From the NCBI GenBank assembly GCA_963699755.1, contig CAVOVB010000002.1, forward strand, positions 64,001 through 128,000: a stretch of DNA of 64,000 bases, given 5' to 3'. The notes below the pieces were generated by a model. It searched no databases, was not told the origin of the DNA, and worked only from the letters and a program-made list of their open reading frames with translations. How positions within the stretch are numbered: the stretch's first letter is position 1; every line of letters begins with the position of its first letter. Shown here in pieces: positions 1 through 64,000 of this stretch. Origin of the DNA: an uncultured delta proteobacterium. Lineage in GTDB: Bacteria > Myxococcota_A > Polyangia > Polyangiales > Houyiibacteriaceae. The position numbers were made by a program, and so were the translations under genes.

Positions 1-7
1 GCGCACC

Positions 8-1858
8 CTACCCGCCGAGGCGGGCCAGCGCCAGGTCGTGTGCCTCGTTGTAGTAGCGGCCGAGATTGTGCCAGTCGAACTGATCGCTGAAGGATTCGAC
101 GGAGTTACGTAGAATGATCCGTTCGCGTCGACCGAGGGCCGCGAATCGCATGAGCCGGTCGGTTAGCTCGTCAGCGGCGCGATGGAAGTCGTTGTGTCGG
201 CGGGGTACGACGTAGATGCCGTTGGAAGCGCAGTCTGGCCCCAACTGCTGTAGGTATGAGCCGAAACCCGACAGGTCGCTGGTGACCGCCGGCACGCCCA
301 GCGCGATCGACTCCAGCGGCGTGTAGCCCCAGGGCTCGTAGAAGCTCGGGAACACGCCCAGGTGGCAGCCGCGAACGAACTGCTCGTACTCCATTCCGAA
401 AAGAGGGCTCGTGGCCTGTACGAAATCGGGGTGGAAGACGACCTTGACCGGATCGTCCTCGTGGTTGAACAGCCGGCAGCTGCGCAGCTGGTTCAGAACT
501 GGGTCGTCGGCCTCGTCGACGAGGTCGTGAGTGACGATGCCCGGCGGGGCCTCGCTCTTCCAGGCTTGAATCGCGCGACGCAGGCGTAGCCGCCAGTAGT
601 CGTCCATCAAACCGTTGAGGTCGGGGATCTCGCCGGACGAGGCGGCGAGGAAAAGCCCGTCGCCGACGGCCTCCTTCACCGCGTTGGAGGCAGTGCGGAA
701 CTCCTGGAGCATCGCTCGGCTCTGCAGCGCGCGGACGTTGATCGAGCGGAACGGCGCTTTGGTGATGATGAAGAAGACGACCGTCACGGGGCTGCCCGCC
801 TCCCGGAGCCGGTGGTTCAGCCGGGCCAGCGCCTCGATCGTCAAGTTCATGCCCTTGTTGAAGTACTCGTACCGGCCCGAGGTGAACATGTAGAGTGTCT
901 TGTCCAGGTCGAACTTGTAACTCGGGAAGAAGTGCCCCATCGAGAACTCGTGGAGCCGTTCCTTGTATTGCTGGTGCAGCGTTTGGAACTCGTGGATCGC
1001 GGTGAACCGGCGGATGTTCAGCCCGTTGGGAAGGAGCATGTCGGGCGTGCGCCTGAGCAGATGGGTGCACTCCTCCGCGGTGATGTCTGAGACGGTGGTG
1101 AATACCTGCGCCGCATGGGCGGCGGCCTTTTCGATTTGGTGCTGGGCTTGCACGTTGAATTTCTTGGCCTCCTGGTCCCCATCGAGGAAAGGCAGGTGGT
1201 CGTAGAACGCTGTGTTGCCGGTCGCCAGATAGCGGCCGACCAGGGTCGCGTGCGTGGTGAAGACGAGCGAGCCCGGCCAGTGTTCCTTGCGCAGCATCGG
1301 GATCGCCATACCCGCCTGCCACTCGTGAAAGTGGGCCACGATTCGGGGGCCCTGGGACTGCTCCTGCGCGAGGTTCGACAGCAGCGCGCGGCACATCTCC
1401 CCGAAAGCCACGGCGTCGTTTACGTTCGCCTCGTCGCTTGCAGGGATCCCGTGGTCGGCCCAGATCCGGTATTTGATCTCATGAAGTGTCCCGCCGACCG
1501 ATCCGACGTCCAGCAGCACCACGTGCGGACGGCCACTGACCAGCCAGCGCCCGTAGTGGGCGCGGTAGCCCAGATTCCGCAGCCGCTGAACCGCCTGGCC
1601 AACCGGGCCGACGAGCGGCGCCGGCTCGAATTCGACCTCAGCGCTGTGTGGCTCGTAGGGACCCACGAGGCAGTACCGCTCGCCCCAGCGGCTCATCATG
1701 CTCGGGACCTTGGACCGGAGGACCGTGTAAACCCCGCCCACCTGATTGCAGACCTCCCAGGCGACCTCCATCAGCATCGGCTCGACCGGGCGCATGGCGA
1801 CGCCCGCCGGATTCTCCGGGTGCGTCTCAGCTGTCGACGGGAGGGTGGATGGAGCCAT
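8..1858 (-). CDS. Glycogen synthase, GT3 family (fungal/animal type)
   Basis: EVAWEVCNQVGGVYTV, AHFHEWQAG, FTTHAT, SGRYEYFNKG, RGCHLGVFPSFYEPWGYTPLE (EX7E) and the C-terminal RRERIILRN helix match yeast/mammalian glycogen synthase, not bacterial GT5 GlgA. Confidence 0.93.
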   Translation of the reverse strand: MAPSTLPSTAETHPENPAGVAMRPVEPMLMEVAWEVCNQVGGVYTVLRSKVPSMMSRWGERYCLVGPYEPHSAEVEFEPAPLVGPVGQAVQRLRNLGYRAHYGRWLVSGRPHVVLLDVGSVGGTLHEIKYRIWADHGIPASDEANVNDAVAFGEMCRALLSNLAQEQSQGPRIVAHFHEWQAGMAIPMLRKEHWPGSLVFTTHATLVGRYLATGNTAFYDHLPFLDGDQEAKKFNVQAQHQIEKAAAHAAQVFTTVSDITAEECTHLLRRTPDMLLPNGLNIRRFTAIHEFQTLHQQYKERLHEFSMGHFFPSYKFDLDKTLYMFTSGRYEYFNKGMNLTIEALARLNHRLREAGSPVTVVFFIITKAPFRSINVRALQSRAMLQEFRTASNAVKEAVGDGLFLAASSGEIPDLNGLMDDYWRLRLRRAIQAWKSEAPPGIVTHDLVDEADDPVLNQLRSCRLFNHEDDPVKVVFHPDFVQATSPLFGMEYEQFVRGCHLGVFPSFYEPWGYTPLESIALGVPAVTSDLSGFGSYLQQLGPDCASNGIYVVPRRHNDFHRAADELTDRLMRFAALGRRERIILRNSVESFSDQFDWHNLGRYYNEAHDLALARLGG

Positions 1859-2006
1859 GCTGACGACCGACCTTCAGGGTGCTTCGCGTCCTTTGATTGT
1901 ACGGTCGTAGGGCGTGCTTTGCACCATCATCCCAGCCGGCCGATCACAATTGCTCGAGGCAATCCTTTGGGCTCCCTTCCCTCGCGGCGCCGCCGCACGC
2001 GCGCTC

Positions 2007-3461
2007 TCACCCTAGGGCGACGGTCACGCTCTTGAGCTCGGTCCAGTCCTCGAGGCCGTGCCGGCTTCCCTCTCGGCCAAGACCGCTTTCCTTCCAACCG
2101 CCAAAAGGCACCTCGGCCGTGCTCACCAGCCCGGTATTGACCCCGACCATTCCGGCCTCGAGCGCTTCGTATCCGTGTACGAGGCGACGGAAGTCGCGGC
2201 CGTATAGGTATGCGATCAAACCAGCGGGTGTGCTGTTCGCCAACGCAATGCCCTCGGCGTCGCTCCCAAAACGCGTGAGTGGCGCAACCGGTCCGAACAC
2301 CTCCTCCCGGCTGATTCGCATATCTGCGGTGACGTCCTCGAGCAAGGTTGGCATGAAGAACGTGCCCCCCGCTTCGGCTTCACGACCTCCAACCGTTGCA
2401 CGAGCACCGGCCGTACGAGCTTCCGCGACTAGGGCCCGGACTTTGTCAAAGCCTCGGCGATCGATGAGTGGGCCAATCTGCACGTCGGGCTCGAGCCCTG
2501 GCCCAATGCGCAACGCGGCAATGGCGTCGGCAAGGCCATCCCGGAAACGCTCGTAGATCCCGTCCTGAACCAGAATTCGATTCGCAGCCACGCAGGTCTG
2601 ACCTGCATTCCGGAACTTGGCGACCAAGCAGCCCGCCACCGCACCGTCTACATCGGCATCATCGAGAACCACGAAAGGTGCGTTGCCGCCGAGCTCTAGG
2701 CTCACCCGCTTTACAGTTGCGGCGGACGCTTCGAGCAGCTTCTTTCCGACTGTAGTCGATCCCGTGAAGCTGAGCTTGCGTACCCGTGCGTCCGCGATGA
2801 GCGCGGCACCAAGGTCGGCAGCGTCGTCACGGTTCCCCGTCAGAACGCTGAAGACCCCGGCGGGGATACCCGCTTGTTCCGCAATCGCGGCGAGGGCCAA
2901 GGCCGAAAGCGGGGTGGCCTCCGCCGGCTTGAGGATCAATGGGCACCCGGCGGCGAGCGCCGGCCCGAGCTTCCGTGTGATCATCGCGGAAGGAAAATTC
3001 CACGGAGTGATCGCGGCGCCCACTCCAATCGGCTGACGGAGGACCAAGACGCGCTGGTCTGCGGCTGGAGCGGGAATGATCTCGCCGTAGTTTCGCCGAG
3101 CTTCCTCCGCGAACCAGGTCAAGAACGACGCCGCGTAGCGAATCTCGGCGCGCGACTCGGAAAGTGGTTTGCCCTGCTCGTGGGTGAGCAAGCGCGCTAG
3201 CTCTTCTTCACGGCGCTCCATCGTGCGGGCCATGCGGTGGAGGGGCTCGGCTCGGTCCCGCGCAGACAGGCTCCGCCAGCGCTCGAAGACGCGCACTGCA
3301 GCGTCGATTGCCGCCAGAGCTTCTTCGGCGCCACAGCGCGGCACGCTCCCAATCGTCGCGCCCGTGGCCGGGTCCTGCACCGCGAGCTCCGATCTGGTTT
3401 CGACCCATTCGCCTCCTATGTAGGCGCGATCCCGGAGCAAGGAGGTATCGCCAGAGCCCAT
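2007..3461 (-). CDS. gabD: NAD(P)-dependent succinate-semialdehyde dehydrogenase
   Basis: ITPWNFPSAMITRK, KPAEATP, FTGSTTVGK, LELGGNAP, FRNAGQTC, EEVFGP, PFGGWKESGLGREGS. Confidence 0.9.
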   Translation of the reverse strand: MGSGDTSLLRDRAYIGGEWVETRSELAVQDPATGATIGSVPRCGAEEALAAIDAAVRVFERWRSLSARDRAEPLHRMARTMERREEELARLLTHEQGKPLSESRAEIRYAASFLTWFAEEARRNYGEIIPAPAADQRVLVLRQPIGVGAAITPWNFPSAMITRKLGPALAAGCPLILKPAEATPLSALALAAIAEQAGIPAGVFSVLTGNRDDAADLGAALIADARVRKLSFTGSTTVGKKLLEASAATVKRVSLELGGNAPFVVLDDADVDGAVAGCLVAKFRNAGQTCVAANRILVQDGIYERFRDGLADAIAALRIGPGLEPDVQIGPLIDRRGFDKVRALVAEARTAGARATVGGREAEAGGTFFMPTLLEDVTADMRISREEVFGPVAPLTRFGSDAEGIALANSTPAGLIAYLYGRDFRRLVHGYEALEAGMVGVNTGLVSTAEVPFGGWKESGLGREGSRHGLEDWTELKSVTVALG

Positions 3462-3562
3462 GGGCTATCGAGATAGCACGTGTGCGACGCGCAGGGGAGC
3501 TGCCGGACCATGGCTTTCGCCGAATTGCGCCTATCGAAGAGTCGTGAGCCGTCACGGACCCG

Positions 3563-4885
3563 TCACGAACCAAGGGCGAGAATCTCTTCGGCGGCGCGGC
3601 GGCCGCTGCGCATGGAGTGGTCCATGTTGAAGTACTGCCATTCGCCGAAGCGGCCTACGTTCCAGATGTCGTTCTCGCGCAGCCAGCTGCGGATGGTCTC
3701 GACCTTCCCTGCGTGGTCGAGGTCGTAGATGACGTATGCCGGATAGATCTTCTCAGTGTGGACGAGCTCGATCGTGTCGTCCTCCGTGATGAGCCCGGCG
3801 AGTTTCACGGCTTCGATGGTCTTCTCGACTGCAGTGTCCGTGTCGAGCGGTCGGTATTGCGAGAAGGCGACTTCGGTGGAGATCGCGCTCTTGCCAGGCG
3901 GGACCGTGTCGGGGCTGAAATTCGCCGGAAGCGAGAGTCGGTGGAAGGGAAACATGTCCTCGTAGTAATAGATCCAGTGCTTGTCCGAGATGTTCTCACG
4001 GTCGATGCCCAGGTTGACGCAGTGGATCCCCTGGTACTGAAGGCCGGCGCAGGCGCGTTTCACCGCAGGTGGGAGATCATCAATGAAATGCGGTAGAAAT
4101 GGCAGAGGCAGCGAATAGATGAGGCGTCGGAAGGGCACGATCTCGCCGTCGTCGAAGACCACTTGCTTCTTCGGTAGCTCGATCTTGACCGCGGTCCGCT
4201 CGAGGTGGATGTTCTCGACCCGGGCCGCCAGGGCTCGTGGCAGCGGCTCAATTCCCCCGCGCTTTGTGTACCAGAATTGAGAGGTTGCTCCGACCTGGCC
4301 GACTTCGTCCGTAAGGGCGCCATGGATGATGCGCTCCACGTCGGGTGTGGGCACCCTGCGGCCGATCCAGCTAAATTCCATGTGCTGGGGATCGATGGTC
4401 CAAATCTTCTTGGCGTAAGGGACCATGAGATGCTCGGTGATTCCTTCCCCGAAGAAACCACGCATCCATTCCAAGTAGTTGTTGGGATTGAACTCTCCCC
4501 GCGCTTGACGCTCGACAGCACGAACCAGGCCGTTCAGGCACTCGGCCACGAGTTCCGTCGGCAGACCGTGCAGATGGGCCTGGAACGGGAACCGCGTGTA
4601 GAGGTCGTGGGCATGATGGTAAATGTAGGCCTCGCGGTCCTGAGCGTGGAAGTTCTCCCCAAGCAGGTCCTGGATCAGCTCGCGAATCTCCTCGTCGATC
4701 GTGAAGAGGATGTGCGGGCCGTAGTCGAAGCGATAACCGTCAATCACCGCGGTTCGCGCCAGGCCGCCGGGCGTCGCATTGCGCTCGTAGACCTGCCACT
4801 CGTGCTCGCCAGCGCTTTGAAGTGTGTAGGCTGCAGAGAGCCCGGCCAAGCCTGCACCCAGGATGACGTCGCATCGCTCAGTCAT
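3563..4885 (-). CDS. FAD-dependent oxidoreductase, UDP-galactopyranose mutase / protoporphyrinogen oxidase-like
   Basis: GAGLAG Rossmann motif, FDYGPHILF histidine loop, C-terminal GRFGEWQYFNMDHS; lies in a polysaccharide locus. Confidence 0.72.
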   Translation of the reverse strand: MTERCDVILGAGLAGLSAAYTLQSAGEHEWQVYERNATPGGLARTAVIDGYRFDYGPHILFTIDEEIRELIQDLLGENFHAQDREAYIYHHAHDLYTRFPFQAHLHGLPTELVAECLNGLVRAVERQARGEFNPNNYLEWMRGFFGEGITEHLMVPYAKKIWTIDPQHMEFSWIGRRVPTPDVERIIHGALTDEVGQVGATSQFWYTKRGGIEPLPRALAARVENIHLERTAVKIELPKKQVVFDDGEIVPFRRLIYSLPLPFLPHFIDDLPPAVKRACAGLQYQGIHCVNLGIDRENISDKHWIYYYEDMFPFHRLSLPANFSPDTVPPGKSAISTEVAFSQYRPLDTDTAVEKTIEAVKLAGLITEDDTIELVHTEKIYPAYVIYDLDHAGKVETIRSWLRENDIWNVGRFGEWQYFNMDHSMRSGRRAAEEILALGS

Positions 4886-4888
4886 CGA

Positions 4889-5929
4889 CTAGGTACCGGC
4901 CTTGTCAACAGTCCGCTCAACGAGGCCCAGCACCGTCTCGACGTAACTACGAAACGTGTGGCGTTGCACAGACTCGAGCCCCCGCTTGCTGAAGCGCGCA
5001 CGGAGCGCGGCATCTCCGCTCAAGCTCTGAATCGCGGAGGCGAGAGCCGCTGCGTCGCCGGGCGGAACCAGCAAGCCGTTCTCGCCCGATTGGACGTAGT
5101 CCAGCGTCCCGACCGTTTCAGTAGCGATGACCGGCTTACCGATGGCCATCGCCTCGAGAATGACAACCTGGCCCCTGGAGCTCCTGATCTCGTTAAGGGG
5201 CACGATGACGAAGTCACAGCCATGCAACAGCTCCAGGTACCGTTCATAGGGCTGGTCGGCGAGCACGCGCGTGCGGCGTGGAAACTCCGCGCCTCGGAGA
5301 CTCGCCTCGTCCCCGAGCACGACCAAATCTAGGTCTAGATCCCGGACCGCCGCGGCGAGGAGTTGGTAGTCGCGCCCTGTCCTTCCAGCGCTGAACGCAT
5401 AGCCCAGCTCCTGCCCGACAAGCCCCGGGTTCACGACGTTCGTATGAAAGAAGACGAACTGGAAGCGCTCACGTGGAATCCCGAGACGCTCGCTGTAGAT
5501 GTCGATCTCTCCGAGCGCGGATGTGATCAGCAAGTCGGTCGACGCGAATGCTGCGCGCTGGAAGGCTCGCTTCAACTTCCAGAAAAGCGAATCCTTTTCG
5601 TCGTCCAGCATGAGCTCGAGATGGATGTGAACCGGCTGGCGGATGCGCAGCACGGTGCGCAAGAAACCGAAAACCTGCCCGCAGCGCAAGCCTGAGGTGA
5701 CGACGGCATCGTAGTTCGCTTGGTTAACCAAGAGCTTCAGCGCCTTGAGTACGATGCTGGGCGTCATGCTCTTGCGATCCAACCAACGACCCAGCGCACC
5801 GAACGAGCTGGTCTGCACGTCATCCACGAAATCCGTGGCCCTCGACCAGAGGGAATCCTGTTGAATATCGACGTCAGTGAGGATACGGGAGCTGCGGAAC
5901 GCCAGCGACTCCTGTCCCTGATTCGGCAC
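4889..5929 (-). CDS. Glycosyltransferase family 4
   Basis: GQVVILEAMAIGKPVIAT and NGLLVPPGDAAALA. The ORF track starts at 6052; the real start is probably GTG 5929 or GTG 5983. Confidence 0.85.
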   Translation of the reverse strand: MPNQGQESLAFRSSRILTDVDIQQDSLWSRATDFVDDVQTSSFGALGRWLDRKSMTPSIVLKALKLLVNQANYDAVVTSGLRCGQVFGFLRTVLRIRQPVHIHLELMLDDEKDSLFWKLKRAFQRAAFASTDLLITSALGEIDIYSERLGIPRERFQFVFFHTNVVNPGLVGQELGYAFSAGRTGRDYQLLAAAVRDLDLDLVVLGDEASLRGAEFPRRTRVLADQPYERYLELLHGCDFVIVPLNEIRSSRGQVVILEAMAIGKPVIATETVGTLDYVQSGENGLLVPPGDAAALASAIQSLSGDAALRARFSKRGLESVQRHTFRSYVETVLGLVERTVDKAGT

Positions 5930-5984
5930 AGCCTTTGCGCGGGAGGTCCCAACCGCTAACGTCTCCTGTCCCTCATTCAGCACA
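5909..5984. repeat. 22-bp imperfect direct repeat, two copies 54 bp apart
   Basis: ctcctgtccctgattcggcaca (5909-5930) vs ctcctgtccctcattcagcaca (5963-5984), 2 mismatches. Confidence 0.85.
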
Positions 5985-5996
5985 CTGTTCCCCAGG

Positions 5997-6809
5997 TTAC
6001 GGAGTATCCAGTTGGAAGGAGCCTCCACCAACGATGGTGAAGTGGTTCTCACCGACCAAGTCAGAAACGTTTTCTTCCAATTGAAAATTCTCGTCGCCCA
6101 TTCTCCATAGACTCGTCACGGAATCAGAAGAATCGTATCCGGGAAAATCGAATCGGACATTCTTGGGAGTTCCGTCGTTATACACGCCAGCGATGTTTTC
6201 ACTCGACAGGGTTGTGTTCCAGAATGCCACTTCGTCTAAGGAACCATGGAAGTAGTTTTCGCCCATCCCCTCCTTCGCGAACTGGATGTTTCCAACGGCG
6301 ACGAGCGGAGCCCGCTGATCTCCAAAGCCGACCTCCTCACCGTTGAGAAACAGCTTCGCATTCGCCGAAGCCGCTCGTGAATCGAAGGTGAGCATGACGT
6401 GATTCCAGTCTTGCGGATCGGCCACATCGGCTACGATCTTGGCACCGGGCACATTCTCGAAATCGGGCGTCACGTGAACACTGACCTGGTTCGAAGCTTC
6501 CCAGTAAACGCTAACTCGCATGGAGTCACTACCGGTTTCTAGCTCGGGATTGAGCTGGATCATCATCGCGCCAGCCGCGGGTGCCGCGGCTGCTTTGAAC
6601 CAGATAGAGAGTGAAAACATCTCGATGGGGCTACCGAGCGTGGTGGAAATGTTCCCTGCGCTCCCAAAGCCGTCCACTCCGTTGAAGAGCAAGGAGTAGT
6701 CATTCTCCGTGCTACCCGGAAAGTTCGGTCCATTCTCGTTGGCGTCCGAAGAGCACGCAGTGGAGAAGAAGCAAACCAAGAGAACTGCAATCGCTTTTGC
6801 AAAAGTCAT
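5997..6809 (-). CDS. LamG/concanavalin A-like domain lipoprotein
   Basis: Signal peptide ending FFSTAC (lipobox-like); YSLLFNGVD, FSLSIWFK, WNHVMLTFD, KLFLNG, YFHGSLDEVAFWN are typical LamG-3 motifs. Confidence 0.8.
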   Translation of the reverse strand: MTFAKAIAVLLVCFFSTACSSDANENGPNFPGSTENDYSLLFNGVDGFGSAGNISTTLGSPIEMFSLSIWFKAAAAPAAGAMMIQLNPELETGSDSMRVSVYWEASNQVSVHVTPDFENVPGAKIVADVADPQDWNHVMLTFDSRAASANAKLFLNGEEVGFGDQRAPLVAVGNIQFAKEGMGENYFHGSLDEVAFWNTTLSSENIAGVYNDGTPKNVRFDFPGYDSSDSVTSLWRMGDENFQLEENVSDLVGENHFTIVGGGSFQLDTP

Positions 6810-7081
6810 CGAACACCTCTACACATACTGATTGAAAAGCATGGGCCTGGGGAGCCCAGCATGAGACATGGAACGTATGCTAACAAACGGGAAAATCAGA
6901 AATGAGCCTTCGCGTAGCATCGTCGCGCGAGTGCTCGCAAGCGCTAGGTTCAAGGTTACGCAGGTCATAGGCAGGCGCGGTTCAAGAGAGTGACGTGCCT
7001 TACGAATCACTTCCTCACTTCCCTTCTCGCGATTGGGGAGAGTATACCCCCATAGCTTGCCGCTCTTGGGGCAACTGACAG

Positions 7082-8086
7082 ATGAGGTCTCTCGAACAAA
7101 CAATCACGGTGTTCTCCACGTTCCCAAGGGTTGATCGGATCGAGCTGCCTTCGTCGGTGAACCACATGCCTTTGACCGGAGAATCGTTTCTACGGCTTGC
7201 CAGGGCGTATTTGTCGAAGCGGCGCGAAGAGCGTTGCTTTCTCTTCAACGGCTTGTCCCGACAAGTCTGGGCGCTTGCGCTCCTCAAGTGCATCGTACCG
7301 AACCGAAGACGCAAACTGGTCGTGGTGGACATGATCCTCTCTGTGCCGACCACCTGGAGAGACCGACTCGTCATCTCCTTTCGCAGGAAACTATTTTCGA
7401 AAGTTGATCTATTCATCAGTTACGCCCGAAACACGAACGGCATTCAAGAGATCTATCGCTTGCCTGAATCCCGATTTCTCTACGTTCCATTCAAGGTGAA
7501 TGACTGGGAGATCGTCACGAAGCTGGAGACCGGAGACGATGGCTACATCGTGGTCGCGGGCCAAACGCGCCGCGACTTCGCCGCGTTTCGACGAGCGATC
7601 GAGCATTTGTCGATTCCAGTTCGGATTGTCGCGCCTACTCAAAGCGTGCTCTCTCAACATGGTTCCGTCCTCAGCTCCGAAGGCTGGCCGGAGCACGTGG
7701 TGTTCGTGAGAAATGCGCTCACCGCCGAAACATTTCTGCCGGAAATCGCACGAGCGCGTTTGGTTGTACTGCCGATCCTCGAAAAGAACATCACTCCTTC
7801 CGGTATCGGCGTATGCCTGGTTGCGATGGCTTTGCGCAAGTGCGTCGTGGTCAGCTCGGGGCCCGTGGCCGACGGATTGGTGGACGACGGACAGGCTATC
7901 GTCGTCCCGGCTGGCGATTGGGTCGCACTTCGTGATGCGATCGCGAACGCCTGGAAAGACTCGAAGCTCAGGGAGGCCACGGCTGAGAGAGGATTCGAGT
8001 ACGCGATGGCTCTGGGCGACGAGAAACGGCTCCACAAGGACATGTTCGACGCAATCGTCCGGCTGAGCCGCGGCGATGCGACGTAG
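7082..8086 (+). CDS. Glycosyltransferase, GT4-like (paralogue of 4889-5929)
   Basis: VAGQTRRDF, LVVLP, AMALRKCVVVS, IVVPAGDWVALRDAI. Confidence 0.78.
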   Translation: MRSLEQTITVFSTFPRVDRIELPSSVNHMPLTGESFLRLARAYLSKRREERCFLFNGLSRQVWALALLKCIVPNRRRKLVVVDMILSVPTTWRDRLVISFRRKLFSKVDLFISYARNTNGIQEIYRLPESRFLYVPFKVNDWEIVTKLETGDDGYIVVAGQTRRDFAAFRRAIEHLSIPVRIVAPTQSVLSQHGSVLSSEGWPEHVVFVRNALTAETFLPEIARARLVVLPILEKNITPSGIGVCLVAMALRKCVVVSSGPVADGLVDDGQAIVVPAGDWVALRDAIANAWKDSKLREATAERGFEYAMALGDEKRLHKDMFDAIVRLSRGDAT

Positions 8087-8128
8087 CGGCGCTCGTCGCT
8101 TCGCCCATTCGGGCAAGACTCTTTGCAG

Positions 8129-9406
8129 TCAGGCCGCCACATGGGAGTCCTTTCGTCCTAGTAGCGATGCGCGCGTCGTTTGCAGAAACCGATCGGCGAT
8201 ACGGTCTCGGTCGAATTGCTCAGCCACGCGGCCGAGGGCGTTCTTGCCTCTTTGGCGGGCCGTTTCCGGCTGAAGCGTGTTGAGCGCTTCAATCCACTCC
8301 GCTTCAGATTCCGCTCGAAAGTAGTCGCGTTGCGGGTCGAGCCCGATCCCTTCGACGCCTCGTTCCGTTCCGAGGCATGCGGTCGCGAAGAGGCTGCTCT
8401 CGATCGCCTTCACGCGGGTGCCGCTTCCGTAAAAAATAGGTACGAGGCTGATGATCGCAGAGTGGTAGTATTGAGCCACGGAGTCGACCTGGCCGAGAAA
8501 GCGGATTCGCGAATCGCGGAAGTACGGGGCAAGCCAGTTGCCGTCCCCGGAGCCCACGATGGTCAGCAAGTAAGGGCGAGTGACCTTGGGCCAGACCTTC
8601 TCCAAGAACCATCTCAGCCCATCGCGATTTGGCGGCCAGTCCAATCTCCCGATGAAGAGAAGCTGGCGCTCATCGGCAGGCGCGGGGCGCTGAGGCTTGG
8701 GTTCCATGCCAATGGGAAGGGGTTCGACGCGTGCCCGGGGAGCGATCTCCCGAAACCGACCGGCATCAGCGTCCGAAACCGTAAGGACCAATTGGGCAGC
8801 GTCACAGAGCGAAGCCTCGAACCGTTCGACGGCCTTTCCCTGCCACTCGAGGAGTCGCGCGGTCAAGCCGCGTTCTTGGGAAGCCGCTCGAAACCAGAGG
8901 TCTGCCTCGACATTGTGAGCACGATAGATCATCGGGACGCGCGGCCAGTCGGCGAGCTCCTGAAACCAGGCGGCGGCGTGCAAACCGTCAAACACGACCA
9001 CAGTCCCGGGCTCGGAGACCGCCCGAAAGAGCTTTCTGCAACCGTCCTTGGTCACGTACTGGGAAAGCGTCAGCGCTCGAGCGGGGTGGCGGAGCAGATT
9101 CTTCAGGTGAAGCACTCGCCCGGGCTTCGGTCTGCGAACGACGGTCGCCGACCGAATTCCCAGCGCACCGCGGGCTTCGAACTCCGAAACCTCTTCGCCC
9201 TGCGGCACGATGGCCAGCAGGTCGATGATTGCGCCTTTGAGACACAGGGCGCAAACTAGTTGTGTGGTCGCCTGCCGGGCACCGTCGCTTGCAGGCAATG
9301 GCCATTTTGGGGTGATCCAAAGAATTCGCTTCATCCCGATCGATGCGTCTTGACCGGTCGAGGACTCCGCAACGATTCCATCGGTAGTGAGGCCCAGCAT
9401 AGTCAT
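8129..9406 (-). CDS. Glycosyltransferase family 4
   Basis: RILWITPKWPLPASDGA, AHNVEA, LLFIGRLDWPPNRDGL, PIFYGSGTRVKAIE. ATG 9406 overlaps the upstream stop (ATGA); alternative start 9334. Confidence 0.87.
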   Translation of the reverse strand: MTMLGLTTDGIVAESSTGQDASIGMKRILWITPKWPLPASDGARQATTQLVCALCLKGAIIDLLAIVPQGEEVSEFEARGALGIRSATVVRRPKPGRVLHLKNLLRHPARALTLSQYVTKDGCRKLFRAVSEPGTVVVFDGLHAAAWFQELADWPRVPMIYRAHNVEADLWFRAASQERGLTARLLEWQGKAVERFEASLCDAAQLVLTVSDADAGRFREIAPRARVEPLPIGMEPKPQRPAPADERQLLFIGRLDWPPNRDGLRWFLEKVWPKVTRPYLLTIVGSGDGNWLAPYFRDSRIRFLGQVDSVAQYYHSAIISLVPIFYGSGTRVKAIESSLFATACLGTERGVEGIGLDPQRDYFRAESEAEWIEALNTLQPETARQRGKNALGRVAEQFDRDRIADRFLQTTRASLLGRKDSHVAA

Positions 9407-10203
9407 TTGGCTAGAATCATCACTAGATCCCCCCCGAACCTCTGGGTGAACGGCAGGGCACGAAAGACAACTTGGTCAATCTGCTCGATTCTGCTGGGGC
9501 GTTCGGGATGGCGATTGGGCAAGAACTTGCTGAAGCGAGACAAGAGGTTGAAACGTATCAGCTCGAATTTCGGGAAAGCCGACAAGACCATATTCAGCTG
9601 TTCGCGATTGAGCTTCTGTTCGTCTTCAGTTCGGTGGGCTTCGAGCGAGGGTTCGTTCGAAACCAACCAAGTCACGAGCCGCGAGTTTCGCAGGGCGTCG
9701 AATACTGGCACTTCGACGAACTCGCGGAACACGGCGATGCCACCGGGCTTGAGGACGCGGTACGCCTCGCGGATGGCATCCTCGACTTCAACGTGATGCA
9801 AGATGTCGAAGCCCGCGACGACGTCGAAGAAATCATCCGGGTATTCGAGGTCCTCTGCAGCCTGCAACGAGAAGTCGGTACTGTCGCCGAATCCATAGCG
9901 GTCCGCCTTGCGGCGACATTCGACGATGTTCTCTTCACAGACATCGAAGCCCCACACTCGGTAGCCGATCTTGGAGTGGCACATCGATGCATGGCCCAAG
10001 CCGCAGCCGAAATCGAGGAGCCGCTGGGAGGGACCCTGATATGCGTCTTGGATGATCTGATAGACTCGCCAGTAGGAATTCCAGGGGCGTCTCTCGTGGC
10101 CCATCACGGGATCGAATACGACCTCCTCGTCGTCGTGTGTCCGCGAGTATTCGCGATAGAACTGGCGTTCGCGCTCTTGCCTCGCTGTCAGATATTGCAT
10201 CAC
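9403..10203 (-). CDS. Class I SAM-dependent methyltransferase
   Basis: RLLDFGCGLG motif I, AEDLEYPDDFFDVV, ILHH, RVLKPGG. Confidence 0.9.
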   Translation of the reverse strand: MMQYLTARQERERQFYREYSRTHDDEEVVFDPVMGHERRPWNSYWRVYQIIQDAYQGPSQRLLDFGCGLGHASMCHSKIGYRVWGFDVCEENIVECRRKADRYGFGDSTDFSLQAAEDLEYPDDFFDVVAGFDILHHVEVEDAIREAYRVLKPGGIAVFREFVEVPVFDALRNSRLVTWLVSNEPSLEAHRTEDEQKLNREQLNMVLSAFPKFELIRFNLLSRFSKFLPNRHPERPSRIEQIDQVVFRALPFTQRFGGDLVMILAK

Positions 10204-10257
10204 GGCTTCCTCTGCGACTCCCGAATGGGGGCCTGAATCGATGTCAAACGCCCGACA

Positions 10258-10617
10258 CTAAGCCTCGACGCGAGCGCCTGGTGTCACGGAATGCTCAGCC
10301 ACCACGGTATCGGAGTCGTCCACGCAGGACACGAGCTTGGTGAAGCCCACCCGTTCGAGCAGCTCATAGACGATGGTAGGCACGTCGACGAGTCGCAGGT
10401 CCGTGCCGCGGATTCGTAGATGTGAGTAGAGTCGCACGAGCATGGCCAGTCCCGCCTGATCGATCCGGCGAACCCGCTCGAGGGACAACTCCACACACTC
10501 GACGCCCACGAGTTTCGAGAGCGGGAGTCGCTCGGCCAACCTCAAAGCGTCGTGGCCCAAGAGATCACCATCAAGCTCGATCCGCAGTCGAACAATGGAT
10601 TCACCTCGCGTCTTCAT
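10258..10617 (-). CDS. STAS domain protein (anti-sigma antagonist / MlaB-like)
   Basis: IELDGDL, VELSLERVRRIDQAGLAMLV, LRLVDVP..VYELLERVGF; ATGA overlap with the upstream stop. Confidence 0.85.
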   Translation of the reverse strand: MKTRGESIVRLRIELDGDLLGHDALRLAERLPLSKLVGVECVELSLERVRRIDQAGLAMLVRLYSHLRIRGTDLRLVDVPTIVYELLERVGFTKLVSCVDDSDTVVAEHSVTPGARVEA

Positions 10618-11987
10618 GACCGGCTGACATTAGCATGCATCGTGCCAAGTTCTTGGTGAAGATCAGACGGGGCGAGCTCCGCGTTCCAGATTTGTTCCAT
10701 GGCGGCGGACTGGGCGAACAAGATGAAGAGGAACCAGCTCCAACATTGCGATAGAAAGAACGCGGCGACGCAGAACCCGACCATCGATGGAAACATGGAG
10801 CGACGCACGGCTTGCCCCATTGGGTCGTCTTCCGGCACATCCGCCTTGCGGTGGTGATAGGCGAGACGGACGGTCAGAAAAACGAGCGCCATGAACGGGA
10901 TGAAACCGATGAGCCCGGTCTCCGCGGCGGCCTTGATGAACGAGTTGTGTGCATCGCGCGGCTCCCAGTTGACGGGATTTCGGGCGTAGCCGTGGTAGTT
11001 GTCCGGGAATTGGCCGAAGCCCACCCCGAAGAGCGGATTGTGAGCTGCCATACGAATTCCCGACGCCCACATGTCGAGCCGGCCCTGTGCGGATTCATCG
11101 AGCTCGCCAACCTTCAAGGCTCCGCTGGACCTCTCGTTCACGCCCGCGAGAAACAGCATGGCAACGACAAGTGCCACAAGCGCTGGCGCGAGCGCGAGCC
11201 GAAGGCTGACCCGGCCTCGGTCGTAGAAGGTGAACGCCAGCGCCGCCATGAGCCCGAGCGCTCCGCCGCGAGACACGGTTGCGAATATCCCGCCGACCAG
11301 AACTGCGAGCAGCAAGCCCCAGGAAAGACGCCTGATGCCGCGTGTCGACAGGGCAAGCTCGGCGAACAGCGGCACATAGATCAGCAGGACGAGCGCGAGA
11401 TCGTTTGGGTCTCCCAGCAACCCGGCGAGTCCGGCTCGATTGCCTTCGACCGTCGCTAGGCCCGAGGTCCTCAGGTGAATCGCCAAGAGCGCCAGCCCAA
11501 CCGTGCATAGGGCAAGGCTGAGGTGGAGCTTGACCGCCTGCCGCTTCGTAGTGACCAGATGGACCACGAGCACGTACATGATCAACATCTTGATGAAGAC
11601 ATCGCCGAAGTACGCCCAGCTCGCCGCCGGGTTGGTGCTCATCAGCGATGACAGCATCACTGCTCCGGCAAGTGCGAGCATCCACTTGCCGTGAGGTGCG
11701 GGAGACACCCGTATGTCGCCACGAAACAGCTTCGTGATCAGCCACGAAAGGATCGCAACCAGTCCGACGAGCTTGGCAGGCTGAATTGCGGCGAGCACTG
11801 GAAAGTGATCGGCGGGCCTGAGGACAAGGACCACGATGAACGCAAGTGTCGCATTGAGCGCGCTCGAGAGAGTCCAAACGATCGCGGCGACGCCGAGGAC
11901 GACCCCGAGGGCCGCCATTGGATGCACGGCGGCCGCGGAGGCGCCTACGGCAATTGCAACGCCGCCGAGGAAGGCAGCGCCACGCAC
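10614..11987 (-). CDS. O-antigen ligase / Wzy polymerase family membrane protein
   Basis: Many TM helices, GDPNDLAL, TVSRGG, SAQGRLDMW, NPLFGVGFGQF, AHNSFIKAAAETGLIG. Confidence 0.87.
   Translation of the reverse strand: MRGAAFLGGVAIAVGASAAAVHPMAALGVVLGVAAIVWTLSSALNATLAFIVVLVLRPADHFPVLAAIQPAKLVGLVAILSWLITKLFRGDIRVSPAPHGKWMLALAGAVMLSSLMSTNPAASWAYFGDVFIKMLIMYVLVVHLVTTKRQAVKLHLSLALCTVGLALLAIHLRTSGLATVEGNRAGLAGLLGDPNDLALVLLIYVPLFAELALSTRGIRRLSWGLLLAVLVGGIFATVSRGGALGLMAALAFTFYDRGRVSLRLALAPALVALVVAMLFLAGVNERSSGALKVGELDESAQGRLDMWASGIRMAAHNPLFGVGFGQFPDNYHGYARNPVNWEPRDAHNSFIKAAAETGLIGFIPFMALVFLTVRLAYHHRKADVPEDDPMGQAVRRSMFPSMVGFCVAAFFLSQCWSWFLFILFAQSAAMEQIWNAELAPSDLHQELGTMHANVSRS
10631..10648 (-). promoter_or_regulatory. 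sigma54 -24/-12 promoter upstream of the STAS gene, inside the 3' end of wzy
   Basis: Minus strand TTGGCACGATGCATGCTA: TGGCACG and GG-N10-GC spacing. Confidence 0.65.
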
Positions 11988-13265
11988 CTATGCTTCTCCT
12001 CGTGGCATTCTGCCGAGGGAGGGTGCGCCGAGTGCTTCGGTGAGCTCTTTCTCTCCGCGCAGCGAGTCATCGAACGCGGCAAAGAAGGCGACCGCAAGCA
12101 GCGCGAGTATCAATCCCGCAAGCAAAGCTCCCGGAAGCACGACCCAGAGCGAGGGATTGAGCGAGCGCGTGGGCATCACGGGCCTCTCGACAGTCCAGAC
12201 TTGATTCCCTTCGGCAAAGATCGCCAGTTCTTCGGTCAACAAACGCTGCCGGAGAAGTGCCTCTTGCGCCTTTGCCTCCTTCAGCTCGATCAGCAGCTCC
12301 TGATGTCGGGCCGCTGTGCTCGTCTCGGTCAGCGCCTGGCTTTCCGGATCGACCAGCTCTGAGCTGCCTGTTTCGTTCGCGACGTCGTCGCTGCTCTTGC
12401 GCTCCCGCCTGATCGCTCGCTGCAGCCATTGCACTCGCTGCCTCGCGGACACGAGCTTTGGGTGGTTCTCCCCGTAGAGCGGCCGAAGCTCGGCCACCTC
12501 GCGGCGAGCGTCCGCCAGATCCTTTCGGTATTGCCTCGATCCTACGGTCCCCTCCGGCTTGCGCTGCCGGAGCTTCGCCTCCGACTGCGCAACCGCTTGT
12601 TCGGCGGTTACGAGACGCACCTCGGCCTCCGCCAAGGCTCTGCGGAGACTGGGCTTCCCTCCACCTCTCCCTTCCTGGGCCTCAGGCAACTGGGCAACCT
12701 GTGGTTCGATTTCCTCCGTGTCGTCCTGAAGCTGCTCGAGCTGATCCTCGAAAAACTCTGCAGAGGCGCGAACCGTCTCTCTTTGCGGGCGGACGATCTG
12801 GTCGGTGAAAGCCTCGATCAGCTCATTGGTCGCCTGGTACGCCCCGATCGGGGTCGCTCCCTGCACCTTGATCAGGACCAGCTCTCCCCCAAGCGCAATG
12901 ACATCCAACCCTCGTTGGAAGTCCTCCACTGCCTGGTTCACCTCTTCGGGGCTGGCCATGTTTCCCAATCGCCCGAGTTTTCGAAGAACCCGCTCCGAGG
13001 TGTCGTGACTTTCGAAGATGCTTTCAACCAGAGGCATGCGTTGCTTCGCCGACCACTGTTCCAACATGTCCTTCAGAAAAGGGTTGACTGTCTGCTGGTC
13101 CTGAATGAGCAGCCGCGCCGTGCATTGATAGCGGTCGGGCATGATCTGCCACACTAGGCCGGCCGCCAAAACCGTGAGGAGGGGGACCAGCAACACCAAG
13201 TCCCAGCGCCGCAAGATCAAGTGAAACAATGCGTCGGGATTGAGCTCTCGCGGGGAGTTTTTCAT
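11988..13265 (-). CDS. Polysaccharide co-polymerase (Wzz / Wzc N-terminal / GumC family)
   Basis: Two TM helices flanking a coiled coil, PDRYQCTARLLI, YGENHPKL, VERPVMP, DDSLRGEKELTEALGAPSLGRMP. Confidence 0.85.
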   Translation of the reverse strand: MKNSPRELNPDALFHLILRRWDLVLLVPLLTVLAAGLVWQIMPDRYQCTARLLIQDQQTVNPFLKDMLEQWSAKQRMPLVESIFESHDTSERVLRKLGRLGNMASPEEVNQAVEDFQRGLDVIALGGELVLIKVQGATPIGAYQATNELIEAFTDQIVRPQRETVRASAEFFEDQLEQLQDDTEEIEPQVAQLPEAQEGRGGGKPSLRRALAEAEVRLVTAEQAVAQSEAKLRQRKPEGTVGSRQYRKDLADARREVAELRPLYGENHPKLVSARQRVQWLQRAIRRERKSSDDVANETGSSELVDPESQALTETSTAARHQELLIELKEAKAQEALLRQRLLTEELAIFAEGNQVWTVERPVMPTRSLNPSLWVVLPGALLAGLILALLAVAFFAAFDDSLRGEKELTEALGAPSLGRMPRGEA

Positions 13266-13816
13266 GACGACCTACGAAGCTGCCGAGTGATGACTCCGGG
13301 AGGCAATTGGGGCGGCCATGTCCTGAGGCCGGCTTTGATGCGGCGCAGAGTCTCGGCCGGAGACGGACATTCGAGCTCATTCCAGACCCCCCCAAGCATT
13401 GGCAAGCCAAGAACGCGGAGCTGGTCCGCGCAAGCCGCCACCTGTGCCCGGGTCGTGGTCATGCCCCGGGCTATGAGGAGCGCTCCATCGAAATTGGCGC
13501 GGACTGAGGGAGTCAGTGCGGCAGCCCCTTCCCCTTCCAGCAACGCCAGACCGTCGACCCAGACATAGCCGTGCGCGGGCTCTGCCGTCGGCTCAAGCTC
13601 TGCTTTCGACAGCGGCGCCGTGAAGCTCTGCACCATAGAGGTCTCGTTCGTCACCGCGCTCGCGTGCCGTTGAATGCAGCGTGCAAAATGGGTCTTTCCA
13701 TCCCCAGAGTGGGCGGACACCAGGAGAATGCGGTGTGCGTTCGCCGACTGTGCAGCGCCAAACACGCGCGCCACGAGGCTGTGCTCCTCGCGCAGCAATT
13801 TAGCAGAGCTGGTCAC
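13262..13816 (-). CDS. CpsD/CapB-like P-loop protein, degenerate BY-kinase
   Basis: ILLVSAHSGDGKT Walker A, DGALLIAR.MTTR, LGGVWN. Start placed at GTG 13816 (AGGGAAG RBS, downstream of a sigma54 promoter) rather than 13984. Confidence 0.68.
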   Translation of the reverse strand: MTSSAKLLREEHSLVARVFGAAQSANAHRILLVSAHSGDGKTHFARCIQRHASAVTNETSMVQSFTAPLSKAELEPTAEPAHGYVWVDGLALLEGEGAAALTPSVRANFDGALLIARGMTTTRAQVAACADQLRVLGLPMLGGVWNELECPSPAETLRRIKAGLRTWPPQLPPGVITRQLRRSS

Positions 13817-13847
13817 ATCGACTTCCCTAGGCAAGACCAACGTATAA

Positions 13848-13864
13848 CGCAAGATTGGGGCCGA
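13848..13864 (-). promoter_or_regulatory. sigma54 promoter for the cpsD-wzz-wzy operon
   Basis: Minus strand TCGGCCCCAATCTTGCG: GG-N10-GC with TTGC. Confidence 0.6.
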
Positions 13865-13917
13865 GTGTCGATCGGCCCCGCAAAGGGGGACAGTCGCTCC
13901 GCATGGACACATGGTCC

Positions 13918-13963
13918 GTTTCATTCCGAAACAAGGGTGGGCGTCTCCGTGCCGGTTCGGAAC
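13918..13963. promoter_or_regulatory. Pair of palindromic operator/UAS sites, 31 bp apart
   Basis: GTTTC-ATTCC-GAAAC (13918) and GTGCC-GGTTC-GGAAC (13949), between divergent sigma54 promoters. Confidence 0.62.
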
Positions 13964-13983
13964 AGGCGCCTCAACGAGCCCCA

Positions 13984-13999
13984 TGGCTCGATCCTTGCT
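13984..13999 (+). promoter_or_regulatory. sigma54 promoter for the GT4-GT4 operon
   Basis: TGGCTCGATCCTTGCT, near consensus TGGCACG-N4-TTGCW. Confidence 0.75.
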
Positions 14000-14039
14000 T
14001 CATTCGCTTCAGACCCCCAGCCTATCGCCGGAGTGTTGC

Positions 14040-15188
14040 TTGAAAGAGTACCCGACGCCGCGCCGTCGTCTACGCGTGGCCCAACTCATGCAGTATTTCG
14101 CCGTTGGCGGCCTCGAGCGAATGGTCGAACGCCTCAGCGTCGCCTCGAATGCTCGGGGCATCGAGAGTCTGGTCATCGCGTACCTTGGGGATGGGCCGAT
14201 TCGAACAGCGCTCGAGCAGCAAGGTATTCGGACGCTCCTGCTCGACAATGGACCAGGTTTTGATCCGAAGCTCGTATGGCGCCTTCGTTCTGTACTCCTT
14301 CGGGAGCAGATCGATGTGCTGCACACGCATCATTTGGGCCCCTTCGTATACGGCGCGCCTGCGGCTGTTCTGGCCGGGTGCCGGCAGGTCCACACCGAGC
14401 ACTCCCACGAGCTCTACGACACGACCCGGAGGCAATTTCTGGGTGCCATGATGTCACCGCTCGCCGAAGTGGTCGCCGTGACACCGGAAATCTCCGAGTA
14501 CCGAAAGCGCTTTCCGGGCCGATGCCTTGTGATCCCCAACGGAGTGCCCATACCTCAGGATTCGCTCGCGATGCGCGAGGCAGGGCGCGCTCTGATAGGC
14601 GCGAATCAAGACAACTTCGTGGTGGGCTGCGCCGCACGACTTTCTGCCGAGAAGAACCATGCGGGCCTCCTCGAAGCATTCGCACAGCTCGTTCGGGACG
14701 AGCCCCGTTCACTTCTCGCCTGCGCCGGCGATGGGCCTCTCGGCGACACACTGCGCGCCCAGGCGGAAGCCGCTGGTCTGAGTCCACGCGTTCGATGGTT
14801 GGGCACGGTGCAAGACATGGCGCCGTTCTACGCGGCGCTCGACGCGTGCGTCCTCAACAGCGATCGAGAGGGTTTGCCCCTCAGCCTGCTCGAAGCGATG
14901 GCGTTTGGGATTCCAGTAGTCGCAACCGACGTGGGGGGCGTCGGAGAGCTCCTCGCCGGGGAGGCCGGATTGCTCGTTCCCCCGCGTGCGCCCGAGACCT
15001 TGGCTGGCGCCCTGGTGTCCCTGGTCGAGCAACCCGAGTTCGCGAAGAAGCTCGGCGAACATGGCAAGGCCCGTATTCATGAGAGCTACGGCATCGACAC
15101 CATGGTCGACCGTTACGTCGCGCTCTATCGTGACGCCGCAAAAAGACCGCTGCTCTGGTCTAACATCGGTTCTGCACCGTGCGCATAA
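14040..15188 (+). CDS. Glycosyltransferase family 4
   Basis: VGGLERMV, DVLHTHH, ARLSAEKNH, GDGPL, REGLPLSLLEAMAFGIPVVATDVGG. Start moved to TTG 14040 (GGAG RBS at 14030). Confidence 0.9.
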   Translation: MKEYPTPRRRLRVAQLMQYFAVGGLERMVERLSVASNARGIESLVIAYLGDGPIRTALEQQGIRTLLLDNGPGFDPKLVWRLRSVLLREQIDVLHTHHLGPFVYGAPAAVLAGCRQVHTEHSHELYDTTRRQFLGAMMSPLAEVVAVTPEISEYRKRFPGRCLVIPNGVPIPQDSLAMREAGRALIGANQDNFVVGCAARLSAEKNHAGLLEAFAQLVRDEPRSLLACAGDGPLGDTLRAQAEAAGLSPRVRWLGTVQDMAPFYAALDACVLNSDREGLPLSLLEAMAFGIPVVATDVGGVGELLAGEAGLLVPPRAPETLAGALVSLVEQPEFAKKLGEHGKARIHESYGIDTMVDRYVALYRDAAKRPLLWSNIGSAPCA

Positions 15189-16267
15189 GCCACATCATCG
15201 CGCCCGGACTCATGGCTGGCGCCGAGAATGTCGTTTTGCAGGGCTGCGCGGCTCTGGTCGCTCGCGGGCACGCGCTGTCTGTGCTGGTGATGGTGGACGA
15301 TCGCTGTCCCTCGTATGGGGAGCGCTTCATCGAGGCGGCCCAGGAAAGGAACGTCCCGGTCCGCGCGCTACGTGTCCGAGGCCGCCTCGATTTAGTCACG
15401 ATCGTGAAGCTTCGCGGCGCGCTCGAGGCGCACGGCACCGAGGTCATGCATGCGCATGGGTACAAGGCGCTCGTCTATGGCTTGCTGGCAAAGACCAGAC
15501 ACATGGCCCTCGTGGTCACCCACCATGGTGAAACGGGACATGATCGATTGGCGCGATTCTATGAGAGTCTCGCGCGAACGCTGTATCGAATGGTCGACCG
15601 CGTGTTCTCCGTTTCGAACGCTACGACCGAGTCACTCGTTGCGGCAGGCGTGCCGCGGGCAAAGCTCACAACGGTGCCCAACCCCGTTTCGCTTTCTGCG
15701 CCGACCTCCGGCACCGAGCGGAAGCGGTCGGAAGGCGCGATGCTTTTCGTGGGCCGGCTCAGCGAAGAAAAGGGTCTCGACGTACTCCTGCGCGCACTTG
15801 CGTCGCCTCGCGCGCCCAAGCAGCTCACGCTCGATGTTGCGGGCGACGGGCCGTGCGCCGGTCAGTGGAAGGCGCTGTCGACTAGCCTGGGGCTCGATGG
15901 CCGAGTTCGCTGGCTGGGCGTGCGTGTTGATATCCCCGAGTTGCTCGCCGAAACCCAAGTTCTGGTCCTTCCCTCGCGCCGCGAGGGGCTCCCCCTGGCG
16001 GTGTTGGAGGCTGCCTCGTGCGAGGTTCCGGTGCTTGCAAGTCGAGTTGGCGGCGTGCCCGAGGCTGTGTGGGAAGGCGAAACCGCTCTACTCGTTACGC
16101 CAGGCGACGTGGACGCCTGGTCGAGAGCGCTCGAAACCTTGCCGATGCAGACCGAGAAGCTCCGTCATGGCGCAAGGCGTCGCGGTGCCGAAGTCCGCGC
16201 CCGCCACGCACCCGAGCGTTGGGCTGAGCTAACGACGCAACATTACGGTGAGGTTGCAAGGCGATGA
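15179..16267 (+). CDS. Glycosyltransferase family 4
   Basis: AGAENVV, MHAHGYK, FVGRLSEEKGLDVL, REGLPLAVLEA, SRVGGVPE. Confidence 0.9.
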   Translation: MRISHIIAPGLMAGAENVVLQGCAALVARGHALSVLVMVDDRCPSYGERFIEAAQERNVPVRALRVRGRLDLVTIVKLRGALEAHGTEVMHAHGYKALVYGLLAKTRHMALVVTHHGETGHDRLARFYESLARTLYRMVDRVFSVSNATTESLVAAGVPRAKLTTVPNPVSLSAPTSGTERKRSEGAMLFVGRLSEEKGLDVLLRALASPRAPKQLTLDVAGDGPCAGQWKALSTSLGLDGRVRWLGVRVDIPELLAETQVLVLPSRREGLPLAVLEAASCEVPVLASRVGGVPEAVWEGETALLVTPGDVDAWSRALETLPMQTEKLRHGARRRGAEVRARHAPERWAELTTQHYGEVARR

Positions 16268-16319
16268 TCGGCGTAAGACTTCGGTCGAGAGTCGCTCGTC
16301 GCGTCACGCTCACCGACGT

Positions 16320-16365
16320 GTTTCACTTCGGAAGTCGGCGGACGAGAAGTGTTCTAGAAAGGCGC
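16320..16365. promoter_or_regulatory. Pair of palindromic operator/UAS sites, 31 bp apart
   Basis: GTTTC-ACTTC-GGAAG (16320) and GTTCT-AGAAA-GGCGC (16351), upstream of the promoter at 16427. Confidence 0.5.
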
Positions 16366-16426
16366 ATCGAATGGGGCGCCGAAGACACGCGTGCTTGCAG
16401 CGCCGAGGATCTCGGCATCGAGACGT

Positions 16427-16442
16427 TGGCGCGCAGGTTGCA
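16427..16442 (+). promoter_or_regulatory. sigma54 promoter for the GT2-priming transferase gene
   Basis: TGGCGCGCAGGTTGCA: GG-N10-GC with TTGCA. Confidence 0.75.
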
Positions 16443-16490
16443 TGCGCGGCGAGCAGCGCGATTGAATCGAACGCGAGATTAGGTATCGGC

Positions 16491-18308
16491 ATGCCGACGT
16501 GGATGGATATTCTCCTTATTGCTTTCTTATTCTCAGCGCTCCTCGCGCCCTACATCTTCTACCCACTTCTGGTCCGGTACGTGATTCCGCCGAAGACACG
16601 AAGTGACGCTCGGACCGCCCAGGCCTTGCCCCCGGTGAGTGTGCTGATCCCGGCACACAATGAGGCCGCTCGACTAGGCCAGAAGCTACAAAACACGCTG
16701 GCGCTCTCCTACCCGCGCAACCGCATGGAGGTGCTGGTCGCATCAGACGGCTCCGGTGACCAGACCGCCGAGGTCGCGCGCGCGTACGAAAGCTCGGGAG
16801 TGCGCGTGTTGGAGCTACGTGAGCGAGGCGGCAAGCTCGCGGCACTGAAGCATTTGCTCGAGCAGGCGCGAGGCGAGATCGTTTTGTTCACCGACGTCGG
16901 CGCCGACTTGCCACAGAACACGGTCTCCGAGCTCGTCGACGAGCTTGTAGACCCCGACGTGGTCGTGGCCATGCCCCGCTACGTGTCCGTCGGACAGGAT
17001 GGGACTGAAAGCGCCGCCACCGACGGGGTATATTGGAGTCGCGAGACGCGCTTGAAGGAGCTCGAATCGAAGCGCGACATGCTGCTTGGTGCGCACGGCG
17101 CATGCTACATCATGCGCCGGGAATCGATTGTCGAGGTCCCATCCGACACAATTCACGACGATCTGGTTTGGCCCTTGCTTGCCCACGCAGCTGGTGGACG
17201 CATCGTCTATCGTTCCGACCTCGTGGTCTCAGACCTGGCTCCCACTCGCCTTTCCACCATTTTCGAGCGAACGGCGCGCATGGCGCATGGCAATCTTCAG
17301 GTGCTCTGGCGCTACCGTCGGCTGCTGAGCCCGCGCCACGCGCGAATCGCGGTGAGCCTCATCGGCCACAAACTTCTGAAGTCTCTGGGTCCGGTTTGGA
17401 TTTTGGCGCTTGCGTTCTGGGTCAATTTCCGCGCCTTGACCGAATCGGTGTTGGTCCCACTTGCGATCGCCGGTGACCTCTTGCTTCTCGTGCTCGTCGC
17501 ATCTGCGCTCTGGCGCGGCGCAGGCCTTCCACTGCCCCGAAGCCTCGGACTGGGTGTGCATGCGCTGGTGGCACAATCAGGCTGCGCGCTGGGGATCCTT
17601 CGTTTTCCCTTCGGAGCCAACGGAACGCGTTGGCGTCGTCCACCCGAAAACGACGTCCTGGAGTTGCATCGCCCAGCCCTTCCGCCCCCCTCGGTACGAA
17701 TCGCGAAGCGCACCCTGGACGTCGTCGGAAGCTCCGTCGGTCTCTTGCTCGCACTGCCCTTGATTCCGCTCATCGCCCTGGCGATTCGTGTGAGCTCGCC
17801 AGGCCCCATCCTGTACCGACAGGAGCGGGTCGCGAAAGACTATATGGGACGTCCGTACGGCTTTGCGATCTGGAAGTTCCGAACGATGCGAGTCGACGCG
17901 GAGGCCGACGGCGAGGCGGTCTGGGCACAGGAGAGCGATCCGCGCGTGACCGCGGTGGGCGCGTTCCTTCGAAAGCTCCGGCTCGACGAGATACCTCAGC
18001 TCGCCCAGGTGCTCCGGGGCGATATGACCTTGATCGGCCCTCGCCCGGAGCGGCCCTCGATTACCGACACGCTGTCGCTTCAGCTGCCCGGTTATGATGA
18101 TCGACATCCGCCGTGCAAGCCTGGAATCACCGGCTGGGCCCAGGTCCACACCGGCTACGACACCTCGGTCGAGAGCGTGCGCGAAAAATTACTCTACGAC
18201 TTCACGTACAACGCCCACCTCTACGGGCTCCGCAGCTACCTAGCGATGGAGCTGCGCGTCATCCTGCTCACGGTTGCGGTGATCATCAACCGAAGGGGCG
18301 CGCACTGA
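16491..18308 (+). CDS. Fusion of GT2 glycosyltransferase and polyprenol-phosphate phosphoglycosyl (priming) transferase
   Basis: N half: VSVLIPAHNE, ASDGSGD, GGKLAAL, FTD, HDD. C half: KRTLD, PILYRQERV, KFRTM, RLDEIPQL, GDMTLIGPRPE, KPGITGWAQV. Start ATG 16491 is consistent with the promoter. Confidence 0.88.
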   Translation: MPTWMDILLIAFLFSALLAPYIFYPLLVRYVIPPKTRSDARTAQALPPVSVLIPAHNEAARLGQKLQNTLALSYPRNRMEVLVASDGSGDQTAEVARAYESSGVRVLELRERGGKLAALKHLLEQARGEIVLFTDVGADLPQNTVSELVDELVDPDVVVAMPRYVSVGQDGTESAATDGVYWSRETRLKELESKRDMLLGAHGACYIMRRESIVEVPSDTIHDDLVWPLLAHAAGGRIVYRSDLVVSDLAPTRLSTIFERTARMAHGNLQVLWRYRRLLSPRHARIAVSLIGHKLLKSLGPVWILALAFWVNFRALTESVLVPLAIAGDLLLLVLVASALWRGAGLPLPRSLGLGVHALVAQSGCALGILRFPFGANGTRWRRPPENDVLELHRPALPPPSVRIAKRTLDVVGSSVGLLLALPLIPLIALAIRVSSPGPILYRQERVAKDYMGRPYGFAIWKFRTMRVDAEADGEAVWAQESDPRVTAVGAFLRKLRLDEIPQLAQVLRGDMTLIGPRPERPSITDTLSLQLPGYDDRHPPCKPGITGWAQVHTGYDTSVESVREKLLYDFTYNAHLYGLRSYLAMELRVILLTVAVIINRRGAH

Positions 18309-18312
18309 CCGT

Positions 18313-19791
18313 TCAGCGAAGCCCGTACTTCTCGAGCTTTCGATAGAGCGTCGTCCGACCGATCCCTAGCGCTTTGGCCGCTTCGGTCAGGCGGCCATTC
18401 TTGTCACGGAGCGCCCGTTTCACGGCCCAGCGCTCTACGGCTTCCAAGGACAGTGGTAGCTCCTCGAGGGATCTTGGCGTGGGTCGTGCCCGTAACTCTT
18501 CCTCCGCGCGCATACTTGGGGCTTCCAGGCCGTTGACGACCGTGTCCCCGTCACCTGGGGCCGAAATGTTCGACTCGGGCAATCTCGATGACCGCGCGTA
18601 GTGATCCCGAACCCGAACCGGCAGGTCTTGAAGGTCGATTTCGTTACCGGTGGCGAGCACGGCAGCGCACTGCAAGATGTTCTCGAGCTCCCGGACGTTT
18701 CCCGGGAAAGGGTAGCGCTCCAGGGCACACATCGCTCGCGCGCTCAAGCGCAAAGGCTGCGCGCCAAGGCTGTTGCAAAGGTCTCCGAGGAGCCTCGGCA
18801 CCAGCAGGGAGAGGTCACCATCGCGCATCCGCAGTGCCGGGAGCTCGATCTCGAAGACGACGATCCGGAAGTAGAGATCTTCGCGAAAACGGTTGGTCTC
18901 AACCATGTCGCGCAGGTTGCGATGTGTCGCGGTGATCAGACGAAAGTCGCTCTCGACCGTGCGAATCCCGCCCAGACGGTCGAAACTACGCTCCTGCAGC
19001 ACCCGCAAGAGTTTGGCTTGCACGGCAAGGGACAGCTCGGCGACCTCGTCGAGAAAAAGCGTGCCACCGTCCGCGCGCTCGAAGCAGCCGGCCCTCGCCT
19101 TATGTGCGCCGGTAAAGGAGCCCCGCTCGTGTCCAAAGAGCTCCGAGTCCTGCAACGACTCGGGGATCGCAGCGCAATTGATCGCAACGAAGGGTCCGCC
19201 CGCGCGTCGACTGTTCTCGTGGATAGCGCGGGCGATGAGCTCCTTGCCGGTTCCGCTATCTCCGCGAATCAAGACGCTGATGTCGCGGCCGGCGATGCGA
19301 TCAACTTGACGAAACACCTCACGCATCCGTGGAGACCGGCCAATCACGCCCGCGTAAGAAACCTCCTCAGCGGGGTCATCGATTCGCGCCGAAGCGCGTT
19401 CGTCTGACGATCGCAGGGCGCGATGGATGGAGGACAACAATCTGCCGCGGTCGACCGGCTTGGTCAGGTAGTCGGAGGCCCCAGCTCGCATGGCGTCTAC
19501 GATCGACTCTGCCGAGGCCTCGGCGGTGAGCACCAGCACTGGAACGCTCGGGTGTTGTCGGAGGGACGCATCGAGCGCCTCCCAAGCGCCGATTCCTGGT
19601 AGGCTGAGATCCAGGCAGACTAAATCGGGCAAGGTGGTGTCGAGGCTGTCCAGGAAGCTCTCCGCATCCCAGCATTGGGCTGTGCGCAGGCCCGCGTCGT
19701 TCAGCCATCCTGTGACGAGCGTGCGCTGATCAGCATCGTGCTCGGCGAAGACGACCAATGGGCCACCTCGAAATGACTCCATGGTGGGCAC
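18313..19791 (-). CDS. sigma54-dependent response regulator (NtrC family; REC-AAA+-Fis HTH)
   Basis: LVCLDLSLP, YLTKP, GDSGTGKE, GSFTGA, LFLDEV, FREDLYFR, PGNVRELEN, AAKALGIGRTTLYRKL. Confidence 0.95.
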   Translation of the reverse strand: MPTMESFRGGPLVVFAEHDADQRTLVTGWLNDAGLRTAQCWDAESFLDSLDTTLPDLVCLDLSLPGIGAWEALDASLRQHPSVPVLVLTAEASAESIVDAMRAGASDYLTKPVDRGRLLSSIHRALRSSDERASARIDDPAEEVSYAGVIGRSPRMREVFRQVDRIAGRDISVLIRGDSGTGKELIARAIHENSRRAGGPFVAINCAAIPESLQDSELFGHERGSFTGAHKARAGCFERADGGTLFLDEVAELSLAVQAKLLRVLQERSFDRLGGIRTVESDFRLITATHRNLRDMVETNRFREDLYFRIVVFEIELPALRMRDGDLSLLVPRLLGDLCNSLGAQPLRLSARAMCALERYPFPGNVRELENILQCAAVLATGNEIDLQDLPVRVRDHYARSSRLPESNISAPGDGDTVVNGLEAPSMRAEEELRARPTPRSLEELPLSLEAVERWAVKRALRDKNGRLTEAAKALGIGRTTLYRKLEKYGLR

Positions 19792-19856
19792 TCCTCGTGG
19801 TTCTGCCTCTTCGAACGTGACGAAAAAGCGGGGGGACGAACACTGTCCGATCAGAC

Positions 19857-19902
19857 GTCCCGAATTGCAACGGCGAACGGCGGAGAAGTTCCGTTCCGGG
19901 AC
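19857..19902. promoter_or_regulatory. Pair of palindromic operator sites 31 bp apart upstream of the activator gene (possible autoregulation)
   Basis: GTCCC-GAATT-GCAAC (19857) and GTTCC-GTTCC-GGGAC (19888). Confidence 0.55.
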
Positions 19903-19961
19903 TCTTCTGCAGAAATGGGCAGGCCCCTTGCACCTTCAGGGCGAATTAATGCGCTATGTTT

Positions 19962-21779
19962 TCACCAGACGGCGCCGCTGGCGTGGAGAGCTCGCGGATA
20001 GCTCGCGATCACCTCGCTCGCGCGAGCGGCGTGATAGGCGATCAATTGAAGCGGCACGGCGAGCACGAGCGGGGACCAAATGGGGTCGATTCGGCTCGCT
20101 TCGATGCACTGCAGGCCATCTCGCTTTGCGACGACTGCGGTGCGCGAGTCACCCAGCAAAATAGGTTCCCCCCCTCGCGCGATGACCTCATGCACGTCGG
20201 ACAAGGTATGATCGAAGGTCTCATCGTGCGGCGCAACGACGACCACCGGCGTGCCTGGCTCGGTCAACGCGCTCGGACGGTGTTTGAGCTCCCCGCCCGC
20301 AAGACCTTCAGCTGGCACATCGGCAAGCGTCTCGACGGTGAGCGCACCTGCTTGGGCGAGCGGATAGTTCTTGCCCCGCCCCAAGTATAGGCCACGGTTC
20401 TTCTCGGCTATCCGACGACCGACCGCGACACACTGATCTTCCTGCTCGAGCGCGCTCTTGATGGCCTGCGGCACGCCGAAAATCGAAGCGGTGATTACGT
20501 CGCTTTTCGCCACCCCATCGCGTCGCTGTCGAATGACGATTGATGCCGCTGCAAGTGCGCAGAGCGTAGCCGTGAAGGCGTTGGTGGATGGGATTCCGAC
20601 CTCATGGCCTGATCTGCAGTCGAGCACCGCGTCGGCCTCTCGGACCAGTGCGCTCGACGTCACGTTGACCAGGGCGACCGTCGGAACGTTTCGCTGTTGC
20701 AAGTACCTGAGCGCTTCGAGTGTGTCCGCGTCTTCTTCCACCTGGGAAACCAGAAGCGCCATGGTCCCCTCCATAAAGACTGCATCGCGGGTCTTGAGCT
20801 CCGAGCTCAGCTCGAGCTCGACCGGGATGCCGGCGATCTGTTCCAGCCAAGCCCGGCCAACATGCGCCGCATGGTGCGAAGCGCCGTTCCCGACCGCGAG
20901 GATTCGGTCCGCTCGCCATAGCGGCCCGCACCAGCAATCCAGCTCGCCGGAATTCATATCGCGCTCGAGCTCGAGCAAGGTGCGGCCTAGGATTACGGGT
21001 AGGTCTTCGATCTCTTCGCGGACGAAGTTGGTGACGACCGTCCCGCTCTGCCGCGTCTCGGCTGAGCTCACGATTCGAGTCCAGCGAGGGACGATCTGCT
21101 CGAGATGCGAGCCGAAGATGCGGACCTGACCCGGGCAGAGCTCGGCAATCTGTCCGTCGTCGAGGGACACGAATTCGCTCGCGACCCGGCCCAGAACGAT
21201 GGGGTCGGAGGCCAGCCAGGAGGCGCCACCCGCCCGCGCCGCGGCGAGTGGATTGCCGCGCCGCGCCGCGTATAGGCAATCGTCGTACTGCGTGCAGATC
21301 ATGCCAAGCGCAAAGGACCCTTGCAGCTTGGGAAGCACAGTCCGCAATGCCGTAATTGGGTGAGCGCGATTGGCGAGCTCTCTGTCCAGCAGCCACACGA
21401 TTACTTCGCTGTCGGTGTCGCTTCGGAACTGGACGCCCTCATGCTCCAGCGCGGCCCGAAGCTCTGCATGGTTTTCGACGACCCCGTTGTGAACGATGGC
21501 GACTCTCGAGCTGGCATGTGGATGGGCGTTGTGTCGAGAAGAGTCGCCATGTGTAGCCGAGCGCAAGTGGCCGAGAACGGTCGTCGAACTGATCGGCTCA
21601 TCTGAAAGCAGCGTCTCCAAGAACGACAGAGGTCCCGTTGCCCTTCGCCTCTGAATCTGGCGGTCGGTCAAGACCCCCAAACCGGCCGAATCACAGCCCC
21701 AGTGCTCCAAATCGGCCAAGCCGTGCATCACACTGGGCACCACGTTGTCATGTGCTGTCGCACAGAAAATCCCACCCAT
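19962..21779 (-). CDS. glmS: GlmS-like protein (GATase + two SIS domains), catalytically degenerate
   Basis: Full-length GlmS architecture (DSAG, GHLRSATHG, NAHPH, VHNG, SDTDSEV, ELKH, PLQLIAY) but starts MGGIF instead of MCGI and lacks the C-terminal NLAKSVTVE. Confidence 0.85.
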   Translation of the reverse strand: MGGIFCATAHDNVVPSVMHGLADLEHWGCDSAGLGVLTDRQIQRRRATGPLSFLETLLSDEPISSTTVLGHLRSATHGDSSRHNAHPHASSRVAIVHNGVVENHAELRAALEHEGVQFRSDTDSEVIVWLLDRELANRAHPITALRTVLPKLQGSFALGMICTQYDDCLYAARRGNPLAAARAGGASWLASDPIVLGRVASEFVSLDDGQIAELCPGQVRIFGSHLEQIVPRWTRIVSSAETRQSGTVVTNFVREEIEDLPVILGRTLLELERDMNSGELDCWCGPLWRADRILAVGNGASHHAAHVGRAWLEQIAGIPVELELSSELKTRDAVFMEGTMALLVSQVEEDADTLEALRYLQQRNVPTVALVNVTSSALVREADAVLDCRSGHEVGIPSTNAFTATLCALAAASIVIRQRRDGVAKSDVITASIFGVPQAIKSALEQEDQCVAVGRRIAEKNRGLYLGRGKNYPLAQAGALTVETLADVPAEGLAGGELKHRPSALTEPGTPVVVVAPHDETFDHTLSDVHEVIARGGEPILLGDSRTAVVAKRDGLQCIEASRIDPIWSPLVLAVPLQLIAYHAARASEVIASYPRALHASGAVW

Positions 21780-21833
21780 TTGGATCCTTGAAGTTGGAGA
21801 GTCCGAACCAATCCCGCTTGAACTCTCGAGACC

Positions 21834-21850
21834 TGCGAAAACCGGGCCAG
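21834..21850 (-). promoter_or_regulatory. sigma54 promoter upstream of the glmS-like gene
   Basis: Minus strand CTGGCCCGGTTTTCGCA: TGGC and GG-N10-GC. Confidence 0.58.
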
Positions 21851-21870
21851 TCGTCCTGGGGACCCTTTGC

Positions 21871-21957
21871 GTTTCACAAGCGAACGCCGTGATGCGCTAG
21901 TGTACCGAATAGGGGCGGGGCCCATGCCGTCCGGTAGAAGCCGTTTCAATTCGGACG
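21871..21957. promoter_or_regulatory. Palindromic operator/UAS sites upstream of the glmS-like gene
   Basis: GTTTC-ACAAG-CGAAC (21871), GTACC-GAATA-GGGGC (21902, +31 bp), GTTTC-AATTC-GGACG (21943). Confidence 0.5.
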
Positions 21958-21966
21958 TCGGCGGGA

Positions 21967-23811
21967 CTACCCACCCACGGGTGCCGGCGCCCTCGCCTCC
22001 CCTTCAGCCAGGAGTTGGAACTGCGGATGGGTGGCGCGCAGTTCCTCGAAGGTTCCCTCTCCCGTGACGACGCCATTTTCGAGAAAGTAGATCGTGTCAC
22101 AGTTCTTCACCGAGGTCAGCCGGTGCGCGATGATGATGACCGTCTTGTTCGGTGCGAGTGTGTCCAATGCTTCCATGACTAGCTTTTCAGTGACGTTGTC
22201 CAATGCACTGGTGGCCTCGTCCAAGATGAGGACGTCGGGATCATGGTAGAGCGCTCGCGCGATTCCTACGCGCTGACGCTGGCCGCCGGAGAGACGAACG
22301 CCGCGCTCACCTGCACGACTCTCGTACTTCCGCGGGAATTCATTGGCTACGAATGCATGGAGGTTGGCGAGCTCCGCAACGGCTTCGACCCTGTCTTGGT
22401 CGATCTGGTCCTTTGGGACTCCAAATGCGATGTTTCCAGCAATGCTCGTGTCCGCCAGGAAAATGCTTTGCGGAACGTACCCAATCGAAGCCTGCCAAGC
22501 ACGAACTTGCCTTTCCTCTATTTCCGCTCCGTCCACCAAGAGCGAGCCGTTCGTCGGCCGGAGCAGTCCTAGTATGATGTCGACTGTGGTCGTCTTGCCT
22601 GAGCCGGTGGAGCCGACGAATCCGACCTTCGAGCCGGCCACGATGCGCAGGCTCATGCGCTTGAGCGTCGGGGCGTCGCTACCAGGATACCGATAGACCA
22701 GATCGCAGAACTCGAGCTGTTTGGTCAGCCTGACCCGCGATTCGACTTCTCGGCCGGCATCCGCGCTCTTCGGGCTGCTTCTTGGTTCTCTGCTGAGACG
22801 TAGCGGGCCCTCCAATGACGTGAGCGCTGCCGTGGAGAACTCCATTTCCGCCAAATGCGCATAGATCCTCTGAAGGGCTGGCATCATTTTGTACCCGGCG
22901 AAGGCATAGAGCCCAATCACCGGCAGGCCTGCGGCAAAGCTCCCCTCGGTTGCGAGCACATAGAGAATCACCAGCAGCATGCCGCCGAAGATGATGGCCT
23001 GCATGGCGATGGACGGCACTTGTCCGAGCACTTTCGACCGAATCATCGCATCGCACATGCGACGTGACACCGAGTCGAATCGCTCGGCAAAGAATGCTTC
23101 GGCATGCAGGACCTTGACTTCTTTGATCCCCGCAAAGGCTTCGGACAAGACGTGATAGCGGGCCTGGTTTGACTCGAGCCAGGCCTCACCGGCTTGGAGG
23201 ATCCGAGACCGAAGGAAACGATAGGTGAAAACGTATGCCCCGCCGAGGACGAGGACAGTCGTAGCAGCCAATACGGGATCGACGATGATCAGGAAGGCGA
23301 ACACGAACAAGGCAACGAGTGCGTTGCTCGCGATCATGAGCAGCGGCAAGACGGCGTGGAAGATCGCTTGATTGACCTCGTTGATGGTGGTCGCAGAGAG
23401 CTCCGAAGTGTGCCTCGCGAGGAACCATTCATAGGGCTGCCGGAGATAGGTCTCTACGATCCGGCAACTCCAAGAGTGCATCAGATTTCCCGCGTACCGA
23501 ACCTGCGCCCAAGCGACGAGCGCCTGCAGGCACAGAGCCGAGAGAACCAGAAAGAAGACCAATGCGCCGGTCAGGATCAGCAAATCGTCTGACGACGTAA
23601 TGCCGGTCCACGAGGATAGTGTCACAAGCGCAGAGTTCGACTGAATGAGATCGGGCGAGGAAAGAATTGCGAGGAACGGCATCATGGACGCAACCCCCGT
23701 GGCCTCGAGAAGTGCGAGGATGCCCATCAGGGACAAGACCTTGAGCGCTCCACGCCGTTCAGGGGGCGAAAGCAAGTCGTGAAGCTGGCGGAGAGAGTGA
23801 ATCAAGGACAC
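21967..23811 (-). CDS. ABC exporter, fused TMD-NBD (PglK/HetA-like lipid-linked oligosaccharide flippase)
   Basis: Six-TM N half, GSTGSGKTT, GYVPQ, LSGGQRQR, ILDEATSALD, IAHRL. Confidence 0.88.
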   Translation of the reverse strand: MSLIHSLRQLHDLLSPPERRGALKVLSLMGILALLEATGVASMMPFLAILSSPDLIQSNSALVTLSSWTGITSSDDLLILTGALVFFLVLSALCLQALVAWAQVRYAGNLMHSWSCRIVETYLRQPYEWFLARHTSELSATTINEVNQAIFHAVLPLLMIASNALVALFVFAFLIIVDPVLAATTVLVLGGAYVFTYRFLRSRILQAGEAWLESNQARYHVLSEAFAGIKEVKVLHAEAFFAERFDSVSRRMCDAMIRSKVLGQVPSIAMQAIIFGGMLLVILYVLATEGSFAAGLPVIGLYAFAGYKMMPALQRIYAHLAEMEFSTAALTSLEGPLRLSREPRSSPKSADAGREVESRVRLTKQLEFCDLVYRYPGSDAPTLKRMSLRIVAGSKVGFVGSTGSGKTTTVDIILGLLRPTNGSLLVDGAEIEERQVRAWQASIGYVPQSIFLADTSIAGNIAFGVPKDQIDQDRVEAVAELANLHAFVANEFPRKYESRAGERGVRLSGGQRQRVGIARALYHDPDVLILDEATSALDNVTEKLVMEALDTLAPNKTVIIIAHRLTSVKNCDTIYFLENGVVTGEGTFEELRATHPQFQLLAEGEARAPAPVGG

Positions 23812-23925
23812 GCAGTGTAGCCAACTGGAGCGCCCCCCCCAAGGTCTCGACCCGCCAGACAGCTCCCTCGGAAAGAAACCAGCGCGTCTCTGGCCTCCGA
23901 CGCTCGTAAACTGTACTTCACAGCT

Positions 23926-25554
23926 TCATTCCACCGTCAGCTGCGAGACCGGGTACCAGCCGTCCGCTCGACGCCCTGCGATGGCAAGCAACAGCGGCGG
24001 CAGTGCCTTGGTATCAGGCGCCGTGCCGTCGCGATCCAGGAGCGCGAGATCGATCTGATAGGTGCCCTTCGGTAGGTCCGAGGGAATGGCGATGGTATCG
24101 CGTACTTTCCAGCTACCAGGCAACCAGGTGCGAGTGTCCTGTGTGCTGCCGAGGATGATTTCCTTGGTCGGCCCGCGCAGACGGTAGGTCAGGACCCTCG
24201 GTAGATAGTGGGGTGCAACGCCAACATTGCGCCAGTCCGTCTTGAAGGTGGTGCGGCTGCCCACCGGGACGGTGCCCTGATGGTTGAAACGATCGACGAC
24301 AAACCGGTAGCCGTTCCGTTTGAGTAACTCGTCGATGGGGGCGACGTAGATCTCAGGCACCGGCTTAGATTTGGCGTTGAGCACGGAGGCGTGCTGCCTC
24401 AGGGCCCATTGAAACGACTTGTGGACCTCGCCGTTTGGCTTAAGGGCGGTCCAGCCGAGCTCGTGCCATCGCTCGAGCGTGCCGCAGATTTCGAGCTGGA
24501 CGGGCGCCTTCTTCCAGACATCGGTGAAGCCGGCGTCGGCAGCGGTGGCCGCGGCGATCATCGACGGATAGAGCTTGCCTTGGTGACTCCAGGAACCGCC
24601 CCACATTCCCCAGTCGCCCCAGCAGTCGGCGCGCCAGCCAGCGCCGCCCTGCGTGGCATGGAGCATGAGCCCCACGTTCTCTCGATCGAGCCCAAGCATG
24701 ACGACAGGAGTGTTGGAAAAGGCACGCAGGTGATGATCGATGAGCCGGGTTAGCGCCGTCACGATCTGCTGACGCTCCTTGTGGTTACCGGGCTTGTAAA
24801 CGTCGACGAGGCTCTCGGCGTTTGACAAACAAGCAGTGTTCCACTCTCCCCAGCAGCCAACCGTGCCGATATCGACATGGTCGACTGCGGGGTGCCCGTC
24901 GTAGCGGTCTCCAAGAGCGCTGATTAAACGGGCATGCTCGCGCTGAAACGTGGGGTCCCGATAGTCCGGCCAAAAGACGCGGCCGCCGTCGCCCTGACGC
25001 CACTGACCGGCGACGTCGTATGGAGCGCTGGTCAGCCAATCTGGAATTCCGGACTGCCCCTCGGCAACCGTCATCACGCGGAAGGACAGGGTCATCCCCA
25101 TCACGTTGGCGGATTGGATGGCCCGGTCGATCATCTCGAAGTCGATCTGTCCCCGCTTCGGCTCGAGATCTCGCCAGTGCCAGCGGAAATAGGCCGTGCC
25201 GGATTTGGGGTAGTTCTCGGGCCACTGTTTCTTCACGCGCGCTGCGCATTCCTTTGCGGAATAGGTGATCGGCGGCAGGTTGCACCACCAGCCGAAGTGG
25301 AAGCTGGCGAAGCCCATGCCCGGGTTGGTTAGGACGTCGTCGATGCGCGTGGGCTTGACGGTGATGGTGCCTGGCTCGGGAACGTCTGCTCTTGCCGGGG
25401 CGGGCTCCTCTGAGATGCCCTCGATCGCCTCCCGCGCTTGATCGCCATCGGTGTACGCCCGACAAGCATTGTAGGCGACCCCGGAAGCCACGGTGCCGAC
25501 GACGAGGAAGGCGAAAACGAAACGCGAAAAACCCCTGGAAGCTGCTCGAATCAA
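23926..25554 (-). CDS. Exported DUF4832-domain protein (GH-A-like glycoside hydrolase)
   Basis: N-terminal TM/signal, LTNPGMGF, YFRWHWRDLEP, DIGTVGCWGEWN, GYRFV, WRNVGVAP, WLPG. Confidence 0.7.
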   Translation of the reverse strand: MIRAASRGFSRFVFAFLVVGTVASGVAYNACRAYTDGDQAREAIEGISEEPAPARADVPEPGTITVKPTRIDDVLTNPGMGFASFHFGWWCNLPPITYSAKECAARVKKQWPENYPKSGTAYFRWHWRDLEPKRGQIDFEMIDRAIQSANVMGMTLSFRVMTVAEGQSGIPDWLTSAPYDVAGQWRQGDGGRVFWPDYRDPTFQREHARLISALGDRYDGHPAVDHVDIGTVGCWGEWNTACLSNAESLVDVYKPGNHKERQQIVTALTRLIDHHLRAFSNTPVVMLGLDRENVGLMLHATQGGAGWRADCWGDWGMWGGSWSHQGKLYPSMIAAATAADAGFTDVWKKAPVQLEICGTLERWHELGWTALKPNGEVHKSFQWALRQHASVLNAKSKPVPEIYVAPIDELLKRNGYRFVVDRFNHQGTVPVGSRTTFKTDWRNVGVAPHYLPRVLTYRLRGPTKEIILGSTQDTRTWLPGSWKVRDTIAIPSDLPKGTYQIDLALLDRDGTAPDTKALPPLLLAIAGRRADGWYPVSQLTVE

Positions 25555-25969
25555 TTCATCGACCTCGTACCGAGCCTAGCATCGTGAACATTGTGGCGCA
25601 GAACGAGCCGCCGCATGCCCGGAGCAGGCTCTTCGTTCGAATCGGCACTGGCTTCTAAGCCGAGCTCGGCCTTGATGGGAGCTCGGAGCGCTGGGCCGGA
25701 GAATCAGATCAAGCAGCTGTGGTAGCGAACGTCCCTCGAGATCCGCCGCGAAATTCCATAGTTTGGACTCTCAGCGCCTCGAGTCTGGACTCCGACGAGA
25801 TGGGCCCTCCGCCGCGGCGGCTCGTTCGTTCGGCAAATCGTGCTGCTCGGCCCTCTTGCGACGACTTTCTCGATTTGAGACAGGCCGTTCGGGTCTACTC
25901 TCCGACAGCGAAGGACATCGGGACCCTTGCCGACCATCCGAGAAACTTCTAGATCCAACAAGGACCCCC

Positions 25970-27871
25970 ATGAGCCATCTCATCCCTCTCCCGGAGCACA
26001 CGGTCGAAATCGTTAGCGACGCCGGCGAAGGTGCGCAAAAAGCAGCCATTGCCTTCGCCCAGCTCTGCGCCAAAGCGGGCAACGGCCTTTGGACCGTGGA
26101 GATCATCCCCTCGGAGATCCGTCCCCCGCCTCATACGATCGGAAGCGCGAGCGGCAATCGCATTCGCCTGGCCGAGCGTAGCAAGGTCACCAATGCCGGT
26201 AACCGAGCGAACGTGGTCCTTGCCTTCAACGAAATGGCCTTGCTCTCGCGGCTCGAAGCAGGAAGTCTCGCCGACGATGTTCTCGTGCTGATCGACGATC
26301 ACTGGGCGACTCATGATGACGAGCGGTACCGGATCTCCTACCGCGAGGTGCTCGACAAAGTCCGTTCGCGTGGCGCGACCATCCGCGAGGTACCGCTGGA
26401 AAGGGAAACCATGCGCCACGCCGAAGATGCACAACAGGGCAAGAACATGTTCGCGGTGGGCCTCCTGTGCGCCCTCTACAACAAGGACATGGACGTGCTC
26501 GACGATGTGATTCGCGGCATCTTCAAGGGCAAAGCCCGCGAGGTGATCGAGCTAGCCGTAAGGCTCGCAGACGCCGGCTACCAATACGGAGTCAAACACT
26601 TCGAACAACGCTTCGAAATCCAGGCTGTGCCGACAGACATCCCGAAAGTAGCCATGAACGGGAACACCGCGCTCGCGCTGGGCGCCGTCTCGGCCGGATT
26701 TGAGATCTGCTCCATGTATCCGATCACCCCAGCGACCTCTGCTTCACATGAATTGTCGGGGATTTTCGAAGATTTCGGCGGCTTCGTCCATCAGGCCGAG
26801 GACGAGATCGCCGCGATTGGGGTGGCGCTTGGAGCATCCTACGCCGGAAAGACCGCGCTGACCATCACCTCAGGGCCGGGCATGGCCTTGAAGACCGAGT
26901 TTCAGGGCTTGGCCGTGATGACCGAGACACCGCTCGTCATCGTCGATGTTCAGCGGGGCGGACCCAGCACCGGCTTACCCACGAAGATCGAGCAGTCGGA
27001 TCTGCTTCATGCGCTCTACGGCGCGCCAGGGGACGCACCCAAAGTGGTGATCGCGCCGAGCACGATCGAAGAGTGTTATTATATTCTTTCGCTCGCCCGG
27101 AAGATCGCCGAGGAATTCCGCATGCTCGTCATCGTCCTTTCAGATGCGAATCTCGCGACCGGTCAGCAGCTTTTCGATCGTCCCGATGTCTCCCAAACAC
27201 CGCGACGGCCCCCGCTCGACCTGAGCCCGGTGCCGCTCGGAACCCTTCCGTACGATTGGGATCCCACGACCGGCCTTTCGCAGCGCCTGATCCCTGGGCA
27301 ACCAGGGGGAATGGGCGTGACGACCTCGCTCAACCACGACCGGAACGGAAAGGCCTGCTATGACGCCGAGCGCAACCAACGCGGTCACAGCATGCGGAGC
27401 CGAAAGCTAGCGGCACTACAACAAAGCCTGAACGCGCCGAGCGTGCATGGGCCGCCCGAAGGCGACCTCCTCCTCGTGGGTTGGGGCAGCACGCGGGGAG
27501 CGATCGAGGAAGCCGTCGACATAGCGCGCGGCGAAGGCCTCGCGGTTTCCTCCGTCCACCTTCAGTTCCTGAGTCCCCTGCCCCCCGGGCTCCGCGAGAT
27601 CTTCGCAGGTTTTCGCCAGATCATCACCGTCGAGCTGAACTACAGCGACGATTGGGAGGACCCTTTGATTACAAAGGAAAACCGTCGATACGGCCAGTTG
27701 GCATGGATCCTCCGCGCCGCCACCCTGCTCGACATCGACTGCTACGCCAAGGTCCCCGGTCGGCCCTACATGCCGGTGGAAATCATGGACGAAATCAAAC
27801 GTATCCTGGGCAATCAATCGGGAATCGAAAGCCCGGCTGAGACCTTCCCAGCCATTGCGGGAGCCAATTAA
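25970..27871 (+). CDS. korA: 2-oxoacid:ferredoxin oxidoreductase alpha subunit (gamma-alpha fusion)
   Basis: MYPITPAT, QAEDEIAA, TSGPG, VQRGGPSTGLPTK, GWGST; start ATG 25970 with AGGA RBS. Confidence 0.92.
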   Translation: MSHLIPLPEHTVEIVSDAGEGAQKAAIAFAQLCAKAGNGLWTVEIIPSEIRPPPHTIGSASGNRIRLAERSKVTNAGNRANVVLAFNEMALLSRLEAGSLADDVLVLIDDHWATHDDERYRISYREVLDKVRSRGATIREVPLERETMRHAEDAQQGKNMFAVGLLCALYNKDMDVLDDVIRGIFKGKAREVIELAVRLADAGYQYGVKHFEQRFEIQAVPTDIPKVAMNGNTALALGAVSAGFEICSMYPITPATSASHELSGIFEDFGGFVHQAEDEIAAIGVALGASYAGKTALTITSGPGMALKTEFQGLAVMTETPLVIVDVQRGGPSTGLPTKIEQSDLLHALYGAPGDAPKVVIAPSTIEECYYILSLARKIAEEFRMLVIVLSDANLATGQQLFDRPDVSQTPRRPPLDLSPVPLGTLPYDWDPTTGLSQRLIPGQPGGMGVTTSLNHDRNGKACYDAERNQRGHSMRSRKLAALQQSLNAPSVHGPPEGDLLLVGWGSTRGAIEEAVDIARGEGLAVSSVHLQFLSPLPPGLREIFAGFRQIITVELNYSDDWEDPLITKENRRYGQLAWILRAATLLDIDCYAKVPGRPYMPVEIMDEIKRILGNQSGIESPAETFPAIAGAN

Positions 27872-27873
27872 CG

Positions 27874-28830
27874 ATGTCTATGCTCGCTGAACTATGCGTC
27901 ATCGAGAGCGGAGCCGCCGATCCGCACACCCTCGACGAGTACGAATCAGAGACGCCGCGCTGGTGCAAGGGATGCGGAGATCATGGAGTGCTCGCGGCGC
28001 TTCAGCGCGTGCTCCGCAAGAACAACCTCGATCCAGAGGACGTGGTCTCCGTTTCCGGCATCGGATGTTCGAGCCGCCTGCCCCACTACCTCAACACCTA
28101 CGGTTTTCACGGCATCCACGGCCGTGCTCTCCCGATCTCCACGGGCGTGCGCCTCGCCCGTCCCGAGCTGCCGGTCGTCGTGATCATGGGCGATGGGGAC
28201 TGCTTCAGCATCGGCGGCAACCATTGGCTGCACGCGATCCGCTACAACATCAACGCAGTCGTGCTGGTGCTCGACAACGAGGTTTACGCGCTCACCAAGA
28301 TGCAGGTATCGCCCACCACGCCGGACGGGTGGAAAACCAACACCACCCCGCATGGCACCTACCTTCAGCCCATGAACCCTCTCAGTGTGGTGATGGGGAT
28401 GACCAATGTCTCATTCCTCGCCCAGACCGCGACCTGGCTGCCCGCGCACCTCGACGAGACGATCGAAAAGGCCTGGGAGCACCATGGCCTTTCGTTCGTC
28501 CGGATCCTGCAGCGTTGCCCGGTGTTCATGCCCAAAGCCTTCGGCGATGGCGGGTTGAACTTCCCGGTCGTGTTTCTCGAGCACGAAGACGGCATCCCGG
28601 TCCACCCCTTGCTACTCAAGCGCGGCGCCACTCGAGCGCACAATCATCGCGACATCAACGAAGCTCAGCGCGTTGCGGTGTCTGTCGACCCCGCTCCCAT
28701 GGGCCTGCTGTACCGCAATCCCGATGTTCCAACCTACGAGGAGATTCGATGGAACCGCCAGGAACGGCCAGATCATCGGACCTTCGTCGAGCGGTTGGAT
28801 GCCCTGATGGACCGTTATACCGTTAGCTGA
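27874..28830 (+). CDS. korB: 2-oxoacid:ferredoxin oxidoreductase beta subunit (TPP-binding)
   Basis: WCKGCGD, SGIGCSS, IHGRA, GDGD...GGNH, LDNEVYALTK.Q.SPT. Confidence 0.93.
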   Translation: MSMLAELCVIESGAADPHTLDEYESETPRWCKGCGDHGVLAALQRVLRKNNLDPEDVVSVSGIGCSSRLPHYLNTYGFHGIHGRALPISTGVRLARPELPVVVIMGDGDCFSIGGNHWLHAIRYNINAVVLVLDNEVYALTKMQVSPTTPDGWKTNTTPHGTYLQPMNPLSVVMGMTNVSFLAQTATWLPAHLDETIEKAWEHHGLSFVRILQRCPVFMPKAFGDGGLNFPVVFLEHEDGIPVHPLLLKRGATRAHNHRDINEAQRVAVSVDPAPMGLLYRNPDVPTYEEIRWNRQERPDHRTFVERLDALMDRYTVS

Positions 28831-28835
28831 TCTCC

Positions 28836-30329
28836 GTGTCGGTCATGCAAGAGCAGATCCTCCAAGCCGTCGACGATGTCTGTCGCGATCAGTGCGCCGC
28901 CCTCGAAGTTGCTCTTGCCGAGACCATCTCCGAGGTGCAAAACGTCCTTCGTCTCGACGAGCACCATCGTCATGGGCACGATCCCGACCAGCTCGAGCGC
29001 GCGCTCGGGCCCTTTGCCGCGACCAATCTCAACGTCGGTTCCTTATCCCGGGTCCTCGGCGCCGGCACACGCTCACGGGCAATGGCGCCCGCTCGGCTCA
29101 AACGCGTGCAGGAGCTGCTCCCGACGCTCGGCGAAATGAAGGAGGCCTGTGCGACGAGTCTGCGCAGCTGCGCCTCCGTCGACATCGACAAAGAGGAAAA
29201 CGAAATCCGGGAGCTTGCGGAGGAACACCTCAATCGGGTCGCGGGAGTTCTTCGGGCCTTGCGCATCGCACAATTGGAGATCCGTTCCAAGTACGTATCG
29301 GAAACCCATGACGCCGTCTTCGCCGAGTTCAGCTGGCGCCAGCTCGGACCCGAGGAGCTCCGCCTCTGTCCTCCCTTTGTGCTCATCGCTCGTCTCAAGG
29401 AGGACAGCAGCGCGCAACTGCTCAAAATGATGTCGCTGCTCGAGAGCGGCATGCCAATCAAGATCGCGGCCCTCCGCTCGAGTTTGCGCCAGGGCTATGC
29501 CTCGGGCCTAGACATCAGCGTACCGCCCATGATGACCATCGAAACACTGCCACTGGCGATGCGTGGCGTCTACTTGCTGCAGAGCTGTGTGGCCGACCCT
29601 GATTTTCAGACGCGGCTATCTGAGGGCTTGAGCGCCCCGCGGCCCGGCGTCATTTCGGTCCTCTGCCCAAGGGACGACGAGGAGCAGGCTGCTTTCCAGG
29701 GTCGCGCCGAACGCGCCGTGCGCTCCAGGGCCTTTCCGATCTGCCTTTACGATCCGGACCACGCCAGCGGTTTCGTGACGTGCATTGACTTGTCTGCGAA
29801 TCCGTCACCAGACAAGGTTTGGATCAACGAAACGCTCTCGGGCCGTGACGCGCAAGGGAGCGCCGTCGAAATCGACGAGCCCTTCACCTTTGCCCACTTC
29901 GCCGCCTCGGAGCCGGAGTTCGCTGCGGAGCTGACCGCCCCGCCGGCGGTTGCCGATCGCCTAGTCCCCATGACGGACTATCTGGAGTTCTCGCGACGGC
30001 AGCGGCTCGGCAAGCTTCCCTTCATCTCGCTCCTCGCGAAAGACGGCAGCATCGTTCGCAAAGTCGTTTCGCCGATGATGGTCCTACAGTGCTCAGATCG
30101 CATTCACCTCTGGCGCACCCTTCAGGAAATCTCCGGCATCGACAATCCGCATGTGAACGCCACCCGCACCACCCTGCGAAGTGAATTCGCCGCTGAACAA
30201 GAAGCGCAGCTCAAGAGCCAGCAGCTAGAGCTGGAGAAGGACGCTGCACGCCGCGAGCAGGCCGCTGTCGTTTCAGCGGTTCGCAAGCTGGTTGTCAGTC
30301 TCAGTGGGGTTGAGCCCTCCGACAGCTGA
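28836..30329 (+). CDS. Hypothetical protein with a PFOR C-terminal-like region and coiled-coil tail
   Basis: VYLLQS, GLSAPRPGVISV, AVRSRAFPICLYDP, DLSANP, TFAHFA..E..F, W..LQE resemble the end of NifJ-type PFOR; no GDG TPP motif or CxxCxxC. Confidence 0.55.
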   Translation: MSVMQEQILQAVDDVCRDQCAALEVALAETISEVQNVLRLDEHHRHGHDPDQLERALGPFAATNLNVGSLSRVLGAGTRSRAMAPARLKRVQELLPTLGEMKEACATSLRSCASVDIDKEENEIRELAEEHLNRVAGVLRALRIAQLEIRSKYVSETHDAVFAEFSWRQLGPEELRLCPPFVLIARLKEDSSAQLLKMMSLLESGMPIKIAALRSSLRQGYASGLDISVPPMMTIETLPLAMRGVYLLQSCVADPDFQTRLSEGLSAPRPGVISVLCPRDDEEQAAFQGRAERAVRSRAFPICLYDPDHASGFVTCIDLSANPSPDKVWINETLSGRDAQGSAVEIDEPFTFAHFAASEPEFAAELTAPPAVADRLVPMTDYLEFSRRQRLGKLPFISLLAKDGSIVRKVVSPMMVLQCSDRIHLWRTLQEISGIDNPHVNATRTTLRSEFAAEQEAQLKSQQLELEKDAARREQAAVVSAVRKLVVSLSGVEPSDS

Positions 30330-30425
30330 GGAAGCCAAGCCTTTCGAACGCGTCTTGCCCCGCGCTGCCCATCTGCTTAGATGGGGCAAACGCACCCTAC
30401 GCGTTCATACCTGCCGAGGTCACCC

Positions 30426-31769
30426 ATGCTCGACACCCTCGTCCGACACACCAGTGTTCTGGAGATCATCGGTGATGTAATCCGGGTCCGGGCTAGAGGC
30501 GTGGCTCTCGGGGATCTTGCGCTGGTGGAGAACAGGGGCGGTGAGGTGTCCAGTGCCAGCGTCGTCGAGTTGAACCGGGACATCGTGAGCCTTCAAGTGT
30601 TCTCCGGCGGCAAGGGCATCTCTACCGATGCCCGGGTTCGGTTCCTTGGACATCCCCAGCAGGTGACCTTTTCCAACCACATTCTGGGCCGGATCTTCCG
30701 GGGCTCGGGCGAGGCCATCGATGGTAAGCCGCCGCTGGACGCAGAGGAGAAGATCCCGGTGGCGGGCCCCACGGTGAACCCGATGATGCGGGTGGTGCCA
30801 TCGAAGATGATCGAAACGGAAGTTCCCATGATCGATCTCTTCAACAGTCTGGTGGAGAGCCAGAAGATTCCGATCTTCTCGGTGGCGGGCGAGCCGTACA
30901 ATGCCCTCCTGGCACGCATCGGCTTCCAAGCAGACGCTGACATCGTCGTCTTTGCAGGACTGGGACTGATCTTCGATGATTTCCACTTCTTCAAGACTGC
31001 CTTCGAGGACAACGGGGTCTCTCATCGCACTGTCATGTATGTGAACCTGGCCTCGGATCCGATCATCGAACGCTTGCTCGTACCGGACATGGCGGTGGCG
31101 GTCGCCGAGCGGTTCGCCATGGAGCACTCCAAGCGGGTCCTCGTGCTGATGACCGACATGACGGCCTATGCCGACGCCATGAAGGAGATCGGCGTGTCGC
31201 AGTCCCGGATCCCGGCCACGCGGGGCTATTTGGGCGACCTGTACACACAGCTCGCTCGTCGGTACGAAAAAGCGTGCGACTTCAAAGGAGCCGGCTCGGT
31301 CACGATCCTCACGGTCACCACCATGCCGGGCAACGACGTGACCCACCCCGTGCCCGACAACACCGGTTACATCACCGAGGGACAGTTCTACTTGCACGAT
31401 GGGGTCATCGATCCATTCGGCTCGCTGTCGCGCCTAAAGCAGCACGTCGTTGGGAAAGTCACGCGGGAGGATCATGGCCAGATCATGAACACCATGGTGC
31501 GCTTCTACGCCGCCGCACGGGAAGCCGAGCAAAAACAGGCCATGGCCTTCGAGCTATCGGACTTCGATATGAAGCTTCTGAAGTTCGGAGACCTGTTTCG
31601 GCGCCGGTTCATGGACGTGGACGTCTCTTTGCCTCTGTTGAAGGCGCTCGACTTGAGTTGGCGCACCCTCGCCGAGTGCTTCGCGTCGCACGAGCTTCTC
31701 ATGAAGCAGGACCTCGTTGATCGCTACTTCCCGGACTTGGGAAACGAAGACACGGAAAAGGTCAGCTGA
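30426..31769 (+). CDS. ntpB: V/A-type ATPase subunit B
   Basis: SQKIPIFS, VLVLMTDMT.YADA, GYLGDLYTQLARRYEKA, THPVPDNTGYITEGQ, SLSRL; ATG 30426 after GAGGT RBS. Confidence 0.95.
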   Translation: MLDTLVRHTSVLEIIGDVIRVRARGVALGDLALVENRGGEVSSASVVELNRDIVSLQVFSGGKGISTDARVRFLGHPQQVTFSNHILGRIFRGSGEAIDGKPPLDAEEKIPVAGPTVNPMMRVVPSKMIETEVPMIDLFNSLVESQKIPIFSVAGEPYNALLARIGFQADADIVVFAGLGLIFDDFHFFKTAFEDNGVSHRTVMYVNLASDPIIERLLVPDMAVAVAERFAMEHSKRVLVLMTDMTAYADAMKEIGVSQSRIPATRGYLGDLYTQLARRYEKACDFKGAGSVTILTVTTMPGNDVTHPVPDNTGYITEGQFYLHDGVIDPFGSLSRLKQHVVGKVTREDHGQIMNTMVRFYAAAREAEQKQAMAFELSDFDMKLLKFGDLFRRRFMDVDVSLPLLKALDLSWRTLAECFASHELLMKQDLVDRYFPDLGNEDTEKVS

Positions 31770-31772
31770 AGC

Positions 31773-32414
31773 ATGGCTCGATTGAAACTGAGCAAGGCGT
31801 CGCTACAGCAGGAGCTGGTCAAGCTCAAGCTCTACGAGAAGCTCCTTCCTTCTCTAGAGCTCAAGCGCAGGCAGCTGACCATCGAGCTGGACAAGGCCCG
31901 CAAGGAGTACGCAGCGACGCGGGCCGAGGTTGAGCTCTTGGAGACGCGGGTGGGGGCGGAGCTGCCCATGCTGGCCAACACGGAGATCGAGCTCAGGGGT
32001 CTGGTGAAGATGACGGCTTTCGACCTGGGTCAAGAGAACGTGGTCGGAGTGCGGCTCCCGATTCTAAAGGAGGTTGAGTGCCAGGTGGAGGAATACTCAC
32101 CACTTGCCAAACCTCCTTGGGTCGACGCGCTGGTCGAACGCCTTGGCGATGCGGCGGAGGCCCGAACTCGCATCCAGGTAGCGGCGGAGAGGGTTCGCAT
32201 CCTGTCGCGCGCAGAGAGACGCGTTACGCAGCGCGTGAACCTCTTCGAGAAGATACTGATTCCGAGGACCCGGAAAAACATTGAACGCATCCAGATCTGG
32301 CTTGGTGACATAGGAAGAGCCGCGGTGGTGCAGGGGAAACTGGCGAAGGCCCGGCAGCTGCATGATGCGGCTCCTGCGGAGGACGAGGAGGCAGCGTGGC
32401 GATCGTCCCTTTGA
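31773..32414 (+). CDS. ntpD: V/A-type ATPase subunit D
   Basis: LPSLELKRRQL, NVVGVRLP, TQRVNLFEKILIP. Confidence 0.93.
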   Translation: MARLKLSKASLQQELVKLKLYEKLLPSLELKRRQLTIELDKARKEYAATRAEVELLETRVGAELPMLANTEIELRGLVKMTAFDLGQENVVGVRLPILKEVECQVEEYSPLAKPPWVDALVERLGDAAEARTRIQVAAERVRILSRAERRVTQRVNLFEKILIPRTRKNIERIQIWLGDIGRAAVVQGKLAKARQLHDAAPAEDEEAAWRSSL

Positions 32415-34159
32415 GCAAGGTCACCCTGGTGGGGCACCAGGGTGAAAAGGAACGAGTCCTCGAGGACCTGCAGGAGCTCGGCTGCCTCGAGATCGTCTCT
32501 CTTGCGCAGGACGTGGCGCCTCTCGCAGACCCGTCGAAACGAAGTCGCGACGCGCTGAGCTATCTCGAGCAGTGCCGCCAGAAGCAGCGACCGGTAACCA
32601 ATCTCGCCCAGTTCAATGCCGTGGAGGTCGAGGAGGAGATTTCGGAGCTCCGAGAGCGAACGCACGAGCTGGAGCTCGAGCGGGACGCGCTCGTGCACCG
32701 CATCGAGGCACTTGCACCCTGGGGCGACTTCGAATTCCCGCCCGAAGGAGACTTGGGGGCACAGCGCTTGTGGTTCTATGTCGTGCCACAGAACCGCTTG
32801 CGTGACCTGGACGCATCGAACCTGACCTGGGAGGAGATCAAGCGCGTCGGGCGAAACGCCTATGTGGTCGTGCTCGCAGAGCTGGAGCCCGAGGACGTAC
32901 CAGTCCCGCGAGTGCGGACCGGCGCTGTCTCGCGCAACGCGCTCGAGCGTAGGCTAGAGGAGGTGGAGCTCGAGCTCGAGGATGCATCGCTCGAAAGGAT
33001 TCGCCTCACCCGCTGGAGCAGCCTGCTATCCCGCAGCCTGGCTGCCCTCGAGGACCGAGCGGCTCGCAAGCTCGCAGCCGACCAGTGTTACGATTCCGGT
33101 CCAGTTTTCGCGCTCCGGGCATGGGCGCCGACCGAGGCCTTGGAAGCGCTCGGAGCCTACGCCGCGAGGCACGGCATCGCCATGGAGGCCGCCGATCCGG
33201 GTCCAGACGATCAACCGCCAACCCTTCTTCGCAACTCGGAGCGCATGCAAGGCGGCGAGGACCTGGTCAACTTCTACAAGACCCCCGGCTACGGCAGCTG
33301 GGACCCCTCCTCGGTTGTCCTGTTCTCGTTCGCGGTCTTTTTCGCGATGATCATCTCGGACGCTGGCTACGGGATGATCTTGGCGTTCCTGCTGGCGTAC
33401 TTCTGGAGCAGGCTGTCGAGCTCCGCCACAGGACGCCGCTGGCGTTGGGTCCTGTCGATCCTCGCAGTGACCACGGTCGTCTACGGCGCTCTAGTAGGCT
33501 CGTTTTTCGGGGTCACGCCGGCTCCAGACACGTTCCTCTCGAGGCTGGCCGTCTTGGATGTCAGGGATGCCAAGGCCATGATGGCATTGTCGATCACGAT
33601 CGGAACGATTCACGTGATGGTAGGCAATCTCATGAACGCAAGGCGCTACGGCTGGAGTCCTCGTGCCTTGCCCTCGCTCGGATGGGCGATGTTCGTGCTC
33701 GCGGGGTACTCGCTATTGGTGGCTTCTCAGGTCGGAGCGGACTGGCTGCGTCGACCGGCCGTCGCTGTGGCCATCGTCGGCCTGGTTCTGGTCTTCGCGT
33801 TCTCGGGGTACGGAGCTCGTCCTTTGGCTCGTCTGGGGAAGGGGCTCGTGGGACTGACACGGATCACCGGGGCGTTTGGAGATGTTCTGAGCTACCTGAG
33901 GCTCTTCGCCTTGGGCCTTGCCTCCGCGTCGCTTGCAATCGCGTTCAACGGAATGGCCGCCGACGCCCGGGAAGGCATTCCTGGCGTGGGTCTCCTTGCG
34001 GCTCTGATCATTCTCGTCATCGGGCACAGCTTGAACCTCCTGTTGGCCGTTGCTAGCGGTTTCATTCACGGACTACGATTGAACGTCATCGAATTCCTCA
34101 ACTGGGGACTTCCGGAGGAGGGTCCTCTCTTCCGGCCATTCAAGAAGAAAGGTGTGTGA
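32396..34159 (+). CDS. ntpI: V/A-type ATPase subunit I (a)
   Basis: PPTLLRN, PGYGSWDP, FFAMIISDAGYG, GDVLSYLRLFALGLA, IHGLRLNVIEF. Confidence 0.94.
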   Translation: MAIVPLSKVTLVGHQGEKERVLEDLQELGCLEIVSLAQDVAPLADPSKRSRDALSYLEQCRQKQRPVTNLAQFNAVEVEEEISELRERTHELELERDALVHRIEALAPWGDFEFPPEGDLGAQRLWFYVVPQNRLRDLDASNLTWEEIKRVGRNAYVVVLAELEPEDVPVPRVRTGAVSRNALERRLEEVELELEDASLERIRLTRWSSLLSRSLAALEDRAARKLAADQCYDSGPVFALRAWAPTEALEALGAYAARHGIAMEAADPGPDDQPPTLLRNSERMQGGEDLVNFYKTPGYGSWDPSSVVLFSFAVFFAMIISDAGYGMILAFLLAYFWSRLSSSATGRRWRWVLSILAVTTVVYGALVGSFFGVTPAPDTFLSRLAVLDVRDAKAMMALSITIGTIHVMVGNLMNARRYGWSPRALPSLGWAMFVLAGYSLLVASQVGADWLRRPAVAVAIVGLVLVFAFSGYGARPLARLGKGLVGLTRITGAFGDVLSYLRLFALGLASASLAIAFNGMAADAREGIPGVGLLAALIILVIGHSLNLLLAVASGFIHGLRLNVIEFLNWGLPEEGPLFRPFKKKGV

Positions 34160-34162
34160 TCC

Positions 34163-34609
34163 TTGGAACCCCTCGTCTTGATCATGGGATGGCTGGGCAT
34201 CTTCTCCCCCCTGGCCTTGGGTGCCATCGGCAGCATGCTCGGGGTCGGCAGGGGCGGGATGGCCGCGGCCGGCGCAATGCTCGAAGTGGAGAGCGGCTAC
34301 GGCCGCTTCGTCGGGGTGGCGGCGATGCCATCGTCCCAGACCATCTACGGCATCGTTGTGATGTTAACGCTCAACCGCACCGTTACCTTGCAAAACTCGC
34401 CCGGCCTTTTCGTCTTGGGAGCGCTCACTGGCGTGGCCCTTCTCGTCAGCGCAATGGCGCAGGGAAGCGCCTGTGCGGCCTCCATCAACACCTCGAAGTC
34501 GAAGCCCGAAGTGTTCGGGATCTCCGTCGCTCCCGCGGCTGTGATCGAGGGCTTCGCCGTCTTCGTTTTCGTGTTCGCGCTGGTGCTTGCTGGCGCCATT
34601 CCGAAATGA
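34163..34609 (+). CDS. ntpK: V/A-type ATPase subunit K (four-TM proteolipid)
   Basis: MPSSQTIYG, SAMAQG, AVIEGFAVF; TTG start. Confidence 0.93.
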   Translation: MEPLVLIMGWLGIFSPLALGAIGSMLGVGRGGMAAAGAMLEVESGYGRFVGVAAMPSSQTIYGIVVMLTLNRTVTLQNSPGLFVLGALTGVALLVSAMAQGSACAASINTSKSKPEVFGISVAPAAVIEGFAVFVFVFALVLAGAIPK

Positions 34610-34617
34610 GGTGACGC

Positions 34618-35277
34618 ATGAGCGAGCCAGATGTGAAATCTTCGGGCGTCAAGAAGCTCATCGACCGAATTCGTGACGAAGGAGTCCACTCAGCGCGGGA
34701 GGAAGCCGATCGAATTCTGACGGAAGCCAAAGCACAAGCTGCCCGCATCGTCACGGACGCCAAAGCGGAAGCTACGGCGATCAAGACTGAAGCGCGAACC
34801 GCGATGGAACGGGAGCAGACGGCGACCATCGAGGCCTTGCGAATCGCGGCACGGGACACCAGCCTGGAGCTCCGCTCCGCGATCATGTCCGCTTTTGAAG
34901 AGCACGTGCGTCGACTCGTGACCGACGTGACCACGGATGGCTCCGTGCTCCGCGACATGATCTTGGTCCTCGCCGGGAGGGCGGCGGAAGATCTGATCAA
35001 AGACAAAGATGCCGTCATCCTCGTTCCCGATCGGCTGGGGGATGAAGTCTCGGCGGAGCTCGATGAGTTTCTCCGGAAATCGGCCGTGGCTTTCTCTGCA
35101 GACGTGTTGCGAAAGGGCATCGAGCTGATTCCCTCGAGTGAGTTCCAAGGCGGGGCGCGCGTCCGATTGGTCGGCGAGGACCTCGAGATCGACCTGAGCG
35201 ACGAAGCGCTATCTGAGATGATGCTGAGTTTGCTTCTGCCCCGCTACCGGAAGATCCTCGTCGAGGCAGGGCAGTGA
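34618..35277 (+). CDS. ntpE: V/A-type ATPase subunit E
   Basis: LIDRIRDEGV..A..EA..IL.EAKAQA N-terminal coil, DLSDEAL; operon position. Confidence 0.87.
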   Translation: MSEPDVKSSGVKKLIDRIRDEGVHSAREEADRILTEAKAQAARIVTDAKAEATAIKTEARTAMEREQTATIEALRIAARDTSLELRSAIMSAFEEHVRRLVTDVTTDGSVLRDMILVLAGRAAEDLIKDKDAVILVPDRLGDEVSAELDEFLRKSAVAFSADVLRKGIELIPSSEFQGGARVRLVGEDLEIDLSDEALSEMMLSLLLPRYRKILVEAGQ

Positions 35278-35945
35278 GACGACGCTACTATCAGCTCGTG
35301 GCCAGTCTTCCAGCGCTGCCCGACTTCCGCGGGGCAAGGCTACTGCCTTTGAGCCGTCTGCGCCTCGAGGAACGACTATCGCTCCTGCATCCAGATGACT
35401 TGAAGGACCTGAACAGGGCCCAGCGTCTGCTCAGCTGGCATCGCCATCCGGTCAGTCGGACGACGGCGCAGATCCATGCCATGTATGAAGACGTCACGGC
35501 CAACAACCGCAACCAAGAGCTCTTGAACGCGGTAAATTTCCGGATGAACGCACGGACGATCGTGGTGGCCCTTCGTCAGAGACGCCAGGGAAAAGCCGCC
35601 CCATCCGGGAAATGGGGCATCGGGATGTATGCTCGGATCATCGAGTCCCGTTGGACGGAGCCGGAGTTCGGGCTGGGCGCTGTCTTTCCATGGATTCCCG
35701 AGGCGCAGGCGTTCCTGGACCAGGGCAATGCGATGGAGCTCGAGAAGCTCTTGATGGGTCAGTCCTGGAAGAAGCTGAGCCAGATCTCCGACGCATACCC
35801 GTTTGGGTTCGAGCAGGTCTTCGCCTTCGCTTACAAATGGGACATTCTCCACCGGTGGCTGTCCTACGACTCGGAGAAGGCGCGTGACCGTTTCGAGGAA
35901 CTGATATCGGAGGTGACGAGTGACCACCAAAACCTCTTCTCCTGA
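35274..35945 (+). CDS. DUF2764 family protein (subunit C/d equivalent)
   Basis: YYQLVASLPALP and FGFEQVFAFAYKWDILHRW; lies between E and A. Confidence 0.8.
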   Translation: MRRRYYQLVASLPALPDFRGARLLPLSRLRLEERLSLLHPDDLKDLNRAQRLLSWHRHPVSRTTAQIHAMYEDVTANNRNQELLNAVNFRMNARTIVVALRQRRQGKAAPSGKWGIGMYARIIESRWTEPEFGLGAVFPWIPEAQAFLDQGNAMELEKLLMGQSWKKLSQISDAYPFGFEQVFAFAYKWDILHRWLSYDSEKARDRFEELISEVTSDHQNLFS

Positions 35946-37767
35946 TCCAGGCAACTCGAGCGGCGACCAATCCCGACGCGCCCCCATCGTGGCCGTCCAA
36001 GAGAGTCTGGTCAGCATCAGTGTCCGCGAGACGAGAGTCATGAAGAACGAGGTCGGCTATGTGCTTCTCGGGGAGCAGCGTCTCAAGTCCGAGGTGCTTC
36101 GCATCCAGAATCAAGTGGCGGACTTGCAGGTCTTCGAAGACACCTCCGGGGTCAAGGTCGGGGACGAGGTCGAGTTGACAGGCGAGATGCTGTCGGTGAC
36201 GCTCGCTCCCGGCATTCTCGGGAAGGTGTATGACGGGCTTCAGAACCCCTTGGCCTTGTTGGCGGAAAGGCATGGTTTCCTGCTGCCCCGTGGCGCCGAT
36301 GTCGACCCCGTGGACAGCGAGAAACGCTGGGACTTCACGCCGACGGTTTCAAAGGGTCAGACCCTGGTGGCGGGACAGGTCTTGGGGACGGTTCCCGAGG
36401 GGATTTTCGAACACAAGATCATGGTGCCCTTCGACGAACCGGCCGCAGTGAAGGTAGGCTGGATCAACCGGGGTAACCTCACGATCAACGATCCGGTCGC
36501 CCGCCTGGTTCGACCGAGCGGCGAAGAACGGAACCTTACGATGGCGCAGCGATGGCCGGTGCGACGCCCGCTTCCCGAACGCATGCTCCGGCAGCGCATG
36601 GCCGAGCGTGTCTATCCGACCGAACCGCTGACCACCACACAGCGGATTATCGACACGATGATCCCCATCGCACGGGGAGGCACGGCCTGCATCCCAGGGC
36701 CTTTCGGTTCGGGCAAGACGGTGCTGCAAAGCCTCATCTCCCGACACTCCGCGGTGGACATCGTGATCATCATCGCCTGCGGAGAACGGGCGGGCGAAGT
36801 GGTGGAGACGATCACGGAATACCCAGAGACGATCGACCCCCGGACAGGCGGCTCGTTGATGGACCGCACGATCATCATCTGCAACACGTCCTCGATGCCG
36901 GTCGCCGCTCGGGAATCGTCCATCTACACCGGTATCACGCTAGGGGAGTACTACCGACAGATGGGATACGACGTCTTGTGCATCGCGGACTCGACCTCGC
37001 GTTGGGCCCAGGCCATGCGCGAGACCTCGGGGCGAATGGAAGAGATCCCGGGAGAGGAGGCCTTCCCTGCCTACCTCGACTCTTCGATCAAGAGCCTCTA
37101 CGAGCGGGCCGGCCTCATCCGCGGACCCGACGGCCAGATGGGAAGCCTCACGTTCATCGGCACCGTGTCGCCCGCTGGTGGAAATTTCGAGGAGCCGGTG
37201 ACCCAGGCGACCCTCGCCACCGTGAAAACCTTCTTGGGCCTTTCCGCGGATCGCGCATACAAGCGCTTCTACCCTGCCATCGATCCGCTCATTTCCTGGT
37301 CGCGCTACCTGGACCAAATGAGCGACTGGTACGCCCAGAACCTGTCCCCGACCTGGGTCGGGGATGTCAAAGCGGCCCACGAGCTTCTCCACCGGGGCGA
37401 CGACATCTATCAAATGATGCAAGTCACGGGGGAGGAAGGGACCACTATGAACGACTTCCTGACCTGGCAGAAATCGGTCTTCTTGGACATGGTTTTCCTG
37501 CAGCAGGACGCTTTCGACTCCGTCGACTCCTCCATGCCCCTCGGGCGACAAAGAAAGAGCTTCGAGCTCGTGAAGCGGGTCGTCGAAGCAGACTTCGCCA
37601 TTGACGATCGCGATACGGCCCGGGATTTCTTCACGCGCCTGACCAGCCTCTACAAGAATCTCAACTACAGCCCGGACGATTCCGCGGAATACGCCCGCTA
37701 CCTCCGCGAGATCAAGGACCTAGTCGATTCGAAGCGAGTGAAGGTCGCAGACGACGAGGCGTCGTGA
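35920..37767 (+). CDS. ntpA: V/A-type ATPase catalytic subunit A
   Basis: PGPFGSGKTV, ACGERAGE, NTSSMPVAARE, ADSTSRWAQAMRE, EEAFPAYL, SPAGGNFEEPVTQ. Confidence 0.96.
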   Translation: MTTKTSSPDPGNSSGDQSRRAPIVAVQESLVSISVRETRVMKNEVGYVLLGEQRLKSEVLRIQNQVADLQVFEDTSGVKVGDEVELTGEMLSVTLAPGILGKVYDGLQNPLALLAERHGFLLPRGADVDPVDSEKRWDFTPTVSKGQTLVAGQVLGTVPEGIFEHKIMVPFDEPAAVKVGWINRGNLTINDPVARLVRPSGEERNLTMAQRWPVRRPLPERMLRQRMAERVYPTEPLTTTQRIIDTMIPIARGGTACIPGPFGSGKTVLQSLISRHSAVDIVIIIACGERAGEVVETITEYPETIDPRTGGSLMDRTIIICNTSSMPVAARESSIYTGITLGEYYRQMGYDVLCIADSTSRWAQAMRETSGRMEEIPGEEAFPAYLDSSIKSLYERAGLIRGPDGQMGSLTFIGTVSPAGGNFEEPVTQATLATVKTFLGLSADRAYKRFYPAIDPLISWSRYLDQMSDWYAQNLSPTWVGDVKAAHELLHRGDDIYQMMQVTGEEGTTMNDFLTWQKSVFLDMVFLQQDAFDSVDSSMPLGRQRKSFELVKRVVEADFAIDDRDTARDFFTRLTSLYKNLNYSPDDSAEYARYLREIKDLVDSKRVKVADDEAS

Positions 37768-38291
37768 ACCGCTCGACGACGACGAGAGAGGGAAACGAGA
37801 CGTCGGACAGCATTGGCCGTATTCTGACGGCCGTCGCATTTCTGGCTGTGTTCGGCTGTTCTGTGGACGGGCCTGGCGCTTCACAACCCGATGGCGGGGC
37901 GGGCCTTTCACAACTCGACGGAGAAAGCTACGCGCTGCAAGTGGACCGAATCGCCCGCAATCCGGACGTGCAATTCCCTTTCGAGGCACTCGAGGAAACT
38001 GACTACGAGCGGGTCGAAGATGGCAATCTGTATGACCTGAGTTTTTCTGAAGACGGCAAAACCGTCTCCGTAGCGGGTCCCTCTCCCGGAGAAGCACCGC
38101 TGATCATGACCGGAGGCATTGCGGTCGATACTGAAGATTTTCGACGATATGCTATTGAAGAAGGTCTATTTGCTGGGGGTCGATTCAACGTTTGGATTGA
38201 CGACGACCATTTCGAAGCGGAGCTCACCGTCTATGGGTCCGGCATCCCCATCGTCCGAAGCGAACGAGGCCGATTGCTAGCCGTCAACTGA
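37764..38291 (+). CDS. Hypothetical lipoprotein
   Basis: Hydrophobic stretch ending LAVFGC, acidic beta-rich body, GTGA overlap with the ntpA stop. Confidence 0.6.
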   Translation: MNRSTTTREGNETSDSIGRILTAVAFLAVFGCSVDGPGASQPDGGAGLSQLDGESYALQVDRIARNPDVQFPFEALEETDYERVEDGNLYDLSFSEDGKTVSVAGPSPGEAPLIMTGGIAVDTEDFRRYAIEEGLFAGGRFNVWIDDDHFEAELTVYGSGIPIVRSERGRLLAVN

Positions 38292-38319
38292 GGGGAGCCT
38301 GATTGCGACCAGGCTCCCC
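38292..38319. terminator. Perfect 10-bp hairpin between convergent genes
   Basis: GGGGAGCCTG-attgcgac-CAGGCTCCCC directly after the stop at 38291; no U-tract. Confidence 0.65.
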
Positions 38320-38352
38320 GCTGCATGTGCTCGCAACCGCTCCCGTCTCGCC

Positions 38353-39807
38353 CTAGGGAACCCGTAGCGACTTCGCGTTCTCGACCACGATTTCATGCAC
38401 CAGCCCACGAAGCTCGCGCCGAGTGTCCCTCGGGACATCTCGGTACTTCTTTTGAATCTTCGAAACGGTTTTGCTGAGCCTACGTCGCGTGGACTTGTCG
38501 AGTTGCTCGAGGATCTTGGGGCCGCTTTCCTTCGGTTCGGGAAGCTCTTGCTTGGCATGTGCCCAGGCCTGAATTCGGTCGAAGTGGTCGAGCGCTCTGG
38601 CGAGAAGCACGAAAGGGAAATTGAGTGATGGGTGGGGCCCCACTCGGACTCTGTAGCCGTCTTTCGGATCTCGCATGGCGGACATCGCTTGCTCGGCCAC
38701 GTTGGAGGCGCTCGCAAATCGACGCGTGAGCTCGTAAAGCCCCACGCCGAGCCCGCCCAGCCCGCCAAGCACGGTTCCCGCGAACACCGACGCGAAGCCC
38801 ACCGCAGCGTCGACCGCCCCACCCGCAGCTGCGCCGGTAAGCGTCGTCAGCGTCAGAAGTGCCCTGGGCGAGAGACCCATGACGTCCCAGGTTTCTTGGG
38901 CGAAGAGATCATCGTGCGAATCGAGCGCGATCTCGGTCTCGGGCATCCAGTGGTCGAGACGATGCAGATAGACCTCCCCGATCTTCCGGTGGGCCTTGCG
39001 TTCGATGGCGCGAAGCCTGTCATGAAACTCTCGCTCGAGGCGTAGTCGCTCGTGGGGCAAAGCGAGCTCATCAGGTAGCACGACGCTCATGTGCAGCGTC
39101 AGCGCATCGAGCATCATGTCGGAAATGATGTTGGCGACCTGATAGCGTCGCTGCTCCTCCTGGGCCCGCAGCGCATCGACCCCTTCGACGATCGAGCGCT
39201 CCCATGAAGGCTCTAGCGTTGCGAAGGCCTCGAGAAGCTTACGGCGCTCTTCCCAGGTCACTGCATGGGCGTCGAAAAGCCTGACGAGCTTGAAATACTG
39301 AGTGAGCGCACGCCGCCAGTCTTCGATGTGCTCGCCCGAGCCGCTGCGGTTGATCAGGGCCATGGCCGGTTGCCCCGTGTAGCGAAGCACCTCCATTTCC
39401 GTTTCGTAGTTCTTTCGGTAAGGCTCGTCCCCATTGACCACGTAGAGGATCGCCGCCCCATCGAGAATGGGCCGAAGAAGACGACGCTCTTCTACGAAGT
39501 CGTCGCTATCCTCGAATGCATCGACGAATTCACGTACGCGTTCGACTCGATCGGCGGCCGTCACCTCTCGCTGCTTGATCCAGTGAAGGGCACGCGGCGC
39601 GTCTTCGAACCCGGGGGTGTCGATGACCGAAAACAAGACTTGGTCGTCGACCTCGACGTCATAGCGAACACACTCCGTGGTCGTGCCCGGACGCGGCGAA
39701 ATCTTGACCGCGTCGTTCTCGATCAGGCTCGCGATCACGCTCGACTTGCCCTTGTTGACGCGACCGACCACCGCAAAGCGCGGACCTTCGTCACTCCCAT
39801 TGCTCAT
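38353..39807 (-). CDS. GTPase / DUF3482 domain protein
   Basis: GRVNKGKS (G1), PGTT (G2), DTPG (G3), NRSG (G4-like), FDAH, Gly-rich hydrophobic hairpin; ATG 39807 overlaps the upstream stop. Confidence 0.8.
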   Translation of the reverse strand: MSNGSDEGPRFAVVGRVNKGKSSVIASLIENDAVKISPRPGTTTECVRYDVEVDDQVLFSVIDTPGFEDAPRALHWIKQREVTAADRVERVREFVDAFEDSDDFVEERRLLRPILDGAAILYVVNGDEPYRKNYETEMEVLRYTGQPAMALINRSGSGEHIEDWRRALTQYFKLVRLFDAHAVTWEERRKLLEAFATLEPSWERSIVEGVDALRAQEEQRRYQVANIISDMMLDALTLHMSVVLPDELALPHERLRLEREFHDRLRAIERKAHRKIGEVYLHRLDHWMPETEIALDSHDDLFAQETWDVMGLSPRALLTLTTLTGAAAGGAVDAAVGFASVFAGTVLGGLGGLGVGLYELTRRFASASNVAEQAMSAMRDPKDGYRVRVGPHPSLNFPFVLLARALDHFDRIQAWAHAKQELPEPKESGPKILEQLDKSTRRRLSKTVSKIQKKYRDVPRDTRRELRGLVHEIVVENAKSLRVP

Positions 39808-41279
39808 AGCGCATCCAATGCAATGTACGGATCGGCGAGCTCGGCCAGATACCCCGCCCAAACCCCACGCTGCTCATCGTTGCCACCTGGCGTCAATAGG
39901 ACGTAGATCTTTCGACTCGAGTGACCTCGCTCGCGCAGGGACTGAACCAAACGCTTGAATGCCCGATCCGGGGCGTTCCAGGGCTCGGCAAGCACCAGCA
40001 CCGGCTGCTCACTGCCCTCAAGTCTCTTCAGCAGCGCTTCATCGTCACGATGGTCGTGACCCCCGGCGCTTGCGATCGGTGGTTCGACGGTCGTGCCGAA
40101 TCGCTCTTGCAAGCGCGTCAAGAATGCCTCGTCGGCGACTTCGGCTTCTCGCCAGCGCACTGCGATGACGGGCTGGCCGCCTCTGAACTGCTGCGGCCGT
40201 CCGAGGGGCTGATGCCCTGCGCCGAGCGGCGCCACGTTGCCTGGATCGTTTTCGTGCACCTGATGCACCCGAGGGCTAGTGAGACGCATGATGACTTCGG
40301 CTTCAGCGGGCGTGTCGAACGAGAGCTTCCCAAACGCGCGATGCAGGCCCAGGCTCCCCCAGACCACGAGTACGAGCCTTGGAAGCAGTCCGTAAATCAA
40401 GAGGCACATCAGCAGAAAAGGCCACCATCCGCCCGCCACGGCCGCATCTTGGACGCGGGCACCCGCCGGTGCGTTCACGTAGGCGGCGTCGAGCCGGAAA
40501 TACCGGGTGGCCTGAACCAGATCCAAGGTTGGAACGGCATCGGGCAGCCAGAGTCGCCAGGGCAGCGCCAAACCTTCGCAGAATCGCTGAAGACCTTCGG
40601 CGCCAACTTGCAGCGTCGTGCTCCACGCGAACGCCAGGTCGGTAAACGATACCGCTGCGATGAAGGTGCCGAGTGCGCCGAGGTTGAAAGCGACGGCCCC
40701 GATTTGCATGGATCGAAAGAGAACCCAGCGCTCTACCCCGGCGTACAAGGAACGCCTCGCGAGAAATCGTCCGGTATCTTCGGCGCCCACGAGTCGCGCA
40801 ATCACCTTTCGAACCAGCGCGCTCAGGGGGAAGTGCGCGAGAAACCCAGGGGAGGAACGCGACCAGACGAAAGCCGCGATCATTGCAAGCAAGTTGATCC
40901 ACTGAAGGAATACGAACACACCCAGGACGACCAAAACGTTGATTGGGTGGTCGCCGGTGAACTGAAGCACAGCGAGCGCGACGCCGGCGCCTATCGAAGC
41001 GAACACGACGAAGACCAGCCAATTTGCAATGAGGTGTGCGCGCGCAACGCGTTCGCCCGCGGTCGGCGTCGTGCTCTGTGGCTGCAGCGAAGCGAGCCAA
41101 CGAGCCACGAGCTCCGCGGCGGTCTTCGGATCGTCCTGCCAACTCAATGCAATCGCCCGGTCTCGGGCGATGAGCTCCTGGAGGGGTCGATCACGGTCGG
41201 ACGCGAGCTGCACCTCGAAATCGATCAGCTCCGCGAGGCCGAAGCGACCCTGCTTTGAATGTCGCTCAGGCGCCGTCAC
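39804..41279 (-). CDS. DUF2868 domain membrane protein
   Basis: Four TM helices, HPINV, FAWSTTL, PDAVPT, WWPFLLMCLLIYGLLPR; usual partner of DUF3482. Confidence 0.75.
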   Translation of the reverse strand: MTAPERHSKQGRFGLAELIDFEVQLASDRDRPLQELIARDRAIALSWQDDPKTAAELVARWLASLQPQSTTPTAGERVARAHLIANWLVFVVFASIGAGVALAVLQFTGDHPINVLVVLGVFVFLQWINLLAMIAAFVWSRSSPGFLAHFPLSALVRKVIARLVGAEDTGRFLARRSLYAGVERWVLFRSMQIGAVAFNLGALGTFIAAVSFTDLAFAWSTTLQVGAEGLQRFCEGLALPWRLWLPDAVPTLDLVQATRYFRLDAAYVNAPAGARVQDAAVAGGWWPFLLMCLLIYGLLPRLVLVVWGSLGLHRAFGKLSFDTPAEAEVIMRLTSPRVHQVHENDPGNVAPLGAGHQPLGRPQQFRGGQPVIAVRWREAEVADEAFLTRLQERFGTTVEPPIASAGGHDHRDDEALLKRLEGSEQPVLVLAEPWNAPDRAFKRLVQSLRERGHSSRKIYVLLTPGGNDEQRGVWAGYLAELADPYIALDAL

Positions 41280-41355
41280 GGGTCCATTTCGTACTATACC
41301 CCCGCGGCAACGCCAAGCGACAGTGGTCTATCGCATCGTCCGCTGGATTCCTGCG

Positions 41356-43230
41356 CTAGCGCTCTGCATCGATCGCGTGGCGCAGCGCATCGAGCTCAGG
41401 AACCTCGGCAATCGACGGGTGCGCGAGCCAGAGCGCGGGAATCATCACTGGCATGTCGAGGAGCTGCTGGGCGTACGCCTTGCCTTGCGGGTCGAAGCGC
41501 AGAGATGCGACGCCCCCCCCGCCGAGCGCATCGCGGAGGACGAAGTTGAGCGCTTGGATCCCGGGGAGATCGTACCTCTCCACGGGGTCTGTTTTCCCCC
41601 CCGGCCCTCCGGCGTTGGGACCGATCCGATGCGCGAACCAACCGGCAACGACCTCCGAGGATAGCTGGTCGCGCAGGAGTGGTAAGAAGTCTGGATGTCG
41701 CGCCCGAACACCGATGTTGGCGTCCGCACCCTTGTCGCCGCTGCGGGCGTGCGCGATTGCGATCAGCGGAACCTCGACCGGGTCGACCGGCACGAACGCT
41801 TCGGTCAGGAACTCTCCTTCCAAGGTGTGTTGGGTGGTTCGTGGCAGCAGCGGCTCTTCGTAGGGAATCGCTTCGCCGTCGAGGTAAACGCGGGGATGAA
41901 ACCGTTCGCGCGGGATCAGATAACTGTGGAGCCGGACGAGCGGCGTAGGCTTGGGAAGCCCCGTGCCGCCACCGCTGAGCCCGGGTACGGCGAGGCCAAA
42001 GGAAGCCGTTTCACGAACCACCGCAGCAAGCGCTGTGCGCGAATCATGGTGAAGGGCGATCTTCAGCACCACCTCGCGGCTGTCTCGGGCTCGTGCATGC
42101 GGCCCATAGGTACTCTCGGCGCCGAGGATCTCGATGTCCACGTCGCGGAGGGGAGCAAAGCCTCTGCGATCGAGCAGGCGCTCCGCACGGTGGACGAAAT
42201 CGCCACCGAGCCGCCTCGCTTTTCGCTCCGCTTCGCGCCCCGCGATGAACAAGAGCGCGCGGGTCTTGTATCCGTCGAAGACCTGCGCGCTGGCCTTGAG
42301 CGTAGCCGGCGGCGGTGTGCCCCGGGCGCCCGTGACCTCGACGCGGTCCTCGCCCACTTGGGTGAGCTCGACTTGCCGCCAGTCGCAGGTGACGTCCGGC
42401 AAGAGGTAAGCAGATGGGTCACCGATCTCATAGAGAAGTTGCTCCGAGGCGGTGCGCACATCGACCAAGCCACCGGTGCCCTCGGGCTTGGTGAGCACGA
42501 ATGACCCATCCGCACGACACTCCGCGATCGGATAGCCGAGATCTTCCCAGGACGGGATGTCTTCCCAATCCGTCAGGAGGCCCCCGGTCGATTGCGGGCC
42601 ACATTCGAGCAAGTGGCCGGCAAGGCTCCCCTGGGAAAGAGCGTCGAGAGCCTCCGGACCCCAACCGAACTCGTGAATCAAGGGTCCAAGCGCCAATGCG
42701 GAGTCCACAGAGCGGCCCGTGATCACAACGTCCGCGCCGGCTCCCAGTGCCGCGGCGATCGGTCGAGCGCCCAGGTAGGCATTGAAGCTCAGCGGATCGG
42801 CGACTAGAGCTGAACCATCGCTCATCTCCGTGAGCCCGAGCGCGCGAAGCTCTTCCATTCGCTCGATGAGATTGTCGCCTTGGACCGCGGCAATTCGGAT
42901 CGAGAAGCCGGCCTCGTCTGCCATCGAGCGAAGCGCAGCCGCGGCTCCATCGGGATTCACACCGCCAGCGTTCGTCACGACGCGAACACCCTGTTCTACG
43001 AAACGCCCGAGGTCGCGCCCGATCATTGCGATCACGTCGGTAGCGTAGCCGAGCTCCGGATCCTTCTGACGCGCGCGCGTCAAGATCCCCATCGTGATCT
43101 CAGCAAGCCCCTCGAACAAAATATAATCGCAGCGTCTCGAGTCGAGCAGCTGCGGCGCTGCAAACGAGGTGTCGCCCCATGCACCAGCCGCACCGCCCAG
43201 GACCACCACCTTCTCTCGCTGACTCGCCAT
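41356..43230 (-). CDS. atuA: Acyclic terpene utilization AtuA family protein (DUF1446)
   Basis: GAWGD, FEGLAEITM, VVTNAGGVNP, NAYLGA, GHLLECG, EQLLYEIGDP, HARSGDKG, DPQGKAYAQ. Confidence 0.9.
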   Translation of the reverse strand: MASQREKVVVLGGAAGAWGDTSFAAPQLLDSRRCDYILFEGLAEITMGILTRARQKDPELGYATDVIAMIGRDLGRFVEQGVRVVTNAGGVNPDGAAAALRSMADEAGFSIRIAAVQGDNLIERMEELRALGLTEMSDGSALVADPLSFNAYLGARPIAAALGAGADVVITGRSVDSALALGPLIHEFGWGPEALDALSQGSLAGHLLECGPQSTGGLLTDWEDIPSWEDLGYPIAECRADGSFVLTKPEGTGGLVDVRTASEQLLYEIGDPSAYLLPDVTCDWRQVELTQVGEDRVEVTGARGTPPPATLKASAQVFDGYKTRALLFIAGREAERKARRLGGDFVHRAERLLDRRGFAPLRDVDIEILGAESTYGPHARARDSREVVLKIALHHDSRTALAAVVRETASFGLAVPGLSGGGTGLPKPTPLVRLHSYLIPRERFHPRVYLDGEAIPYEEPLLPRTTQHTLEGEFLTEAFVPVDPVEVPLIAIAHARSGDKGADANIGVRARHPDFLPLLRDQLSSEVVAGWFAHRIGPNAGGPGGKTDPVERYDLPGIQALNFVLRDALGGGGVASLRFDPQGKAYAQQLLDMPVMIPALWLAHPSIAEVPELDALRHAIDAER

Positions 43231-43487
43231 GACTCGATTCCCGATCTGCGAGCAGAAGCTCTAGTTTGTCAACGCGAAATGCCGATCAGGCGATCGGTAC
43301 CGCAGACTTCAATCCATGTGACGCTGGAAGCCGCGCGAGCGAAGTCTCGAGCGCCGGCCATCGGCAACGAACCCGAGGCTCTGAAGCGGGACCGACCCGC
43401 ACTACGTCGGGTTCGAGTCGATGGTCACCGCCACTAAACACCGCTACGCTTCGTGCTGCAAGTCTGCTGGTATGTTATTGAAATCAC

Positions 43488-45239
43488 ATGGGGACGCCCG
43501 CGGTGATTCCATTCCGCGCCAAACTGACGGTCCTGGGGGCCGTCCTCACGATTGTGCCGCTCGCAGCGCTGGGTTTCGCCCTGATGAGCAAGGCGAGCGA
43601 GACCGTGCGCACCATGACGCGCGAGTACCAGCTCTCCGTGGCCGGAGATCTGTCCCGCACGATCGAATCAGAGCTCGGAGAAGCGGAAAATGGGCTCGAA
43701 GCGGTCGGGCGCGTCCTGACGAACGTCGAGCTTCCCGAATCCATCGCGATCCAGCTCGCGATCAATCTAGTCGCCGCGCATGAGGCGATAGAACATGTCG
43801 GAGTCTACGCGCGCAGTGGCGAATTGCTGGACGTCATTCGGGAGGCCACGGCGCAGCAAGTAAAACCGCCGGAGCAGCTCTCGAACGATATCCGAGAGAG
43901 GGCGGCCTCGGAAAACGTAGTAACCGGTGAGACTGTCCCTGGGATGGAAGGCCCGCGTGTCTTGCTCGTCCTGCCGATTCGTAGCAAGGACGTGGTGACG
44001 GGCTTCGTCGGCAGCTTGGTGTCGCTCCGGCGCGTGCAGCAACGGGTCGCTCAGCTGTCGATCGAGCGCTTTGAGGGGCTACCCGGCTCGCTCTTCGTCG
44101 TCGACGACCAGATGCGCATTCTTGCCCACCCGAGCGTCGAACAGTCACGGGAGCTCACCTCGGCACGGGGCATAGGCGCACTCGAAGGCATCGAGACCAC
44201 CAGGTTGGTCGGTGCGATGGTGAAATCGGGAGAGTACGTCGACAGTGGCGGCACGGAGATGGTTGGCACCGTCACCGGCCTGCAGACGCGTCCATGGGCC
44301 ATCGTGACGCAGATTCCCCGCGATTTCGCCTACGCCTCGGTAGACACGATGCGCCGGGTGGTCTTCATCGTCAGCCTCATCGCAATCATCATTGCCTTGA
44401 TGGTGGCGTTCGCGGTCGCACGCCAGATCACTCGACCGATCGAGCAGCTTTCTACCTTTGCGGGCGACCTCGCGGCTCGCCGCTTTGACAAGCGGGTCAC
44501 CGTGAATACCCGCGACGAATTGGCAGTCCTGGGAGACGTGCTCAGCTCCGCAGCCGCTGATCTGCAGGCAAGCGAAGAGAGAATTCGCGAGGAAGAAGCG
44601 ATTCGGCGAGACCTTCGGCGGTATCTCGATGCGGATCTGGTCGACAGGGTCGTTCGTCGCGAACAGGACATGAACCTCGGCGGTGAGCGGAGGGAGATCT
44701 CGGTGCTCTTCGCCGATGTGGTGGCCTTCACGCCGATCGCCGACTCTCTGGCAGCCGAAGAGACCGTAGGCCTCCTGAACGAGCTGTTCACCATCCTGAC
44801 CGAAATCGTGTTCCGCTACGAAGGCACGGTGGACAAGTTCATCGGCGACTCCGTGATGGCGATCTGGGGCGCACCCCAGCTGCAACCCGACCACGCGGCG
44901 CGCGCCGTCGCTGCAGCCGAAGACATGATGCGCTGGCTCGAAGCAGGCAATCAGGGCTGGCGACAGAAGTTTGGAGTGACGGTGGAGCTGGCAATTGGGA
45001 TCAACTCGGGGCACGCTGTCGTTGGCAACGTGGGATCCGAAACGCGCATGCAGTACACGGCGATCGGAGATGTGGTCAACGTCGCGGCGCGCCTCGAGTC
45101 AATTGCCCGACCGCATCAGATCCTGGTTACGCAGGCCACCAAGAGCTCGGCCGGTAGCGATTTCGAGTACGCGTCCCTGGGATCGCGGCAGCTCGTGGGG
45201 CGCCGCGACCCAGTGAAGCTATTCGAAGTGCGGGTATGA
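43488..45239 (+). CDS. Membrane class III adenylate cyclase (TM-Cache-TM-HAMP-cyclase)
   Basis: ITRPI..L..RDELAVL HAMP; VLFADV, VDKFIGD, YTAIGDVVNVAARLE (Lys/Thr pair indicates ATP specificity). Confidence 0.92.
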   Translation: MGTPAVIPFRAKLTVLGAVLTIVPLAALGFALMSKASETVRTMTREYQLSVAGDLSRTIESELGEAENGLEAVGRVLTNVELPESIAIQLAINLVAAHEAIEHVGVYARSGELLDVIREATAQQVKPPEQLSNDIRERAASENVVTGETVPGMEGPRVLLVLPIRSKDVVTGFVGSLVSLRRVQQRVAQLSIERFEGLPGSLFVVDDQMRILAHPSVEQSRELTSARGIGALEGIETTRLVGAMVKSGEYVDSGGTEMVGTVTGLQTRPWAIVTQIPRDFAYASVDTMRRVVFIVSLIAIIIALMVAFAVARQITRPIEQLSTFAGDLAARRFDKRVTVNTRDELAVLGDVLSSAAADLQASEERIREEEAIRRDLRRYLDADLVDRVVRREQDMNLGGERREISVLFADVVAFTPIADSLAAEETVGLLNELFTILTEIVFRYEGTVDKFIGDSVMAIWGAPQLQPDHAARAVAAAEDMMRWLEAGNQGWRQKFGVTVELAIGINSGHAVVGNVGSETRMQYTAIGDVVNVAARLESIARPHQILVTQATKSSAGSDFEYASLGSRQLVGRRDPVKLFEVRV

Positions 45240-45252
45240 ACGGAGGCACTGC

Positions 45253-46551
45253 ATGAGCTTCGGAGACCTCGCACCAGGCACCCTCATCGCTGAGCGATTC
45301 GTCATCGAACGGCAGGTGGGCGCCGGCGGAATGGGTACGGTATACGCCGCAAAACAACTGGGGCTGGACCGCTCAGTCGCGATCAAAGTGATCTCACCAG
45401 AAGACGCCTCGAAGCCCATGGCCCGACGGCGTTTCGAGCGGGAGGCCCGCGTGGCGTCTGCACTTCGACACCGCAATGCGGTCGAGATCTACGACTTCGG
45501 TACGCACGAAAGCACGATGTACCTGGCGATGGAGCTTCTCGACGGCCTGAGCCTTCGTTCGCTCGTCGACGTCGATCTACCTCCGCTTAGTCCACGCCGT
45601 GCTTGTCAGATCGCCGCAGATGTCGCTGACGTTCTAGCGTCCGCCGCGTCCATCGGCTTGATTCACCGCGACCTCAAGCCGGAGAACATCATTCTCGACC
45701 GGACCCGTGATGGGGAGCGAACGGTGGTCGTTGATTTCGGCCTCGCGTACATTCTGGAAAGCGAGGTTTCGGGGCGGCTCACCCGCGTTGGCGAGGGCCT
45801 CGGCACGCCCGACTATTTGTCGCCCGAGCAAGCGAGGGGCGTGAGCCTTTCGCCTGCCTGCGATGTCTACTCGCTTGGCTGCGTGCTCCACGAGATGCTG
45901 ACCGCAAACCCGCCTTTCGACGGCCAGAACGCTGTCGTCCTGTCGCAGCACTTGTTCGTCGCCCCAGTGTCGATTCGTGAACGCTTCCCGGAGATCCAGA
46001 TCCCTAACGCGCTCGACGAGCTCATCCTTCAGATGCTCGCAAAATCGCCCAACGAACGTCCCTCTGCGCACGCGGTCTTCGAGACACTTCGCTTGCTCGA
46101 CCCGAGCGCTCCCGAACGCAAAGGAGAGGGGACGGGCGAACGGCTCCTCGGCAGGCCGGCGCGGATGGTGTCGGCGCCTCCCATCGAAGCGGATGACGCC
46201 ACGATGGACGGTGACCTCTGGTTTGGCAGCGACATCAAGATCGCGGTGTGCGGCGAGGTCGAGCCGGGCCTGGCGCTCGGGCTTGCCGCAAACGGAATCG
46301 AGGCCGTGGCGATCGAAGCCGAGCCAGCGGAGGTTCCACTGGGCCTATTGGCCGTTTTCGCCCCCGGCGCGAGCGCACGGCAAGTCGCAGCACTTGCAGA
46401 GACGGGGCTTCCCGTCGTGAGCGACGCCGCCCCATCAGACATCGGTCGGCTCACCGAAATGCTGCGGGCGGGTGCATCGGAGATCGTCATTCAGCCCTGC
46501 CCGCCCGAGGAGATCGCTCGGAAGGTTTGGCGCGCGGTTCGGAAGGGCTAA
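45253..46551 (+). CDS. Hanks-type Ser/Thr protein kinase with C-terminal receiver-like domain
   Basis: GAGGMG, VAIK, HRDLKPEN, DFG, GTPDYLSPEQ, DVYSLG. Confidence 0.93.
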   Translation: MSFGDLAPGTLIAERFVIERQVGAGGMGTVYAAKQLGLDRSVAIKVISPEDASKPMARRRFEREARVASALRHRNAVEIYDFGTHESTMYLAMELLDGLSLRSLVDVDLPPLSPRRACQIAADVADVLASAASIGLIHRDLKPENIILDRTRDGERTVVVDFGLAYILESEVSGRLTRVGEGLGTPDYLSPEQARGVSLSPACDVYSLGCVLHEMLTANPPFDGQNAVVLSQHLFVAPVSIRERFPEIQIPNALDELILQMLAKSPNERPSAHAVFETLRLLDPSAPERKGEGTGERLLGRPARMVSAPPIEADDATMDGDLWFGSDIKIAVCGEVEPGLALGLAANGIEAVAIEAEPAEVPLGLLAVFAPGASARQVAALAETGLPVVSDAAPSDIGRLTEMLRAGASEIVIQPCPPEEIARKVWRAVRKG

Positions 46552-46562
46552 AGGGGGGAACG

Positions 46563-48872
46563 TTGCTTCGAACCATCGCATTCATCGCTATGCTCGGCCT
46601 GCTTGTCGGTGTCGCCCCGCATGCAGAGGCGCAGGCGACCGGGCCCAGCGAGACGTACGAGTACGTGGTTCAGCCGGGCGATACCTGCGCAGGCATCGCC
46701 GAACGCCTCTTCGGGAGCAAGAGCCAGTACGATCTCATCCACCAACACAACCCAGGCATGGGCCCCACCCCGCACCACCTAGTGCCGGGCAGAGTCCTAA
46801 TCTTGCCGAGGCTCGAGCAGGGCCCCGACGCTCGGCTCACGGACGTGCAGCGCACGGTGCAAGCGCGGGCGCCGAAAGAGCCCAACTGGGAGCGGGCGAA
46901 ACAGGGCAAGGAGCTCTACCGAGGATGGCGGGTCAATACGCTGGATCGGGCGTCCGCGGATGTGACGTTTCAAGACGGGTCTCTGGTGCAGATGAGACAG
47001 AACACGCTCATCATCATCTATGGAGGCGTGTATCGGGACGCTCGTCGCAAGACCTCCGAAGCAAGCTTGGAGCGAGGCACCCTACGAAGCCGATTGAGCG
47101 AGCTCCGTCTCGATGTGAAGACGCCAACTGCAGAGGCAGCCCTCCACGGCGGCAGCTCAGTCGTCAGTGTCGAGGATGACGGAACGAGCCTGCTCTCGAA
47201 CCACGAAGGCGGTGACGCCCGTTTCAAGGTGACCATGGGCGAGGTGGTCAGTGTGAAGCCGGGATTCGGCTCCAAAGTGCGCAAAGGGACCAAGCGACCG
47301 AGCCAACCTACCCCCCTACCCCCGACCCCCAGATGGAGCAGCGACCTCGAGACGATCTTCTCAGGCATTCGGGCTCAAGGCGGCACGGTTCGTGGAGCAT
47401 GGACGGCAGTCGACTCCGCCAAGTCCTATCGGATCGAGCTCGCCAGGGGCCGCAATGGGGGCGAAGTGCTCGTGGCGACGAAGGTGCCTTCATCGGTCAC
47501 GAGCTTCGAGATTCACCGACTCCCAGAAGGAGTCTACTTCGCTCGTGTTTCGACGATCGACGGCGACGGGTTTGAAAGCCCGCAATCCGATTCGCGTGCG
47601 ATGACCGTGCGCTTGGTGCACCTCGACGTACCCGGCGAGGAAGCGCCTCCGAGCGAAGACCCGGGCGATCCGGAGCTTGCACCCTTGCCGGCCAGAGTGC
47701 TTCCTGGGACGAAAGTCGTCTCGCCGAGCGGATTCCTCTGCAGCACGGCGAGCCACGACAAGTCTGCGTCCTTCACATTGAGCGACGCGGGTGCCTACGA
47801 AGTGGAGTGCGCGGCGCACGACGGGACTGCGGCGCCGCCGGTCGCAGTTGCGGTCGTGGCGCCTGTTTTGGAAGTCCTGGAACCCGAGACGAACGCGCCG
47901 CTGGTTAGAAACGCTGCTCCGAGGCGTATGAACGTGGCCGTGCAGAGCGAGCTGCCGCTTCCCGATGCCACCCGGTTCCGTGTTTCCCCAGAAGTTGCTC
48001 TTGATCATCTGACCCGTAGCGGCAACACGACCACGCTCGAGCTCGGCGCGACGACGGAAAGTCCCGACGAGATCCGGCTCGATCTGGTGGCGGGGCCCAA
48101 TGATGATGATGCGGTGCTCGCATCGCTTGGATTCGACGTGATTGAATCCGAGAGGCTGGATTTCGCGCCGAACGAGGCGCTGGGACTCATGCTGTCGCGA
48201 AATGCCCTTGGACTGACGAACGATCGAAGGGAAGGCTCGGGCCCGATCGCAACGTTCGCATACGCCGGGGACCCGAGAGCGAACAAGGGCAGATGGCGGC
48301 TGAACCTCGGCGGGGAGGTCGCGCCCGTTCGACGCGTCCGCCTCGGCATCGCAGTCCCGGTCGATGTACACCGAAGCGGCGCCGGGCCAGCACCGCTCAG
48401 CCATGACGGGCTCCTAGTCTGGGGCGGGTACCGCATCCTAATGCGACGCGACATCTCGCTCTATGCCCAGCTCGGCGTCTGGTTTCCGAGCGCCCAAGAA
48501 GACAAGAGCATCCGCCGGACCCGCATTGCGCCGGCCTTGGAGGCCTCATACCTACTCATCGACCGCCTGCTGTTTCGTACGCGACAAGGAGCGATCCTCC
48601 AGACCTCGTCCGGAGGCCCGTTCCTCTGGGCCTCGGCATATGGCCTCGATATCAAGCTCGTTCGGCGCCTTTCGATCAGTGGGGAGCTCGATCTAGTGCT
48701 CGGCAGGTCCGGAGACGAAGCCGTGGAGGGCGTCGGCGGGGGTCCTGGCCTGAGCCTGCTGCTCGGCCCCGCAGCGCTTTACTTCGCAACCCGCTTTTCG
48801 GCCACCGACGACTTCGAGGCGATCAACGGAAAGTATACCTTCACCGGCGGTGTTAGAGTGACCTTCGAGTGA
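46563..48872 (+). CDS. Exported LysM + FecR-like + FN3 protein with probable C-terminal beta-barrel
   Basis: Signal peptide ending AEA; YVVQPGDT..IA...LVPGRVLILP; VNT..ASADVTFQDGSLVQM; LPEGVYFARVSTID; alternating beta strands ending YTFTGGVRVTFE; TTG 46563 after a G-rich RBS. Confidence 0.75.
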   Translation: MLRTIAFIAMLGLLVGVAPHAEAQATGPSETYEYVVQPGDTCAGIAERLFGSKSQYDLIHQHNPGMGPTPHHLVPGRVLILPRLEQGPDARLTDVQRTVQARAPKEPNWERAKQGKELYRGWRVNTLDRASADVTFQDGSLVQMRQNTLIIIYGGVYRDARRKTSEASLERGTLRSRLSELRLDVKTPTAEAALHGGSSVVSVEDDGTSLLSNHEGGDARFKVTMGEVVSVKPGFGSKVRKGTKRPSQPTPLPPTPRWSSDLETIFSGIRAQGGTVRGAWTAVDSAKSYRIELARGRNGGEVLVATKVPSSVTSFEIHRLPEGVYFARVSTIDGDGFESPQSDSRAMTVRLVHLDVPGEEAPPSEDPGDPELAPLPARVLPGTKVVSPSGFLCSTASHDKSASFTLSDAGAYEVECAAHDGTAAPPVAVAVVAPVLEVLEPETNAPLVRNAAPRRMNVAVQSELPLPDATRFRVSPEVALDHLTRSGNTTTLELGATTESPDEIRLDLVAGPNDDDAVLASLGFDVIESERLDFAPNEALGLMLSRNALGLTNDRREGSGPIATFAYAGDPRANKGRWRLNLGGEVAPVRRVRLGIAVPVDVHRSGAGPAPLSHDGLLVWGGYRILMRRDISLYAQLGVWFPSAQEDKSIRRTRIAPALEASYLLIDRLLFRTRQGAILQTSSGGPFLWASAYGLDIKLVRRLSISGELDLVLGRSGDEAVEGVGGGPGLSLLLGPAALYFATRFSATDDFEAINGKYTFTGGVRVTFE

Positions 48873-48891
48873 GGAGTCTTCCGGTACCGCG

Positions 48892-49251
48892 CTAAGTCGG
48901 CGCGGCGGGCCCTTCGTAGCGGTCGCCCCCGAAGGCGAGGATCGGATAGAAGATGAAGCCCAGGAAGAACAGCCCTAAGGCGAACGCGAGATCGTGGCCG
49001 AACGACCTCGACAAGTCGAGCGCGACGAGGAAGCCCACGACGATGTTCACCAGCGGAACCAAGAAAAGGAAGATCCACCACCAGGGACGCCCGACGATCT
49101 CGAGTAGGACGATCACGTTGTAGATGGGGATGATCGCCGCCCATCCCGGTTTGCCGGCTTTCTCGAAGATCTTCCAGAGCACCCAGACGAAGAACGCAAT
49201 GACTGCGAGCTGAATGATCAACCCGACGAAGCTGCCGTCACCTCGGTCCAT
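48892..49251 (-). CDS. DUF5684-like small membrane protein
   Basis: WKIFEKAGKPGWAAIIPIYN, LSRSFG, YPILAFG. Confidence 0.8.
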   Translation of the reverse strand: MDRGDGSFVGLIIQLAVIAFFVWVLWKIFEKAGKPGWAAIIPIYNVIVLLEIVGRPWWWIFLFLVPLVNIVVGFLVALDLSRSFGHDLAFALGLFFLGFIFYPILAFGGDRYEGPAAPT

Positions 49252-49315
49252 TTGTAACCTCCTCTGGCGAGCTCTTGGTCGCCTCGTCGACTACCCTAAC
49301 ATGACCTGACCTGGC

Positions 49316-50182
49316 TCAGCGACGGCCTATCGACGCCTGGAGCGCGTCGGCCTCGAAACCGTCCGGAGCCTTGCCGTCCCGCATGTAGAGGTAGAGCGCG
49401 GCTTGAAAAATGCCCTGTAGGGCGGACTGCGCCAGCGCAATGACGATGAAGCCGATCACGGACACCGCGATGAGCGCCAGGCTCTGGGCCGCGATGCCCA
49501 TGAACAAGAGCAGCACCAGGGGCAGCGCGAGAACGATGAATATCAAGCCGAAGCTGAAGTTGCCGATGATCTGCTCGCCCCAGGTCTTCTTGAGCATCGA
49601 GGCCGAGCGCTGAAGCGCGGTCAACGGTCCCTCGTTCTCGATCACGAGAACGGGAACGACGAGAAAGCTGGTAATCGACCAGGCCATGCCCAGAAGACCC
49701 GCAACAATCTTGCCGACGAGGTTGGAGCGTTCTTCGATCATGCGGAGCACCAGCCCGACGGTCGCCGCGAGCACCGCCCAACCCAAGATTGCGGGAAGCC
49801 GAGCCCAGGCAGCGCGGAGGCCGTCTCCCACGGTCGGATCGCCGCCTTCCATTCGAATCTCGGCGCAGGCGATGAGGCCGGCATTGAAGAAGATGATCAC
49901 GAAGTAGTTGCAGCAGTAGAAGAGGAACAGGCCAAGCATTTGCAGGACTTGATCCGTCGAAATCCTGCCGTCGGACGCCCGCAGCGCTTCGGCTGCGCCT
50001 GCTGTCACGCTCTCGCGGGCGGCCTGCCAATCGGTCAGAGCCAGCATTGGTGCGGCAACCGACGCGAGAACCAGCATACAGCCGATCGCCGAGAGCAGCG
50101 GAAAGAAGAGGAGCTCTTTGTCCTGCTTCAGCACCTCCCAGGATGCGCGCATCAACGAAAACGTACGAGAAAATTTGCCCAA
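49316..50182 (-). CDS. DUF6159-like membrane protein
   Basis: SWEVLKQDKELLFFP, IFFNAGL, ILGWA, RSASMLKKTWGE, ALYLY; start moved to TTG 50182 behind a GGGGG RBS. Confidence 0.72.
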   Translation of the reverse strand: MGKFSRTFSLMRASWEVLKQDKELLFFPLLSAIGCMLVLASVAAPMLALTDWQAARESVTAGAAEALRASDGRISTDQVLQMLGLFLFYCCNYFVIIFFNAGLIACAEIRMEGGDPTVGDGLRAAWARLPAILGWAVLAATVGLVLRMIEERSNLVGKIVAGLLGMAWSITSFLVVPVLVIENEGPLTALQRSASMLKKTWGEQIIGNFSFGLIFIVLALPLVLLLFMGIAAQSLALIAVSVIGFIVIALAQSALQGIFQAALYLYMRDGKAPDGFEADALQASIGRR

Positions 50183-50333
50183 GTTGTCCCCCTTTTGCCG
50201 GACACAGCCCTCCAAGAGGATATCGCAAACTGAGCTCGGGCCAAAATCCGCTAGTGGCACTGCCTTCCCGGCCGCTCGTCGCTCGCGCCTGATATGCGAC
50301 GACTAGCGTCTTGGCTCAGGGCAACTGCCGTCG

Positions 50334-51005
50334 TCATTCCAGTCCCGGCAACGGTACGCCGCCTCGCGCCTGCGCGCATTCGTCGATGAATGCGTAGTAG
50401 ACCGCTGCCATGACCTCGTACGCCGTGAAGCCGATGCGATGCCGAAGGCTGGGTGGGGCGGCGGCGGCGGCAGGCCGAACCTCGAAGCCCGCGCACTCGA
50501 AGAGCCGGCGCGCTCGCCCGAGGTGGTAGGGCGAGGTCACTAGGATGACCTGAGATCTTCGCCCAGGGCTCGCTTCAGCACTTAGCAACTGCTTAGTGAA
50601 GCGCGCGTTCTCGATGGTGTTCCGGGACTTGGTTTCGATGCGAATCGCATCCGCGGGGACGCCGAGGTCGACAGCGAGGTCGCGCATGACCTCGGCTTCG
50701 ACGTCGCCCCGGGGTGCCGGTCCGCCGGTCATGACGAGGAGCGGTGCGCAGCCCTGTTGGTAGATCTCGACACCTCGTCGGACGCGGCGTTCGCTTTCTG
50801 GCATCACTCGGCCGTATTCGTCGGTCGGCGGCCGATTTCCGAGCACGACAATTGCGTCGACGCGGAGATCTTCGGGCAGCTCGGGCCAGGACTCGCTGCA
50901 GGCGCTCACCAGCAGGCTGAGCAGCAGGAGTTGGCAAGCTCCTCGCCTTCGCCCACCGCTGCGGCTATGCTCGACAGCCTGCGTGGCTTTCCTGAGGGAG
51001 AACAT
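50334..51005 (-). CDS. YdcF/DUF218 family protein
   Basis: DAIVVLG, LVMTGG, EAEVM, ETKSRNTIENA, LVTSPYHLGRA; start uncertain. Confidence 0.82.
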   Translation of the reverse strand: MFSLRKATQAVEHSRSGGRRRGACQLLLLSLLVSACSESWPELPEDLRVDAIVVLGNRPPTDEYGRVMPESERRVRRGVEIYQQGCAPLLVMTGGPAPRGDVEAEVMRDLAVDLGVPADAIRIETKSRNTIENARFTKQLLSAEASPGRRSQVILVTSPYHLGRARRLFECAGFEVRPAAAAAPPSLRHRIGFTAYEVMAAVYYAFIDECAQARGGVPLPGLE

Positions 51006-51480
51006 GAATCGGCATCTTTGCGCCAAATGGACGCTGTTGTTCGTTGCGAGCGTGGGCGTCACCCTGTCGGCGTTTGCTGCCGATTCCGACGACCGACCCT
51101 CCGCTGACCCGGACGACCCGCTCTCCATCACATTCGTAATTTCGAAAGCCAAGTCCCGAGAAGGCCGGGTATTGTGCGGCCTCTACGCTCAAGAGGCGAA
51201 GTGGCTGAGTCGCGACTATTTTCAAGGCGCCAAGTCCGAGATCGACGAACACGGTAGAGCGCGCTGCGAGTTCCGAGGCATACCAGCCGGATTGTATGCG
51301 ATTTCCGCATTTCATGATCTCGATAGTGACAACGAGCTCGATCGAAAGATCTTTGGCATTCCTTCGGAACCCTACTGCGCGTCGCGAAACGCTCGACGCG
51401 CCTTCGGCCCGCCCCGCTGGCGAGACGCGGTCTTCGAGTACCCCGACATCGCCCCGGTCGAGCTCAACGCCGAGTTCTAG
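51004..51480 (+). CDS. DUF2141 family exported protein
   Basis: Signal peptide, GRVLCGLY, IPAGLYAISAFHDLDSDNELD..FGIPSEPY..SRN; GAGGGAG RBS. Confidence 0.82.
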   Translation: MNRHLCAKWTLLFVASVGVTLSAFAADSDDRPSADPDDPLSITFVISKAKSREGRVLCGLYAQEAKWLSRDYFQGAKSEIDEHGRARCEFRGIPAGLYAISAFHDLDSDNELDRKIFGIPSEPYCASRNARRAFGPPRWRDAVFEYPDIAPVELNAEF

Positions 51481-51500
51481 AGGGCTCCGGGAAACGCGAG

Positions 51501-52505
51501 CTAGCGGTACAGCGCTCGCACCGCGTCGAGCGATTCGATTTCTCGATCGGGCATCTCTGGACGCTTTGCCTGTTCGATTTCTTTGATGGCCGCAGCCGCC
51601 TCGTCCCCACCGACATCAGAGAGGGACTTCACGGCCAGGTAGACATCCGCCGCATCCCCTCGCAGGCCGGCCTTCTTCAAGAACGGCACCGCGCTTTTCA
51701 TGCCGAGGACGCCAAGCCCCCACAATGCCGTTCGGCGCACGGACTGCTGACCGTCGGCCGTCAGCGTGCTCAGGTACTCGGCCGCGCGCTGATTGTTCGT
51801 GCACGCGACGTCCGCCAGCCGTGAGACGATGCCCGAGTAACCGGGCTTTGGCTTGGCTGCGATCAGCGCTTCGACCGCAGCGTCAGGCACCGAGAGGTTC
51901 CAGAACGATCGATTCAGCTTGGCGGCCGCCTCACGGACGACCAGATGCAGCGGGTCCGTGTAGAGGTATGTCCAGGTACCGGTATCGCGTTTTCTCTTCA
52001 GGACCTTGGCGTGGACGGCAAACCCAGTGATGACCTGGGACTTGCCCGCGAACGTTGCCACGATCCGAAGGTGCGTAAGGGTAACCATCGGCGAAAAACC
52101 TGTGGTCTGACGGTTTCGGATGTCGAAGGTCTCGACTCGCAGCTTCATCGCTTCGCCGCCCGCATCGGGCTTAGTGGAGGCTGGGATTCCGTGCTCGGAC
52201 AGCTGGTTCGCGATCGACTCCCCGAGAAACGCCAAGGGATCGCTCCCCCCCTGGGCGAAGGTGAGATTCACCTTCTCGTATCGGCCCCAGACAAACGGAC
52301 CTTTGCGCTGCCTGGCATCTTCCACGAGGATGCGCACCGACGCAGGGGCTGGCCCCGCGTACTTGAAGTCCGCGGATTCCACGGCTGCGACCTCGTGATC
52401 GACACCGGCATAGGCGCTCGGAGCGGCAAGGCTGACAGCCAAGAAGGCGGCGCTCGACAGTAGAACGAACAACAACTTTCGAATTCGATCAACACTTTCT
52501 TTCAT
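51501..52505 (-). CDS. Exported protein with C-terminal HEAT repeats
   Basis: Signal peptide ending AYA; VRRTALWGLGVLG..AVPFL and AVKSLSDVGG HEAT-like units. Confidence 0.6.
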   Translation of the reverse strand: MKESVDRIRKLLFVLLSSAAFLAVSLAAPSAYAGVDHEVAAVESADFKYAGPAPASVRILVEDARQRKGPFVWGRYEKVNLTFAQGGSDPLAFLGESIANQLSEHGIPASTKPDAGGEAMKLRVETFDIRNRQTTGFSPMVTLTHLRIVATFAGKSQVITGFAVHAKVLKRKRDTGTWTYLYTDPLHLVVREAAAKLNRSFWNLSVPDAAVEALIAAKPKPGYSGIVSRLADVACTNNQRAAEYLSTLTADGQQSVRRTALWGLGVLGMKSAVPFLKKAGLRGDAADVYLAVKSLSDVGGDEAAAAIKEIEQAKRPEMPDREIESLDAVRALYR

Positions 52506-52631
52506 GCCTTTGGCGGTGCAACACTCATGCCAGATGCAGATGTCGCCTATTCCTGTTCCGCTGAAACAGTCTCGCGAAAGTCTTGCGCGCGTGCGCTCGA
52601 TCGCGACAAGCTTGCGCCAAGCTGCGCGCGG

Positions 52632-53372
52632 CTAGAGGGGACAGAGCCTTTCAACGCTGCTGAGCATCTCATCCCAGAGCGGATTCCAAACGGTCCAACC
52701 GTGGCCGCCCTCTCTCGTGAAGACGTGGCCCTCCGGCAGAACGTCGGCGAGCAGTTTGTGCGCCTCGGCACCACCATCCTGCTCGCCATATGCAAGGAAG
52801 ATCGGCGGGCGCTTCTCACCATTGGTGTACCCCTTCAGCCAGACCCAGAGGGAAACGTCCCATTTGGATTGGTCTTCCGGTGGTTGCCAGGCCGCCAACC
52901 CACCCACCTCTTCGACGCTCTTGAGAGTGCCTTTGCGGCCTAGGTATGGCGCGACGAGAATGATTCCGTCGACGAGCTCCGGGTGCTCCTGTGCCATCAG
53001 CAGTGAACCGACTCCGCCCATCGAGGTTCCGACCAACCAAATCGTCTCGATGCCTCGCGCGCGCAGGGAGGAGAGAACATCCTCGTCCAGGCGTGGGAGG
53101 AGGTTCCGTTCACGGTAATAACCGAAGTGGGCGTCGACGGTGATGGCCTCGAGATCAGGCTCGCGGGCCTGGAGGCGCTCGACGACTCGGTTCTCGCTAT
53201 ACGACTCACCGAGGTCGCCTTTGCCGGGCAACATCACCGCCGCGCAGCGGGGCGAAGGCGCGAGGGCCTCGTGAGCGGTCGAAGGAATTGGGGTTTGTGT
53301 TGAAGGGGCGCAGGCCGTCGCGGCCGCTATCGCGAGCAGCGAGAATATTTTGAGAACCTTGAACACGCGCAC
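52632..53372 (-). CDS. Alpha/beta hydrolase lipoprotein
   Basis: AATAC lipobox-like, GTSMGG nucleophile elbow, YGEQD, GGHGW. Confidence 0.82.
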   Translation of the reverse strand: MRVFKVLKIFSLLAIAAATACAPSTQTPIPSTAHEALAPSPRCAAVMLPGKGDLGESYSENRVVERLQAREPDLEAITVDAHFGYYRERNLLPRLDEDVLSSLRARGIETIWLVGTSMGGVGSLLMAQEHPELVDGIILVAPYLGRKGTLKSVEEVGGLAAWQPPEDQSKWDVSLWVWLKGYTNGEKRPPIFLAYGEQDGGAEAHKLLADVLPEGHVFTREGGHGWTVWNPLWDEMLSSVERLCPL

Positions 53373-53408
53373 CTTACAACCTACATCGAGTCACGCTAGA
53401 TTCGACGA

Positions 53409-54284
53409 GTGCTCGTCCCCCCTATGAAGGCGATCTCCTCGTCCCTGCTATTCCTGGTCACCGCCCTGGGCTGCGTCAAGCCGGAGCCATACCTTCGCCA
53501 CGGCTCAATCCACAGTCGAGCCATGGGTCGACCCATGGAATACGCCGCCTATGTTCCGAGAAACCTAGCCAAGGGCAAGCGGGTGCCCCTGTTCTTGTTT
53601 CTGCACGGCGGCGGGGACGATCCCGGTGCATTCGACGAGGTGGAGCTTGGTCAGGCGCTCGACGCAGAGGTGATCGCCGGCCGCTTGCCTCCTTTCGTCT
53701 TGGTGCTCCCCGACGGCGAGTTCGGCTTCTGGGAGAACTGGTACGACGGCAGCTTTCGCTACGCGGACTGGGTGCTCGAAGACTTGCTTCCGTATGTCCA
53801 CGGAACGCTTCCGGTGGAGCGATGCCCAGACCGGTGCGCGGTCATGGGGGTGTCGATGGGAGGACACGGAGCGCTCCGCTTCGCGCTACACCATCCGGAG
53901 ACCTTCGATGCCGTTGCGGCGATCAGCGCTCCGATCTTCAATACCGAACAGATGATCGACTTCAGCAACCGATTCGTGGCGAAGTTCCTCTTTCAGTCAC
54001 GCCGCGTCTTCGGCCCGGCGAACGAGGAGGAGCGTGCACGCATCGAGGCAGACGACCTCTATCTGCGCTGGAGCTCGCCGCAAGACGTCGAAGGGCTTCG
54101 CCTCTTTTTCGCCTGGGGAACCGCCGACCGCGAAGGAATCATCTCGGCCAACGAGTCGTTTACGCGGCATCTGGACGACAGTAAGATTCCCTACACCTCG
54201 ATCGTGTTCGAAGGGCAGCACCGGTGGGTCGACTGGAAACCGGTAATCATCGACTTAATTCGCCAGATGCTATCGCCTGATTAG
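53409..54284 (+). CDS. Esterase family alpha/beta hydrolase lipoprotein
   Basis: TALGC lipobox, LFLHGGG, GVSMGGHGA, WGTAD, GQHRW. Confidence 0.85.
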   Translation: MLVPPMKAISSSLLFLVTALGCVKPEPYLRHGSIHSRAMGRPMEYAAYVPRNLAKGKRVPLFLFLHGGGDDPGAFDEVELGQALDAEVIAGRLPPFVLVLPDGEFGFWENWYDGSFRYADWVLEDLLPYVHGTLPVERCPDRCAVMGVSMGGHGALRFALHHPETFDAVAAISAPIFNTEQMIDFSNRFVAKFLFQSRRVFGPANEEERARIEADDLYLRWSSPQDVEGLRLFFAWGTADREGIISANESFTRHLDDSKIPYTSIVFEGQHRWVDWKPVIIDLIRQMLSPD

Positions 54285-54930
54285 GTAGACGCTGTTGCTC
54301 GACGGTGACGATCGTGAGCTCATATCCGAACCACGCATTGTCCAAGGTGGCGCGTTGCGGAGCGGAGCGCCCAGGCAGCCAGCCCTCGTAGTGCACTCGA
54401 AGCTCGCCTCGATCGACCGCGTCACTGCGCCGAAAACTTCGCGAAACCAGCCTTCCATCTGCGTAGGTTTCGCTGATCATCAGGGTCTCGTGCTCGCCCG
54501 CGCGTGTTCCGGTGAAACCAGCGAGTACCGGAGGGAGCCAAGGATAGAATACCTTCTGGACGTCGGCCATGATGTGCTCCGGAGCGAACGGAAGGCTTCG
54601 ACCGCTACGGTTTTCAAAGCGGACCCCCGACGCGCTGAGCGTCGCGATGAAGCCCGCCCTTCCCAAGGGGCCGAGTCCAATCAAGATCAGCGCCTCGCCA
54701 TCCATCTGGAGCACCGCGTCGAAAGATTCGCTGCGGTCGCCCCACGAGGCGACGACGCGCTGTCGCCAAACGAATCGCTCGGCGATTGCCGTCGGGGCGA
54801 GCATGGGGCCAGGCCCGATTTCGATACCAGACTCCGGCTTTGCGGTGCGTGCATCTCGTGCGCAGGCGCCGAGCGCGAAGAGCGCCGATGCAAGCAACAA
54901 GAAATCGAGAATGCCAGCGAGAGACCTCAA
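54247..54930 (-). CDS. DUF3261 family lipoprotein (aryl-polyene cluster)
   Basis: ALGAC lipobox, LILIGLGPLG, PEHIMADVQ..YP, YELTI; last gene of the APE-type operon. Confidence 0.7.
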   Translation of the reverse strand: MRSLAGILDFLLLASALFALGACARDARTAKPESGIEIGPGPMLAPTAIAERFVWRQRVVASWGDRSESFDAVLQMDGEALILIGLGPLGRAGFIATLSASGVRFENRSGRSLPFAPEHIMADVQKVFYPWLPPVLAGFTGTRAGEHETLMISETYADGRLVSRSFRRSDAVDRGELRVHYEGWLPGRSAPQRATLDNAWFGYELTIVTVEQQRLPNQAIASGELSR

Positions 54931-57302
54931 CTCGAGCTCCGCGCAGTGAGTGTCAGCGCCGCGGGGGCGAGAACGAACGAGGCGAGGACGCCAATCACTG
55001 CCGTGAGACCGATGACGTGAAGCGCGGGATAGCTGGAAAGGCTCAGCAGGCCGAAGCCTAGGACGGTAGACGCGCAGGCCACGACGATGCTCAAGAGCGC
55101 GGCAGATCGATCGACCTCCCCTGTCATGTCCGCATCGACGAGAAACACCCCGTAGTCTACGCCAACACTGACGACCACGAGAAGCGCCGTCAGAGAGACC
55201 AGATCGAGGCCGAGACCGGCAAATGTCAGAATCGAAACCGTCACCGCAGCGGCGAGCAAGGACGGAAAGAAAGCCGCTAGCACCTTTCGAATGTTACGGT
55301 ATCTCAGCGCCAGCATGAGCAGCACCCCTACCAGGCCGAACGAGATGAGCTCGAGGGTACGATTCTGATAAGCGCGATTGGCCTCGTGCATCATCTGCGC
55401 CTGATCGATCAGTCGCGCCCCCGGGATCGCTGCCAAGCGTTTCTCGAGCGCCGCCCGATCGCGCACATCATGAAGGAAGCTGAGCCAGCCGACCCTGCCG
55501 TCGAGCTCGATTCGAAACTTCTGGACGAGCGATGCGAGCGGGGAGCCCAGCAGATCATCGAAGCGGAGGGGCGGGGCAAGGGGGGCATTCAAATCGTCCC
55601 CGAAGGGAGCGAGCGCCGCCGGCTCTACGCCAGCGTCTGCAAAGGCCTCAGACAGCCTCTTCCAAAGGGCAGGCGATTCACGGAATGCCTGCGCCACTTC
55701 TGTTTGTTTGCGGGCGCTCGGAAGGAGGACGCCCATCGACTGGTAGCCTGCGACCTCACCCGCGCCCTGCGCATGGGCAAGCGCTGACAGTACCGCGTCA
55801 TTCACCTGGAGCGCACGTTCGTCGTCAGCACCAAGCGCCAGGACGAAACGCATCTGCTCGAGTCGGGTCACCTTGGCGCGAACGAGCGAGTCCTCCATGA
55901 AGAGGTCGGGGTCGACCCGGTTGAGGCTCGTGAAATCGTCGTTCCAGTGCGCCTTCGAGAGCCCGACGATGGCAATCACCAGACTTGACACCACGATGAA
56001 CAGGGGAGCTGCTCGGTGCAAATGCAGCCAGCGGTATCCTCGAACCAATCGCTCGACGAGCCAGCGCCGAAACGCCACCGGGCGCGGCTTGCTTGGCATG
56101 AGCGATGGGATGACGAATCGGGTCGTCGCGAGGGCGGCCGCGATACCCGTCAAGGAGAAGAGCCCTACTTCGCGCAGACCCGGAAACGAAGAGGCGCTGA
56201 GGGCGGCAAAGCCGATCATGGTGGTGGCGGCGCCCGTCGCGAGCGCTTTCCAAATGCGACGGAGGGTCGCGTACGCACCATCCGGCGACGGGGCTACCGA
56301 CTGGTGGCAGTAGAAGTGGATGACGTAGTCGACGCAAACGCCGATCAATGAGGCGCCGAACGCGAGCGTGACACCATGAATCCGGCCAAAGACGGCTAGG
56401 ACGAGCGCACAGCCGGTCAAGACCCCCAGCCCGACGGCGATAGTGGCCAAGCCCACCAGTCGGAACCCACGAAACAGGATCCAAAGCAAGAGCCCCAAAC
56501 CCAAGCAGGAGAAGAGCGTGATTCGCTCGATGTCGGCGCGAATCGATTCCTCGGCACGAACCGCGAATCGGTTGATCCCGCTCTGTTGCAACTCCCTTGC
56601 TTCTGGCATCGTCGCCTCAAGCTCTTCAAACGCCGACTCGATGCCGCGTAGAAGCGGTCCTTGAATGCTCGAATCGAAGGCCGAAGCCCCAGTGGTGAGA
56701 AAGAGGACAGCGTCGGGGCCATTGGGCGTGAGGAAGCGGCCGTCGACGAGCCGAAGCTGGCGGCCCGCGGCCTGCTGGAAGCGGAGAAAAAGGTCGGGAA
56801 TGACCAGAAGCGGATCACTTGGCGCAAGCCGTGCGATCGCCGACGAGTCGGGATGCCGCAAGCGTCTCAGCAGGTCATCAGCCGAGGACCGCAGTGCTTC
56901 ATCGCTCCCGAGAGCGCGCGCCGCCTCCGGGTCGTCAGCGAGAAACCCAAATCGACGCCGATGGTACAGATCCCAGAGACTCCGCTCGAAGCCCTCCGGA
57001 GGGCCGCCCTCAATCGATTCGAGGTGCGGTCCCACGTCGGGGTGCTCCCGCAGGGCTGTTTCAAAGGCGCGAGATGCGGCCGAAGCGCTTTGATCGTCTT
57101 GCGCCACCAACACGAGCACCATGGTGCGGCTGAGCGGACCCTGGGCGATGGCCCTCGAGAACTCGGCGAGGCTTCGATCCTCCGCGCTCGGCAGGAACGC
57201 GGTAATGTCGGCCACGACCTCAAAGCGAGTCACCACGAACACCGCGAGAAGCGCCGCTACGAAGACAGCCGCGAACAGTCGTCGGTATCCGCCATCGGTC
57301 AT
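54927..57302 (-). CDS. MMPL/RND family exporter (aryl-polyene / xanthomonadin type)
   Basis: IHGVTLAFGASLIGVCVDY, SSFPGLREVG, SVGVDYGVF, TVLGFGLLSLS. Confidence 0.87.
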   Translation of the reverse strand: MTDGGYRRLFAAVFVAALLAVFVVTRFEVVADITAFLPSAEDRSLAEFSRAIAQGPLSRTMVLVLVAQDDQSASAASRAFETALREHPDVGPHLESIEGGPPEGFERSLWDLYHRRRFGFLADDPEAARALGSDEALRSSADDLLRRLRHPDSSAIARLAPSDPLLVIPDLFLRFQQAAGRQLRLVDGRFLTPNGPDAVLFLTTGASAFDSSIQGPLLRGIESAFEELEATMPEARELQQSGINRFAVRAEESIRADIERITLFSCLGLGLLLWILFRGFRLVGLATIAVGLGVLTGCALVLAVFGRIHGVTLAFGASLIGVCVDYVIHFYCHQSVAPSPDGAYATLRRIWKALATGAATTMIGFAALSASSFPGLREVGLFSLTGIAAALATTRFVIPSLMPSKPRPVAFRRWLVERLVRGYRWLHLHRAAPLFIVVSSLVIAIVGLSKAHWNDDFTSLNRVDPDLFMEDSLVRAKVTRLEQMRFVLALGADDERALQVNDAVLSALAHAQGAGEVAGYQSMGVLLPSARKQTEVAQAFRESPALWKRLSEAFADAGVEPAALAPFGDDLNAPLAPPLRFDDLLGSPLASLVQKFRIELDGRVGWLSFLHDVRDRAALEKRLAAIPGARLIDQAQMMHEANRAYQNRTLELISFGLVGVLLMLALRYRNIRKVLAAFFPSLLAAAVTVSILTFAGLGLDLVSLTALLVVVSVGVDYGVFLVDADMTGEVDRSAALLSIVVACASTVLGFGLLSLSSYPALHVIGLTAVIGVLASFVLAPAALTLTARSSS

Positions 57303-57943
57303 CGAGCTTCAATTCCGAACAGGGCTTTTCGTTCGGACGCATCGAATCGACGCTTCGGATCCACGTCTAGCATGCGGGTGATCGTCTCATCCCCGTTCGT
57401 ATCGAACACGTGGATCTGCGCGACCGAAAGCCCCCTTCCGCTGACCCCGACCATTTTGATGATCTCGGAGAGCGGCGAAACCTTGGGAGCGAGCTCCATT
57501 CGCCATCTCCCGTTCCCCTCGTCGGTAATGCGAATCTCGTACGCGGTGGTCAAGGCGTCCTTGTCTCCGGCCAGCAAGGAAACGAACGACGCCACGAACG
57601 ATCGAACATCCCGCCTGGCGCTCAAATCGATGACTTGCCGCGTCAATCCGTCGTCGACGGTCAGGGTCGTTGGCGTGATCAGGATCTGCGATGGCTGCGG
57701 CGAGACGATCTTTCGAAGGAGGTAGCCGGGAGGCACAAAGTACAATCGTCCCTCGCTCACGAGGGGAGCTTTGAGCAATTGCATTCGTTTCTCCTCGACA
57801 AACCTCGCTTCGAGCCCGTCCATCTTGGCAAACGCCGAGAGCAAGGTGTCGAGCTCAACCCGGCCCTGGGGCGACTGGGCGCTCGAGCTGGCGACTAGCG
57901 ACAGCACGACCAACGAGATCGCCAGTGCAAGACGCCACCTCAC
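57299..57943 (-). CDS. LolA-like periplasmic carrier
   Basis: Signal peptide, ARFVEEK..LLKAPLVSEG, WRMELAP, NGDETI. Confidence 0.8.
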   Translation of the reverse strand: MRWRLALAISLVVLSLVASSSAQSPQGRVELDTLLSAFAKMDGLEARFVEEKRMQLLKAPLVSEGRLYFVPPGYLLRKIVSPQPSQILITPTTLTVDDGLTRQVIDLSARRDVRSFVASFVSLLAGDKDALTTAYEIRITDEGNGRWRMELAPKVSPLSEIIKMVGVSGRGLSVAQIHVFDTNGDETITRMLDVDPKRRFDASERKALFGIEAR

Positions 57944-58392
57944 GGGAACGAATCGCCTTCGCCGGGAGGCTTCTCGGCGTGGTAGAGCGTGAGTTGGGCC
58001 GATGCGACAGGCTGCGAGCCACGGGAAACGTCACACTCATAGACGCTAATCTCTTCTCGTGCGCGGACTTCTCGAACCTCGACGAGCAATTCGTCGCCGA
58101 CGTGCAGCTTTGGTACTTCGATGTCCATGCGCCGACAACCGATGATCATTCCCACCCTGATGTCGTTCCCTCCACGAAACGCCGCGTAGCCGCAAGAAGC
58201 GGCCACCGCCTGGCCCATGTACTCGAGGGCAACGATGGTATCGACGGTTCCCTCGGATACGAAACGCATTCCGGGTGCAATCCGGATGCTGCAGCGAGCG
58301 CGTCCCGGCTCCCAATGGACCATCTCGTCGAGGAGCACCATCGGGCCATCGTGGGGAATGAGCTCGCGGATCGACGGATAGATCTCAGCCAT
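57940..58392 (-). CDS. Hotdog-fold 3-hydroxyacyl-ACP dehydratase (ApeP-like)
   Basis: LIPHDGPMVLLD, LEYMGQAVAA, GMIIGCR; start ATG 58392. Confidence 0.82.
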   Translation of the reverse strand: MAEIYPSIRELIPHDGPMVLLDEMVHWEPGRARCSIRIAPGMRFVSEGTVDTIVALEYMGQAVAASCGYAAFRGGNDIRVGMIIGCRRMDIEVPKLHVGDELLVEVREVRAREEISVYECDVSRGSQPVASAQLTLYHAEKPPGEGDSFP

Positions 58393-59173
58393 CGGCGACG
58401 AGAACCTCCATGCACCAGCCAGCGCCCCTGCCACGGTCGAGGGCAATGGTCCCTGACTTACCGGCCTCGATGGCACAAATCAAATCGAGGAGACCAACCT
58501 GAGGGTTTCTCGCGAGCATCGGCCGCAACTCCGGGCCAGTGAGAGTGGGAGCCACCTTGAATGGGCCTCGAAGCCGAACCGGGGTCCCGTCGTCATGGTC
58601 GCTCAGTGGAGCCAACGCAATCGCCATGGTCGCAAGCTCCCAAGCTTCGTCGTCCGGAACCAAGGCAGTTGGCGTGGGCTCTTCTCCGCAGACGACGACG
58701 ACCGGCTCGCCACGTTCGGCGATGAGCCCGATCGCCTCCATCAGCGCCATGGCAGGCGTATCGTGGTCAGCCCCGAGCGATGTCGTGAAGCCACGGTTCT
58801 TGGTCGCAATCGAGACGATGCCAGAGGCCGCATTGTGAACGCTCAAAGCAAAGGCCATTGGCGATGGCTCTTCGTGATCGCGCCACATCTGGTTGAGCAG
58901 CCCGAGCATGGTGCCAACCTCCCCGAGCGCAGAGCCAAACACGGCAGAGCCTTTGCCGAGCTCGACGCCGGCCGCGTCTGCCGCCTCGAAGTACGCTTCG
59001 GCCAGCGCCTTGGTGAGAACGCTCGATCGCCCACGCGCGCGGCGATCGAGCCGCGACCCGGTAGGCAACTCAGGCTCGTCGCTGGCCCTTCCGGCGCGCC
59101 AATCCGCCGCTGTGGGGAAACCCGGCATGAAGAGACCCACCCCAGCGACACCGACTTCGATCGATGACGTCAT
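58385..59173 (-). CDS. Beta-ketoacyl synthase chain-length factor (ApeC-like)
   Basis: VFGSALGE, SPMAFALSVHNAASG, ALMEA; no catalytic Cys. Confidence 0.8.
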   Translation of the reverse strand: MTSSIEVGVAGVGLFMPGFPTAADWRAGRASDEPELPTGSRLDRRARGRSSVLTKALAEAYFEAADAAGVELGKGSAVFGSALGEVGTMLGLLNQMWRDHEEPSPMAFALSVHNAASGIVSIATKNRGFTTSLGADHDTPAMALMEAIGLIAERGEPVVVVCGEEPTPTALVPDDEAWELATMAIALAPLSDHDDGTPVRLRGPFKVAPTLTGPELRPMLARNPQVGLLDLICAIEAGKSGTIALDRGRGAGWCMEVLVADG

Positions 59174-60345
59174 GCCGACCTCAAGAGAACGCTCACATTG
59201 TTTCCGCCGAACGCGAATGAATTGCTCAGCACTCTGCGAAAGCTCCCCTCCGTAGGTTCGGTTGCGATCTTGATGCTGATCCTCTCATCGACGGGTGAGG
59301 CCCCGAGAGACGCGGGAATCCAAGCATCGGTGAGCGCAAACGAGGCAAGCACCGCTTCGGTAGCTCCGGCCGCGCCCAAGGTGTGACCGGTGTACCCCTT
59401 CGTGGAAACGACCGGAACCTCGTTGCCGAAGATCTCCGATATCGCATTGGCTTCGGCGCCGTCGTTGTGTGGCGTGCCCGTGCCGTGCGCGTTGATGTGG
59501 TCGACCTCCGCTGGGCTGCAACCCGCTCGGTCGAGCGCGCGTTGCATCGCGAGCTGGGCACCCAACCCCTGCGGGTGCGGTGCGCTGATGTGATAGGCAT
59601 CAGAGCTTTCCCCGACCGATTCGAGCCATACGATGGGCTCGCCGCTTCGCTCGAGCAGGAGTAAGGCCCCGCCCTCCCCGATGCTGATCCCGTCACGCGC
59701 GCTCGAGAACGGCCGACAGGGCTTGGAGGAAAGCGCACCGAGCGCATTGAAGCCGCAGAGAGTCATCGCACAAAGCGTGTCGATTCCGCCGACGATCGCC
59801 GCGTCGATGAGCCCTGCGCCGATGAGCCGCTGCGCGCTGGCCAGCGGCTTTGCGCTCGAGGTGCAAGCCGTCGACACGACCCAGCCAGGGCCCTGAGCGC
59901 CGGTCAAGGCGCGCATGACGTGCAGGACGGCGCCATACGTATGTTGTCGCCAGAGGTCGTAATCTTCGGGCAGCTCGCCGGTTGCGAGGAAATGCTGAAA
60001 CGCCGATTCGGTCGTTTCGGCGCCGGCAGTGCTCGTGCCCAGAATCAGCGCGATTCGCTCCGGCCTCCAGCGCTCTCGAAGTGCCGCCAGCTCCAGTTCC
60101 AGATTGATGACGAGCTGCTTTGCGACGCGCGTCAGCCGCGTCGACCAGGGAGTGAGCGCGCCGTCGAGGCTGGGCAGCTCGACGCGGATCGCCCCCACGG
60201 CAGTCTCGAACGGCACCTTCACCGGCGAGGGCCCGAGTCTCGAATCCCCCGCGGCAAGGGCGTCGCGGACTTCGTCGCAGTTGCTTCCAAGCGCGTTGCT
60301 GAGTGTCATACCCGTGATGGCGACCGGCTCGACCCTAAGCGTCAA
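59170..60345 (-). CDS. Beta-ketoacyl-ACP synthase (aryl-polyene type)
   Basis: STACTSSAK, INAHGTGT, STKGYTGHTLGAAG, SNSFAFGGNN. Confidence 0.92.
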   Translation of the reverse strand: MTLRVEPVAITGMTLSNALGSNCDEVRDALAAGDSRLGPSPVKVPFETAVGAIRVELPSLDGALTPWSTRLTRVAKQLVINLELELAALRERWRPERIALILGTSTAGAETTESAFQHFLATGELPEDYDLWRQHTYGAVLHVMRALTGAQGPGWVVSTACTSSAKPLASAQRLIGAGLIDAAIVGGIDTLCAMTLCGFNALGALSSKPCRPFSSARDGISIGEGGALLLLERSGEPIVWLESVGESSDAYHISAPHPQGLGAQLAMQRALDRAGCSPAEVDHINAHGTGTPHNDGAEANAISEIFGNEVPVVSTKGYTGHTLGAAGATEAVLASFALTDAWIPASLGASPVDERISIKIATEPTEGSFRRVLSNSFAFGGNNVSVLLRSA

Positions 60346-60366
60346 TGCGATACTCGACTCTCTCGC

Positions 60367-61557
60367 TCAAAGTTGAATGCGCGAGCGGAACAACATGTCC
60401 CGGAACACGTTGCCCTCTCGCCAAACGTCTCCGGCGAGCATGCTCGTGATGCTGGCTCGAAGCTCGCCTTCCTCTGGTGAGTTGAGCACCACATTGTCGA
60501 TAAGACGTGTATTGTAGAAGCGGTGAATCAGCAAGGCGAAGGCGCGATAGCCTTCGTCCATCTTGGCCGATTCCTCGAGGTACAGATCCGCCTTCGCTTC
60601 ACTGCCCTCGTGCAGAGCCGGGGCGAGCCGTTCGACCAGTCCCTGAGCGCCGAGCAAGGCGAGACTCACCCCCGAAGAAAACACCGGATCGAGGAAGCAG
60701 GCGGCGTCTCCAATGCAAGCGTAGCGGGGGCCGCTCTTGGCATCATTGCGATAGCTGAAGCCGCTGACGAGCTGAGGCGGGGTCGCCTCTGTGCCGTGCG
60801 TGAGGCAGCGTAGGAGCGGAGACACCGCGATTTCGCGCCGTAGCGTGCGGCCCGAAATCCCCGGCTTTTTGGACACGAGCCCGACGCTGAGTCTCCGGCC
60901 AGGCAGGTGAATCACCCAGAGCCACCCGCCTTCGACCATCATGATGCGGATGTCGCTCCCCGGACCGATGACCTCCACCGCTTCGTCCGACAAGCCGCTG
61001 AAGTGCGCGTAGGCGGCGGCCTTTCCGAACTTGGAGTACGGGACCGTGGATTGTCGCAGCTTCGCGATGAAGCGATCCTGACCGCTGGCGTCGATGATGA
61101 AGCGCGCCCGCTCCGTGCCGTACGAGGTCTGTACCCATGCCGATTCGGCGTCGACTTCCATGTCGGTCACTGTCACTCCGTGGCGCACCAACGCTCCCCG
61201 AGCGGAAGCCCTGTCGCGAAGCATCGTATCGAAGCTAGCGCGGTCGACGTGCCAGGCATGACGCGGCGGGCCTTCGAGAGCGTCGGCGAAATCGAACGAG
61301 GATACGAGACCTGTCGACTCGCGCAGGAACTGCGCTCCTTGCTTGAACATGAACACGTCATCATCGGGCTCGATGCCCAGGTCCTCTAAGACCGTGAGGC
61401 CTGCCGGCAGCAGTGATTCGCCGATGTGGAATCGCGGGAACTCTTCTTTTTCGATAACCAGAACGTCGAAACCTTCGGCGGCAAGGAGCGCAGCGCTTGC
61501 CGATCCCGCGGGCCCTGACCCTACGACGATCACATCCCAAAGCCGCGATGCAGTCAT
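60367..61557 (-). CDS. Flavin-dependent halogenase-like oxidoreductase
   Basis: GSGPAG, FPRFHIGESLLP, FKQGA (conserved Lys), GWLWVI (WxWxI), IGDAACFLDPVFSSGV. Confidence 0.8.
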   Translation of the reverse strand: MTASRLWDVIVVGSGPAGSASAALLAAEGFDVLVIEKEEFPRFHIGESLLPAGLTVLEDLGIEPDDDVFMFKQGAQFLRESTGLVSSFDFADALEGPPRHAWHVDRASFDTMLRDRASARGALVRHGVTVTDMEVDAESAWVQTSYGTERARFIIDASGQDRFIAKLRQSTVPYSKFGKAAAYAHFSGLSDEAVEVIGPGSDIRIMMVEGGWLWVIHLPGRRLSVGLVSKKPGISGRTLRREIAVSPLLRCLTHGTEATPPQLVSGFSYRNDAKSGPRYACIGDAACFLDPVFSSGVSLALLGAQGLVERLAPALHEGSEAKADLYLEESAKMDEGYRAFALLIHRFYNTRLIDNVVLNSPEEGELRASITSMLAGDVWREGNVFRDMLFRSRIQL

Positions 61558-62291
61558 ACGAAACCTCCATCGACTCGGATGACTTGACCCGTGATGTAGC
61601 CCGCCCGGTCGCTTGCGAGGAAGCCGACCAGCGCCGCAACCTCTTCAGGCTTTCCGATACGGGCCGCGGGAATCATCTGCTTCACGACGAAGTCGGGCAC
61701 TTCTCGAATCATCTCCGTCTCGATGAGCCCGGGTGCGACGCAGTTGACCGTGATCTTTCGTTTCGCCAGCTCGATCGCGAGCGACTTCGTAGCTCCCACG
61801 ATGCCTGCTTTGGCGGCGGCGTAGTTGACCTGGCCGCGGTTTCCCCGAAGGCCCGAGATCGAGGAGAGGCTGATGATCCGTCCCCAACGTTGGCGGACCA
61901 TCGGCATGACGAGCGGATGCGTCACGTTGTAGAAACCGTCGAGCGTGGTGCGCGTCACCTGCGCCCATGCATCCCAGGACATGGCGGGAAACGGAGCATC
62001 GGCGGCGACGCCCGCATTGTTGACCAGGACGCCAATGGGGCGCGTGTCGTCGCCCAGCAGCGCTTCGATCGCGCTGGTCGATGCGTCACGGTCCCGCACG
62101 TCGAAACCGCAAAGGGTCGCTTCGCCACCGGACTCGCGGATCTCCGCTTGCACCGCTTCGGCCGCTGCCCGGTTCGCGCGAAAGTTCAGAATGACAGGAT
62201 GCCCCATCGAAGCCAGCTCTCGAGCGATCGCAGCGCCAATGCCGCGGCTGGCCCCCGTCACAAGAGCGCGTGGCCTCGGCTTCCCCATCAT
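61554..62291 (-). CDS. fabG: 3-oxoacyl-ACP reductase
   Basis: TGASRGIG, NNAG, GQVNYAAAK, VAPGLIETEM; ATG 62291 overlaps the upstream stop. Confidence 0.93.
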   Translation of the reverse strand: MMGKPRPRALVTGASRGIGAAIARELASMGHPVILNFRANRAAAEAVQAEIRESGGEATLCGFDVRDRDASTSAIEALLGDDTRPIGVLVNNAGVAADAPFPAMSWDAWAQVTRTTLDGFYNVTHPLVMPMVRQRWGRIISLSSISGLRGNRGQVNYAAAKAGIVGATKSLAIELAKRKITVNCVAPGLIETEMIREVPDFVVKQMIPAARIGKPEEVAALVGFLASDRAGYITGQVIRVDGGFV

Positions 62292-62719
62292 GACGCTTCC
62301 CCGAGAAGCTCGGCAGGCAGGCGCTCGAGAATCACCGAAGGAGTCTGCCTCAAGAGCTCTCCCTGGGCGTCGGTCGTTGCGATTTCGGTGTATGCCCGGG
62401 CGCTCTTTCGGCCGTACGTCAGGTTCGTGATCGTGTAGGCCACCCGGATCAGCGGGGTTGCCGCCGTGAACCAGGCCGTGACGCGCAAGTTGTCCCCATA
62501 GCCGAGCGGATACATGTAGCGGCAACGCACGTCGGTCATGTACATTCGGTAGCCCAGGCTGCGAATCTCGAGCACGTCTAGCTTCCGACTTCTCATCAGC
62601 TCTGCCCGAGCCATACCGAAGTACTCGAAGTAGCGCCCGTGCCAAACCACGAACAAGGGATCGCAAAAGTGAAAGGGTACGGTGGCTTCGATGCTGACGG
62701 CGTGCTCGTCGTGCTTCAT
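62288..62719 (-). CDS. Acyl-CoA/ACP thioesterase (4HBT/YbgC family)
   Basis: VPFHFCDPLFVVWHGRYFEYF..AR; ATG 62719 overlaps the upstream stop. Confidence 0.87.
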   Translation of the reverse strand: MKHDEHAVSIEATVPFHFCDPLFVVWHGRYFEYFGMARAELMRSRKLDVLEIRSLGYRMYMTDVRCRYMYPLGYGDNLRVTAWFTAATPLIRVAYTITNLTYGRKSARAYTEIATTDAQGELLRQTPSVILERLPAELLGEAS

Positions 62720-64000
62720 GTGAGCGCGTCCGAACCGTGGGGCAAAGAATGCCCTCGAACAAGCCCGAGCACCGCGGCGATGTCGACGTCCATGCGTCGG
62801 TCGGGCCCCAGTGTAGGAACGACCTCGCGCACGGCGGAGCGCATGGCGGAGGTGCGCTCGGAGAACTTCAAGGCGTCGTCGCGAAGATCGACGGCCTGAC
62901 AGCATGCAAGCGTCATCATCGCCGCCACCTGCTCGGTGATTTCGACGACCCGCGCAAGGTCGCGCGCCGCTAGGGTGGCCATCGGGACCTTATCCTGGTT
63001 GTGCTGCTCCGTGCTGCGACTGAATGCACTAGCCGGAATCGTCATCTTCAGCGCCTCGGCGGCCAAAGCCGATGCGGCAATGGTGACCGCCTTGAAGCCA
63101 TTGTGCGAGCAAGCCTGCGCTTCTTGGACACCGACCAGATTCGCCGGGAGCCCGTCGTTTTCCGCAGGGTTGCAGAGGAGCGTGAGTTGGCGGTCCAGGA
63201 GACAAGCGATGTTCGCCACCGCCACTTTGAGGGTGTCGCACGCGAATCCCACGTGGCCCCCGTAGAAGTTGCCTCCGTGAACCACCCTTCCGGCTTCGAG
63301 GTCGACGAGCGGGTTATCGCTGACGCCGTTGAGCTCCGTTTCGAGTGCGGCCTGACTCCAGCGCAGAGAGTCGAGCGCCACCCCGATGACGTGAGGGGCG
63401 CATCGAATCGAGTACCGGTCCTGGAGACGAGCGCCCGCCCGGGTCCCCGTACCGTCGTAGCCCAGGTCTTCGCGGATCCAGCGCGCTGCCAGGACCTGAC
63501 CGGGGTGCGGCTTCGCGTCGTGCACGAAGGCATCGAAATGGGAAGGATTGCCGTGGACGGCCTCGGAGCACATGGCCGTGAGGCAGGCAGCCAGACGGCT
63601 TAGCTGCCGGGCGCGCGCCCAGCCAAGGCAGGCAATGGCGGTTGCGACACTGGTGCCATTCATCAGCGCCAACACCTCGCGCGGACCAAGGGCCAGCGGA
63701 GCTTCGCCGATCGCCTCGAGCGCCTGGCTGGCCTCGACGACCTCGCCGTCGAATCGAACTTCGCGCTCGCCGACCAGCGCGGCGGCGACGTAGGAAAGCG
63801 GAGTGAGGTCGCCGCTCGCGCCCACCGAACCCTCCGAGGGAATGAGCGGCAGAACTCGATTCTCGAGAAAATCGATGAGGCGCTCGGCGACGACAGGCCG
63901 GACACCACTCTTCCCCTGGGACAAGGAAGACAAGCGCACCGCAAGGGCTGCCGCGGTCTGCTCCTCGCTCAAGAGCTGCCCCGTCCCGCAACCGTGCATG
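62716..64000 (-). CDS. Aromatic amino acid ammonia-lyase (HAL/TAL/PAL family), 5' end outside the window
   Basis: GSVGASGDLTPL (MIO-forming ASG), LALMNGT, QDRYSIRCAPH, DNPL, HGGNFYG, HNQDKV. Confidence 0.93.
   Translation of the reverse strand, partial: MHGCGTGQLLSEEQTAAALAVRLSSLSQGKSGVRPVVAERLIDFLENRVLPLIPSEGSVGASGDLTPLSYVAAALVGEREVRFDGEVVEASQALEAIGEAPLALGPREVLALMNGTSVATAIACLGWARARQLSRLAACLTAMCSEAVHGNPSHFDAFVHDAKPHPGQVLAARWIREDLGYDGTGTRAGARLQDRYSIRCAPHVIGVALDSLRWSQAALETELNGVSDNPLVDLEAGRVVHGGNFYGGHVGFACDTLKVAVANIACLLDRQLTLLCNPAENDGLPANLVGVQEAQACSHNGFKAVTIAASALAAEALKMTIPASAFSRSTEQHNQDKVPMATLAARDLARVVEITEQVAAMMTLACCQAVDLRDDALKFSERTSAMRSAVREVVPTLGPDRRMDVDIAAVLGLVRGHSLPHGSDALT

Follow-up and report, generated by a model that had tools for sequence, protein, structure and literature searches.

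A tandem dyad as the likely binding site of an NtrC-type activator in a surface-polysaccharide gene cluster of an uncultured Polyangiales bacterium

The window, by which we mean the whole 64-kb stretch of DNA analysed, covers positions 64,001 to 128,000 of contig CAVOVB010000002.1 (GCA_963699755.1) from an uncultured delta proteobacterium of the Polyangiales. Within it, a gene for an NtrC-type enhancer-binding protein with receiver, AAA+ and Fis HTH domains (18313–19782, minus strand; the activator) is surrounded by surface-polysaccharide genes. On the plus strand these are two family-4 glycosyltransferase genes forming a GT4-GT4 operon (14040–16267; 14040–15188 and 15179–16267) and a gene for a GT2 fused to a WbaP/WcaJ-type priming sugar transferase (16491–18308). 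A leftward run on the minus strand (8129–13816), judged an operon from its gene spacing, encodes a P-loop-like ORF, a Wzz-like chain-length protein, a Wzy_C membrane protein, a STAS protein, a methyltransferase and a GT4; the P-loop-like ORF (13262–13816) gave no family match and its start is uncertain. A second glmS copy (19962–21779, minus strand) scores 457 against TIGR01135 and so passes the cut-off of 418, and it lacks both the N-terminal catalytic Cys and the C-terminal AKSVTVE tail that mark an active GlmS. We note this as a conserved GlmS copy without catalytic residues.

The original prediction described a palindrome recurring at ten positions, including four pairs with starts 31 bp apart. 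All ten sites were found and the four pairs were confirmed in this genome. The literal form given for the motif, GTTYC-N5-GGAAC, matches none of the ten (0/10); the consensus is instead a 15-bp dyad, GTTYCR-NWN-YGRAAC. Site scores are given in bits from a weight matrix built on 46 sites, all from relatives. Three of the pairs adjoin GG-N10-GC promoters and the fourth lies upstream of the activator gene, as had been claimed, and because the 13918/13949 pair lies between divergent boxes at 13863 (minus) and 13984 (plus), four sigma54 boxes would be served in total. An rpoN gene is present in the genome.

The two divergent promoters have in common a strong site at 13918–13932 (17.1 bits), located at -85 and -88. 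It is flanked by a weak site at 13896–13910 (7.9 bits; -107 to the plus box, -66 to the minus box), which starts 22 bp from it, a spacing kept in 7/7 genomes, and by a site at 13949–13963 (14.7 bits; -54 and -119, respectively). The -24/-12 box of the GT4-GT4 operon (13984–13999, plus) is conserved in 7/7 genomes with a predicted +1 near 14010. The leftward operon box (13848–13863, minus) is conserved with turnover, in that a second box 18 bp downstream substitutes for it in G023, G070 and G042 while G001 has both. The box of the GT2-WbaP fusion gene (16427–16442, plus; conserved 7/7, predicted +1 near 16453) is preceded by sites at 16320–16334 (14.3 bits; -126) and 16351–16365 (-95), the latter weak here at 4.0 bits with its left arm conserved. 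The glmS box (21834–21849, minus; conserved 8/8, predicted +1 near 21823) has sites at 21871–21885 (11.5 bits; -55 here, -64 to -66 in 6/7 relatives), 21902–21916 (8.4 bits; -86) and 21943–21957 (13.1 bits; -127), the last of these 41 bp from its neighbour and clear in 6/7 relatives. The copies at 13896 and 21943 had been described as extra and weaker; their positions are right, and the term weaker does not fit 21943, which outscores both members of the adjoining pair. Sites at -54/-55 are nearer than the usual enhancer distance of 100–250 bp reported in PMC6615313.

These arrangements are both rare and conserved. Footprinting in related genomes, proposed as a check on the prediction, shows the sites conserved in 6–7 relatives per region, with identities of 0.72–0.85 in site arms versus 0.43–0.49 in the remaining intergenic DNA. 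Chance had been named as a possible refutation, and when the four intergenic regions were shuffled by dinucleotides, the real pair score was equalled or exceeded in 0, 0, 0 and 1 of 1000 cases. Among 2,389 upstream regions defined by our own crude gene caller, a 30–32 bp pair of at least 18.3 bits occurs in four, which are the four of the original prediction, and the next region scores 12.2; with the orthologues of the region in question removed from matrix training, the four rank 1, 6, 2 and 4. The top three and the seventh of 1,642 box-plus-site combinations genome-wide belong to the cluster, and paired sites are restricted to it. Across 55 genomes of the genus, a strict pair pattern gives seven matches in six genomes, all within the cluster and all in activator-bearing genomes; the reversed control pattern gives none in the same 55, and the strict pattern is absent from the 45 genomes lacking an activator match. 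A search for related loci returned no close relatives of this locus, and its 80 loci were reused as controls.

Several further candidates for regulon membership were rejected. C1:1833885 has a strong single site, with its box inside a gene and a partner site of 1.1 bits; C6:41121 has a box within a coding stretch and a site partly kept in G023 and G001, the alignment being informative for those two relatives; and C1:1291181 has a 20-bp pair (9.9 and 8.9 bits) adjoining another activator. Polysaccharide-export genes (PF02563, three hits) are located elsewhere and are absent from the top 25 combinations. C7:2941 is another candidate member. The IHF consensus has no match in 30 aligned regions.

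The exact 31-bp spacing, put forward as the defining feature and main evidence, turned out to be peculiar to this genome. Spacings in 26 pairs from relatives are 30 (8 pairs), 31 (11) and 32 (7), of the four relatives in which every region is present not one keeps 31 at all of them, and distant homologues show 20–22 bp. Since 31 bp is also not enriched genome-wide (4 pairs vs 0–6 at other spacings), the main evidence does not lie in the constant spacing. Helical phase relative to the sigma54 box is the better invariant. Sites lie at -54 to -127, two or three per promoter, on one helical face relative to the conserved -24/-12 boxes, and at a period of 10.5 the 35 scored sites of 15 promoters are all contained in half a turn. 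Phase concentration is R 0.68 for 12 promoters, a value reached by 0.0017 of random draws with the promoters being hand-picked and related; reduction to six promoter types gives p 0.026.

The fourth pair differs in its setting. The site at 19857–19871 (16.0 bits) covers the -35 of a sigma70-type promoter predicted for the activator gene (19842–19870, minus), consisting of TTGCAA (19870–19865), a 17-bp spacer and GACAGT (19847–19842), while its partner at 19888–19902 (14.2 bits) lies upstream. This promoter pattern is kept in 8/8 genomes (seven by script, G001 by reading the alignment) and its spacer is the genome-wide peak; it has 7/12 bases of the E. coli consensus and was not recovered by a generic promoter scan. 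A plus-strand sigma54-like box at 19917 was rejected, as it is not conserved in seven relatives. Autoregulation had been predicted and finds support, and it is likely to be negative and of sigma70 type: with the pair covering a conserved sigma70-type -35 and no conserved sigma54 box present, the arrangement suggests autorepression.

The activator, first annotated as 18313–19791, was reassigned a start at the ATG at 19782. Its AAA+ domain carries Walker motifs and a GSFTGA loop, listed as a working variant in PMC4641369, and strong purifying selection acts on the domain in eight cluster-linked copies, all with GSFTGA intact (dN 0.07–0.14 at dS 0.8–2.3). The Fis HTH (dN 0.03–0.13 at dS 0.7–1.5) has the recognition helix GIGRTTLYRK, which is unique among the 26 activator-like proteins of the genome found as HMM hits and kept in 37/38 close homologues. 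The receiver domain has D58, T86 and K108, with His at the normally acidic position 15, so the signature is not intact. All five signature residues are intact in 15/38 close vs 73/75 distant homologues, and the receiver domain appears by these residues to be decaying in this lineage. No cognate histidine kinase was found within the 64-kb window. A kinase gene beside glmS in G046 is present in 1/55 genomes. Because the receiver is decaying and no cognate kinase was found, phosphorylation of the activator is probably weak or dispensable. Other kinases encoded in the genome could serve the activator.

Taken together, we consider it likely, at a probability of about 0.82, that the dyad is the binding site of the 18313–19782 activator, which would switch on four sigma54 promoters and damp its own sigma70-type promoter. 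A local sigma54 regulon, as originally proposed, agrees with the four conserved boxes, their tandem dyads and the activator alongside, and the assignment of the dyads to this neighbouring protein as candidate sites is backed by co-loss in G060 and G020, the unique helix and the motif at 5/6 distant homologues in the order. In G060 (91% complete) and G020 (99%) the genes and both divergent boxes are kept and the activator and its sites are absent; the interval between boxes is 79 vs 121 bp and the best site scores are 6.4 and 2.9. These genomes are sisters and represent a single loss event. G014, where HTH and paired sites persist and the boxes fail the scan, also counts in favour. Activator dimers would occupy two or three sites at spacings of 2, 3 or 4 helical turns and then assemble into oligomers that open sigma54 polymerase via the GSFTGA loop, with the single 13896–13963 array feeding both divergent promoters. 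At the activator's own promoter, occupancy of the site on the -35 hexamer would block housekeeping polymerase, giving negative feedback, and the -54/-55 sites may cap output when the activator is abundant, much as the low-affinity glnAp2 sites do.

It is unlikely that the neighbouring protein is mainly a FleQ-like modulator or repressor on the dyads while another enhancer-binding protein activates. This idea draws on G060 and G020, where both divergent boxes are kept without the activator, so that another activator is needed there. At the -54 position they carry a different dyad, STATCG-N3-CGATAG. Proximity of the -54/-55 sites to polymerase and the decaying receiver also fit a modulator, as does G014, which still has the HTH and two sites 30 bp apart (19.9 and 13.8 bits) with an activator that is probably ATPase-dead, judging from its GAFPGA and FLDAV motifs; its boxes fail the scan, and no sites lie upstream of its activator gene. 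Against a modulator stand the purifying selection on the AAA+ domain with its intact loop, the lack of a second conserved motif in the region alignments, and the rejection of a second regulon for the alternative dyad, whose other copies are within coding DNA or have no sigma54 box nearby. Also, of the four FleQ c-di-GMP residues checked only R185 is kept (R144, E330 and R334 align with A, R and D), which is not a FleQ-type set.

Slightly less probable still is an unlinked regulator of another family acting on the dyads, with the neighbouring activator a bystander. Degenerate single sites are common (30 positions of at least 15.5 bits genome-wide), the motif class is common to several activator groups, and G046 has a glmS box and a 32-bp pair with no activator found, in a genome that is 81% complete with N gaps. 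Arguing for the neighbouring activator instead are the confinement of paired sites to the cluster and to activator-bearing genomes, a helix found in no paralogue with 19/19 tested paralogues outside the activator's clade, and the motif's tracking of the activator into a different gene cluster. A site of at least 16 bits within 5.5 kb is present at 5/6 distant Polyangiales homologue loci, the exception being G338, vs 0/80 control loci (817 kb), a threshold chosen after a first view of the data with the best control at 15.2; one of the controls, L001, is in the activator's clade and has no site. A motif prediction fixed in advance for loci outside the order mostly failed, with 2/6 having a 16-bit site (strict helix 1/4, near helix 1/2).

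Structural sites, ParB/parS-like or other, and chance matches are very improbable readings of the dyads: the half site resembles that of parS and single copies can be weak (12,647 genome positions score at least as high as 16351), but the parS spacer is 2 bp versus 3 bp here, exact parS-type 14-mers number zero genome-wide, and conservation, shuffles and the fixed phase to sigma54 boxes all speak against it.

As regards history, we offer as an unlikely speculation that a kinase-controlled synthase-type polysaccharide locus was the original home of the activator and its enhancer word, that both then transferred to a Wzy/flippase-type cluster with loss of the kinase and of receiver chemistry, and that the activator is now tuned by the catalytically dead GlmS copy, whose expression it induces and which would sense amino-sugar precursors; G014 would be a further step, to sigma54-independent control. 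If true, a sigma54 activator would have a pseudo-enzyme for its regulatory partner. The likely binding site for its part would give a binding word, a set of five promoters and a regulon to an uncharacterised activator family, placed in Polyangiales by the source labels of 69–75% identical homologues. The relatives form a natural series on sigma54 enhancer evolution, in which spacing shifts by whole turns, regulator and word appear to move from one polysaccharide locus to another, unrelated one, loss of the activator is accompanied by loss of the sites, and boxes erode when its ATPase decays.

The system is a conventional bacterial enhancer with a textbook mechanism, and its binding word was not found described. 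The open literature searched yielded no description of motif or regulon. A close parallel in layout is E. coli NtrC, with the same receiver-AAA+-HTH architecture, negative autoregulation (PMC10746234) and, at glnAp2, two enhancers 32 bp apart (-140 and -108) with weaker sites at -89, -66 and -45, spaced 21–23 bp (PMC5159524). Unlike NtrC, the activator has a different dyad and recognition helix, polysaccharide genes as targets, one array for two divergent promoters and no NtrB-like partner in the cluster; its score against the NtrC equivalog TIGR01818 is 415, below the cut-off of 558.6.

Among polysaccharide regulators, PrsR is likewise a sigma54 response regulator near exopolysaccharide genes, and the PEP-CTERM box is a 17-nt upstream motif, sometimes repeated, 32–92 nt before the box (PMC1569441). 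PEP-CTERM/XrtA families are the best NCBIfam hits of several cluster genes, all under cut-off. However, the PrsR motif ends in TTTACA (PMC1569441), which differs from that found here, the activator scores 368.6 against TIGR02915 (cut-off 502.6), and PrsK and PrsT are absent from the window. Myxococcus xanthus EpsI/Nla24 is also an NtrC-like regulator encoded in a polysaccharide locus (PMC4877007), but EpsD/E/H/U/Z models score far under cut-off in the cluster here. NmpR similarly uses tandem dyads of preferred spacing before sigma54 boxes, and binds GCGCA-N5-TGCGC instead (PMC11841059). FleQ and VpsR are enhancer-binding proteins with atypical receivers that control polysaccharide genes (PMC10723142). 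Since neither EpsI nor VpsR needs the complete residue set to bind c-di-GMP (PMC4877007), the activator may bind it as well.

The dyad itself is of a type, TGT-N11-ACA, that has been predicted for Fis-HTH activators (PMC6615313, PMC4641369). Compared by motif with Desulfovibrio DVU2394 and clostridial AorR, MopR and BldR, it has the same 17-bp geometry and 3-bp A/T centre; individual sites listed for AorR and MopR come close to the consensus, and those of DVU2394 are paired 32–34 bp apart (PMC4641369, PMC6615313). Those regulators belong to other phyla and have other targets, whereas here a C or T occupies the flanking position and the predicted targets are surface-polysaccharide genes.

Alignment of the four intergenic regions (6–7 relatives each) defines a 15-bp dyad, GTTYCR-NWN-YGRAAC, whose arms have an identity of 0.72–0.85 compared with 0.43–0.49 in adjacent DNA of the same alignments. 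All ten site positions of the original prediction (pairs at 13918/13949, 16320/16351, 19857/19888 and 21871/21902, extra copies at 13896 and 21943) are as claimed, with pair starts 31 bp apart in this genome; its palindrome GTTYC-N5-GGAAC, taken literally, matches 0 of the 10. With a weight matrix built from 46 relatives' sites, without this genome, the weak 13896 column or two misaligned sites, the four pairs rank 1, 2, 5 and 7 among 13 genome-wide pairs above 15 bits. Among the genome's 2,389 upstream regions, the output of our own crude gene caller, a pair of at least 18.3 bits occurs only in the cluster's four, the runner-up reaching 12.2. Shuffles of the four regions reached the observed pair scores in 0, 0, 0 and 1 of 1000, and with each region's orthologues removed from training the regions ranked 1, 6, 2 and 4 of 2,389. 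A genome-wide search found no additional promoter that combines paired sites with a box of its own; this bears out the proposal of a local regulon.

The sites lie in a polysaccharide cluster with two GT4 genes, a GT2 gene fused to a WbaP-type priming transferase, Wzz-like, Wzy_C and STAS proteins, a PglK/MsbA-like ABC exporter, a glmS copy and an NtrC-type activator (18313-19782, minus strand); export (OPX) genes are located outside it. Contamination of 9% is recorded for the genome, but eight relatives share the synteny of the locus, and homologues 69–75% identical carry the source labels Polyangiales, Myxococcota or Deltaproteobacteria. A conserved P-loop-like ORF (GDGKT; 13262-13816, minus strand, start codon uncertain) precedes the Wzz-like gene and is likely a divergent Wze/BY-kinase; it has no Pfam or NCBIfam match. 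Elsewhere in the window are a 2-oxoacid:ferredoxin oxidoreductase pair followed by a V/A-type ATPase operon (25763-38291) and, on the minus strand at 54927-63999, ketosynthase, ApeP, LolA-like, MMPL, halogenase-like and aromatic lyase genes, which resemble an aryl-polyene-type cluster.

Conserved sigma54 boxes are found at 13984(+), 13863(-), 16427(+) and 21849(-), the first array serving both divergent boxes, 13984(+) and 13863(-). When 1,642 box-like sites are scored by their upstream dyads, these four rank 1, 2, 3 and 7; the ranking is not independent, since the box matrix was derived from boxes of the same cluster in relatives. Tandem boxes 18 bp apart at 13830-13863 undergo turnover, relatives keeping one or the other and G001 both. 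Sigma54-like boxes without dyads include a good one at 52532(-) and another at 10647(-) before the STAS gene.

The exact 31-bp spacing holds for this genome but not for orthologous pairs (n = 26), which are spaced at 30 (8), 31 (11) or 32 bp (7); the extra sites are offset by 22 and 40–41 bp, and spacing at distant homologue loci is mostly 20–22 bp. Phase relative to the sigma54 box is the steadier feature. At a period of 10.5, all 35 scored sites of 15 promoters fall inside half a turn. The best sites at 12 promoters give a phase R of 0.68, a value reached by 0.0017 of random draws, and a test on six promoter types gave p 0.026, the promoters being hand-picked and related. The glmS array lies at -55 in two genomes and at -64 to -66 in six, a one-turn shift. 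G008 shows shifts of 7–8 bp and box turnover one of 18 bp, all of which likewise stay inside half a turn.

The fourth pair, 19857/19888 before the activator gene, has no conserved sigma54 box in the aligned relatives. Its proximal site contains an invariant AATTGCAAC, where the activator strand reads, in 8/8 genomes, TTGCAA, 17 bp and a hexamer whose A2 and T6 are invariant. Genome-wide this pattern has a spacer peak at 17 bp (277 versus 123–236 at other spacers); a generic promoter scanner made no call at it here. A dimer bound there would cover the predicted -35 of the activator's own promoter and might repress it. Negative autoregulation is known for NtrC (PMC10746234).

We consider the dyad to be the predicted binding site of the neighbouring activator, with a probability of about 0.8 on comparative sequence grounds. 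Of the 26 hits in the genome, the activator alone has the recognition helix GIGRTTLYRK in its Fis-type HTH. Within the genus the activator is present in 10 of 55 genomes and the GT2-WbaP gene in 13 of 55; the strict pair pattern occurs in 6 of 55, always at this cluster and in activator bearers, four bearers lacking a strict match. Two relatives, G060 and G020, keep the genes and both divergent boxes and have neither activator (best HTH matches 47–49%) nor sites, the -54 site having turned into a different dyad, STATCG-N3-CGATAG (L098:14596-14690, L099:14541-14635); as sisters they count as one event. In G014 the activator lies 138 kb away (L089:7505-8899) and carries GAFPGA and FLDAV (Walker B E-to-A) with the HTH kept; the same T-to-P change inactivates NifA according to PMC4641369. 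This genome retains a 30-bp pair (L100:10092-10136), its eroded sigma54 boxes fail the scan, and a sigma70-like pattern lies upstream of GT2-WbaP; a switch to sigma54-independent control, or decay, is possible. G046 has sites with no activator detected, in a genome 81% complete with gaps.

In a tree that took in 19 paralogues and left out six weaker hits, twenty homologues group as a single clade (100/100) to the exclusion of those paralogues. At distant homologue loci within the order (47–51% identity), a site of at least 16 bits lies within 5.5 kb in 5/6 compared with 0/80 controls, the mark having been chosen after the loci's scores were known and one control being a clade member without a site. 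For other orders, a prediction fixed beforehand was borne out at 1/4 loci with the identical helix, and 1/2 with a close variant likewise carried a site; the activator-motif link thus weakens with distance. Several distant loci encode a different polysaccharide system, with hybrid kinase, TPR, BcsB-like, ATP-grasp and GT2 proteins plus glmS or a phosphomutase. A recurrent locus of hybrid kinase, TPR, Ter-type ATP-grasp and GT2 genes is seen in Polyangiales (L090, L107 and L109 in G038, G202 and G165), with BcsB-like and REC-PIG-L additions in G038 and glmS in G165; no description of it was found in the literature searched. ATP-grasp gene promoters of four distant genomes (L109:10615, L105:9147, L107:9129, L119:9226) have a GG-N10-GA box (-12 = TGAA), which is a conserved non-canonical sigma54 variant.

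Regarding the signal, position 15 of the activator is His and is acidic in 75/75 distant homologues. The five-residue receiver signature is intact in 15/38 close versus 73/75 distant homologues, a count that excludes six fragments and one gapped row; D58 is kept in 36/38 close ones. A kinase adjoining glmS in G046 was found in 1/55 genomes, and FleQ's c-di-GMP residues are mostly missing from the activator. The GlmS copy (19962-21779, minus strand) is full length, beside an intact housekeeping copy elsewhere in the genome. Seven of eight syntenic copies lack the N-terminal catalytic Cys and the C-terminal tail AKSVTVE; dN/dS is 0.17–0.37, indicating purifying selection, and the promoter is invariant, the best kept of the cluster. 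That it acts as a sensor is speculation, and that this pseudo-GlmS regulates a kinase-less activator seems very improbable. The joint absence of the GlmS copy and the activator from G060 and G020 is explained by adjacency alone. In G017 and G021 GlmS is degenerate and the receiver near-intact, so there is no tight coupling between the two decays.

Curated cut-offs rule out NtrC or PrsR as the activator's identity, and no account of the dyad motif or regulon was found in the literature searched. The dyad belongs to the TGT-N11-ACA class predicted for Desulfovibrio DVU2394 and clostridial AorR/MopR/BldR (PMC4641369, PMC6615313). The array is real, being well supported by comparative evidence, and its mechanism would be conventional. 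It would work like NtrC at glnAp2, where the enhancers are 32 bp apart and weaker sites lie at -89, -66 and -45 (PMC5159524).

Follow-up and report, generated by a model that had tools for sequence, protein, structure and literature searches.

Pseudoenzymes of amidotransferase pathways are already known. PDX1.2 of the plant PLP synthase is a clade-restricted, non-catalytic paralogue in a glutamine-using pathway, found beside active copies (PMC6829848), and herpesviral vGAT exemplifies enzyme-dead amidotransferase homologues reused in regulation (PMC7605207). In Vibrio fischeri, the syp polysaccharide cluster is controlled by a sigma54 response regulator that receives its input from hybrid kinases (PMC12369376). 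In E. coli, RapZ couples amino-sugar metabolism by protein contact to QseE/QseF, a two-component system with a sigma54 activator (PMC7073468). Atypical response regulators carry pseudo-receivers, defined by the absence of at least one of five conserved receiver residues, and how bacterial pseudo-receivers are switched is still unknown according to PMC12632262.

The locus described here lies in a window of 64,000 nucleotides, the whole stretch of DNA that was analysed, and is centered on a full-length GlmS paralogue, designated glmS* (19962-21779, minus strand). The glmS* product resembles GlmS and GFAT (TIGR01135; E. coli 1jxa, 4amv) in domain order, length, fold and family score, but its channel gate and phosphate loop are changed and its C-tail is disordered in the model. 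PDX1.2 has a different fold, and its hetero-assembly has been shown (PMC6829848), whereas for glmS* such assembly is a hypothesis. vGAT is viral, derived from PFAS (class I) and acts on a host enzyme, whereas glmS* is bacterial and class II (Ntn) (PMC7605207). As in syp, the locus combines a polysaccharide cluster with a sigma54 response regulator, hybrid kinases (some HNOB-linked) adjoin related glmS copies, and STAS, ligase, chain-length and transferase genes are present, a likeness in organization judged by Pfam/NCBIfam domain content only; the part of PMC12369376 used here mentions no GlmS pseudoenzyme for syp. In the RapZ circuit, RapZ is the sensor and a small RNA the output, (PMC7073468), whereas at the present locus a dead GlmS is the candidate and polysaccharide genes form the output. 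The activator in the window is an orphan that fits the pseudo-receiver definition, and in contrast to the regulators treated in PMC12632262, intact and degenerate versions occur in one genus, match the presence of a kinase, and have a candidate partner next door. We found no description of a GlmS pseudoenzyme in the open-access literature, with subscription journals largely outside the scope of the search, and glmS* represents a real, genus-restricted and apparently undescribed GlmS pseudoenzyme family.

The first-pass annotation had reported an intact 605-aa frame with a ribosome-binding site, and the frame is indeed open from its ATG start (codon 2, GGT), with a Shine-Dalgarno-like AAGGA at 21785-21789 (minus strand). 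Profile, alignment and model place a glutaminase domain at residues ~1-236 and two SIS subdomains at ~263-588. Alignment with E. coli GlmS covers the protein over its whole length (phmmer, 334 bits, query 2-600), and the TIGR01135 score of the protein, 457, exceeds the cut-off of 418. Because glmS* and its relatives pass this cut-off, annotation pipelines would name them glmS, that is, as an active enzyme. An AlphaFold model showed the full GlmS fold with a mean pLDDT of 84.9, and confidence was low at 238-250, 391-397 and the C-tail 590-605 (pLDDT < 50 in the last). The best structural matches of the model were GlmS and GFAT (Foldseek E 5e-48), with a TM of 0.77 to 1jxa, and a TM of 0.94 and rmsd of 1.6 to 1xff.

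The catalytic residues of GlmS are Cys1, Glu488, His504 and Lys603, the last three serving the isomerase (PMC9272926). Alignment bore out the reported losses of the Cys1 nucleophile (C1G) and of the phosphate loop (S349V/G350E/T352D), as well as R26W, Y28C, W74S, K485T, K487E, E488T and K603A. It also revealed K403N, E481A and G505R, and the retention of His504, which the earlier list did not contain. Three of the four catalytic residues (Cys1, Glu488 and Lys603) are gone, and the isomerase residues Glu488/His504/Lys603 read Thr/His/Ala, with one of three kept. As judged from alignment and model, glmS* is predicted to be an enzyme fold without its catalytic residues. A canonical glmS is present elsewhere in the genome, 35% identical to glmS* (G000:C2:763116-764918). 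A binning artefact was considered and rejected: genome contamination is 9%, but the canonical gene is on the same contig as glmS*. In one RNA run, 14% of the sampled words were present, and over 9000-26000 short contigs of low depth were scattered along the locus, 19961-20367 and 21677-21891 among them; since the latter spans the glmS* promoter itself, the signal may come from DNA.

Among the best 120 of 1821 matches in a protein search, 39 relatives of glmS* at 44-79% identity stood out from ordinary GlmS proteins, which level off at 35-40%; related records were titled Myxococcota/Polyangiales. In a set of 88 family genomes, the paralogue was found in 8 of the 54 other genomes of the genus (9/55 counting the window genome), which consists of uncultured relatives of myxobacteria, and in 0/33 genomes of other genera. 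The canonical glmS is intact in all nine genomes with a paralogue, and glmS* is 33-35% identical to the canonical GlmS of its own genome.

In a quick protein tree of 70 rows, intact paralogues form a basal grade (P0033; P0021 with L067; P0012 and P0020 with L063). Above this grade stands one clade of 43 rows (SH-aLRT 99), in which Cys at position 1 occurs in none of the 39 rows that cover it, placing the homologues without Cys1 in a single clade. In its earliest branches (P0008, P0005, P0004), much of the phosphate loop survives, as do some of W74, K485 and K603. In later branches those motifs are gone, with replacements that differ between branches. This pattern suggests that both active sites were lost stepwise in the Cys-less subclade, and as read from the tree the whole grades from intact enzymes through proteins that have lost one site to those dead at both. 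When 1.84 billion representatives were searched with a profile, no second degenerate GlmS clade appeared in the top 150 of the 4816 strong matches; of 148 further best matches, one was degenerate (a fragment of the glmS* clade) and 147 differed at no more than one of 16 key sites.

All 18 Cys-less loci read from DNA, near-duplicates included, have open frames: 15 are complete at 601-612 aa and three are cut by contig ends. Cys-less members diverge to 38% identity and are still about 600 aa long. Across seven loci or their genomes, glmS* had a dN/dS of 0.15-0.16 (own GY94 code, in agreement with IQ-TREE), compared with 0.03 in canonical glmS and 0.10 in the activator; that of the GT2 fusion described below was 0.085 (five loci). 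In a set of 13 sequences, analyzed with a three-ratio model and branch-by-branch fits (L052 and L053 left out as near-duplicates), dN/dS was 0.061 in intact paralogues as against 0.164 on Cys-less branches (likelihood ratio 29.7, 2 df). Purifying selection was seen on each of the 11 Cys-less tips, which fell at 0.07-0.27 and rejected a value of 1 (window tip 0.149). Saturation may deflate the values on long branches, not those on short ones (0.18-0.27), and short internal branches, including the stem of the Cys-less clade, are uninformative. By region, dN/dS was 0.115 in the glutaminase domain, 0.35 in the linker, 0.17 and 0.18 in the SIS subdomains and 0.76 in the C-tail, which is near neutral; only these ratios are cited, since the region-wise likelihood ratios are inflated by fixed branch lengths. 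The least-changed positions of the Cys-less clade are fold motifs and clade-specific residues. Among the latter, D274, W283-C284-G285-P286-L287, A290, W129, R119, L226, W233 and W568 show zero changes over a tree length of 10.6 substitutions/site; most are common to the intact basal enzymes, and so may be inherited fold features.

The first-pass annotation had argued against random decay, and this view is upheld by the single clade, the open frames and the low dN/dS. Stops, frameshifts, dN/dS near 1 and decayed promoters were not found in the Cys-less loci examined. By these comparisons, constraint on glmS* is relaxed but real, as in a pseudoenzyme and not a pseudogene, and we regard it as very probable that glmS* is a selected pseudoenzyme of some kind.

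The promoter region is conserved as well. The predicted sigma54 -24/-12 site of glmS* (21834-21849, minus strand), already pointed out in the first-pass annotation, is by itself not above chance (1 match against 0.21 expected; 18/100 shuffles), and recurs 50-80 nt before the glmS* start in 21/21 homologous loci, near-duplicates included. Upstream are three conserved boxes (21942-21957, 21901-21910 and 21870-21887, minus strand), candidate enhancer sites for the neighboring activator; their patterns are found in 20/21 loci, the exception having only 106 nt of upstream DNA. Before the activator gene, a TTGCAA-17 nt-hexamer element (19842-19870, minus strand; consensus TTGCAA/T-17 nt-xAxxxT) is present in 14/14 loci in which the activator follows, and absent in L067, where it does not. 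This element is probably a sigma70-like promoter belonging to the activator itself, with an operator-like box lying across it, which weakens polarity as a reason for the open glmS* frame. A sigma54-like site seen by eye on the plus strand near 19918-19933 was discarded, as it is not conserved in other spacers.

Similar sigma54-like sites precede glycosyltransferase genes in the window, namely a pair of GT4 glycosyltransferases (13995-16267, plus strand, first start uncertain; site ~13984-13999) and a GT2 glycosyltransferase fused to a priming sugar transferase (16491-18308, plus strand; site ~16427-16442). The GT4 site has an upstream box like that of glmS*, and is also present in G066 and G073. 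Because of this similarity, glmS* is probably an output of the neighboring activator. The cluster further comprises a small protein without a Pfam match, a Wzz-domain protein, an O-antigen ligase/polymerase (Wzy_C) and a STAS protein (10258-13852, minus strand), and a methyltransferase, three further glycosyltransferases and a flavin oxidoreductase (3563-10203). On the other side of glmS* are an ABC exporter most like PglK/HepA, below their cut-offs (21967-23811, minus strand), and a DUF4832/GH42-like protein that travels with the cluster (23926-25554, minus strand). This synteny suggests that glmS* sits in a polysaccharide regulon beside the activator, with a kinase on the other side in some relatives. 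In G066 and G073, which are probably close kin, the polysaccharide genes remain in synteny, with glmS* and the activator both missing (gap of 33 bp in G073); joint loss fits linkage, but also a single deletion of two adjacent genes.

As first noted, glmS* lies directly upstream of a gene for a sigma54 activator (REC-AAA+-HTH; 18313-19791, minus strand). Its receiver reads E-H-D-T-K, with His18 as the second acidic residue and Asp61, Thr89 and Lys111 kept, and this non-acidic second D makes it a pseudo-receiver as defined in PMC12632262. The activator is directly downstream of the Cys-less copy in 7/7 genomes, which together with the polysaccharide context bears out the suspected linkage of the clade, and the glmS* and activator gene trees agree on well-supported groups. 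Nor was a kinase partner found when nine whole or partial kinase sequences of related loci were compared with the window by tblastn, in line with the first reading; the one weak match was the activator's own receiver. Of the 55 genomes in the genus, 13 have the GT2 fusion, 10 an activator orthologue, 9 the paralogue and 4 the kinase.

A hybrid kinase (HisKA-HATPase-REC-Hpt) lies upstream in L063, where glmS is intact, and in L065, L058, L059, L055 (split in two frames) and L064 (recognized by its Hpt end). The kinase His is 18-21 residues from the called start, leaving no input domain. Other genera of the family (L043-L045, L047), and L067, have intact glmS copies with such kinases or with HNOB-kinases; HNOB-linked kinases adjoin related glmS copies in L067, L045 and L047. 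Cys1 loss preceded kinase loss (L055, L064, L065), so glmS* did not originate as a replacement for the kinase. The receiver is missing one or more of its five conserved residues in 7/7 genomes without a kinase orthologue and is complete in 3/3 genomes with kinase and activator, counts that come from few, related lineages with genomes 88-100% complete. The L056 receiver is complete, and the DNA upstream of it is not covered. In kinase-less versus kinase-bearing lineages, dN/dS was 0.047 versus 0.026 for the AAA+ domain and 0.168 versus 0.069 for REC; the relaxation of selection where the kinase is missing extends to the AAA+ domain. G074 (97% complete) has the polysaccharide genes, a degenerate-receiver activator elsewhere and no glmS paralogue, indicating that the activator can exist without glmS*. 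G037 (81% complete) has an intact paralogue and no activator orthologue, and G033, whose activator gene lies at the edge of a contig and in which no paralogue was found, is uninformative for co-occurrence. Complex prediction for GlmS* 1-590 (35-row alignment) and activator 1-392 (16 rows) scored 0.00 in both runs, with no controls folded, and weighs on neither side of the binding question.

The first-pass annotation had proposed a glutamine or nitrogen sensor, on the ground that the pocket residues R73, T76, H77, H86, N98, G99 and D123, which we take to form the glutamine pocket of GlmS, are retained. All seven are kept in this protein. This is unsurprising, as glmS* keeps 41 of 54 invariant glutaminase-domain sites, and across the clade the sensor claim holds only in part: the full set is present in just 5 of the 36 Cys-less rows that cover the pocket (38 rows in total, five near-duplicates having been removed before residue-retention and parsimony counts). 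The nitrogen side found no support, as the neighborhood is one of polysaccharide synthesis, with nothing pointing to nitrogen assimilation. An old glutaminase pocket that binds glutamine or glutamate and gates the activator or kinase would fit the 26/36 rows that keep R73, T76, H77, G99 and D123 with His or Gln at 86 (N98 left out), and the glutaminase domain being the more constrained one. Six pocket backbone anchors average 2.3 parsimony changes, against 9.5 for catalytic glutaminase sites and 13.5 for isomerase catalytic sites, and change less than glutaminase-domain sites drawn at random (P 0.03); the difference from other invariant sites (P 0.20), or from the polar ones among them (P 0.07), is not significant. 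By PDB titles, C1A GlmS and the isolated glutaminase domain were crystallized with glutamate (3ooj, 1xff), which makes binding by glmS* possible. Retention is uneven, however (R73 0.78, T76 0.97, H77 0.81, H86 0.53, N98 0.36, G99 1.0, D123 0.92): one six-row subclade has lost most of the pocket and is still full length, and three further Cys-less lineages have lost R73 or H77. In addition, glutamine binds to intact GlmS after Fru-6-P (PMC9272926), and the sugar site of glmS* is degenerate. Ligand binding in the pocket thus appears from the alignments to be no clade-wide requirement, a universal glutamine sensor role is probably not what glmS* has, and we consider amino-acid sensing at this locus doubtful, if the least so of the alternatives.

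A PDX1.2-like role, in which glmS* forms mixed oligomers with the housekeeping GlmS and damps or stabilizes amino-sugar flux during polysaccharide synthesis, has a precedent (PMC6829848), and would suit the co-regulation of glmS* with polysaccharide genes, the intact canonical glmS in 9/9 genomes and the whole two-domain fold kept in the model. S326, E327, R331, G496 and E497, presumably at the SIS dimer interface, change at most once. Yet identity to the canonical GlmS is low (33-35%), and His504, which by analogy acts across the dimer (PMC10285752), changes 7 times. Arg539, which we assume to act across it too, changes 8 times. As the tight linkage to the activator would also be left unexplained, we hold this role to be unlikely. 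We consider it improbable that glmS* is a functionless relict in slow decay, with its frame kept only against misfolding or polarity on the activator gene: the stepwise, branch-specific loss of motifs, the higher dN/dS than in intact paralogues and the patchy presence (9/55 genomes, cleanly absent from two syntenic loci) would agree with it, but every tip lies far below 1, about 600 aa persist down to 38% identity with no stop or frameshift in 18/18 Cys-less loci, and promoter and upstream boxes are conserved beside an activator that apparently has its own promoter. Conversion to a different enzyme, for example a hydrolase, isomerase or deaminase that acts on a polysaccharide precursor, might be read from the biosynthetic surroundings, from His504 being kept in 68%, and from one subclade with Ser at position 1 and N98 and G99 kept. 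It is very improbable, as neither active site has a new invariant polar residue, of the three isomerase catalytic residues Glu488 changes 12 times and Lys603 23 times, and the Ser1 subclade has the highest dN/dS (0.18-0.27).

The reading that we prefer, with a probability of roughly 0.4, is that glmS* is a folded, regulon-encoded pseudoenzyme of a sigma54-controlled locus for surface polysaccharide that regulates the kinase/activator signaling module by protein contact, probably as feedback; the data show the lost catalytic residues, the single clade, purifying selection, the conserved promoter and the synteny, and from these we infer the partner and the direction of regulation. An accessory active glmS may have come under the sigma54 promoter of the locus, flanked by a sensor-less hybrid kinase and a sigma54 activator, as the tree would have it. 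With the housekeeping glmS covering synthesis, Cys1 could then have been lost once in the accessory copy, after which both active sites and the C-tail would have eroded while the fold and the clade-specific residues (including WCGPL 283-287) stayed fixed. Made as an output of the activator, glmS* would feed back on the signaling module by protein contact. PspA acting on PspF, a regulon-encoded inhibitor of a sigma54 activator, is a model for this manner of feedback. Where the kinase is gone and the receiver is unfit for phosphorylation, glmS* may be the remaining control, and in some lineages a ligand in the old glutamine pocket may tune it.

The graded series from intact to dead proteins offers a clean case for the study of pseudoenzyme origin in bacteria. 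In addition, intact and pseudo-receiver sigma54 activators form matched natural pairs with a candidate partner adjoining, which are testable in E. coli. A more far-reaching version, which we think distinctly unlikely, is that a moonlighting GlmS was the missing input subunit of the sensor-less kinase/activator pair and, once catalysis and in several lineages the kinase were lost, became a direct, possibly amino-acid-gated, switch of a pseudo-receiver activator. If true, polysaccharide synthesis in these bacteria would be controlled by a pseudoenzyme-pseudoreceiver pair without phosphorylation, with every evolutionary step visible in living genomes.

One subclade of the Cys-less GlmS paralogues (homologous loci L048-L050, L052, L053, L061, L062 and L066, and homologous proteins P0007, P0009, P0010 and P0015-P0018) carries a Ser residue (AGT codon) at position 1 in E. 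coli GlmS numbering, and retains N98 and G99. An N-terminal Ser is used by other Ntn hydrolases. The highest dN/dS among the Cys-less GlmS sequences was observed in this subclade. Across the Cys-less members, D528 is present in 92%, at a position where the enzymes contain an invariant Asn.

Variants were also observed in the associated signaling proteins. In the L051 homolog of the sigma54 activator adjoining glmS* (11993-13468 in L051), the phospho-acceptor Asp of the receiver is replaced by Glu, and the acidic pair is degenerate too. In the related locus L055, the upstream hybrid kinase, which lacks an input domain, is broken into two frames (1632-3126), reflecting either early kinase loss or an assembly error.

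In G066, a genome of the same genus, the place taken in the window by glmS* and the activator is occupied by two unrelated ORFs (L191:9133-11475), one resembling by eye a polysaccharide deacetylase and the other an acyltransferase. In G074, also of this genus, the single glmS detected is spread over two frames (G074:C1:1103905-1105727), probably as a result of a sequencing error.

Two further regions of the window were inspected by eye. At 25970-37764, genes like those for the alpha and beta subunits of 2-oxoacid:ferredoxin oxidoreductase are immediately succeeded by genes for V/A-type ATPase-like subunits. At 54927-63999, a putative biosynthetic cluster combines ketosynthase-like genes with an MMPL-like exporter, an ammonia-lyase-like gene and a gene for an apparent flavin-dependent enzyme.

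Four loci from other genera of the family (L043-L045 and L047) contain a second, intact glmS. The module around it also encodes PHP and TPR proteins, a hybrid kinase that either has no sensor or carries HNOB, and response regulators, among them one that bears a PIG-L deacetylase domain. A third glmS, intact and long-branched, is present in L046 (G067:C3); its neighbors, whose make-up resembles that of a Pel-type polysaccharide cluster, include a GAF match and an epimerase match among the genes checked. Behind the intact paralogue of L067, an NAD-dependent epimerase domain is fused to a fasciclin domain (L067:11849-12988).

C284 and C450 of GlmS* (window 19962-21779, reverse strand) are conserved in both intact and Cys-less paralogues, a conservation that canonical GlmS does not share. 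Together with the HNOB kinases of related loci, these residues raise the possibility of a redox link.
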